DNA from: Micrococcus luteus NCTC 2665 | Lineage (GTDB): Bacteria > Actinomycetota > Actinomycetes > Actinomycetales > Micrococcaceae | Length of the DNA stretch: 32,000 nucleotides | Direction: 5' to 3' | Assembly: GCF_000023205.1 (NCBI RefSeq) | Contig: NC_012803.1 | Coordinates: 660,001-692,000 of the forward strand | In this document: piece after piece, positions 1-32,000 of the stretch | Layout: each line of letters begins with the position of its first letter | Numbering within the stretch: position 1 is the first letter of the stretch | Position numbers and translations under genes: made by a program | The notes under the pieces: model-generated | What the model saw: the letters and a program-made list of their open reading frames with translations, nothing else | The model's database searches: none | Told to the model about the DNA's origin: nothing

Positions 1-303
1 GGCCAGGGCCGCGGCGAGCCCGTCGAGGAGGGTCAGGCGCCGGGGCAGGTGCGCCGCGGGGTCCCGCTCGGGCGCCCACCGCGCGGCCGGGGCGGCGCCG
101 ACCTCGTGGGCCCGCGTCATCCGGAGGACGCCAACGTCCTCGAGCACGAGCACGCGGTGGAACTGCCCGCCCTCCTCCACGGACGCCGCGGCCCAGTCGG
201 CTGTGCGGAGCCGGTGGGCGAGAGCGGGGTCGAGGCCGGGGCGGAGGTGCTGCAGGGCGCGGTGGACCGGCTCGAGCTCGCTGGGGGCAGGCGGGGAGAC
301 CAC
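1..303 (-). CDS. hypothetical protein, N-terminal 101 codons only (gene runs off the left window edge)
   Basis: Hand translation of the minus strand from GTG at 303 gives VVSPPAPSELEPVHRALQHLRPGLDPALAHRLRTADWAAASVEEGGQFHRVLVLEDVGVLRMTRAHEV... It is open to base 1 and has a protein-like composition. The two listed ORFs here (49..390+, 117..311-) are R/P/S-rich shadow frames. No family was recognised with confidence. Confidence 0.4.
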   Translation of the reverse strand, partial: MVSPPAPSELEPVHRALQHLRPGLDPALAHRLRTADWAAASVEEGGQFHRVLVLEDVGVLRMTRAHEVGAAPAARWAPERDPAAHLPRRLTLLDGLAAALA

Positions 304-340
304 ACGACCACGCTAACCCTCCCTCCGCCCTCCCCTCCCG

Positions 341-411
341 GACTTTCGAACGTGACATCGGGGGAATGGGGACTTTCGAACGGGAGATAGGCCCTACCTC
401 ACGTTCGAAAG
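341..411. repeat. three copies of a CTTTCGAACG(T/G)GA motif in a divergent intergenic region
   Basis: GACTTTCGAACGTGA at 341-355 and GACTTTCGAACGGGA at 371-385 are direct copies 30 bp apart. TCACGTTCGAAAG at 399-411 is the exact reverse complement of 343-355. The motif lies between the divergent starts at 303 (-) and 450 (+). Confidence 0.5.
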
Positions 412-449
412 CGCCCGGGGGCAGAGGGGGCGGGCGGATACTGGAGGGC

Positions 450-1337
450 ATGCCCGCCACCCCGCGCACGTCCCGCACCCCAGCTGTCCGACCCGCCCCC
501 GCGCTGCCCGCCCCCTCGGCGCGCACGGTGCGGTGGGAGATCGCGATCGTCCTCGGCCTCTCCCTGGGGAAGTCGGCGGTCTACGCGATCGTCCAGCTCA
601 TCGACAAGGCCACCCAGGCCCCGCTGGGGGAGCAGACCACCGTCCTCAACCCGGCCCTGGCCGACCGCTGGGCCTTCGACCTGACCTATCAGCTGCTCGG
701 CATCGGGTTCGCGCTGGTGCCGGTGGCCCTCGTGCTGCACCTGATGCACCTGCGCGGACGGGACCCGTTCCGGGTGCTCGGCCTCGACCTGCGTCGCCCC
801 GGCCGCGACCTGGCCTGGGGCCTGGGCCTGTTCGCGGCCATCGGGCTGGGCACGCTCGGCGTCTACGCCGCCGGCCGGGCCCTGGGGATCACGACGGCGA
901 TCGTCGGCTCGGCGCTCGGGGAGAGCTGGTACCAGGTGCCGGTCCTGCTCCTCTCCGCGCTGCGGCACGGACTGCTGGAGGAGGTCATCGTGGGCGCCTG
1001 GCTCGTCGACCGGCTCGGGTATCTGCAGCGGCTGCGCGCCGCGGGGCTGGCGCACGATCCGGCGCCGGCCGTGCCGTCGTCGTGGGTGAGCGCCGAAGGG
1101 CTGTACCTGCCGACCCGCGCGGCCGTGGTGGTGCTCGCCCTCGCGCTGCTGCGCGGGGCGTACCACCTGTACCAGGGGATCGGGCCGGGCGTGGGCAACG
1201 CCCTGATGGGCGTGGTGTTCGCGCTCGTGTTCCTGCGGGTGCGCCGGGTGATGCCGCTGGTCATCGCGCACACGCTGCTGGACGCCGTCGGGTTCGTCGG
1301 CTACCCGCTGCTGGCGCGGGCGGGGCTGCTCGGCTGA
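450..1337 (+). CDS. CPBP family intramembrane glutamic endopeptidase (CAAX protease-like membrane protein)
   Basis: This is the ORF 366..1337 frame. ATG at 450 is preceded by GGAGGG at 443-448. The protein is multi-TM and hydrophobic, with CPBP-type motifs (LLEEVIVGAWL, and HTLLDAVGF near the C-terminus). Confidence 0.75.
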   Translation: MPATPRTSRTPAVRPAPALPAPSARTVRWEIAIVLGLSLGKSAVYAIVQLIDKATQAPLGEQTTVLNPALADRWAFDLTYQLLGIGFALVPVALVLHLMHLRGRDPFRVLGLDLRRPGRDLAWGLGLFAAIGLGTLGVYAAGRALGITTAIVGSALGESWYQVPVLLLSALRHGLLEEVIVGAWLVDRLGYLQRLRAAGLAHDPAPAVPSSWVSAEGLYLPTRAAVVVLALALLRGAYHLYQGIGPGVGNALMGVVFALVFLRVRRVMPLVIAHTLLDAVGFVGYPLLARAGLLG

Positions 1338-1355
1338 GCCGCCCCGCCCCCGCGC

Positions 1356-1991
1356 TCAGAGCGTGACCTCGCCCTTCGGGGTGCGGAAGGTGACCGAGAC
1401 GATGCCCGGGGTGCCGGAGGGCGCGACGTACTCGATGTTCACGTCCTGGACCTGGCCGTCCTCGTCGTCGCCGAGCCACTCGGCGAGGCGCTCGGGGGAG
1501 CCGGCGATGTTCAGGCGCTCGATGGTGGCCTGCGGCTCGGCCGCCTGCGAGGGGTGCATGTCCTCCTGGCCGTCGGCCCAGCGCAGGATGAACGGCAGCT
1601 GCGGGTCCGCGAGGGTTCCCTTGATGCCGATCTGCCGCCAGGACAGCTCCCGGCCGTCCGGGAAGCGACGGTTGCCGGGGACGGCCTCGCGGCCGAGGCG
1701 GCGCTCGAAGCGGCCGATGTCCGTGGTGGACACGGCCCAGCTCATCCAGCCCCCGCCCTGCTCGGTGCGGGCGCGCACGAGCTGGCCGAACGGCGCGCTG
1801 AGGGAGGCCGGGTGGTCCAGGGCCTCGACGACCTCCAGATACTGCCTGCCCGCCATGGGGAACAGGGCGTTCTGCGTGCCGAAGCGGGGGTGGACACCGC
1901 CCTTGATCCGCTCGATGCCCAGCGTCTCGGCGATGCGGGCGACCGTGGCGTCCAGGCCCTCGGGGCCGGCGGCGTAGGACACGTGGTCCAT
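1356..1991 (-). CDS. VOC/glyoxalase-like domain protein
   Basis: This is the ORF 1356..2327 frame. The internal ATG at 1991 (MDHVSYAAGPEGLDATVARIAETLG...) starts the protein-like part, and the sequence upstream of it is R/P-rich junk. The overall pattern resembles Glyoxalase_3/VOC proteins. Confidence 0.65.
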   Translation of the reverse strand: MDHVSYAAGPEGLDATVARIAETLGIERIKGGVHPRFGTQNALFPMAGRQYLEVVEALDHPASLSAPFGQLVRARTEQGGGWMSWAVSTTDIGRFERRLGREAVPGNRRFPDGRELSWRQIGIKGTLADPQLPFILRWADGQEDMHPSQAAEPQATIERLNIAGSPERLAEWLGDDEDGQVQDVNIEYVAPSGTPGIVSVTFRTPKGEVTL

Positions 1992-2168
1992 GCGACAGGT
2001 GTGCACTGCGCTGTTCCTCTCCGTTCCCGGGCTGCCCCGGGGGTTGACCTGGTGCGAGTCGCGGGGCGTCGAGCCCTTGACGGGTCGGGCGCCCCGTGCG
2101 GAGAGCGTATCCGCGGGTGACACGCGTGACGAAATCGTGGCGGGGCGGCGGGCTACACTCGGAGGCAC

Positions 2169-2284
2169 GGTCACGAGAGTCAGCAACAGGCCCCGGCATG
2201 CTGACCGGCAACCCTCCTTCCGCGGTGGGGTGCCCCGGGTGACGACCAGGCCGGCCCCACAACGGACGCCGGCAAGCGCGGGCC
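2169..2284 (+). promoter_or_regulatory. SAM-IV riboswitch (S-adenosylmethionine sensing) in the metY-metX leader
   Basis: GGTCACGAGAGTCAGCAACAGGCCCCGGCATGCTGACCGGCAACCCTCCTTCCGCGGTGGGGTGCCCCGGGTGACGACCAGG...GGCAAGCGCGGGCC follows the conserved SAM-IV core as I remember it from mycobacterial examples: GCCCCGGC..GCTG.CCGGCAACCCTCC..CGCGGTGGGGTGCCCCGGGTGA.GACCAGG ... GGCAAGCGCGGG. It sits upstream of methionine-biosynthesis genes. Confidence 0.85.
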
Positions 2285-2414
2285 GATCCCACGGCCCCTC
2301 TCGACGGCGCCGGGTCATCTCCGGCACCTCGACGACGCCGGTCCGCGAATCGGCACGTCGGCCGGCGGGCGGGGCGGCCGGGTCCGGCCCCTGAACCCCT
2401 CAGGAGGGTCCGCC

Positions 2415-3782
2415 ATGACCGACCAGACCACCCCGACCCCCGACGCCTGGGGCTTCTCCACCGCGCAGGTCCACGCGGGCGTCGCCGTCGGCCAGCACGC
2501 CTTCGGTGCGACCGCCCTGCCGATCTTCCAGACCACCTCGTACGACTTCCCGTCCGCCCAGGTGGCCGCGGACCGGTTCGCGCTCAAGGACCTCGACCCG
2601 CTCTACACCCGCATCGGCAACCCGACGCAGGGCCCGGTGGAGGAGAAGATCGCCGCGCTCGAGGGCGGTGTGGGCGCGCTGCTGCTGGCCTCCGGTCAGG
2701 CGGCGACCACGTTCGCGATCCTCAACGTCGCCGGCGCCGGCGACCACGTGGTCGCCTCGGCCAGCCTCTACGGCGGCACGCAGAACCTGTTCAAGCACAC
2801 CCTCGCCAAGGTCGGCGTCGAGACGACGTTCGTGACCGACCCGGACGACCTCGAGTCCTGGCGCGCCGCCGTCCGGCCGAACACCACGGCGTTCTTCGGC
2901 GAGACCCTCGGCAACCCGCGCGGGGACGTCCTGGACGTGCGCGCCGTCGCCGACGCCGCCCACGAGGCCGGCGTGCCGCTGATCGTGGACAACACGCTGG
3001 CCACCCCGTACCTGCTGCGGCCCATCGAGCACGGCGCCGACGTCGTCACCCACTCCGCCACGAAGTACCTCGGCGGGCACGCCGCGGCCATCGCGGGCGT
3101 GATCGTCGACGCCGGCACGTTCGACTACGCGCAGCACGCCGAGCGGTACCCCGGCTTCAACGAGCCGGACGAGTCGTACCACGGCCTCGTCTACGCGCGG
3201 GACCTCGGGGTGGGCTCGCCGCTCGGCGCCAACCTGGCCTTCATCCTCAAGGCGCGCGTGCAACTGCTGCGCGACTACGGCTCGGCCATCTCCCCGTTCA
3301 ACGCGTTCCTGGTGAACCTCGGCCTGGAGACCCTGTCCCTGCGCATGGAGCGGCAGGTGGCCAACGCGGCCGCCGTCGCGCGCTGGCTCGAGGGCCGCGA
3401 CGACGTCGAGCACGTGGTCTACGCCGGCCTGGAGTCCAGCCCGTGGCACGAGCGCGCCCAGCGCTACCTGCCGAAGGGCGCGGGCGCGTTCGTCTCCTTC
3501 GAGATCGCGGGCGGCCGCGAGGCCGGGGCCGCGTTCGTGGACGGGCTCACCCTGCACCACCACGTGGCCAACATCGGCGACGTCCGCTCGCTCGTGGTGC
3601 ACCCGGCCTCGACCACCCACTCCCAGCTCACCGACGACGAGCAGCGCGCCGCCGGCGTCACCCCCGGCCTGGTGCGGCTCTCGCTCGGCGTGGAGGACAT
3701 CGAGGACATCCTCGCCGACCTCGAGCGCGGCTTCGCGGCCGCCGCTCGCCGCGGCGACGACGACGCGGGGGAGCGGGCATGA
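2415..3782 (+). CDS. metY: O-acetylhomoserine aminocarboxypropyltransferase / O-acetylhomoserine sulfhydrylase (PLP-dependent)
   Basis: This 455-aa ORF has GGAGGG 7 nt upstream of the ATG. It shows Cys/Met-metabolism PLP family signatures (HSATKYLGGH with the PLP lysine, VRLSLGVEDIEDILADL). It is followed by metX with an ATGA overlap. Confidence 0.92.
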   Translation: MTDQTTPTPDAWGFSTAQVHAGVAVGQHAFGATALPIFQTTSYDFPSAQVAADRFALKDLDPLYTRIGNPTQGPVEEKIAALEGGVGALLLASGQAATTFAILNVAGAGDHVVASASLYGGTQNLFKHTLAKVGVETTFVTDPDDLESWRAAVRPNTTAFFGETLGNPRGDVLDVRAVADAAHEAGVPLIVDNTLATPYLLRPIEHGADVVTHSATKYLGGHAAAIAGVIVDAGTFDYAQHAERYPGFNEPDESYHGLVYARDLGVGSPLGANLAFILKARVQLLRDYGSAISPFNAFLVNLGLETLSLRMERQVANAAAVARWLEGRDDVEHVVYAGLESSPWHERAQRYLPKGAGAFVSFEIAGGREAGAAFVDGLTLHHHVANIGDVRSLVVHPASTTHSQLTDDEQRAAGVTPGLVRLSLGVEDIEDILADLERGFAAAARRGDDDAGERA

Positions 3783-4909
3783 CCGCCGTCGCCACGCGTC
3801 CGTCGCGCACCGCGCTGCCCCGCGGCGGCCGCCACCGTCTGCGGGTCGGCGAGCTGCGCACCGAGACCGGCGGGCTGCTGCCCGACGTCGAGCTGACCTA
3901 CGAGACCTGGGGCACCCTCGCCGCCGACGGCTCCAACGCCGTGCTCGTGCTGCACGCCCTCACCGGCGACGCGCACGTGGCCGCGCACGAGGAGGACCCG
4001 ACGCCGGGCTGGTGGGACGCCCTCGTCGGCCCGGGCCGCGCCGTGGACACGGACCGGTGGTTCGTGGTCGCCCCCGCCATGATCGGCGGCTGCCACGGCT
4101 CCACCGGGCCCTCGACGCCCGCGCCCGACGGGCGGCCCTGGGGCTCCCGGTTCCCGTTCCTCACGCTGCGGGACGCGGTCGAGGCCGAGCGGCGCCTGGC
4201 CGACCACCTCGGGATCGGCGCGTGGCGTGCCGTGATCGGCGGATCGATGGGCGGGGCCCGCGCCCTCGAGTGGGCCGCGACCCACCCCGCGCGCGTCGCC
4301 GGGGTGGGCGTGCTGGCCGCCACCGCGGCCTCCTCCGCCGACCAGATCGCGTGGGGCCAGGCGCAGACCGCGGCCATCCGCCTCGACCCGGACTTCCAGG
4401 GCGGCGACTACTACCCCGGCCCCGGCCCCGTGGCCGGCCTGGGCATCGCCCGGCGCATCGCCCACACCACCTACCGCACGGCGGGCGAGCTCGGCCAGCG
4501 GTTCGGCCGGGAACCGCAGGGCGTCGAGGACCCGTTCGGCGCCGTCGTCGGGGTGCCGGGCGGGCGCGGGCGCTACGCCGTGGAGTCCTACCTGGACCAC
4601 CAGGCGGCCAAGCTCACCGACCGGTTCGACGCGAACTCCTACCTCGTGGTCACCGAGGCCCTCATGGGCCACGACGTCGGGCGCGGGCGCGGCGGCGTGG
4701 CGGCGGCGCTCGCGGACTACCGGGGCCGGGCGTTCGTGGCCGCCGTCGACTCGGACCGGCTCTACCTGCCGGCCGAGTCCGAGGCGCTCGCGGCGGCGCT
4801 GCCCGCGCGGCCGCCGGTGCACACGATCGCCTCGCCCATCGGCCACGACGGGTTCCTCACCGAATACGGCCAGGTGGCCGACACGCTGAAGCGCACCCTC
4901 GCCCTCTGA
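3779..4909 (+). CDS. metX: homoserine O-acetyltransferase
   Basis: This is the ORF 3443..4909 frame. ATG at 3779 overlaps the metY stop (ATGA). The protein reads MTAVATRPS...LVLHALTGDAHVA...IGGSMGGARALEWA (alpha/beta-hydrolase nucleophile elbow GxSxG) ...SPIGHDGFL, typical of MetX. Confidence 0.9.
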   Translation: MTAVATRPSRTALPRGGRHRLRVGELRTETGGLLPDVELTYETWGTLAADGSNAVLVLHALTGDAHVAAHEEDPTPGWWDALVGPGRAVDTDRWFVVAPAMIGGCHGSTGPSTPAPDGRPWGSRFPFLTLRDAVEAERRLADHLGIGAWRAVIGGSMGGARALEWAATHPARVAGVGVLAATAASSADQIAWGQAQTAAIRLDPDFQGGDYYPGPGPVAGLGIARRIAHTTYRTAGELGQRFGREPQGVEDPFGAVVGVPGGRGRYAVESYLDHQAAKLTDRFDANSYLVVTEALMGHDVGRGRGGVAAALADYRGRAFVAAVDSDRLYLPAESEALAAALPARPPVHTIASPIGHDGFLTEYGQVADTLKRTLAL

Positions 4910-4963
4910 ACTTTCGTTCGGGAAACGGCGGCGTGTCGCGGCACTGTCGTTCGGGAAACGGAC

Positions 4964-4983
4964 CCCGGCCCCCGCCGGCCGGG
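4964..4983. terminator. GC-rich hairpin between convergent metX and the SGNH hydrolase gene
   Basis: CCCGGCC (4964-4970) pairs with GGCCGGG (4977-4983) around a 6-nt loop. It lies between two convergent stop codons (4909 and 4985). There is no U-tract. Confidence 0.35.
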
Positions 4984-4984
4984 C

Positions 4985-5878
4985 TCAGGGCTCGACGACG
5001 TCCAGCGGCTCGGTGTGGTCCGAGCCCTGCGGCATCGGCGCGCCGAAGAGCGGCTCGGGGACGGGGCGCTTGGCCGTGACGCCGTCGCCCGAGGAGACGC
5101 CGCGGAGGCGGCGGACCACCCACGGCGCCAGGTGCGTGCGCACCCATGCGGCGTCCGACGCGCGGGCCGCGCGCCACGTGCGCGGCGCCGGCGGGGCCAG
5201 GCGCAGGTGCTCGAGGCCGTGCTCCACGCCGAGGGTGTCCAGCACCATCGCGGCGATCGTGTGGTGGCCGAGCGCGGAGAAGTGCAGGCGGTCCTCGGTC
5301 CACATCTCCCGCCGGGCGAGGTCCTTGAGCGACCACATGTCCGGCACCAGCGCGTCGTGCCGCAGGGCGATGGTGCGCACGTTCTCGTTGTAGATCGCCA
5401 CGGTGCCGCGGATGCGGCCGATGACGGGCGTGCCCTTCACGTCGGTCGCGTTGAACAGCAGCACGGTGGCGCCGTCGGAGGCCAGGCGCTCGACGACGGC
5501 GTCCAGCCGGACCGCGATCTCGTCCGGGTCCGCGCCGCGCAGGATGTCGTTGCCGCCCGCGCAGACGCTGATGAGGTCCGGCCGCAGGGCGAGCGCCGGC
5601 TCGACCTGGTCCTCGGCGATCTGGTCCAGCAGCTTCCCGCGGACCGCCAGGTTGGCGTAGGCCAGGTCCTCACTGGGCGGGGTCAGGCGGGAGAGCTCCT
5701 CGGCCAGGCGGTCAGCCCAGCCGCGGTGGTAGCCGGGGCGGTCCGGGTCCGGGTCGCCGATGCCCTCGGAGAACGAGTCCCCGATGGCGACGTAGCGGCG
5801 CCAGGGATGGGCGGCAGGGTCGTCGACCGGGGTCGCGTCGGAGGCGTGCGGAGTCTGGGAGGAGGAAGGGTTACCCAC
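4985..5878 (-). CDS. SGNH/GDSL hydrolase family protein
   Basis: This 297-aa ORF has block I (YVAIGDSFSEGIGD), block III (GGNDILR) and the DxxH-type C-terminal block (DRLHFSALGHH). Confidence 0.85.
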   Translation of the reverse strand: MGNPSSSQTPHASDATPVDDPAAHPWRRYVAIGDSFSEGIGDPDPDRPGYHRGWADRLAEELSRLTPPSEDLAYANLAVRGKLLDQIAEDQVEPALALRPDLISVCAGGNDILRGADPDEIAVRLDAVVERLASDGATVLLFNATDVKGTPVIGRIRGTVAIYNENVRTIALRHDALVPDMWSLKDLARREMWTEDRLHFSALGHHTIAAMVLDTLGVEHGLEHLRLAPPAPRTWRAARASDAAWVRTHLAPWVVRRLRGVSSGDGVTAKRPVPEPLFGAPMPQGSDHTEPLDVVEP

Positions 5879-5958
5879 GGGTAGGATTCTGCCCGCGTCG
5901 CGCGGGAGGGGTCAACCGCCGGGTGGGGCCGACCGCGCCGCTCGCTAGGCTGGCGGGC

Positions 5959-6651
5959 GTGAACGCGAACCCCACCCCCGCCGTCGAACCCGTTGTCCGC
6001 TGGTCCCGCCCCGAGGGCGAGCGCACCGAGGACCTGCTGATCGTCCTGCACGGCTACGGCGCGAACGAGGACGACCTGTTCGGCCTCGTCCCGCACCTGC
6101 CCGAGCACGTCACGGTGGCCGCCGTGCGCGCGCCCCTGCCCCTGCAGCCGGGCTCCTACGCCTGGTTCCCGCTCTCCCAGGACCCGGTCACGGGCGAGCT
6201 GGGCTCCACCGCCGAGCCGGTCCGCGAGGCCGTCGAGGCCCTGCACGCCTGGGTGCAGGCCGTGCGCGGGGACTTCCGCACCGTCTCCCTGCTCGGCTTC
6301 TCACAGGGCATGGCGATGGCCACGTCGCTGCTGCGCCTGGACCCGGAGGCCTACGCGTGCACCGTGGCGCTGTCCGGCTTCGTGGTGGACCCGGAGCTCA
6401 CCGAGCCGCGGCTGCGTGAGCTGTTCACTCGCGACGACGACGTCGCCCGCCTCCGACCGAAGGTCTTCTGGGGCCGCGGCCAGGAGGATCCGATCATCTC
6501 CGAGCCCCGGGTGGAGGAGACCCATGCCTGGCTGAACGCCCACGTGGACCTCATGAAGATCGTCTACGCCGGGCTCGGCCACGCGATCAACGAGCAGGAG
6601 CTGGGCCACGTGAAGGAGTACCTCACGCACATGGTGCCGCCCCGCGGCTGA
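5959..6651 (+). CDS. alpha/beta hydrolase, phospholipase/carboxylesterase family
   Basis: This is the ORF 5923..6651 frame. The protein has LIVLHGYGANEDDL, the nucleophile elbow GFSQGMAM, and a C-terminal GLGHAI. The start is ambiguous between GTG 5923 and GTG 5959. Confidence 0.75.
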   Translation: MNANPTPAVEPVVRWSRPEGERTEDLLIVLHGYGANEDDLFGLVPHLPEHVTVAAVRAPLPLQPGSYAWFPLSQDPVTGELGSTAEPVREAVEALHAWVQAVRGDFRTVSLLGFSQGMAMATSLLRLDPEAYACTVALSGFVVDPELTEPRLRELFTRDDDVARLRPKVFWGRGQEDPIISEPRVEETHAWLNAHVDLMKIVYAGLGHAINEQELGHVKEYLTHMVPPRG

Positions 6652-6703
6652 CGCACCGGACCCGCCCGACGACGGCGCCACGGCCGCCCGCCGGGGCGCC
6701 GGC

Positions 6704-6958
6704 TCAGGCCTGCTCGGCCTGGACGACGAACGCCTCTCCGGCGAACTCGACGACGTCCCCGTCGTGCAGCTGGGCGCCGCGGCGCGTCTCCACCGCGCCG
6801 TTGACGGTGACGAGCCCGTCGGTGACGACGTCGCGGGCCATGGCCCCGTCGTCCACGAGGGAGGCGAGCTTGAGCGCCTGGCCGAGGCGGATGGACTCGT
6901 CACGGATGGGCAGGGGCTGGGCGTCGGGTGCGTTCGTCTCGGTCATGGTGTCCATCAT
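6704..6958 (-). CDS. RNA-binding S4 domain protein (YbcJ-like)
   Basis: Only the last 84 codons of the 442-aa ORF 6704..8032 look real: MMDTMTETNAPDAQPLPIRDESIRLGQALKLASLVDDGAMARDVVTDGLVTVNGAVETRRGAQLHDGDVVEF. This is an S4-fold pattern. The rest of that ORF is antisense to glyQS. Confidence 0.7.
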   Translation of the reverse strand: MMDTMTETNAPDAQPLPIRDESIRLGQALKLASLVDDGAMARDVVTDGLVTVNGAVETRRGAQLHDGDVVEFAGEAFVVQAEQA

Positions 6959-7087
6959 GGCCGGTAGGCTGGACGGGATCGACCGGCGCGCCGCGCCGGA
7001 ACGGGCCCGCCGCGTCGAAGGCGGCCGGGTGCCGTCGTCGTCGTGATCCCCTCCCGCCCCGCCGATGAGTACGGAAGTGATGCCTCC

Positions 7088-8470
7088 ATGGCTGCCAAGT
7101 CCCCGCTGGACAACGTCATCAACCTCGCCAAGCGCCGAGGCTTCGTGTTCCAGGCCGGTGAGATCTACGGCGGTTCGCGCTCCGCGTGGGACTACGGGCC
7201 CCTGGGCGTGGAGCTGAAGGAGAACATCAAGGCCGAGTGGTGGAAGACCTTCGTGCGCTCCCGTGAGGACATGGTGGGCCTGGACTCCTCGATCATCCTG
7301 CCGCGCGCGGTGTGGGAGGCCTCCGGCCACGTCGAGACCTTCACCGACCCGCTCGTGGAGTGCACCCAGTGCCACAGGCGCCACCGCCAGGACCACCTGC
7401 TCGAGGCGTTCGAGGCCAAGAAGGGCCGGCCGGCCGAGGGCATGGCCGAGATCGTGTGCCCGGACTGCGGAACCCAGGGCGCCTGGACCGAGCCGCAGCT
7501 GTTCTCGGGCCTGGTCAAGACCTACCTCGGCCCCGTGGACAACGAGGAGGGCCTGCACTACCTGCGCCCGGAGACGGCGCAGGGCATCTTCGTGAACTTC
7601 CTCAACGTGCTGGGCGCGGCCCGGAAGAAGCCGCCGTTCGGCATCGGCCAGATCGGCAAGGCGTTCCGCAACGAGATCACCCCGGGCAACTTCATCTTCC
7701 GCACCCGCGAGTTCGAGCAGATGGAGATCGAGTACTTCGTGCCGCCGGCCGAGGCGGGCCAGCACTTCGACCGCTGGGTGGAGGACTGCTGGGACTGGTT
7801 CATCGACCTCGGCATCGACCCCGCGCACCTGCGGAAGTTCGACGTCCCCGCGGACGAGCGGGCCCACTACTCGGACGCCACGATCGACCTCGAGTACGAC
7901 TTCGGCTTCACCGGCGGCGACGGCTGGGGCGAGCTGATGGGCATCGCGAACCGCACCGACTACGACCTGGGCCGGCACACCGAGCACTCGGGCACCAAGA
8001 TGCAGTACTTCGACCAGGCCAACAACGAGCACTACACCCCGTACGTGATCGAGCCGTCCTTCGGCCTGACCCGCGCCATGATGGCGTTCCTCGTGGACGC
8101 CTACGCCGAGGACGAGGCCCCGAACGCCAAGGGCGGCGTGGACGTGCGCACCGTGCTCAAGCTGGACCCGCGCCTGGCCCCGGTCAAGGCCGCCGTGCTC
8201 CCGCTGTCGAGGAAGGCCGAGCTGCAGCCGGCCACCCAGTCCCTCGCGGCGGAGCTGCGCGGCCTCTGGAACATCGAGACGGACGACTCCGGCGCGATCG
8301 GCCGTCGCTACCGCCGCCAGGACGAGATCGGCACCCCGTTCTGCATCACCGTGGACTTCGACACCCTCGAGGACCAGGCCGTGACCATCCGCGAGCGGGA
8401 CACCATGGCCCAGGAGCGCGTGGCGCTGTCCCAGGTGAAGTCCTACCTGCTGGAGCGCCTGGTCAAGTGA
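7088..8470 (+). CDS. glyQS: glycine--tRNA ligase (class II, homodimeric type)
   Basis: This is the ORF 7043..8470 frame with ATG at 7088. The protein reads [48 protein letters not shown]...[11 protein letters not shown]...[25 protein letters not shown], the canonical GlyRS class II motifs. Confidence 0.95.
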
Positions 8471-9603
8471 GCGGGGACGTGACGGGAGCGGCCGGGGCCG
8501 CGGGGCACGACGACGGCGGCGCGCCGTTCGACGCCGCCGCGGTGGCCGGCGGGGAGATCGTGCTGCGTCCCTGGCGGCCCGGGGACGACCTGGCCCTGCT
8601 CGAGGTGTGGGGTGACCCGGCCAACGCGCAGCAGCACCAGGACCGGGCGATGCTCGCCGAGGACGCGGAACGGCCCTGGCGCCGCGCGCTCGTGGCCGAG
8701 GCCGCCGGCGTGCCGGTGGCGGCGGGCGTCGTCTACGCCTCGTCCGTGCACCCGCGGCGGCTGTGGCTGTACGTCGAGACCGCGGCCGCCGAGCGGCGCC
8801 GGGGCATCGGCCGGGCGCTCGTGGCGGCCCTGCGGGGGCTCGCCGAGGAGGCGCACGCCGCCGGCGCCATCCCGACGACGGCTCTGAAGGCTCGGTTCGC
8901 CAAGGACGCCCTGGTGCCCGGTGTGGCCGGCGCCGACCCGCAGACCGAGGCCGACGGTGCGACGGGCCGCCCGCCCGTGGACACGGACGCCGTGCGCTCC
9001 CAGACCGCCGCGCTGGCCGCCGGCACCGAGGCGTTCCTCGTGGCCGAGGGCTTCACCCCCGTGCAGCGCTCCCGCCGCGTCGCGATCGCCCCGGGTGCCA
9101 TCGGCCTGCCGGACGTGCGCGGGGAGGAGCACCCGGATGGCGTGGTCCTCGAGGAGGCCTCGACCGGCTCCGTCGAGCTGACGCAGGCGGTCGCCGCGTT
9201 CTATGACGCCGTGCACGCGTGGGACCCGTCGACCCTGAGCGTCGGGGCCGCCCAGCAGCTGCTGCTGGGCCCGGCCACCGGGGCCGCGGGCGCCGTCGTG
9301 CTCCGCGACGCGCCGAAGGCCGAGGGCGGGCGCATCCGCGCGTTCGCGGTGTCCTACACCCCGGAGCGCCAGGACGCGCCGGCCGACGTGCTCGTGGGCT
9401 GGGACCCGGAGCTGGGGGAGGAGGACGCGCTGCAGGCCGTGGCCGACCTGCTCGCCCTGCTCGTGGCCCAGTACCCCGTGCAGATCGAGGTGGACGAGGC
9501 GATGGCCCCGCTGGAGCGGATCGTGGACGGGCTCATCGGCGGCAACGCGGCGCGGACGCTGGTGGACACGTACGTGTTCGTGGACGACGCGCCGGGCGCG
9601 TGA
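8467..9603 (+). CDS. GNAT family N-acetyltransferase (about 378 aa, long C-terminal extension)
   Basis: This is the 3' third of ORF 7312..9603. GTG at 8467 overlaps the glyQS stop (GTGA), and GTG 8479 is an alternative start. The N-terminal part has a GNAT acetyl-CoA motif ([13 protein letters not shown]). The part of that ORF upstream of 8467 is an off-frame shadow of glyQS. Confidence 0.6.
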
Positions 9604-10235
9604 ACCGGGCGGCCGTAGCGGACCGCCGGCGCGCCCGCGCCCTGCGGGGCACGGTCCTGGCGGTGGCCCTGCTCAACGGCGCCTACCTGGTGGTCGAGAT
9701 CATCCTGGCCCTGGGGATCGGCTCGGTGGCCCTCGTGGCGGACTCCGTCGACTTCTTCGAGGACTTCGCCGTCAACCTGCTGATCTTCGTGGCGCTCGGG
9801 TGGACGGCGGCCCGGCAGGCGGTCATCGGCAAGGTCATGGCCGGGGTCATCGTGCTCCCAGCCGTGGCGGCGCTCGTCATGGCGGCCACGAAGGTCGGGG
9901 ACCCCGACCCGCCGGCCGCGGGCGTGCTGCTGGGGGTGGCCGTCGGCTCGATCCTCGTGAACCTCGTGTGCGTGGTCCTGCTGGCCCGCGTCCGCGTCGA
10001 CGGCGGGTCCCTCACCCGGGCGGCCTGGCTCGCGGCGCGCAACGACCTCGTGGCCGGCGTCGTGCTGATCGCCCTGTCCGGGATCACGGTGCTGACGGCA
10101 TCGGGCTGGGCGGACATCATCGTGGGCGTGCTTCTCGTGCTGCTCAACGGCTCCGCCGCCAAGGAGATCTGGGAGGTCGCGACCGAGGAGCACCTGGCGG
10201 CCCGGGCCCTCGCCGGCGAGGTCGACGACGACTGA
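9600..10235 (+). CDS. cation diffusion facilitator-like cation transporter (membrane domain only, about 211 aa)
   Basis: This is the ORF 9219..10235 frame. GTG at 9600 overlaps the GNAT stop (GTGA). The protein reads [56 protein letters not shown]... and has about 5-6 TM segments. No C-terminal cytoplasmic CDF domain is visible. Confidence 0.6.
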   Translation: MNRAAVADRRRARALRGTVLAVALLNGAYLVVEIILALGIGSVALVADSVDFFEDFAVNLLIFVALGWTAARQAVIGKVMAGVIVLPAVAALVMAATKVGDPDPPAAGVLLGVAVGSILVNLVCVVLLARVRVDGGSLTRAAWLAARNDLVAGVVLIALSGITVLTASGWADIIVGVLLVLLNGSAAKEIWEVATEEHLAARALAGEVDDD

Positions 10236-10242
10236 GCAGTTC

Positions 10243-11556
10243 CTACGGGGTGGCGGGCAGCCGGGCGGCCAGCACCGCCCCGACGGCGGCCAGGCCCAGG
10301 AACACCGTCAGCGCCGGTGCCAGACCGACGGCGCCGGCCAGTGCCCCGACCGCCGGGCTGAGCCCGACCCCGGCCAGCCGCATGCACCAGCTCGTCACCG
10401 CCAGCCCGGTCTGCGGCCGGAGCCCGGGCGCCTCGTCGCCGAGCGCATAGGCCACGGGCACCACCACGGCGCAGCCCAGCCCCGCCAGCGCCAGCCCCGC
10501 GAACGCGGCAGGCACGGCCACCGGCCCCGGCAGCGGCGCCAGGGCCAGTCCCAGCCCCACGACGACGGCGCCCAGCCCCGCCGTCAGCGCCCCGCGGCGT
10601 CCCAGGGCGGCGAGGGTGCGGTCGCCCGCGAGGCGTCCGACGAACTGCGCGCCCAGCAGCGTCGACGCGCCGAGCACCGCCGCGGCCGGGTCCAGGCCGC
10701 GCTCGGTGATCAGGAACAGGGTGGCCCACGCGTTGCCGAACTCCTCCACACCGAACCCGGCCATCGCGATCACCACGGCGGGGACGAGCACGGCCACGGC
10801 GGCGCGGCGGGGGAGGGCTTGGGTGGCCGGGGCAGGCGGCGCGGACGTCTCCGACGGCGCGGGTGACTGATCCGAGGCGTCGCGGGCCGAGGCCGAGTCC
10901 GTGGGCGCCTCCGCCAGGAACAGGCGCCGGACCCCCAGCAGCACCGCGACGCACACGGCGCCGTTGAGGCCCAGGTGCAGGGCCGCGGGGCCGCCCACGG
11001 TGATGACCGCGGCGCCGAGCCCGGCACCGGCGGCCGCTCCGAGGCTCCAGCCGGCGTGCATGGTCGTGAGAACGGGCCGGGCCAGCCGGGTCTGCACCTG
11101 CAGGCCCTGCGCGTTCTGGGCGGTGTCCACAACGGCGTCGAGCACCCCCGATGCCAGGACGAGGCCCGCGAAGACCCACAGCGGCCAGGCCGCGGCCGTG
11201 CCCGCACCGTGCCCGGCCCCCGCGCCCGCCCCGGCGACGTCGAGGACGAGACCGGCCGCCGTCGTGAGCAGGGCGATGGCCACGCTGCCGGCGAGCATGA
11301 CGCGTCGGGCGCCGAACCGGCGCAGGATCGGCGCGGGCAGAGGCCCGGCGAGCGTGCCGCCCACGGCGAGCGCGATGACGAGCAGGCCGAACGCGGCCGG
11401 GTCCAGGCCGAACGCGGCCTTGGCCTCCGGGTAGTGCGGGATGAGCGCGCCGAGCAGGGCGCCGTTCGTCGCGAAGGCGGCGGTGACGGCCCAGCGCGCG
11501 CGACGGGCTCGGGTGAACCCGTCGGCGGCCGGAACGTGCGGCGCGGCCTGGCTCAT
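10243..11556 (-). CDS. MFS transporter
   Basis: This is the ORF 10243..12021 frame with ATG at 11556 (MSQAAPHVPAADGFTRARRARWAVTAAFATNGALLGAL...). It encodes a 437-aa polytopic, Ala/Gly/Leu-rich 12-TM-type protein. Its start overlaps the stop of the upstream LLM fragment by 4 nt. Confidence 0.75.
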   Translation of the reverse strand: MSQAAPHVPAADGFTRARRARWAVTAAFATNGALLGALIPHYPEAKAAFGLDPAAFGLLVIALAVGGTLAGPLPAPILRRFGARRVMLAGSVAIALLTTAAGLVLDVAGAGAGAGHGAGTAAAWPLWVFAGLVLASGVLDAVVDTAQNAQGLQVQTRLARPVLTTMHAGWSLGAAAGAGLGAAVITVGGPAALHLGLNGAVCVAVLLGVRRLFLAEAPTDSASARDASDQSPAPSETSAPPAPATQALPRRAAVAVLVPAVVIAMAGFGVEEFGNAWATLFLITERGLDPAAAVLGASTLLGAQFVGRLAGDRTLAALGRRGALTAGLGAVVVGLGLALAPLPGPVAVPAAFAGLALAGLGCAVVVPVAYALGDEAPGLRPQTGLAVTSWCMRLAGVGLSPAVGALAGAVGLAPALTVFLGLAAVGAVLAARLPATP

Positions 11557-12323
11557 GCATCCCAGCCGAGCAGGCGCCAGACCTCCGCCCAGCCGGCGAA
11601 GATCTTCGCGTTGTACTCGACCCCGAGCTGGTTGGGGTTGGCGAACAGGACCCAGTCGGCGGCGGCGACGGCGTCGTCGGCGGCGAGCTTCTCCGCGACC
11701 TCCTCGGCGGACCCGGCATAGGTCGGGCCGGAGCGGGCGGCGCCGCCCTCGAGCATGCCGGAGGAGTCGCGCGAGGCCCGCTCCCGGCCGAAGTACAGCT
11801 CGTCCTCCCGGTCCTGGATGACGAACGCGGAGCGCGTGACCGCCGTGCGGCCCGGACCGGCGTGGCCGGCCGCGGCGAAGGCCTCCCGGTAGCGGGCGAT
11901 CTGGTCGGCCTGCTGGACGTGGAAGGGGCGGCCGTCGTCCTGCAGGAGCAGGGTGGAGGAGAGCATGTTGTAGCCGTCCGCGGCGGCGCCGGCCACCGAG
12001 CCCACGGAGCCCGACCCCCACCAGATCCGGTCCGCGAGCCCGGGGGAGTACGGCTCGATCCGCAGCGGCTGCGAGCTGTGCGCCCAGCCGGAGGCGAGGT
12101 CCGGCGTCGCGATGCCCTCGCCGCGCACGGCCGCGAGGAAGCGGCGTCCGCGCTCGCGGGTCACGTCGGCCCAGGTCTGCCCCTCGTCGAGGGTGTAGCC
12201 GAACTGTGCCTGGCCGTCGAGGGCGGCCTCGGGTGAGCCGCGGGAGACGCCGAGCTCGAGCCGGCCACCGGAGATGAGGTCCGTGGTGGCCGCGGCCTCG
12301 GCCATGTACAGGGGGTTCTCATA
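11553..12323 (-). pseudogene. LLM class (luciferase-like) flavin-dependent oxidoreductase, C-terminal 256 codons, separated from its N-terminus by the inserted element
   Basis: This is the tail of the 1010-aa ORF 11553..14585: (Y)ENPLYMAEAAATTDLISGGRLELGVSRGSPEAALDGQAQFGY...GWAEVWRLLGWDA. The matching N-terminal 84 codons are at 20904..21158. The two parts join in frame (…GVIDLR|YENPLY…) to give about 340 aa. Confidence 0.8.
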
Positions 12324-12366
12324 GCGCATGTCGGGCTTGTGGCGTTGGTGCGACCGGCTCTGCCGT

Positions 12367-12756
12367 TTACAGGTACCGGCAGACCTGGTCCGCGCTGCAC
12401 GAGTCGGGGTCGGGCTGCGCGGCGTCGCGTCTGAGCTCGGTGATGGTGTCGCGCAGCGCGGCGAGCTGGGCGATCTGCTGCTCGATCTCGGCGAGGCGTG
12501 CGTCGAGGAGGTCGCGCACGTGCTCGCAGGGAGCAGCGCCGTCGTCGCGGATGTCGAGGATCTGGCGGATCTGGGCGAGGGTGAGGCCCGCGGCCTGGCC
12601 GCGGTGGACGAAGTCGATCCGGGCGGCCGTCTCGGGCGCGTAGTCGCGGTATCCGGACGGCGTGCGCTCGGCCGGCGGCAGCAGGCCCTGCTCCTCGTAG
12701 AACCGCAGCGTCTTCGCCGTCGTTCCCGCCCGCTCGGCGAGTTCCCCGATGCGCAT
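12367..12756 (-). CDS. merR: MerR family Hg(II)-responsive transcriptional regulator
   Basis: This 129-aa ORF has an N-terminal MerR wHTH (MRIGELAERAGTTAKTLRFYEEQGLL). It has three cysteines at positions 77, 120 and 126, spaced like the Hg-binding Cys of MerR. It is divergent from merA. Confidence 0.85.
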   Translation of the reverse strand: MRIGELAERAGTTAKTLRFYEEQGLLPPAERTPSGYRDYAPETAARIDFVHRGQAAGLTLAQIRQILDIRDDGAAPCEHVRDLLDARLAEIEQQIAQLAALRDTITELRRDAAQPDPDSCSADQVCRYL

Positions 12757-12789
12757 CGCAGGCCCCCTCTTCTTTCGGCAGAAGTCCTC

Positions 12790-12821
12790 TTGACCTTCCC
12801 CTGCACTGGAAGGTCCAGTAT
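12790..12821 (+). promoter_or_regulatory. MerR-type promoter/operator for merA
   Basis: The -35 is TTGACC (12790-12795), followed by a 20-bp spacer and the -10-like CAGTAT (12816-12821). The spacer holds a perfect dyad, GACCTTCC (12792-12799) and GGAAGGTC (12808-12815). A long spacer with an internal dyad is the hallmark of MerR-activated promoters. Confidence 0.6.
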
Positions 12822-12863
12822 GGCTGAGACAGACCGGAAGACCAAGTGTTGACAGGAGCTGCG

Positions 12864-14288
12864 ATGCCCACGAAGTACGACCTCGCTATCATCGGATCGG
12901 GCGGTGGTGCGTTCGCCGCCGCGATCCGCGCGACCACGCTCGGCAAGTCGGTGGTGATGATCGAGCGCGGGACGCTGGGCGGCACCTGCGTGAACACCGG
13001 CTGCGTGCCGTCGAAGGCCCTGATCGCCGCGGCCGACGCACGGCACTCCGCGGCCGACGCCGCCGACCGGTTCCCGGGGATCGCGACGACGGCGGGGCCG
13101 GTGGACATGCCCGCCCTGATCGCCGGGAAGCAGGCGCTGGTCGAGTCGCTGCGGGGCGAGAAGTACGCCGACGTCGCCGACTCCTACGGGTGGGCCGTCC
13201 GCCGCGGCGACGCCGCGTTCGCCGGCACCCCCGACGCTCCGGTCCTCCAGGTCGCCGGGGACGACGGCAGCACCGAGACGATCGAGGCCGGGCACTTCCT
13301 GGTGGCGACCGGCTCTCGGCCGTGGGCCCCGCCGATCGACGGCCTGGACGAGACCGGGTACCTGACCTCGACCACGGCGATGGAGCTGACCGAACTCCCT
13401 GAGTCCCTGCTCGTGCTCGGCGGCGGCTACGTCGCCCTGGAGCAGGCGCAGCTGTTCGCCCGGCTCGGCTCCCAGGTCACCGTGCTGGTCCGGTCCCGGC
13501 TCGCGTCGAAGGAGGAGCCGGAGGTGTCCAGGACGCTGGAGGAGGTGTTCGCCGACGAGGGCATCCGGGTGGTCCGCCGCGCGCTGCCGACGCGGGTGTC
13601 CCGCGACGCCGCGACCGGGCAGGCCGTCGTCACCGCGGACGTCGCCGGGGGGCGGGAGGAGTTCCGCGCCGACCAGGTGCTCGTCGCCCTCGGACGACGA
13701 CCGGTCACCGACGGGCTCGGCCTCGACAGGGTCGGGGTCGAGACCGGGGACCTCGGCGAGGTGGTCGTCTCCGACCGGATGCAGTCCTCCCACCCGCGGA
13801 TCTGGGCCGCGGGCGACGTGACCGGCCACCCTGAGTTCGTCTACGTCGCCGCCCACCACGGCACCCTCGTCGCCGAGAACGCGTTCGCCGACGCCGACCG
13901 GGCCGTGGACTACGCCCGACTGCCGAGGGTGACGTTCACCGGCCCGGCGATCGGCGCGGTCGGGATGACCGAGAAGGACGTCGTCGCCGCCGGGATCCGC
14001 TGCGACTGCCGCGTCCTGCCGCTGCACCACGTGCCCCGCGCACTGGTCAACCGCGACACCCGCGGCTTCGTCAAGATCGTCGTGGACGCCGACACCGGGA
14101 AGATTCTCGGCATCACCGCCGTCGCCAAGGACGCCGGCGAGCTCGCCGCCGCCGGGGTCCACGTGCTCGGCAAGACGGTCGCCGAGGTCGCCGACGCCTG
14201 GGCCCCCTACCTGACCATGGCCGAGGGCATCCGGATCGCCGCCAAGGCCTTCACCACCGATCCGTCGCTCCTGTCGTGCTGCGCGTGA
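12864..14288 (+). CDS. merA: mercury(II) reductase, core form without an N-terminal HMA (NmerA) domain
   Basis: This is the ORF 12846..14288 frame. ATG at 12864 is preceded by AGGAG at 12854-12858. The protein has an FAD motif (IIGSGGGAF), the redox-active pair GTCVNTGCVPSK, and a C-terminal vicinal Cys pair (...LLSCCA) diagnostic of MerA. Confidence 0.92.
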   Translation: MPTKYDLAIIGSGGGAFAAAIRATTLGKSVVMIERGTLGGTCVNTGCVPSKALIAAADARHSAADAADRFPGIATTAGPVDMPALIAGKQALVESLRGEKYADVADSYGWAVRRGDAAFAGTPDAPVLQVAGDDGSTETIEAGHFLVATGSRPWAPPIDGLDETGYLTSTTAMELTELPESLLVLGGGYVALEQAQLFARLGSQVTVLVRSRLASKEEPEVSRTLEEVFADEGIRVVRRALPTRVSRDAATGQAVVTADVAGGREEFRADQVLVALGRRPVTDGLGLDRVGVETGDLGEVVVSDRMQSSHPRIWAAGDVTGHPEFVYVAAHHGTLVAENAFADADRAVDYARLPRVTFTGPAIGAVGMTEKDVVAAGIRCDCRVLPLHHVPRALVNRDTRGFVKIVVDADTGKILGITAVAKDAGELAAAGVHVLGKTVAEVADAWAPYLTMAEGIRIAAKAFTTDPSLLSCCA

Positions 14289-14339
14289 ACGCGCACGCAG
14301 ACAATCGGGGGGAACGCTCAGCTGGGAGAGGAACAGACG

Positions 14340-14642
14340 ATGAGCGGCGATAAGGACCACGACTCGCATCGCGCGGGCGTGCTTGTCGGTGCTGGGACGG
14401 GCTTGCTCCTGTTGGCATGCTGCGCGCTTCCGCTGCTGATCTGCTGCGGCCTGCCTCTCCTCGCCGCGGGCGGAGCCCTCGCAGGTATCGGAGGTTTCCT
14501 CGGCAACCCTTGGCTCATCGGTGCCGGGATCGCAGTCGGGGTGGCCGTCACAGCGGCGATCGTCCTCCGGCGACTGCGGCGGCACCGACGTCGCTCGACC
14601 GGCTGCTGCGGCAATCGTTCGACTACTGACCGGGGTCAGTAG
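14340..14642 (+). CDS. MerF-like mercury transport membrane protein (two TM, vicinal cysteine pairs)
   Basis: This 100-aa ORF lies directly after merA. TM1 carries LLACCALPLLICCGLP (two CC pairs). A second TM is followed by a basic stretch and a C-terminal STGCCGN. The layout resembles MerF (CC in TM1, CC near the C-terminus). Confidence 0.65.
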   Translation: MSGDKDHDSHRAGVLVGAGTGLLLLACCALPLLICCGLPLLAAGGALAGIGGFLGNPWLIGAGIAVGVAVTAAIVLRRLRRHRRRSTGCCGNRSTTDRGQ

Positions 14643-14657
14643 TTCGAGTGGCTCCAG

Positions 14658-15560
14658 TCATCGTCGCCAGTTCGGCCACGTCGGCATCCCGCGACCCTTC
14701 CAGGTCTCCACGAGGCCAGCAACCCAGCGGACGGACGCGAAGACCCCGTAGCCGGCCGCCGCGAGGCCCGCGGCGATCACGAGCCAGCGCCCGATCCCGA
14801 GCCACACGCTACCGTCCACGTCCAGCGCCCACTGAGCGCCTGTGATGAGCCCAGCGATGCCCATCCAGAGCCCGGCGACGACCACCACCACCGGCAGGAG
14901 TGCGAGGCACATCGCGGCGGCGGCCGACCAGAGCTGACGGGCCTCCAGCTTCGCCGTGGCAGCGATGATCCGCTCGGCGCGCTCGTTCGATGCGTCGAGG
15001 TTTGCCGCGATCGTGGCAGACGCCTCCCCGGCGACCTGTTCGACGGCCTTCACGACTCGCTCCTCGGTGCGCTTTTCGATCCGCTGCACCGCGCCGCCGA
15101 CCTGGCTGACGAGCTTCTGGTTCGCCGCGGCCTGCGCCTTGAGCCCCTCAATCGCCGATGCCGTAGCCGCGTGATTCCTCTGCGCCTCCGCGACCAAGCT
15201 CTGCGACGCGGCGTTCAAGCTCTCGCCGTTGAGACTCTGCGCGAACTCGCCGAGCGTGCTCGCGATCTCGTTCAGCCTGCTCTCGATACTCGCGATCCTC
15301 GCGGACGCGTCGCTGGAGGGCGAGGAGGTCGACGCCGAGGCCGTGATCCGCTCCAGCCGCCTCGTCGTCTCCTCGTCCATGACCTTCACGAACCCTGCGA
15401 GCTTCTTCTGCTGCTCGGCCAGCCGGTCGAGCCTCGCGTTCTGCGCCTCGACGGCGGCGAGGATCGAGGTCAACGCCTCCATCGTCTCCGGACTGTCGAG
15501 CTGCTGCTGCGATCCGCTCTGCGCGTTCTGCTGCTTCAGCCTGTCGAGCGCTGCGCTCAT
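14658..15560 (-). CDS. coiled-coil protein with C-terminal transmembrane anchor, unknown function
   Basis: This is the ORF 14658..15779 frame with ATG at 15560. The protein reads MSAALDRLKQQNAQSGSQQQLDSPETMEALTSILAAVEAQNARLDRLAEQQKKL..., followed by two to three hydrophobic segments (LALLPVVVVVAGLWMGIAGLI, WLVIAAGLAAAGYGVFA). Third codon positions are almost all G/C in this frame where checked. The start is uncertain because it overlaps the relaxase ORF. Confidence 0.6.
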   Translation of the reverse strand: MSAALDRLKQQNAQSGSQQQLDSPETMEALTSILAAVEAQNARLDRLAEQQKKLAGFVKVMDEETTRRLERITASASTSSPSSDASARIASIESRLNEIASTLGEFAQSLNGESLNAASQSLVAEAQRNHAATASAIEGLKAQAAANQKLVSQVGGAVQRIEKRTEERVVKAVEQVAGEASATIAANLDASNERAERIIAATAKLEARQLWSAAAAMCLALLPVVVVVAGLWMGIAGLITGAQWALDVDGSVWLGIGRWLVIAAGLAAAGYGVFASVRWVAGLVETWKGRGMPTWPNWRR

Positions 15561-16434
15561 GTTCCTGCTCCTCCTGCTGCTGGTGATAGTCGAAGAACGC
15601 CTGCGCGCCCTCCGGGGTGAAGTCCGCCGAGAGTGCGCTCGCGCGCTTGCGGCGCTCGGCGCGTCCGGACTCGCCGCGGCGGTCCTCGATGTAGAGCGTC
15701 CAGGTCTCCTGCCCGGCGCGCTTGCCCTTCTTGCTGACGGGGCTGTGCAACCGCATCCGCAGCACCCGCTCCCCGTCATCGCCGCGCTGCTGGTTCTGCT
15801 CCTCGATCACCGCTTCGAGACCGGCCTTGTCCACCGCACGGGGATCAGCCAGGGCGGCGCTCATCCGGTCGCCCATCTCGCGGTCGAGCCTGCCCTCGGC
15901 GAAGTCCTCGCGGCGCAGCTCCCAGTCCTTCGGCGCGTGCTCCAGACGCTTCACGACCGAGAGACCGTGCTCGCGCATGAGCTCGTCGTTCGCTGACTGA
16001 ACGCCCCGCTGGTTCCCGGCCTTGCGGTCGTGGAACGTGCGATAGTCCGAGAGCGCCTTCCCCGTCCGATTGCTGTGGTTGATGACCAAGATGTGGTTGT
16101 GCGGCTTCTTCCCGCGTCCGTCCACATGGCTCACCACGAGGCAGTCCGCGTTGGGGTGCATCTTCTTCGCGAGCTGGTAACCCAGATCGTTCACCCGCTG
16201 CACGTCCTCAGGATTCTTTGGGTCGAACTCGTCGTCGCTGAACGACTGCCTGTAGTGCAGCGCCTCGACGTCACGCTTCGTGTTCTGGGTGAGCGCGCGG
16301 GCGCGCGCCGAGAACGCGCCGGGGCCTCCCGGCACGTCGCCCGTGATCGCGACGCCGCGCTCGTCCTCCTTGCCCCGGATGTAGCGCTCGGTGTCGGCGG
16401 CGTTGGCGCTCGGACTGTAATGCGTCGTGCTCAT
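15148..16434 (-). CDS. relaxase/mobilization nuclease (MobA/VirD2 family); real coding probably ends near 15560
   Basis: The 428-aa ORF has a relaxase N-terminal domain (EALHYRQSFSDDEF, and the histidine triad SHVDGRGKKPHNHILVINH). After about residue 292 the frame turns into an R/E/A/G-rich tail with many A/T third positions, and it overlaps the better-looking coiled-coil frame. Confidence 0.8.
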   Translation of the reverse strand: MSTTHYSPSANAADTERYIRGKEDERGVAITGDVPGGPGAFSARARALTQNTKRDVEALHYRQSFSDDEFDPKNPEDVQRVNDLGYQLAKKMHPNADCLVVSHVDGRGKKPHNHILVINHSNRTGKALSDYRTFHDRKAGNQRGVQSANDELMREHGLSVVKRLEHAPKDWELRREDFAEGRLDREMGDRMSAALADPRAVDKAGLEAVIEEQNQQRGDDGERVLRMRLHSPVSKKGKRAGQETWTLYIEDRRGESGRAERRKRASALSADFTPEGAQAFFDYHQQQEEQEHERSARQAEAAERAERIAAAARQSGDDGGVDLDPRRRRGAEREARPAGRAAEEARRVREGHGRGDDEAAGADHGLGVDLLALQRRVREDREYREQAERDREHARRVRAESQRRELERRVAELGRGGAEESRGYGIGD

Positions 16435-17021
16435 GAGGCCGCCCGATCCCCGAGCAGCGCGCGGACCTCGTGCAGCAGCTCGATCAGCTCGGGCACCTCC
16501 GCCGACAGCGCCACCGGCTCACCCGCGCGAGCACGGCGGTCCAGGTCGTTGACGTTGATCGCGAGCGGGCGCACCTGGGCGGCCAGCTCCCGAGCATCAG
16601 CAGACGCCTGCACGCGCTCCTCGACCCCGAGCAGCTGCGCGGCCACGGCGGCATCCAGCTCCTCGCTCCGAGAGGCGTGCAGGGCATCGCGCACGACGGT
16701 CCGCACCCACGTGCTCGGAGCCAGCCCGAGCCGCTTCGCACGAGTGCGAAGCGCCGCGAGCGTGGCGTCATCGAAGCGGGTGTCGAGCCTCCCGCCGCCC
16801 CCACGACGACGCTTCGCGCCGCCGTGACTCTGGCGCACAGCCTCCGCATCAGCCCGACCGGTGTTCACCTGGGAGTCGGTCTGCTGCTCCACCTGTACGC
16901 CAGAGTGGCAAGCAGTAGCCGTGTCGGACGTTTCGCTGGCGCTCATGTCCTCCCCGGCTGCTTGCGAGGGGCCTCCGGCCCCCTCGACCCCCTGGAAGAG
17001 CGCATCGCGTTCGGTGCTCAT
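16431..17021 (-). CDS. mobC: MobC-like relaxosome accessory protein
   Basis: This 196-aa ORF has an RHH-like segment (RLDTRFDDATLAALRTRAKRLGLAPSTWVRTVVRDAL) and a MobC-like segment (LRPLAINVNDLDRRA). Its stop overlaps the relaxase ATG (ATGA). Confidence 0.7.
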   Translation of the reverse strand: MSTERDALFQGVEGAGGPSQAAGEDMSASETSDTATACHSGVQVEQQTDSQVNTGRADAEAVRQSHGGAKRRRGGGGRLDTRFDDATLAALRTRAKRLGLAPSTWVRTVVRDALHASRSEELDAAVAAQLLGVEERVQASADARELAAQVRPLAINVNDLDRRARAGEPVALSAEVPELIELLHEVRALLGDRAAS

Positions 17022-18430
17022 GCGGCACCTCCGATCAGCGCCAGCGGCACGTCAGGGCTCCGCACCGCGAGCCCACCCAGCAGCTCAGCAACCGCGCCCT
17101 CCGCATCATGTTCGGCCGAGGTCTCCGGGCCGTAGGTCAGTTCCCGCGACCCGACGTTCTGGTGGTACGCGTTGCCGTACATACCGGGCGTGTGCGCGGC
17201 GGTCGGAACGCTGCACTGGTGCCACTCGTAGGGCTCGATCTTCCCGATGTGCTGCACGAGGTAACGATTGATGTCGTCGGCACGATAGACCTTCACGACC
17301 GAGGCCAGCCGGCGGATGAACTGGTCCAGCGCCTCGTCCACGTTGCCCTTCTGGCGGGCGTAGTAGAAGAACTCGACGGGCTCGATCGTCGCCGTGATGA
17401 CGATGAGGCGCGGGGCGACCTCGCCCTTGTTCTTGTAGCGGGCCTTCGCAGGCGAGGCGTTGTACGGATCGAGCAGCAGCAGCCAGTCGTTCGCATCCAT
17501 CGCCGAGGCCCGCAGATCGTCCAGCAGCAGCACTTCCTCGCCCCGCCAGTCATCAAGCGGGTTCCCCGTCGCGGCCCGGTAGACCTGCCACCGCTCGCCG
17601 TGCGCGTTCGCCGCGTTGATCGCCTCGGTAATGAAGTCCGTGGCGAACCGGGTCTTGCCGATCCCGGCATCCCCATGGACGAACACCACGTGCGTCGAGA
17701 ACTCACCGGCGCGCAGCTTCGCCGCCGCCCGGTATGCGCGACGCTGGCCGTAGGCCGACAGCGCGTCGTCGATCTCCCGCTGATGCCGCGAGTAGATATC
17801 GAACAGCTCGTCCGTGAGCATGATCTGATCCCGCGTGATCTCACCTTGGAGAACGCGCTCCCGCATGTCCTCGAAGTTCTCGGCGACGATCTTCTTCTTC
17901 ACGTGGGCGCGGCCCTTCAGCCACGTCTCCCGGCGCTGGGCGTCGATCCCGAGGTAGTCAGGCCCACGCACCGTGGCGACCTCCGAAGGCGCGTACTGGT
18001 GCTTGTCCGCGTACTTCACGTGCGTCAGATACGACAGCATGTTGTCGAAGGCGTACCGCCCGCGGCCAGGCTTCTCGACGTACTGGGGCTCGACGCCGAT
18101 GCCGAACGCGAGCCGATCCAGCGGCGCACTCTTCGCACGGCTGGCGAACTTGATCACGGCGTGCAGGTGCTCGGGCTTCGGTTCGACCACCAGGGCCTTA
18201 TCCGTGTCACTCCAGACCTCGCGCTCGTCCCTGTCGTGCACGATGCCGTAGGCCTCGACGACCTGGCAGCCGGTGGCCTCGAGCCGCTGCACCACGTAGG
18301 CGAGGATCGCCTCGGCACCCTGCTGGAGCAGCGCGGCCCCGTTCGGGTCCTCGGCAGCCCAGGCCCAGTACGACGGATCGAGGTACTGCGTGAGCCCGAT
18401 GCTCGTCGGGTTGTTCTCCTGCTTAGCCAC
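17018..18430 (-). CDS. rep: replication initiator: HUH-type Rep (pMV158 RepB-like HDxD and HxH motifs) fused to a P-loop NTPase domain
   Basis: This is the ORF 17018..18664 frame, with GTG at 18430 preceded by GGGGGTGGTCGCC. The protein has GIVHDRDE ... PEHLHAVIKF (HUH) ... LSYLTHVKY, then Walker A (HGDAGIGKT) and Walker B-like (VLLLDD). Its stop overlaps the mobC ATG by 4 nt. The 78 codons upstream of 18430 are R/P-rich and were rejected. Confidence 0.75.
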   Translation of the reverse strand: MAKQENNPTSIGLTQYLDPSYWAWAAEDPNGAALLQQGAEAILAYVVQRLEATGCQVVEAYGIVHDRDEREVWSDTDKALVVEPKPEHLHAVIKFASRAKSAPLDRLAFGIGVEPQYVEKPGRGRYAFDNMLSYLTHVKYADKHQYAPSEVATVRGPDYLGIDAQRRETWLKGRAHVKKKIVAENFEDMRERVLQGEITRDQIMLTDELFDIYSRHQREIDDALSAYGQRRAYRAAAKLRAGEFSTHVVFVHGDAGIGKTRFATDFITEAINAANAHGERWQVYRAATGNPLDDWRGEEVLLLDDLRASAMDANDWLLLLDPYNASPAKARYKNKGEVAPRLIVITATIEPVEFFYYARQKGNVDEALDQFIRRLASVVKVYRADDINRYLVQHIGKIEPYEWHQCSVPTAAHTPGMYGNAYHQNVGSRELTYGPETSAEHDAEGAVAELLGGLAVRSPDVPLALIGGAA

Positions 18431-18782
18431 GGCGACCACCCCCGCCGCGGGCGGCGCGGAGGGCCTCAGAGGGAGTGCGGCGCCTAAATGACCCCCTATT
18501 GACCCCCAAATGAGACCCCATATGATCCCGCGGGACCACGCGACGGAGCGAGGGCGGAACAGGCCGCTGACCAGGCATGTTGTTGCAAGGCGCGGCAATC
18601 GACAAGCCCTTGCCGCGCCCGTAGGAACGAATGAGGGTCTCGTAACTCTTGGAGTGCGAAGCACGGCTACGGGCAGCCATCACGACGACGGGCAGCCCGC
18701 CTTCGGCGGGTGCCAGGCCAGGCCCTCCGGGCGGGGTCAGGTTGGTGGGAGCGGTGCTGAGGTTGCGTGCGTCGGCGTACAT
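18423..18782 (-). CDS. hypothetical basic protein (119 aa), possibly translationally coupled; may instead be non-coding origin DNA
   Basis: ATG at 18782 overlaps the stop of the HTH ORF, using the same 17-nt junction seen at 19030. The codon bias is mixed. The 3' part contains the iteron-like repeats. Confidence 0.3.
   Translation of the reverse strand: MYADARNLSTAPTNLTPPGGPGLAPAEGGLPVVVMAARSRASHSKSYETLIRSYGRGKGLSIAAPCNNMPGQRPVPPSLRRVVPRDHMGSHLGVNRGSFRRRTPSEALRAARGGGGRRG
18486..18529. repeat. four phased iteron-like direct repeats upstream of rep
   Basis: The copies are AAATGACCCCC (18486-18496), TATTGACCCCC (18497-18507), AAATGAGACCCC (18508-18519) and ATATGATCCC (18520-18529). The period is 11-12 bp. 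They sit in a locally AT-richer stretch 56-99 nt upstream of the rep start. Confidence 0.55.
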
Positions 18783-19030
18783 CAGCGACCACCGCCCCGG
18801 CCGTAGCGCTTGATGACAGCCTGATGCGTGACGCCGAGGGCGTCGCCGATCCTGGCCCAGGTCACCCCATCGGCTCGGGCGTCGGCGACGGCGATCTCGA
18901 CGGCCTCCTCCAGCACAGAGCGGAGCACGCCGAGGTCGTAGAGCTGGGCCTCGGCGTCGGCGAGGGACGGGTCGCCCTGACGCCAGCGGAAGCCGGTCAA
19001 GTGATCGAAGGCGGCGGAGTTCGCGCTCAT
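18782..19030 (-). CDS. helix-turn-helix DNA-binding protein (82 aa)
   Basis: The ORF has good GC3. A C-terminal HTH-like segment reads GVTWARIGDALGVTHQAVIKRYG. The start overlaps the upstream ORF stop (ATGA). Confidence 0.6.
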   Translation of the reverse strand: MSANSAAFDHLTGFRWRQGDPSLADAEAQLYDLGVLRSVLEEAVEIAVADARADGVTWARIGDALGVTHQAVIKRYGRGGGR

Positions 19031-19242
19031 CAGCGACCACCGCCCATCACAGAGGCAACGGCGGCGCGCTGGCGCGGGGTCAGCGGAGTGAGTGCCAGGC
19101 GCTCACCGGCTCGGCGGCCAGCGGCGCGGGCGGCGGCGATGACGGGATCGTGGCCGTCTGCCTGCGGAGAAGGAGCGGAGCCCTGATCGAGGCCAGGGCG
19201 GACGAGCGCGGATGCGCGGGGAACGTCGATAACGACAGACAT
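19030..19242 (-). CDS. hypothetical protein (70 aa), first gene of the element's leftward operon
   Basis: ATG at 19242 has GAGGA 6 nt upstream on the minus strand (...CTGAGGACTTCCGATG). The stop overlaps the next start. No family was recognised. Confidence 0.45.
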   Translation of the reverse strand: MSVVIDVPRASALVRPGLDQGSAPSPQADGHDPVIAAARAAGRRAGERLALTPLTPRQRAAVASVMGGGR

Positions 19243-19381
19243 CGGAAGTCCTCAGACATGAGTATCTTCCGGTTCCCCGCCACGGTAATTGGGCTGTTTG
19301 ACCGGCTACTCATCCGGGAGCAGAACCCCGCGCTTCTAAGTCGCGGCCCCGGTGGGATCTTCTTGTCTGCAACCATTCTTC

Positions 19382-19421
19382 CATGACTCGACTCACCAGT
19401 GCAATGACGAGTCGAGTCATG
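19382..19421 (-). terminator. 13-bp perfect stem hairpin immediately after the recombinase stop
   Basis: CATGACTCGACTC (19382-19394) pairs with GAGTCGAGTCATG (19409-19421) around a 14-nt loop. It lies 2 nt downstream of the recombinase stop (19424-19426). There is no clear U-tract. Confidence 0.5.
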
Positions 19422-19423
19422 AG

Positions 19424-20860
19424 TCAGTCGCGTCTCGGCTCGATCCGCACGAGATCGGGGTCGAACTTCACGTGACCCGGCATGATGGGCTCGATGGTCA
19501 CCGTCACCAGCTCGTCCACGAGCATCCGGCGACGGTCCATGTCCAACGCCTTCCACTTCGACTCGACAACCTCGCGGCGCTCCGCGGTGCCGACCGGCTC
19601 ATCGACCTCCGCCAGCAGCTTCGCCGCCACCGACACCGAGCGGTCGAGCAGCTCCGCGTCGATCTCGTCGATGCGAGCCTTCACGTCGTTGATCGCCGCC
19701 GTGATCTCCAGGACCGGCTGATGGATGTCGCGCAGCAGCGGGCTCAGCGCCTTCACCCGCTCGACCAGGGCGTTCCGCTCGGTCAGCAGTTCCTCGCGAT
19801 CCGGCCCGGCGGCTTCCTGCGGCATCACGAGGTCGTGCACGTCCACGGACGACAGGCGCGTGAGCACCGCCTCGGTGACCATCGCATCGACGGGCTCGCG
19901 CTGGCGGGTGAGATGGAACTGCTCGCCACAACAGTACGTCGGCTGCTTGCGGCTGTTCGTCCCCGAGACGAGCGTCGCGCCGCACTTCCCACAGAGGCCG
20001 ATCGTGGACAGGAGGTACTTCGGCTGATTGCCCTGCCTCGCCGACCTCCGCACGTTGTCCTCCAGCTTCGCCACCGCGGCCCGCCACGTCTGCTCGCCGA
20101 CGATGGGCGGGAACGCCTCGCCCTGCACCGGGTACAGCTCGCCGGTCTTGTAGTGGCGGATGAAGCCAGCGTAGAGCGAGTTCGCCAGCAGATACCGCAC
20201 AGCATCGACGGAGAACTCCGACCCGCGGGCGGTGAGGTGGCCAGCGCTGTTCAAGTCCTCCCGGATGCGACGGATCGACAGCGACGGCTCACCGAGGAAC
20301 GCATCGAAGGCCCGCCGAACTGCGGCGGCCTCCTCCTCGATCAGCTCGCCCTCCCTCGTCCAACCGAACGCCTTCCAGGTGGACGCCGGGATGCCTTCGG
20401 CGCGGCGGCGCTCATTCGACCTGATCTGCCGCTCCGCCTTGCGTCGAGCCTCGAACCGGGCGAGAGCGGCGAGCATCGTCGCTCGGAACTCTCCGTCGGC
20501 CGTCGAGAGGTCGATCTCGCCGTCCACTGTGACGACGCGCAGGCCGAGGTCGATCAGCGTGTTGAGGTCCTTCGTGCTCCGCAGCAGTCGGTCCATGTCC
20601 ACGGCGACGACCATCGAGAATCGACCTGCTCGGGCGTCGTCCAACATCTCGGCCCAGCGGGTGCCAGCTCGACGCTTCTTCGTCGCCGACACCGCGTTGT
20701 CCTCGTAGACCTCGACCACGTTCCAGTCCTTGGCCTCGGCCAATGCCCTGATCTTCCTCAGTTGTGTATCGACCGTCCAGCGGTCGCCTTTGCGGTCCAT
20801 GGAGGCGCGGACGTAGGCCGCCACCTCGTTCGTCTTCCTCAGCGCTACCAGTTCGACCAT
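19424..20860 (-). CDS. large serine recombinase (integrase)
   Basis: This 478-aa ORF has an N-terminal resolvase domain (AAYVRASMDRK... with the catalytic Ser, and MVVAVDMDRLLRS), then a recombinase domain. It also has a zinc-ribbon-like LCGKCGATL...YCCG and a C-terminal coiled coil. It lies next to the element end. Confidence 0.9.
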   Translation of the reverse strand: MVELVALRKTNEVAAYVRASMDRKGDRWTVDTQLRKIRALAEAKDWNVVEVYEDNAVSATKKRRAGTRWAEMLDDARAGRFSMVVAVDMDRLLRSTKDLNTLIDLGLRVVTVDGEIDLSTADGEFRATMLAALARFEARRKAERQIRSNERRRAEGIPASTWKAFGWTREGELIEEEAAAVRRAFDAFLGEPSLSIRRIREDLNSAGHLTARGSEFSVDAVRYLLANSLYAGFIRHYKTGELYPVQGEAFPPIVGEQTWRAAVAKLEDNVRRSARQGNQPKYLLSTIGLCGKCGATLVSGTNSRKQPTYCCGEQFHLTRQREPVDAMVTEAVLTRLSSVDVHDLVMPQEAAGPDREELLTERNALVERVKALSPLLRDIHQPVLEITAAINDVKARIDEIDAELLDRSVSVAAKLLAEVDEPVGTAERREVVESKWKALDMDRRRMLVDELVTVTIEPIMPGHVKFDPDLVRIEPRRD

Positions 20861-20903
20861 GCAACCAAGCTTACGTGGACGAGTGTTGCAACCCCGACAT
20901 GCG

Positions 20904-21158
20904 CTACCGCAGGTCGATCACGCCGGTGCCGAGGCTGATCCGCTCGGTGCGGGCGGCCATCGCGGCGAGGATCGGGAACGGCGAGGAGAACATCCGCTGG
21001 AAGTGGTGGACGCGCAGCCAGGCGCCGTCGAGCCCGGCGTCCTCGGCGGCCACGGCCATGGGGACGACGTCGTCGAGGGCCTGCCGCGCGTCCGGTTCGG
21101 CGCCGGGCCGGTGGATCCAGTGGCCGAAGTTGAGGAAGCCGAGGTGCTTGCGGGTCAT
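20904..21158 (-). pseudogene. LLM class flavin-dependent oxidoreductase, N-terminal 84 codons ending at a junction-created TAG
   Basis: This is the ORF 20904..21446 frame with ATG at 21158. The protein reads MTRKHLGFLNFGHWIHRPGAEPDARQALDDVVPMAVAAEDAGLDGAWLRVHHFQRMFSSPFPILAAMAARTERISLGTGVIDLR*, a typical LLM N-terminus. The stop TAG is made of the TA core plus the first element base. Confidence 0.8.
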
Positions 21159-21297
21159 GCCGGGTGCAACCGCGGGGCGGGCGGGGCTGTTCACGGTGCT
21201 CGTCTGACCGCCGGCCGGCGACATCACCTGCGGGCAGACCCGCGGAGATGTCGCTGCGGAGCGGTCGATCGCCGCGGCGTCCGCCATACTGGCGGGC

Positions 21298-21714
21298 ATG
21301 AGCGAGCAGTGGAGCGAGAAGGACATCGAGCTGGCGAACCGGCTCTTCGACATGGCGCGGGACGGGGACACGGCCCAGCTGAAGGCATACCTGGACGCCG
21401 GGGTGAGCACGCGCCTGCGCAACCACACGGGCGACTCGTTCCTCACCCTCGCCGCCTACCACGAGCACCCGGACACCGTGGCGATGCTCATCGAGGCCGG
21501 CGCCGAGATCGAGCACGCCAACGATCGCGGCCAGCGCGCCCTGACCTGCGCCACGTTCAAACGGGATGTCGCCTCGATGCGGCATCTGCTCGCGGCCGGG
21601 GCGGACCCGGACGCGGGCACCCCCTCGGCGCGTCAGACCGCTCAGATGTTCGCCGGTGCTGACCTGCTGGCGGTGCTCGACGGCGGGGACGCGGCGCCGG
21701 CGTCGGAGGCCTGA
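21298..21714 (+). CDS. ankyrin repeat protein
   Basis: This 138-aa ORF has ankyrin-type repeats (GDSFLTLAAYHEHPDTVAMLIEAGAEIEHANDRGQRALTCATFKRDVASMRHLLAAGADPD). Confidence 0.75.
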   Translation: MSEQWSEKDIELANRLFDMARDGDTAQLKAYLDAGVSTRLRNHTGDSFLTLAAYHEHPDTVAMLIEAGAEIEHANDRGQRALTCATFKRDVASMRHLLAAGADPDAGTPSARQTAQMFAGADLLAVLDGGDAAPASEA

Positions 21715-21748
21715 CCCGCCGGGAGGACGGTCTGCCCGTCCCGGCGGG
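21715..21748 (+). terminator. 10-bp GC-rich hairpin after the ankyrin gene
   Basis: CCCGCCGGGA (21715-21724) pairs with TCCCGGCGGG (21739-21748). It starts directly after the stop at 21712-21714. There is no U-tract. Confidence 0.35.
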
Positions 21749-21833
21749 GCGCCTCGGCGATCGCCTCCCAGCGGGCCGCGTCGTGGGGCACGGTGACGCG
21801 GGTGCCGGGCGGAATGGAAGAATGGGATCCGAC

Positions 21834-23144
21834 ATGACTTCTTCCCACACCCTCCCCGCCGCGGCGGCGGCCGACGGCGACGACGTCGCCGACCCTCACG
21901 CCCCGCACTACGCCAAGTCCGCCGGCGCGGGTCGACGCATCACCGACGACGATCAGCTCCACGAGGCCCGCCACCCCGCCCCGACGACGGACCGCCTGAC
22001 CCTGCCCCCGCTGCGGCTGGGACCGCTGACCATCGACGTCCCCGTGGTGCTCGCCCCGATGGCCGGCATCACCAACACGGCGTTCCGCCGCCTGTGCCGC
22101 GAGTACGGTGGCGGCCTCTACGTCAACGAGATGGTCACGGCCCGCGCGCTGGTCGAGCGGAAGCCCGAGTCGATGCGGATCATCCAGCACGACCCGGACG
22201 AGGTGCCCCGCTCCGTGCAGCTCTACTCCGTGGACCCGGTCACCACCGGCGCGGCGGTGCGGATGCTGGTCGAGGAGGACCGCTGCGACCACATCGACAT
22301 GAACTTCGGCTGCCCCGTGCCCAAGGTGACCCGCCGCGGCGGCGGCTCGGCCCTGCCGTGGAAGTCGGAGCTGTTCGCCTCGATCGTGAAGGCCGCCGTC
22401 ACCGAGGCGGCCAAGAAGGACATCCCGGTGACCGTGAAGATGCGCCGCGGCATCGACGAGGACCACCTGACCTTCCTCGACGCCGGCCGCACGGCCCGCG
22501 ACCTCGGCGTCGCCGCCGTCGCCCTCCACGGCCGCACCACCCGCCAGTTCTACTCGGGCACCGCCGTGTGGGACGACATCGCCCGGCTGCGCGAGGCCCT
22601 GCCGGACATCCCCGTGCTCGGCAACGGCGACATCTGGTCCGCGGAGGACGCCATCGCGATGGTCGAGCGCACGGGCGTGGACGGCGTCGTGATCGGCCGC
22701 GGCTGCCAGGGAAGGCCCTGGCTGTTCGGGGACCTGCAGGCCGCGTTCGAGGGCCGCCAGGACCGGTTCCACCCGACCCTGGGCATGGTCGCGGACACGC
22801 TGTACCGCCACGCCGAGCTGCTCGTGGACACCTTCGGCGGCGACGAGACGAAGGCGCTGCGGGACATCCGCAAGCACGTGGCCTGGTACTTCAAGGGCTA
22901 CCCCGTGGGCTCGGAGATCCGCACCGCCCTGGCGACCGTCCCGGACCTGGCCACGCTGCGCGAGATCCTCGCCCGCGTGGACCGGGACCAGCCCTACCCG
23001 GGCGAGGCCGCCGAGGGCCCCCGCGGCCGGGCCGGCGCCCCCAAGCGCCCGCACCTGCCGGACGGCTGGCTGGACTCCCGCGAGCTCAACGCCGAGCAGC
23101 AGGCCATGATCCAGGCCGCCGAGCTGGACGTCTCCGGTGGCTGA
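21834..23144 (+). CDS. dus: tRNA dihydrouridine synthase (DusB-like)
   Basis: This is the ORF 21783..23144 frame with ATG at 21834 (alternative 21822). The protein has LAPMAGITNTAFRRLCREYG, DMNFGCPVPKVTRRGGGSAL, and VTVKMRRG...HGRT, all Dus family motifs. Confidence 0.88.
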   Translation: MTSSHTLPAAAAADGDDVADPHAPHYAKSAGAGRRITDDDQLHEARHPAPTTDRLTLPPLRLGPLTIDVPVVLAPMAGITNTAFRRLCREYGGGLYVNEMVTARALVERKPESMRIIQHDPDEVPRSVQLYSVDPVTTGAAVRMLVEEDRCDHIDMNFGCPVPKVTRRGGGSALPWKSELFASIVKAAVTEAAKKDIPVTVKMRRGIDEDHLTFLDAGRTARDLGVAAVALHGRTTRQFYSGTAVWDDIARLREALPDIPVLGNGDIWSAEDAIAMVERTGVDGVVIGRGCQGRPWLFGDLQAAFEGRQDRFHPTLGMVADTLYRHAELLVDTFGGDETKALRDIRKHVAWYFKGYPVGSEIRTALATVPDLATLREILARVDRDQPYPGEAAEGPRGRAGAPKRPHLPDGWLDSRELNAEQQAMIQAAELDVSGG

Positions 23145-24543
23145 GCCCACGCCGCCGGAGCCCGCCGCCGGAACGCCCGCCGCGCCGTCGTCGCCCTGGA
23201 CCGGCGCCGCCCACCAGCCGGTGCTGTTCGGCCCGGAGGGCCGGCCCCCGTATGCCGGCCGCGCCGTGCAGACCCCCGGCTACACGCCGTGGGACCGGGA
23301 GCGGTGGCTGCCCGAGCCGCCCAAGTCCTCGTACCGCTCGGACTTCGAGCGGGATCGTGCCCGCGTGCTGCACTCCGCGGGCCTGCGCCGGCTGGGGGCC
23401 AAGACCCAGGTGGTCGCCCCGGACGCGGACGACTTCGCCCGCACCCGCCTGACGCACTCGCTCGAGGTGGCGCAGGTGGGGCGTGAGCTCGGCCGGTCGC
23501 TGGGCTGCGACCCCGACCTCGTGGACACCGCCTGCCTGTCCCACGACCTCGGCCACCCGCCCTTCGGGCACAACGGGGAGAAGGCGCTCGACGCGCTCAG
23601 CGAGGACGTCGGCGGCTTCGAGGGCAACGCCCAGACCCTGCGCCTGCTGGCCCGCCTCGAGCAGAAGAAGCTCTTCGCGGACGGCTCCTCCGCGGGCCTG
23701 AACCTCACGCGCGCCGCCCTCGACGCCGCATGCAAGTACCCGTGGACCCGTGAGGACGCCCCGCTGCGCCCCGACGGCACGCGCTCGCGCAAGTTCGGCG
23801 TCTACGAGGACGACCTGCCCGTGTTCCGCTGGTTCCGCGCCGGGGTGCCCGGCACGCGCACGTCCATGGAGGCCCAGGTCATGGACCTCGCGGACGACAT
23901 CTCCTACTCCGTGCACGACGTCGAGGACGGCGTGGTCAACGCCGTGTTCCAGCTCAAGTGGCTGGCCATCCCGGAGCACCGGGAGCGCGTCGTGGAGACC
24001 ACCCGCCAGTGGTACCTGCCGCACACGGACCCGGCCGAGGTCGACGCGGCCCTGGCCCGCCTCGAGGCCACCGACGTGTGGGTCTCCGAGATGGACGGCT
24101 CCCGGCGGGCGCTGGCGGCGATGAAGGACATGACGAGCCAGCTGATCGGCCGGTTCTGCAGCGCCGCCTTCGACGCCACGCGCCAGGTGTTCGGCAACGA
24201 GCCGCTGACCCGCCACGGGGCCGACGTCGTGGTGCCCGAGGAGACGGAGACCGAGATCGCCGTGATGAAGGGCATCGCGGCGGCCTACGTGATGACCGCG
24301 GAGCAGCGCCAGCCGCTCTACGCGCGGCAGCGCGAGGTGCTCGCGGAGCTCGTGGCGCTGCTGGAGGCCACGGGGGACCGGTACCTCGAGCCGATGTTCA
24401 CGTTCGACTGGGCGCAGGCCCCCGACGACGCCGCCCGGCGGCGCGTGGTGATCGACCAGATCGCCTCGCTCACCGATTCGACCGCCGTCGAGTGGCATCA
24501 CACCCTGGTGCAGGGCGCGGAGTTCCGGCGCGTCTGGATCTGA
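23137..24543 (+). CDS. dgt: deoxyguanosinetriphosphate triphosphohydrolase-like HD-domain protein
   Basis: This 468-aa ORF has a GTG start overlapping the dus end by 8 nt. It shows RTRLTHSLEVAQVGR and HDLGHPPFGH (HD domain), and MDLADDISYSVHDVEDG, typical of the dGTPase family. Confidence 0.9.
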   Translation: MAEPTPPEPAAGTPAAPSSPWTGAAHQPVLFGPEGRPPYAGRAVQTPGYTPWDRERWLPEPPKSSYRSDFERDRARVLHSAGLRRLGAKTQVVAPDADDFARTRLTHSLEVAQVGRELGRSLGCDPDLVDTACLSHDLGHPPFGHNGEKALDALSEDVGGFEGNAQTLRLLARLEQKKLFADGSSAGLNLTRAALDAACKYPWTREDAPLRPDGTRSRKFGVYEDDLPVFRWFRAGVPGTRTSMEAQVMDLADDISYSVHDVEDGVVNAVFQLKWLAIPEHRERVVETTRQWYLPHTDPAEVDAALARLEATDVWVSEMDGSRRALAAMKDMTSQLIGRFCSAAFDATRQVFGNEPLTRHGADVVVPEETETEIAVMKGIAAAYVMTAEQRQPLYARQREVLAELVALLEATGDRYLEPMFTFDWAQAPDDAARRRVVIDQIASLTDSTAVEWHHTLVQGAEFRRVWI

Positions 24544-24561
24544 GGGGCCGCCCCGGGCCGG

Positions 24562-25725
24562 TCACTCGCCCGGGGCGACGACGGCGCACGGGCCCGCGAG
24601 CCGGACCCCGCAGGCGGCGTCGAGCGGGGGCAGCGCCCCCTCCACGCGGGCCTGGGCCCGGGTGCCGTCGGCCAGCTGGACCGTGGCCACCGAGTCGTGG
24701 CCGCGGTAGTCCACGTCCACCACGGTGGCGGGCGTCCAGACGCGCGCGGCCTCGACCCCGTCCACGTCAACGGTCGGGTCGAGGGTGCCGCGCACGTGCT
24801 CGGGGCGGACCACCACGAGGTCCCCGGGCACAGCCGTGGCCGCACGCGCCCCGTGCAGGGGCACCGGGCCGAGGGCGGTGCGCCCGATCCGCCGGCCGCC
24901 GTCGCGCTCCGGCCCGGTCACGTCCAGCAGCGGCAGCAGGGAGGCCTCCCCGACGAACGCGGCGACCCAGGCGTCGGCCGGGTGCGCGTACACCTCGTCC
25001 GGCGTGCCCAGCTGGCGCAGGCGCCCGGCCCGCATCACGGCCGCGCGGTCGGCCATGGACAGGGCCTCGGACTGGTCGTGGGTGACGAGCACGGCCGTGG
25101 CGCCGTCCTCCTTCAGCGCCTGGCGCACGTCCCGGCGCAGGCCGCTGCGCAGGGAGGCGTCGAGGGCGCCGAAGGGCTCGTCCAGCAGGATCAGCGGCGG
25201 GCGCGGGGCCATCGCCCGGGCCAGGGCCACGCGCTGCTGCTGGCCGCCGGAGAGCTCGTGCGGCATGCGCTCGCCGTGGCCGGCGAGGTCCACGAGCTCG
25301 AGGCACTCCTGGATGCGGGCCATCCGCCCGGGCCGGCGGCGGCGCAGCCCGAAGCCCACGTTCTCCGCCACGCTCAGGTGCGGGAACAGGGCGCCGTCCT
25401 GGGGCACCACGGCCACGTGCCGGCGGTGGGCGGGCACGTGCACGCGGGGCAGGGCCACCACGGAGCCGGCAAGGCTGATGCGGCCGGACTCGATGCGCTC
25501 GAAGCCGGCCAGGCAGCGCAGCAGCGTGGTCTTCCCGCAGCCGGAGGGGCCGAGCACGGCGAGCAGCTCGCCCGGCTCCAGGTCGAACTGCACGCCCTCC
25601 AGGACGGGCCCCTCCCCGTAGGAGGCGCCGAGGTCGGCCACGGACACGGCGTGGCCGACGCCGGGCCGGGGACCGGCCGGGCGGGACGCGCGGGTCGAGG
25701 CGGCGGGGGAGGGCATGGCGGTCAT
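24562..25725 (-). CDS. ABC transporter ATP-binding protein (Fe3+/polyamine-type with C-terminal TOBE-like domain)
   Basis: This is the ORF 24562..27117 frame with ATG at 25725 overlapping the permease stop (ATGA). It has Walker A (GPSGCGKTT), the signature [14 protein letters not shown], Walker B (LILLDEP) and the H-loop (VTHD). Confidence 0.9.
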
Positions 25726-27350
25726 TCTGACACCTCGTTCGGGGTCGACGGGGCGCTCGAGCGGCCGCGCACGGCCGCGACGATCCCCGTGCGGTGGACC
25801 ACCACCCACGTGGGCACCGCGGCGAGCAGCACGAGGGTGAGCGCGTAGGGGGCGGCCTCGGCGTACCGGCCCACGCTGGTGGCGTTCCACAGGCGGGTGG
25901 CGAGCGTGTCCATGCCGGTGGGCCGCAGCAGCAGCGTGGCGGGCAGCTCCTTCATGGCGGTGAGGGCCACCAGCGCGACGCCGGCGCCCACCCCCGGCAG
26001 CGCCAGCGGCAGGGTCACGCGGCGCAGCACCTCGGCGCCCGAGGAGCCCAGGGACCGGGCCGCCTCCTCGAGGGCAGGGGAGGACTGGGCGACGGCCCCG
26101 GCCACCGACGTGACCGCCAGCGGCAGGAACAGGGTGGCGTAGGCGAAGGCCACCATCCACGTGGTCTGGTAGAGCGCCGGGACCAGGGAGACCCCGAGGA
26201 ACACGAGGGAGAGCCCCACGACGACGCCGGGCAGCCCGTGCGCGAGGAACGCGGCGCGCTCGGCGATCCGGGAGACGCGCCCCGGGTGGCGGGCGGCGAG
26301 GATGCCGATCGGCAGGGCGAGGGCGAGGGTGAGCGCCGCGCCCGCGCCCGCCAGGACCACGGAGCCGGAGACGGCGTCGAGCCAGCGGTCCCGGACGGCG
26401 GACAGGGACGTGCCCTCGCCCATCCAGCGGACCAGGCTCACCGCGGGCACGCCCAGCGCGGCGCCCGTGACCACGGCGAGGAGCCCGGTGCCGACCCAGC
26501 GGGACCGGCCCAGCCGGTGCACGCTGACCCGGCGGACCGTGCGACCGGAGCGGACGCCGTCGTCGGCCCGGCGGGTGCGGGACTCGCCCCAGAGCACCAG
26601 CACCGTCAGCAGCACGAGCACGGTGGCCAGGGTGAGGGCGAGCTGCCGGTTGAAGCCCACCTCGAGCGCCGTGAAGATCGCCCGGGTGAAGGTGTCCAGG
26701 CGCAGGATGGCCACGGCGCCGAAGTCGGAGAGCACGTAGAGGGCCACCAGCAGGGCGCCGCCGGCGATCGCCGGGCGCACTTGGGCGAGCGTGACGGTGA
26801 ACAGCGTGGCGGCGGGGCCGCGGCCGAGCGAGCGGGCCACGTCCTCCTGGCCGGGGTCGATGCGGGAGAGCGCGGCCGCCACCGGCAGGTATACGTACGG
26901 GTACGTGTAGAGGGTCATCACCGTCACCGCGGCCCAGAACCCCTCGAAGCGCCCCGCCTCCACGCCGGGCAGCAGGTCCGAGACGGACACCCACGTGAAC
27001 GCCGCCACGTAGGAGGGCACGGCCAGCGGCAGCGCCAGCAGGACGGCCAGCAGGCCGCGGCCGGGCGTGTCGGTGCGGGTGACGAGCCAGGCGGCGCCCA
27101 CGCCGATCACCAGGCACAGCGCGGTCACCACGGCGGTGAGCGCGAGCGAGGTGGCGGCCAGGGCGCCCACGCGCGGGCTCACGACGGCGTCCAGCCAGGG
27201 GCCGAACCCGCCCTGGGCGGTGCGCAGGAACAGGTAGCCGATGGGGACGAGCGCGACCGCCGCGGCCACGAGGGCCGCGGCGGTCAGCGCCGCGGGAGCG
27301 CGCCGTCCGCGCGTGCGGCGGACGGCCGGCTCCGGTGCTCGGGGGGTCAG
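25722..27350 (-). CDS. iron(III)-type ABC transporter permease (fused double permease domain)
   Basis: This is the ORF 25722..27899 frame. It encodes about 12 TM segments in two halves, typical of FbpB-like permeases. The start is uncertain: there is no ATG near the SBP stop. Candidates are CTG 27350 (overlapping the SBP stop) and GTG 27269. Confidence 0.75.
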   Translation of the reverse strand: MTPRAPEPAVRRTRGRRAPAALTAAALVAAAVALVPIGYLFLRTAQGGFGPWLDAVVSPRVGALAATSLALTAVVTALCLVIGVGAAWLVTRTDTPGRGLLAVLLALPLAVPSYVAAFTWVSVSDLLPGVEAGRFEGFWAAVTVMTLYTYPYVYLPVAAALSRIDPGQEDVARSLGRGPAATLFTVTLAQVRPAIAGGALLVALYVLSDFGAVAILRLDTFTRAIFTALEVGFNRQLALTLATVLVLLTVLVLWGESRTRRADDGVRSGRTVRRVSVHRLGRSRWVGTGLLAVVTGAALGVPAVSLVRWMGEGTSLSAVRDRWLDAVSGSVVLAGAGAALTLALALPIGILAARHPGRVSRIAERAAFLAHGLPGVVVGLSLVFLGVSLVPALYQTTWMVAFAYATLFLPLAVTSVAGAVAQSSPALEEAARSLGSSGAEVLRRVTLPLALPGVGAGVALVALTAMKELPATLLLRPTGMDTLATRLWNATSVGRYAEAAPYALTLVLLAAVPTWVVVHRTGIVAAVRGRSSAPSTPNEVSE

Positions 27351-28438
27351 AGCAGGCCCGCCTCCTGGATCATCTGGATGGTGGTCTGGAGGTCGTCCAG
27401 GTCGTTGAGGTCCACGTCGGGGGCCTTGACCTCGGAGAGCTCCGGGAAGCCGGCCGGCTGCTCCACGCCCTCCACGAGCGGGTACTCGCCGGTCTCCTCG
27501 GCGAAGTACGACTGACCGTCCTCGGAGAGAAGGTACTCCACGAGGGCGGCGGCGTCGCCGTCCTCCTGCTCGCCCACCAGGCCCATGCCGGACACGTTCA
27601 CCAGCGAGCCGAGGTCGCCGTCGGGGAAGAAGTGCAGGGACGCGCCCAGCTCCTCCGGGGCGACGCCCTTCTCCCGGGCCAGCTCGAACAGGTAGTAGTG
27701 GTTGACTAGGCCGGTGTCCAGGGTGCCGGCGTCCACGTCGGCGAGGATCTCGCCGTTCTTCTCGCGGCGCTGCGGGTCGTTGGCGGCGAAGTCCTCGAGC
27801 CAGGTCCGGGCCTCGTCCTCGCCCTTCTGCAGGCGAAGGGCGGTGACGAACGTCTGGAAGGACGCGTTGGTGGGGGCGACGCCGACGCGGCCCTTCCACT
27901 TCGGATCGGTCAGCTCGTCGACCGACGTCGGGAGGTCGGCCTCGGGGACCTTCTCCTCGTTGTAGGCCAGCACGCGGACGCGGCCGGTCAGGCCGACCCA
28001 GTCGCCCTCGTCGTCCCGGTAGGTCTCGGGCACGCGGTCCAGGGTCTCCTGGGCGAGGGGCGTGAACAGGCCCTCCTTGGCGACGGCGCCGAGCGCGCCC
28101 GCATCCTGGGAGAGGAACACGTCGGCGGGGGAGCCCTCGCCCTCCTCGACCAGCTGCGCGGCCATGGCGGGGGTCTTGTCGTAGCGGACCTCCACCTCGA
28201 TGCCGGTCTCGTCGGTGAACTCGTCCAGGATCGGCTGGACGAGGTCCTCGCTGCGGCCCGAGTACAGGGTGACCTTCTTGTCCGACTCGGCGGCGGAGGC
28301 GGAGCCGGACGCCGCGCCGGACGCGGAGTCCGAGCCGGAGCCGCCGGTGCCGCCGGCGCAGGCGGTCAGGGCGAGCAGCAGCGTGGCGGACACGGCCGAG
28401 AGGCGGACACCACGCGAGAGGGCGCGGGACTGGGGCAT
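27347..28438 (-). CDS. extracellular solute-binding lipoprotein, Fe(III) ABC transporter type
   Basis: This 363-aa ORF has a signal peptide with a lipobox (LLLALTACAGG). It resembles the SBP_bac_6/FbpA-like family (KVTLYSGRSEDLVQPILDEF...) and is the first gene of the 3-gene ABC operon. Confidence 0.8.
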   Translation of the reverse strand: MPQSRALSRGVRLSAVSATLLLALTACAGGTGGSGSDSASGAASGSASAAESDKKVTLYSGRSEDLVQPILDEFTDETGIEVEVRYDKTPAMAAQLVEEGEGSPADVFLSQDAGALGAVAKEGLFTPLAQETLDRVPETYRDDEGDWVGLTGRVRVLAYNEEKVPEADLPTSVDELTDPKWKGRVGVAPTNASFQTFVTALRLQKGEDEARTWLEDFAANDPQRREKNGEILADVDAGTLDTGLVNHYYLFELAREKGVAPEELGASLHFFPDGDLGSLVNVSGMGLVGEQEDGDAAALVEYLLSEDGQSYFAEETGEYPLVEGVEQPAGFPELSEVKAPDVDLNDLDDLQTTIQMIQEAGLL

Positions 28439-28544
28439 GGCAATCTCGATTCGGGAGGAGTGGCGGGGGCGGCGCCGCGGGCCAGGGGTTCCTGGCGGGC
28501 CGGCAAGGGGAGCCTATTAAGTCATGCGTGTGTTGTCTATTGCG

Positions 28545-29465
28545 TCACCATGTGACGTGCCTCGCAGTCGACAAGGCCCCCGACGGCCCGGGCCAGACGC
28601 CGGCGACGAGCGCGGGCAGCACCGCCCCGGCCGAGCCGCGCAGCGCGTGCGTCACCGCGCCGCTCAGCTCGGTCTCCACGGGGTTCACCTCGACGACGGC
28701 GACCCCGGCTCCCAGCGCCACGAACGGCAGGGACGCGGCCGGCTGGATCAGGCCCGAGGTGCCGACGACGAGGGCCAGGTCGCAGCGCTCCAGCGCCTCG
28801 TAGGCGCGCTCCCACGGCTCCTGCGGCAGCATCTCGCCGAACCACACCACGCCCGGCCGGATCCGTCCCGTCCCGCACGCCGGGCACGCCGGCGGCGCCT
28901 CACGCAGCATCGCCTCCAGGTCCGCCTCCGAGCCGGCCGCGTCCACGTCCGAGGGCGCGCCCGGGTCCACGTCCGCCGGGGCCCCGCACTCGGCGCAGCG
29001 GTGTTCGAACAGCGAGCCGTGCAGGTGCGCGAGCACGCGGGCGCCGGCCCGCTCGTGCAGGTCGTCCACGTTCTGGGTGACCACCTCCAGGTCGGGTGTG
29101 CGGCGCTGCCAGGCGGCGACGGCGTCGTGCCCCGGATTCGGTCGGCGGGCCCGCACCATCCGGGCACGCCACCGGTACCAGGACCACACGAGCGCGGGAT
29201 CGGCGAGGAACGCCTCCTCCGTGGCGAGCTGTTCCGCGGAGAAGCGCTCCCACAGGCCGGTCTGGGCGTCACGGAACGTGGGGATGCCGGACTCGGCGCT
29301 CATCCCCGCCCCGGAGAGCACCACGGGACGCTCGGCGGCGGCCACGAGCGCGCGGACGGCGTCCAGCGCGCCAGGGTCGAGGTCGGGAGCGGAGGCGGCG
29401 AGGACGGGGTGCGGATCGGCGAGGACGGGGGCGGAGGCGGCGAGGACGGGGTGCGGATCGGCCAT
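28545..29465 (-). CDS. cobB: NAD-dependent protein deacylase (sirtuin, CobB-like)
   Basis: This 306-aa ORF has VVLSGAGMSAESGIPTFRD, VVTQNVDDLHERAG (catalytic His), Zn-ribbon cysteines (CAECG...CPACG) and LVVGTSG. The N-terminus carries a 14-aa tandem duplication, so the true start could be internal. Confidence 0.85.
   Translation of the reverse strand: MADPHPVLAASAPVLADPHPVLAASAPDLDPGALDAVRALVAAAERPVVLSGAGMSAESGIPTFRDAQTGLWERFSAEQLATEEAFLADPALVWSWYRWRARMVRARRPNPGHDAVAAWQRRTPDLEVVTQNVDDLHERAGARVLAHLHGSLFEHRCAECGAPADVDPGAPSDVDAAGSEADLEAMLREAPPACPACGTGRIRPGVVWFGEMLPQEPWERAYEALERCDLALVVGTSGLIQPAASLPFVALGAGVAVVEVNPVETELSGAVTHALRGSAGAVLPALVAGVWPGPSGALSTARHVTW
29379..29462. repeat. 42-bp tandem duplication (2 copies) inside the 5' end of the sirtuin gene
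   Basis: Copies at 29379-29420 and 29421-29462 differ at about 3 positions. The identical 32-mer GCGGAGGCGGCGAGGACGGGGTGCGGATCGGC occurs at 29389-29420 and 29431-29462. On the minus strand it encodes ADPHPVLAASAPVL / ADPHPVLAASAPDL. Confidence 0.85.
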
Positions 29466-29522
29466 GTCCCCAGCCTAGGCAGGCGGCACGGGTGGGCGCC
29501 CCCCTCGTCCGGGGGCGGTTTG

Positions 29523-29549
29523 CGGCGTTATTCCGTCGGAATACCGCCG
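29523..29549 (-). terminator. hairpin downstream of pabB
   Basis: CGGCGTTATTCC (29523-29534) pairs with GGAATACCGCCG (29538-29549), giving a 12-bp stem with one mismatch and a 3-nt loop. It lies about 30 nt after the pabB stop on the minus strand. There is no U-tract. Confidence 0.35.
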
Positions 29550-29577
29550 AATATCGCCCCCGGACCACGGTGTGGGG

Positions 29578-31161
29578 TCAGGCGATGTCGGGCGCCGTCG
29601 TCGGCAGGCCCGTGCCGGCGGCGCGGGCGAGGGCCCGGCGCAGGCCGCGGGCCTTGAGGAGGACCTCGTCGTGCTCGGCGGCCGGGTCAGAGTCCGCGAC
29701 GATCGCCCCGCCGGCCCCCACGGACCAGCGGCCCCCGGCGAGCACGGCCGTGCGGATCACGACGGACAACGACGTCGTCCCGTCCGCGCCCAGCATCCCC
29801 AGCGCTCCGGAGTACACGCCGCGCGGAGAGGCCTCCCACGCGGCCAGCAGTTCGACGCTGCGGCGCTTCGGCGCGCCCGTCATCGACCCGCCGGGGAAGA
29901 GGGAGCGCACCACGTCCACCGGGTCGACGCCGGCCCGTGCCGTGCCCGTGACGGTGGAGACGAGCTGGTGGACGGTCGCGTAGCTCTCCACCGCCATGAG
30001 GGAGGGCACCTGCACGGAGCCGGGCTCGCACACCCGGGAGAGGTCGTTGCGCAGCAGGTCCACGATCATGAGATTCTCGGCGCGTGTCTTGGGGTCGGCG
30101 GCGAGCGCGCGGGCCGCCTCGGCGTCCTCGGCCGGGTCGGCCAGTCGGGCGGCCGTGCCCTTGATCGGTTTGGTGCTGTACCGCCCGTCCCGGCCGGAGA
30201 GGAAGCGCTCGGGGGAGGCGGAGACCACGGCCCACCGGCGGGCGCCCGTGCCGTGCTCCAGCAGCGCCGCATACGGGGCCGGCTGGTGCGCGGCGAGCTC
30301 GTGGAAGAGGACCAGCGGGTCCACGCGCAGCCCGGCGTCGGCGTCGAAGCGGGTGGTCAGGCACAGCTCGTAGGAGTCGCCGGCGTGCAGCGCGGCGCGG
30401 CAGCGGGCGATCTGCTCGGCGTATGCTGCCCGGTTCTCGCGCCACGTGCCCGGCGCCTCCTCGTCGGCCCGGGATTCCGGGCCGGCGTTCTCCGGGGGCG
30501 GCACGACGGCGTCGCCCGCCGCCGTCTCGAGAGCGCGGCGGGCCGCGGCGAGGGCACGGCGCACGTCCACTGCCCAGCGGTCGACCCCGGCCTCCGCGGC
30601 GGTCGGATCGAGGGAGACGACGCAGCAGTGCAGCACCCCGGCCGCATGGTCCGCCACGACGTAGCGGGACGGGCGCACCCAGAACTGCGCGGGCAGGGCT
30701 GCGGGGTCCCCGGGTCGACGTGAGGGCGGGGACACCCCCAGATCCGCCAGGCCGAGCTCGTAGCCGAGCCAGCCGACCAGGCCGCCGCGCAGGGGCAGGC
30801 CCTCGCCGCCGACCACCGGTCGGGGCGCGGCCGCGGCCGCGAGGTCGGCCCACGCGCGGTCCGGATCGGCGGGGTCGTCGTGCCGGACCAGCCGCGTGCC
30901 GGGGGAGGGCACGCGACCCTGCTCCTCGCCGAGCACATCCAGCCCGTCGCCCGCCACGGACCAGCGCGCCTCGGCCGGGTCCGGCAGGGCGGAGTCCAAC
31001 CAGAACGACGCGGCCCCGCGCATGACGGCGTGCGCATAGACCGCGGCCACGGCGCTCGCCGCCGTGTGCCCGGCCGCCGCGAGCGCCGCGGCGTCGAGCG
31101 TGCGCACGGCCACATGCAACGGGGTGGCGGCGGCCTCGGGCGGTGCGGGGGCGGTGGGCAT
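29578..31161 (-). CDS. pabB: aminodeoxychorismate synthase component I (chorismate-binding enzyme)
   Basis: This is the ORF 29578..31227 frame with ATG at 31161. It has chorismate-binding family motifs (VVSASPERFL, GTAAR, ENLMIVDLLRNDLSRV, PGGSMTGAPK, GGAIVADSDP). Assignment to PabB rather than TrpE or an isochorismate synthase rests on family resemblance only. Confidence 0.8.
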   Translation of the reverse strand: MPTAPAPPEAAATPLHVAVRTLDAAALAAAGHTAASAVAAVYAHAVMRGAASFWLDSALPDPAEARWSVAGDGLDVLGEEQGRVPSPGTRLVRHDDPADPDRAWADLAAAAAPRPVVGGEGLPLRGGLVGWLGYELGLADLGVSPPSRRPGDPAALPAQFWVRPSRYVVADHAAGVLHCCVVSLDPTAAEAGVDRWAVDVRRALAAARRALETAAGDAVVPPPENAGPESRADEEAPGTWRENRAAYAEQIARCRAALHAGDSYELCLTTRFDADAGLRVDPLVLFHELAAHQPAPYAALLEHGTGARRWAVVSASPERFLSGRDGRYSTKPIKGTAARLADPAEDAEAARALAADPKTRAENLMIVDLLRNDLSRVCEPGSVQVPSLMAVESYATVHQLVSTVTGTARAGVDPVDVVRSLFPGGSMTGAPKRRSVELLAAWEASPRGVYSGALGMLGADGTTSLSVVIRTAVLAGGRWSVGAGGAIVADSDPAAEHDEVLLKARGLRRALARAAGTGLPTTAPDIA

Positions 31162-31214
31162 GGCCCCCAGCGTAGGGGTCAGCCCCCGCCCGGATCGCTC
31201 CGTACGCTGGCGGC

Positions 31215-32000
31215 ATGCCGTCCGCACCGCCCCGCCGCGCCCTGGTCGCCGCGCTCGAACGCCACCAGGTGGCGCTGTACCTCGCGGGGATCGCCGCGGG
31301 CGCCGTCGTCGGGTGGGCCGTGCCCGGGGCCGACGCGTGGGCGGTGCTCGTCGAGCCGGTCCTCGCGCTGCTCCTGCTGGCGACGTTCCTGGCGGTGCCG
31401 TTCGCCGCGCTGGGCGCGGGCCTGCGGGACGGCAGGTTCCTCACGGCACTGCTGGTCCTGAACTTCGTGGTGGTGCCGGCGGTGGTGTTCGGGCTGAGCC
31501 GGTTCGTGGCCCACGACGACGCGCTGCTCGTGGGCGTGCTCCTCGTGCTGCTGGCCCCGTGCGTGGACTATGTCATCGCGTTCACCGCGCTCGCGGGCGG
31601 GGCGGCCGAGAGGCTGCTGGCGGCGGCTCCGCTGCTCATGCTCGTCCAGCTGGTCGTGCTGCCCGTGCTGCTGCGCGTCGTCGCCGGCGAGGCGGCCGTG
31701 GCCGCGGTCGACGTCGGGCCCTTCGTCCGTGCCCTGGTCATGCTGATCCTGGTGCCGCTCGCGCTCGCGGCGCTGCTCCAGTGGGGTGCGGTGCGCGGCC
31801 GCGGTGGGGTGCGGGACACGGCGGCCGGGGTAGTGCGCGGGTTCACGGCGGCGATGGTCCCGCTCATGGTCGTCACGCTGTTCACGGTGGTCGCCTCGCA
31901 GATCCGCGGGGTGGGGGAGCGGCTGCCCGCGCTGGCCGCCGTCGTGCCCCTGTTCGCGGCGTTCGCCGCCGTGATGGTGGCCCTCGGCGTGGTGGCCGCG
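31215..32000 (+). CDS. ACR3/BASS (bile acid:Na+ symporter / arsenic-resistance) family transporter, 5' part only
   Basis: This ORF is not in the track because it has no stop in the window. Hand translation from ATG 31215 gives MPSAPPRRALVAALERHQVALYLAGIAAGAVVGW...LLVLNFVVVPAVVFGL...LLAPCVDYVIAFTALAGG... It is open and in frame to base 32000, polytopic, and has high GC3. Confidence 0.6.
   Translation, partial: MPSAPPRRALVAALERHQVALYLAGIAAGAVVGWAVPGADAWAVLVEPVLALLLLATFLAVPFAALGAGLRDGRFLTALLVLNFVVVPAVVFGLSRFVAHDDALLVGVLLVLLAPCVDYVIAFTALAGGAAERLLAAAPLLMLVQLVVLPVLLRVVAGEAAVAAVDVGPFVRALVMLILVPLALAALLQWGAVRGRGGVRDTAAGVVRGFTAAMVPLMVVTLFTVVASQIRGVGERLPALAAVVPLFAAFAAVMVALGVVAA

What the first reader, a model, noticed from the sequence alone, without database searches (positions are those of the whole stretch)
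12322..20906. 8.58-kb integrative mobilizable element splits an LLM oxidoreductase gene, and attP reconstructs as a perfect 26-bp palindrome
The N-terminal 84 codons (21158->20904) and C-terminal 256 codons (12323->11553) of one luciferase-like oxidoreductase are separated by 8.58 kb. On the gene strand the right junction reads ATCGACCTGCGG-TA-GCGCATGTCGGGGTTGC. The left junction reads CACAAGCCCGACATGCGC-TA-TGAGAACCCC. Removing the insert gives ...GVIDLR-YENPLY..., an in-frame LLM sequence of about 340 aa. Joining the element ends gives CCCGACATGCGC-TA-GCGCATGTCGGG. This has perfect 12-bp inverted arms around a TA core, and the arms extend imperfectly to about 16 bp. That is the architecture expected for a serine-integrase attP with a 2-bp crossover. 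The attB and attP half-sites share 10 of 14 positions next to the core. Cargo and backbone together (serine recombinase, RC-type Rep, MobC/relaxase, mer genes, no transfer machinery) define a compact actinobacterial integrative mobilizable element. I cannot assign it to a named family.
Basis: partly seen in the sequence, partly recalled or inferred. Interest (0 to 1): 0.8.

Follow-up and report, generated by a model that had tools for sequence, protein, structure and literature searches.

The report
Serine-recombinase mercury element splitting an oxidoreductase gene
An 8.6-kb mobile element carrying mercury-resistance genes has been cut into one exact spot of a Micrococcus luteus enzyme gene by its own serine recombinase, and close relatives sit at that same spot, facing either way, in about 70 other actinobacterial species.

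Summary
Window 12322-20906 is an 8,585-bp insert, TA at both ends, that splits a 340-aa LLM oxidoreductase gene. Joining the flanks through one TA restores the reading frame. A Micrococcus metagenome scaffold carries exactly that uninterrupted junction. The element ends join into CCCGACATGCGC-TA-GCGCATGTCGGG, a perfect 12+2+12 palindrome.

The 478-aa recombinase has full large-serine-recombinase architecture. Recombinases 87-100% identical occur in about 75 species-level genomes across several actinobacterial orders. In 68 of these the homology to the element starts exactly at the TA. In 64 the flank is the LLM codon motif GVIDMR-Y-ENPLY. Twenty-six insertions face the same way as in the window and 38 face the opposite way. 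Every attP subtype with two or more members occurs in both orientations, as expected for a symmetric TA crossover.

The backbone is the recombinase, a CRESS-like HUH-helicase Rep (pCRESS4 type), a MobA/VirD2-type relaxase and accessory genes. Cargo varies: mercury here; cadmium-type ATPase, efflux pumps or a phosphotransferase elsewhere.

No circular form was found. Excision and transfer are inferred. I found no paper describing this family.

The parts
11553..12321 (-). C-terminal part of the split LLM oxidoreductase gene. With the TA at 12322-12323 it gives 256 codons plus stop.
   Evidence: Annotated elsewhere as a 258-aa LLM fragment.
12322..12323 (.). TA at the left junction. On the gene strand this is attR = P arm-TA-B' arm. 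It is the proposed 2-bp crossover and the first two bases of the Tyr codon.
   Evidence: TA is present at both junctions in 48/48 fully delimited relatives.
12324..12347 (.). Element end distal to the recombinase (attP 'P' arm): GCGCATGTCGGGCTTGTGGCGTTG.
   Evidence: Family consensus.
12367..12756 (-). MerR-family metal-responsive regulator, 129 aa.
   Evidence: Pfam MerR / MerR-DNA-bind, E 1e-18 to 5e-20. Below the NCBIfam MerR equivalog cut-off.
12864..14288 (+). merA, mercury(II) reductase, 474 aa.
   Evidence: NCBIfam TIGR02053 at 551 bits against a cut-off of 454. Gene call.
14340..14642 (+). 100-aa Cys-rich membrane protein, a possible Hg(II) transporter.
   Evidence: Only a weak MerC hit (E 0.004, below cut-off). 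Conserved next to merA on an M. luteus plasmid.
14658..15560 (-). 300-aa backbone protein of unknown role, with a coiled-coil N-terminal part and hydrophobic C-terminal segments.
   Evidence: No significant Pfam hit. Conserved in 53 family members.
15148..16434 (-). Relaxase ORF with a MobA/VirD2-like nuclease domain. Coding signal is convincing only from 16434 down to about 15560.
   Evidence: Pfam PF03432, E 1e-13. GC3 profile. Frame relation conserved in 52/53 relatives.
16431..17021 (-). 196-aa accessory protein upstream of the relaxase, a possible ribbon-helix-helix relaxosome component.
   Evidence: Weak NikA-like hit, E 0.007, below cut-off.
17018..18439 (-). Rep: HUH nuclease (HLH and YLTH motifs) fused to an SF3 helicase (GIGKT), 473 aa.
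   Evidence: Pfam Rep_OBD and RNA_helicase. 37% identity to Lactococcus 4-kb plasmid Reps, plus phytoplasma plasmid Reps. PDB hits to 'replication-associated protein' chains and to an 'ATP-dependent helicase Rep' chain (7lar). pCRESS4/YLxH group of PMC6668415.
18423..19242 (-). Three small ORFs (119, 82 and 70 aa) between rep and the recombinase gene. The 82-aa one is a weak HTH. They are candidates for regulator or directionality factor.
   Evidence: Gene calls. HTH_23 at E 0.0014, below cut-off.
19382..19421 (.). 40-bp palindrome (20-nt arms, 85% complementary) immediately after the recombinase stop codon. Likely a terminator or other hairpin.
19424..20860 (-). Large serine recombinase, 478 aa.
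20881..20904 (.). Element end next to the recombinase gene (attP P' arm). On the gene strand it reads GCGCATGTCGGGGTTGCAACACTC.
20905..20906 (.). TA at the right junction. On the gene strand this is attL = B arm-TA-P' arm.
20907..21158 (-). N-terminal 84 codons of the split LLM gene.

Best explanation
This is an integrated copy of a small integrative mobilizable element. Its own large serine recombinase inserted it by conservative site-specific recombination between a near-palindromic attP of about 50 bp and an attB inside an LLM oxidoreductase gene. Exchange occurs at a 2-bp TA core, the first two bases of the Tyr codon in the motif GVID(M/L)R-Y-ENPLY.

Because TA is its own reverse complement and the attP arms are nearly identical, the reaction has no polarity. 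The element can enter, or be flipped, in either orientation.

Inferred life cycle:
1. The recombinase, possibly with one of the small upstream ORF products, rejoins attL and attR at TA. This releases an 8,583-bp circle and restores the LLM gene.
2. The CRESS-like HUH-helicase Rep replicates the circle by a rolling-circle mechanism.
3. The MobA/VirD2-type relaxase nicks an unidentified oriT, and the element is transferred through the conjugation pore of a co-resident conjugative element.
4. In the new host the recombinase integrates the element at the conserved LLM motif.

The cargo slot here holds merR, merA and a small Cys-rich membrane protein, which should confer inorganic mercury resistance.

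Shown: junctions, empty site, protein architectures, family-wide target and end conservation, both orientations, recent inter-genus spread. Inferred: catalytic activity, excision, replication, mobilization.
For: - **Junctions and empty site.** Exact junctions and an in-frame restored gene. The exact empty site occurs in a natural Micrococcus scaffold, and presence/absence varies within M. luteus.
- **Recombinase architecture.** The recombinase has the catalytic, recombinase and zinc-ribbon/coiled-coil architecture of serine integrases.
- **Spread.** About 75 genomes hold recombinases 87-100% identical. The backbone is 88-95% identical and the cargo variable.
- **Ends and target.** Homology starts at the TA in 68 genomes. 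The flanks are the LLM motif in 64 of them.
- **Delimited insertions.** 48 insertions are fully delimited, at 6.7-9.9 kb, all with TA at both ends.
- **Orientation.** The split is 26:38, not different from 1:1 (binomial p = 0.17). All nine attP subtypes with two or more members occur in both orientations.
- **Experimental precedent.** Published A118 integrase experiments show that a symmetric core dinucleotide lets att sites synapse in either orientation (PMC3556126).
- **Recent transfer.** Copies 97-100% identical sit in Micrococcus, Nesterenkonia, Brachybacterium and Aestuariimicrobium. Their flanks differ: no alignment beyond the element in Nesterenkonia and Aestuariimicrobium, about 100-140 bp of conserved LLM gene in Brachybacterium. 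In M. luteus MAW843 the element is 99.8% identical but inverted relative to syntenic flanks that are only 79-90% identical.
- **Other modules.** Relaxase domain. Rep of the pCRESS4 type.
Against: - No circular attP junction was found. The metagenome scan returned only integrated B-TA-P' junctions, and IMG/VR returned nothing. The metagenome pattern was not attP-specific, and assemblies rarely capture excised circles.
- No close relative of the recombinase is on any PLSDB plasmid; the best is 33%. A free replicating form has therefore not been seen.
- oriT, the replication origin and a directionality factor are not identified.
- The relaxase ORF changes coding frame about two thirds of the way along, so its intactness is uncertain.
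- Sequence alone cannot separate orientation-free integration from in-situ inversion after integration.
- Target specificity is not absolute. Two insertions lie in other genes (L010 in a DapA-like gene, and L072).
Confidence: 0.85

Rival explanations
1. A non-autonomous or unusual cut-and-paste transposon with terminal inverted repeats that duplicates a TA target, as IS630/Tc1-mariner elements do. On this view the recombinase gene is merely cargo.
For: The surface anatomy is the same: 12-24-bp inverted ends and TA on both sides, with one TA in the empty site.
Against: No DDE transposase or any other recombinase ORF lies in the 8.6 kb. The serine recombinase gene always sits about 45 bp from one end and is the most conserved part of the element. 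Insertion is at one motif of about 30 bp in 64 of 68 genomes. TA-targeting DDE transposons, to my knowledge, use any TA.
Confidence: 0.03
2. An integrating rolling-circle plasmid (an 'integrated pCRESS4 plasmid') that uses the serine recombinase to park in the chromosome but is not mobilized by conjugation. Spread between genera would occur by transformation, vesicles or transduction, and the relaxase would be defective or serve replication.
For: Rep is a plasmid/CRESS-type initiator, and most such Reps are reported in integrated plasmids (PMC6668415). The relaxase ORF shows a frame switch in coding signal. No oriT was identified. The accessory protein hit is weak.
Against: The relaxase N-terminal domain is 86-99% conserved in 53 relatives, with the same gene order. 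That argues for selection on it. PF03432 is a conjugative relaxase domain. The distribution across several orders with near-identical copies is what conjugative mobilization gives.
Confidence: 0.12
3. Integration has a fixed polarity, and the two orientation classes arise only afterwards. Either the recombinase inverts the element in situ (attL x attR aligned the 'wrong' way), or the surrounding chromosome has rearranged.
For: With a symmetric core, A118 integrase gave about half inversions (PMC3556126). Inversion and opposite-orientation integration give identical products here.
Against: The same symmetry that permits inversion also permits either orientation of integration, so nothing imposes a fixed polarity. 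In M. luteus MAW843 the flanks are syntenic with the window while the element is reversed, which rules out chromosomal rearrangement. This is a sub-variant of the main explanation rather than an alternative to it.
Confidence: 0.1
4. A host-recombinase hitch-hiker (XerC/D-type 'IMEX'). On this view the palindromic joint is a dif-like site and the serine recombinase is irrelevant.
For: The joint is a short palindrome with a small central region.
Against: Architecture is 12+2+12. To my knowledge dif sites are 11+6+11. The target is inside a coding motif of an LLM gene, not a chromosome dimer-resolution site. The element encodes a complete serine integrase beside the site.
Confidence: 0.01

Closest known systems
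Tn4451/Tn4453 of Clostridium (TnpX large serine recombinase, TnpZ mobilization protein)
   Same: A small chromosomal element that a single large serine recombinase integrates and excises through a circular intermediate with a 2-bp crossover. It carries its own mobilization gene and a resistance cargo but no transfer apparatus. PMC5704250 describes it as the only well-characterized serine-recombinase IME.
   Different: From my own knowledge, Tn4451 uses a GA core, has a MobV-type protein and lacks a Rep. This element uses a symmetric TA, a PF03432 relaxase and a CRESS-like Rep, and it targets one coding motif. The recombinases are only distantly related: a C. difficile 'putative conjugative transposon recombinase' catalytic domain matches at E 3e-7.
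Site-specific serine-recombinase IMEs of streptococci (for example those integrated in rumA)
   Same: IMEs with one serine recombinase that integrate inside a dispensable, conserved host gene in several species, flanked by very short repeats (PMC5704250).
   Different: Different phylum, target gene and recombinase lineage. I did not find either-orientation use of the site reported for them in the passages read.
Phage serine integrases (Bxb1, PhiC31, A118/Listeria LI)
   Same: Same protein architecture by structure comparison. The imperfectly palindromic attP is about 50 bp, attB is shorter and less symmetric, and the crossover is 2 bp.
   Different: At most 35% identity to any phage integrase in GenBank phages. 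The characterized integrases I know of use asymmetric core dinucleotides that fix orientation (PMC3556126, for A118 GG). This family uses TA. It also sits on a plasmid-like mobilizable element, not a phage.
pCRESS4 integrated plasmids (YLxH supergroup Reps; e.g. GorMal-E1 of Gordonia malaquae), Kazlauskas et al. 2019
   Same: Same Rep type: HUH nuclease with the YLxH motif fused to an SF3 helicase. Their Rep tree includes Reps from Actinomyces sp. MS2 and relatives. These are probably from elements of this family, because L065 is from that strain. This link is an inference.
   Different: That paper describes integration mainly by tyrosine integrases into tRNA genes with direct repeats. GorMal-E1 is 10.9 kb, intergenic, with a 36-bp repeat. 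It does not describe a serine recombinase, the LLM target or the relaxase module.
IME2287 of Rhodococcus equi
   Same: A proposed self-replicative actinobacterial IME with a serine recombinase and inverted repeats at its ends (PMC10669575).
   Different: It is 14.3 kb with RepA/RepB/ParA, a different inverted repeat, a 4-nt direct repeat and no relaxase. It was found inserted at a random position in one isolate.

Membership tests
Large serine recombinase (serine integrase) | N-terminal resolvase-type catalytic domain with the serine nucleophile | tested here: met
   Pfam Resolvase, E 8e-24, residues 13-156. R18 and S20 (YVRAS) are nearly invariant in 29 homologues. TP901-1 integrase catalytic domain matches at E 3e-9.
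Large serine recombinase (serine integrase) | C-terminal recombinase domain plus zinc-ribbon domain with an inserted coiled coil | tested here: met
   Pfam Recombinase, E 2e-12. C290, C293 and C311 are invariant. The AlphaFold model (pLDDT 79.9) has strands at 296-320 followed by long helices at 355-404. Foldseek matches full-length Bxb1, PhiC31 and the LSR-DNA complex 4kis at E 1e-18 to 1e-11.
Large serine recombinase (serine integrase) | attP x attB exchange at a central 2-bp overlap, so that sequence switches from host to element exactly at the dinucleotide | tested here: met
   Comparative evidence only. TA is at both junctions, there is one TA in the empty site, and homology breaks at the TA in 68 genomes. 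Cleavage positions were not measured.
Large serine recombinase (serine integrase) | Recombination activity of the protein on its att sites | not testable with these tools
   Needs in vitro or in vivo assays.
Integrative mobilizable element (IME) | Own integration/excision module and defined att ends | tested here: met
Integrative mobilizable element (IME) | Own relaxase and/or oriT | tested here: inconclusive
   The PF03432 relaxase domain is present (E 1e-13) and conserved. oriT was not identified, and the ORF tail lacks coding signal.
Integrative mobilizable element (IME) | No coupling protein or mating-pore genes of its own | tested here: met
   All ORFs of 90 aa or more were examined. None hit T4SS, T4CP or FtsK/TraB families.
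Integrative mobilizable element (IME) | Demonstrated excision and helper-dependent transfer | not testable with these tools
   Indirect support only: near-identical copies in four genera and presence/absence within M. luteus.
Tn4451/Tn4453 family | TnpX-type recombinase, GA crossover, MobV-type TnpZ (family features from my own knowledge) | tested here: not met
   The core is TA. The relaxase is PF03432. The recombinase is only remotely similar to clostridial ones. It works like this family but is not a member.
pCRESS4 / YLxH-supergroup Rep (PMC6668415) | HUH nuclease with YLxH in motif III, fused to an SF3 helicase | tested here: met
   The sequence shows EHLHAVI, SYLTH and GDAGIGKT. Pfam Rep_OBD plus RNA_helicase. 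Nearest plasmid Reps are Lactococcus and phytoplasma. Motif definition. Placement in pCRESS4 is inferred from the paper's tree, not recomputed.
TA-duplicating DDE transposon (IS630/Tc1-mariner type) | DDE transposase gene, or dependence on one | tested here: not met
   No such ORF in the element.
Narrow-spectrum mer operon | MerA reductase with a MerR-type regulator and an Hg(II) uptake protein; no merB | tested here: inconclusive
   MerA is above the equivalog cut-off (551 vs 454 bits). The regulator is MerR-family but below the MerR equivalog cut-off. The 100-aa membrane protein has only a weak MerC hit. No merB was seen.

The most novel reading that the evidence does not exclude
This is a natural large-serine-recombinase system that has given up polarity. 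Three sequence features support the reading:
- a symmetric TA core;
- near-identical attP arms;
- an attB half-site (ATCGACATGCGC) that matches the attP arms at 10 of 12 positions.

One enzyme could then integrate in either orientation, flip the element in place, and recombine with junctions of resident copies to build head-to-head arrays. A joint of that kind, rc(P')-TA-P', is present in Brevibacterium linens L043.

By reading a codon motif conserved across the phylum, the family acts as a very broad-host-range shuttle for resistance cassettes in Actinomycetota. Its recombinase/att pair would be a ready-made landing-pad tool for these bacteria.
Probability: 0.45. Interest if true: 0.7.

Novelty: new variant of a known kind. 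Interest (0 to 1): 0.6.

Why it matters
A 2017 review counted only one IME in Actinobacteria, and few serine-recombinase IMEs have been characterized (PMC5704250). This window gives an exactly delimited member of a family present in about 75 species-level genomes. These include skin, oral, dairy and environmental genera such as Micrococcus, Corynebacterium, Brevibacterium, Actinomyces, Gordonia and Kocuria.

The family moves mercury, cadmium-type ATPase, efflux-pump and phosphotransferase cassettes. Copies 97-100% identical are shared between orders. It is therefore a concrete route for metal- and drug-resistance flow in a phylum where such routes are poorly mapped.

Mechanistically, it is a natural test of the rule that the core dinucleotide alone sets integration polarity. 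A symmetric TA coincides with a near 1:1 use of both orientations.

It also links CRESS-like Rep 'integrated plasmids' to a serine-recombinase and relaxase backbone.

Tried and rejected
- **Free or plasmid-borne form.** Megablast of the element against PLSDB found only the mer module. tblastn of the recombinase found nothing above 33%.
- **Circular junction.** One metagenome scan gave six hits, all integrated B-TA-P' junctions, because my pattern also matched the attB half-site. An attP-specific pattern found nothing in IMG/VR. Among fetched loci, with up to 2 mismatches allowed, it matched only positions I assigned to integrated junctions.
- **Second inverted end on the M. luteus plasmid NZ_CP043850.1.** None lies within 12 kb of the mer module. 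I treat it as a fossil end, not a second element.
- **Literature.** Eight searches on serine recombinase, IME, Actinobacteria, LLM, mercury, ISBli29, pCRESS and symmetric core found no description of this family. The M. luteus genome paper is not held.
- **DDE-transposon and Xer readings.** Rejected for lack of the enzymes and because of the coding-motif target.
- **Relaxase family.** No solved-structure relative by sequence and no NCBIfam model.
- **Directionality factor among the small ORFs.** Only a sub-threshold HTH hit.

Full report
**1. The observation**

The window is Micrococcus luteus chromosome. Positions 9424-30860 are 100% identical to LS483396.1.

On the + strand the insert begins at TA 12322-12323, followed by GCGCATGTCGGGCTTGTGG. 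It ends with GTTGCAACCCCGACATGCGC, followed by TA 20905-20906.

On the minus strand, 84 codons of a luciferase-like (LLM) oxidoreductase run from 21158 to 20907. A further 256 codons run from 12323 to 11553. Left flank + one TA + right flank gives an uninterrupted 1,023-nt frame...GVIDLR-Y-ENPLY.... Pfam scores it as Bac_luciferase at E 2e-31.

The two element ends, joined through one TA, give CCCGACATGCGC-TA-GCGCATGTCGGG. The arms match 12/12, 13/14 and 17/24. The 18-nt end motif occurs exactly twice in the window, against 0.04 expected from shuffles with up to three mismatches allowed. G+C falls from about 0.75 in the flanks to about 0.69 inside the element.

**2. The empty site exists**

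A search with the rejoined protein found a 98%-identical full-length protein whose 90% cluster has 569 members. These include 340-aa intact and 258-aa truncated proteins annotated in M. luteus strains.

The DNA of one intact gene was retrieved as L009. It has the same ankyrin-repeat neighbour as the window and is 97.5% identical to the rejoined flanks. It contains the exact string GACCTGCGGTATGAGAACC.

The element is therefore a precise insertion that is polymorphic in the species.

**3. Gene content**

| Window coordinates | Strand | Product | Evidence |
|---|---|---|---|
| 12367-12756 | - | MerR-family regulator | Pfam MerR families |
| 12864-14288 | + | MerA | TIGR02053, 551 bits, cut-off 454 |
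| 14340-14642 | + | 100-aa Cys-rich membrane protein | weak MerC hit only |
| 14658-15560 | - | 300-aa coiled-coil/membrane protein | no family assigned |
| 15148-16434 | - | relaxase ORF | PF03432, E 1e-13 |
| 16431-17021 | - | 196-aa protein | sub-threshold NikA-like hit |
| 17018-18439 | - | Rep | Rep_OBD + SF3 helicase |
| 18423-19242 | - | three small ORFs | one weak HTH |
| 19424-20860 | - | 478-aa serine recombinase | Resolvase + Recombinase domains |

No DDE transposase, tyrosine recombinase, coupling protein or secretion genes are present.

**4. The recombinase is a large serine recombinase**

In an alignment of 29 homologues, S20 and R18 are nearly invariant and three cysteines (290, 293, 311) are invariant.

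The AlphaFold model has a mean pLDDT of 79.9. By Foldseek it matches full-length serine integrases in complex with att DNA: 9dxd, Bxb1 9iu2, PhiC31 9tep/9rah and Listeria 4kis, at E 8e-19 to 3e-11.

By sequence it is distant from anything characterized. The best matches are 35% to a phage integrase, 33% to a plasmid-borne recombinase, and sub-threshold hits to CcrB and XisF models.

**5. The Rep**

The sequence shows EHLHAVI (HUH), SYLTH and GDAGIGKT. Its nearest plasmid relatives are Reps of 4-kb Lactococcus plasmids (37%) and of phytoplasma plasmids. PDB sequence hits are to chains named 'replication-associated protein' and 'ATP-dependent helicase Rep'.

Kazlauskas et al. define a 'YLxH supergroup' (pCRESS4-8) of such Reps, mostly on integrated plasmids (PMC6668415). 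Their tree places Reps from Actinomyces sp. MS2, A. radicidentis and Saccharomonospora glauca in pCRESS4, next to GorMal-E1. One of my loci (L065) is from Actinomyces polynesiensis MS2, so these are probably the same elements. This is an inference.

The paper describes tyrosine-integrase elements in tRNA genes. It does not describe this recombinase, target or relaxase.

**6. A phylum-wide family with one target**

A scan of one genome per species found 81 stretches (75 distinct loci kept) encoding recombinases. Full-length matches are 87-100% identical. The genera include Micrococcus, Nesterenkonia, Kocuria, Rothia, Glutamicibacter, Brevibacterium, Brachybacterium, Microbacterium, Leucobacter, Janibacter, Actinomyces, Arachnia, Tessaracoccus, Aeromicrobium, Corynebacterium, Gordonia, Tsukamurella, Nakamurella and Thermocrispum.

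The recombinase-to-300-aa-gene backbone is 88-95% identical to the window's. The remaining 0.5-3.3 kb varies.

In all 68 genomes where the recombinase-proximal end is on the contig, homology starts exactly at the TA. In 64 of them the flank is the LLM motif.

Both ends could be placed in 48 genomes. The elements are 6,749-9,880 bp and all have TA at both ends.

- Reconstructed attB consensus: GGCACcGGcGTcATCGACATGCGc-TA-cGAGAACCCgCTgtAc (GTGVIDMR-Y-ENPLY).
- Reconstructed attP consensus: cAgnGctAcAACcCcGAcATGCGC-TA-GcGCATaTCGnGGTTGcAACaCcC. In some members the palindrome reaches 21 of 24 positions per arm, for example L055.

The attB left arm (ATCGACATGCGC) matches the attP arms at 10 of 12 positions. 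The right arm matches at only 4-5 of 14. As a result, attL in a typical host differs from attP at only two positions of a 29-nt pattern.

In the window the M. luteus attB is slightly off consensus (ATCGACCTGCGG).

**7. Both orientations**

Relative to the LLM gene, 26 insertions have the window's orientation and 38 the opposite. This does not differ from 1:1 (binomial p = 0.17). Each of the nine attP subtypes seen in two or more genomes occurs in both orientations.

The window's own subtype shows this. The window and Brachybacterium conglomeratum have one orientation. M. luteus MAW843 and Aestuariimicrobium have the other. In MAW843 the element is 99.8% identical while the syntenic flanks are only 79-90% identical.

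This is what a symmetric core predicts. For A118 integrase, making the core dinucleotide symmetric gave 52.5% deletion and 47.5% inversion. The authors concluded that the native asymmetric dinucleotide alone specifies directionality (PMC3556126).

Orientation-free integration and later in-situ inversion give the same products. Sequence cannot separate them.

**8. Mobility is recent**

Copies 97-100% identical lie in four genera of two orders. Their flanks differ: in Nesterenkonia and Aestuariimicrobium nothing aligns beyond the element, and in Brachybacterium only about 100-140 bp of conserved LLM gene does.

Specificity is high but not absolute. The Nesterenkonia copy sits in a DapA-like gene at VVVY|DNPTTTG, where the right half-site is TA-CGACAACCC, one mismatch from consensus. 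The Thermocrispum copy is in another gene.

**9. Cargo**

| Cargo | Example loci |
|---|---|
| mer genes | window; about 10 loci align with the window element along its full length at 87-91% identity |
| ArsR-type regulator + P-type ATPase | L029 |
| the same, with a signal peptidase II gene | L055, L069 |
| cation-diffusion facilitator | L049 |
| MFS transporters | L018, L058 |
| APH-family phosphotransferase | L032 |
| chorismate mutase | L037 |

One subgroup has a different 740-aa helicase-type Rep and a 309-aa protein in place of the rep-relaxase segment (L020 analysed; L044, L046, L050 and L059 share the same blastn gap).

**10. How it most likely works**

Shown:
- Site-specific, conservative insertion at TA.
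- A serine integrase is the only recombinase present.
- A conserved near-palindromic attP.
- A conserved coding attB.
- Both orientations.
- Recent spread between genera.

Inferred:
- Excision to an 8,583-bp circle.
- Rolling-circle replication by Rep.
- Nicking at an unidentified oriT by the relaxase, and transfer through a helper's pore.
- Mercury resistance from merA.

Weak points:
- No circular joint was seen in assemblies.
- No free plasmid form exists in PLSDB.
- No identified directionality factor.
- The relaxase ORF's last 130 or so codons lack coding signal. The 300-aa gene takes over in the +1 frame. This arrangement is kept in 52 of 53 relatives, and the two are fused in frame in one (L082).

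**11. Comparison and novelty**

The element works like Tn4451 and the streptococcal serine-recombinase IMEs. It has one large serine recombinase, a 2-bp crossover, its own mobilization gene, no transfer apparatus and a resistance cargo (PMC5704250).

It is not a member of those families. The core is TA, the relaxase is PF03432, the Rep is CRESS-like and the recombinase lineage is different.

I found no description of the family in eight literature searches. The 2017 review lists a single actinobacterial IME.

I rate it a new variant of a known kind. The mechanism class is established. The family, its LLM target, its breadth and its orientation-free behaviour appear undescribed.

**12. Verdict**

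- Observation: confirmed.
- Interpretation: supported and extended.
- Confidence that this is a serine-recombinase site-specific integrative element: about 0.85-0.9.
- Confidence that it is conjugatively mobilized: about 0.6-0.7.
- Interest: 0.6.

Noticed in passing
L001 (M. luteus plasmid NZ_CP043850.1) 12001-14256; window 12322-14590: A 104-kb M. luteus plasmid carries the same merR-merA-membrane-protein module at 86% identity. It starts exactly at a TA followed by the element's end arm (TAGCGCATATCGGGGTTGTAGCGTTGG), preceded by ...CCTTCTGA. No recombinase gene or second arm lies within 12 kb. It looks like a fossil end of a family member at a secondary site.
   Followed up: partly
L043 (Brevibacterium linens MA5) 4411-18740: The LLM site holds a composite with four parts: a degraded inverted copy carrying an ISL3 transposase; a head-to-head joint rc(P')-TA-P' at 8027; a 1.9-kb segment with GyrI-like and MerR genes; and an intact element. 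L034 and L073 also lack the LLM C-terminal flank at the distal end. This suggests recombination into junctions of resident copies.
   Followed up: partly
window 15148-15600; L082 13419-15188: The relaxase ORF and the 300-aa ORF overlap by 413 nt, and the coding signal (GC3) switches frame near 15560-15600. The same +1 offset occurs in 52 of 53 relatives. In Actinomyces stomatis (L082) the two are in one frame. This may be a frameshift-made fusion, or simply an ORF running on in G+C-rich DNA.
   Followed up: partly
window 19382-19421: A 40-bp palindrome (20-nt arms, 85% complementary, no spacer) lies directly after the recombinase stop codon. Its function was not examined.
   Followed up: no
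L010 9955/18538; L072 9955/16065; L025: Rare off-target insertions. Nesterenkonia aerolata has one in a DapA-like gene (VVVY|DNPTTTG) and Thermocrispum municipale has one in another gene. Kocuria carniphila (L025) has the LLM C-terminal flank on one side only.
   Followed up: partly
L020, L044, L046, L050, L059 (about 12176-15522 in each): A subgroup keeps the recombinase and the ends but replaces the rep-to-relaxase segment. In L020 the replacement encodes a 740-aa helicase-domain protein and a 309-aa protein. This indicates modular exchange within the family.
   Followed up: partly
L084 (Luteolibacter marinus, 860-bp contig): An element end plus an LLM flank occurs on a tiny contig of a Verrucomicrobiota assembly. 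This is most simply contamination by an actinobacterium, not a host-range extension.
   Followed up: no
cluster of P0001: Truncated or intact copies of this Micrococcus-type LLM protein are annotated under Rhodococcus rhodochrous, Kaistella montana and Microbacterium. These are probably mislabelled or contaminated assemblies.
   Followed up: no
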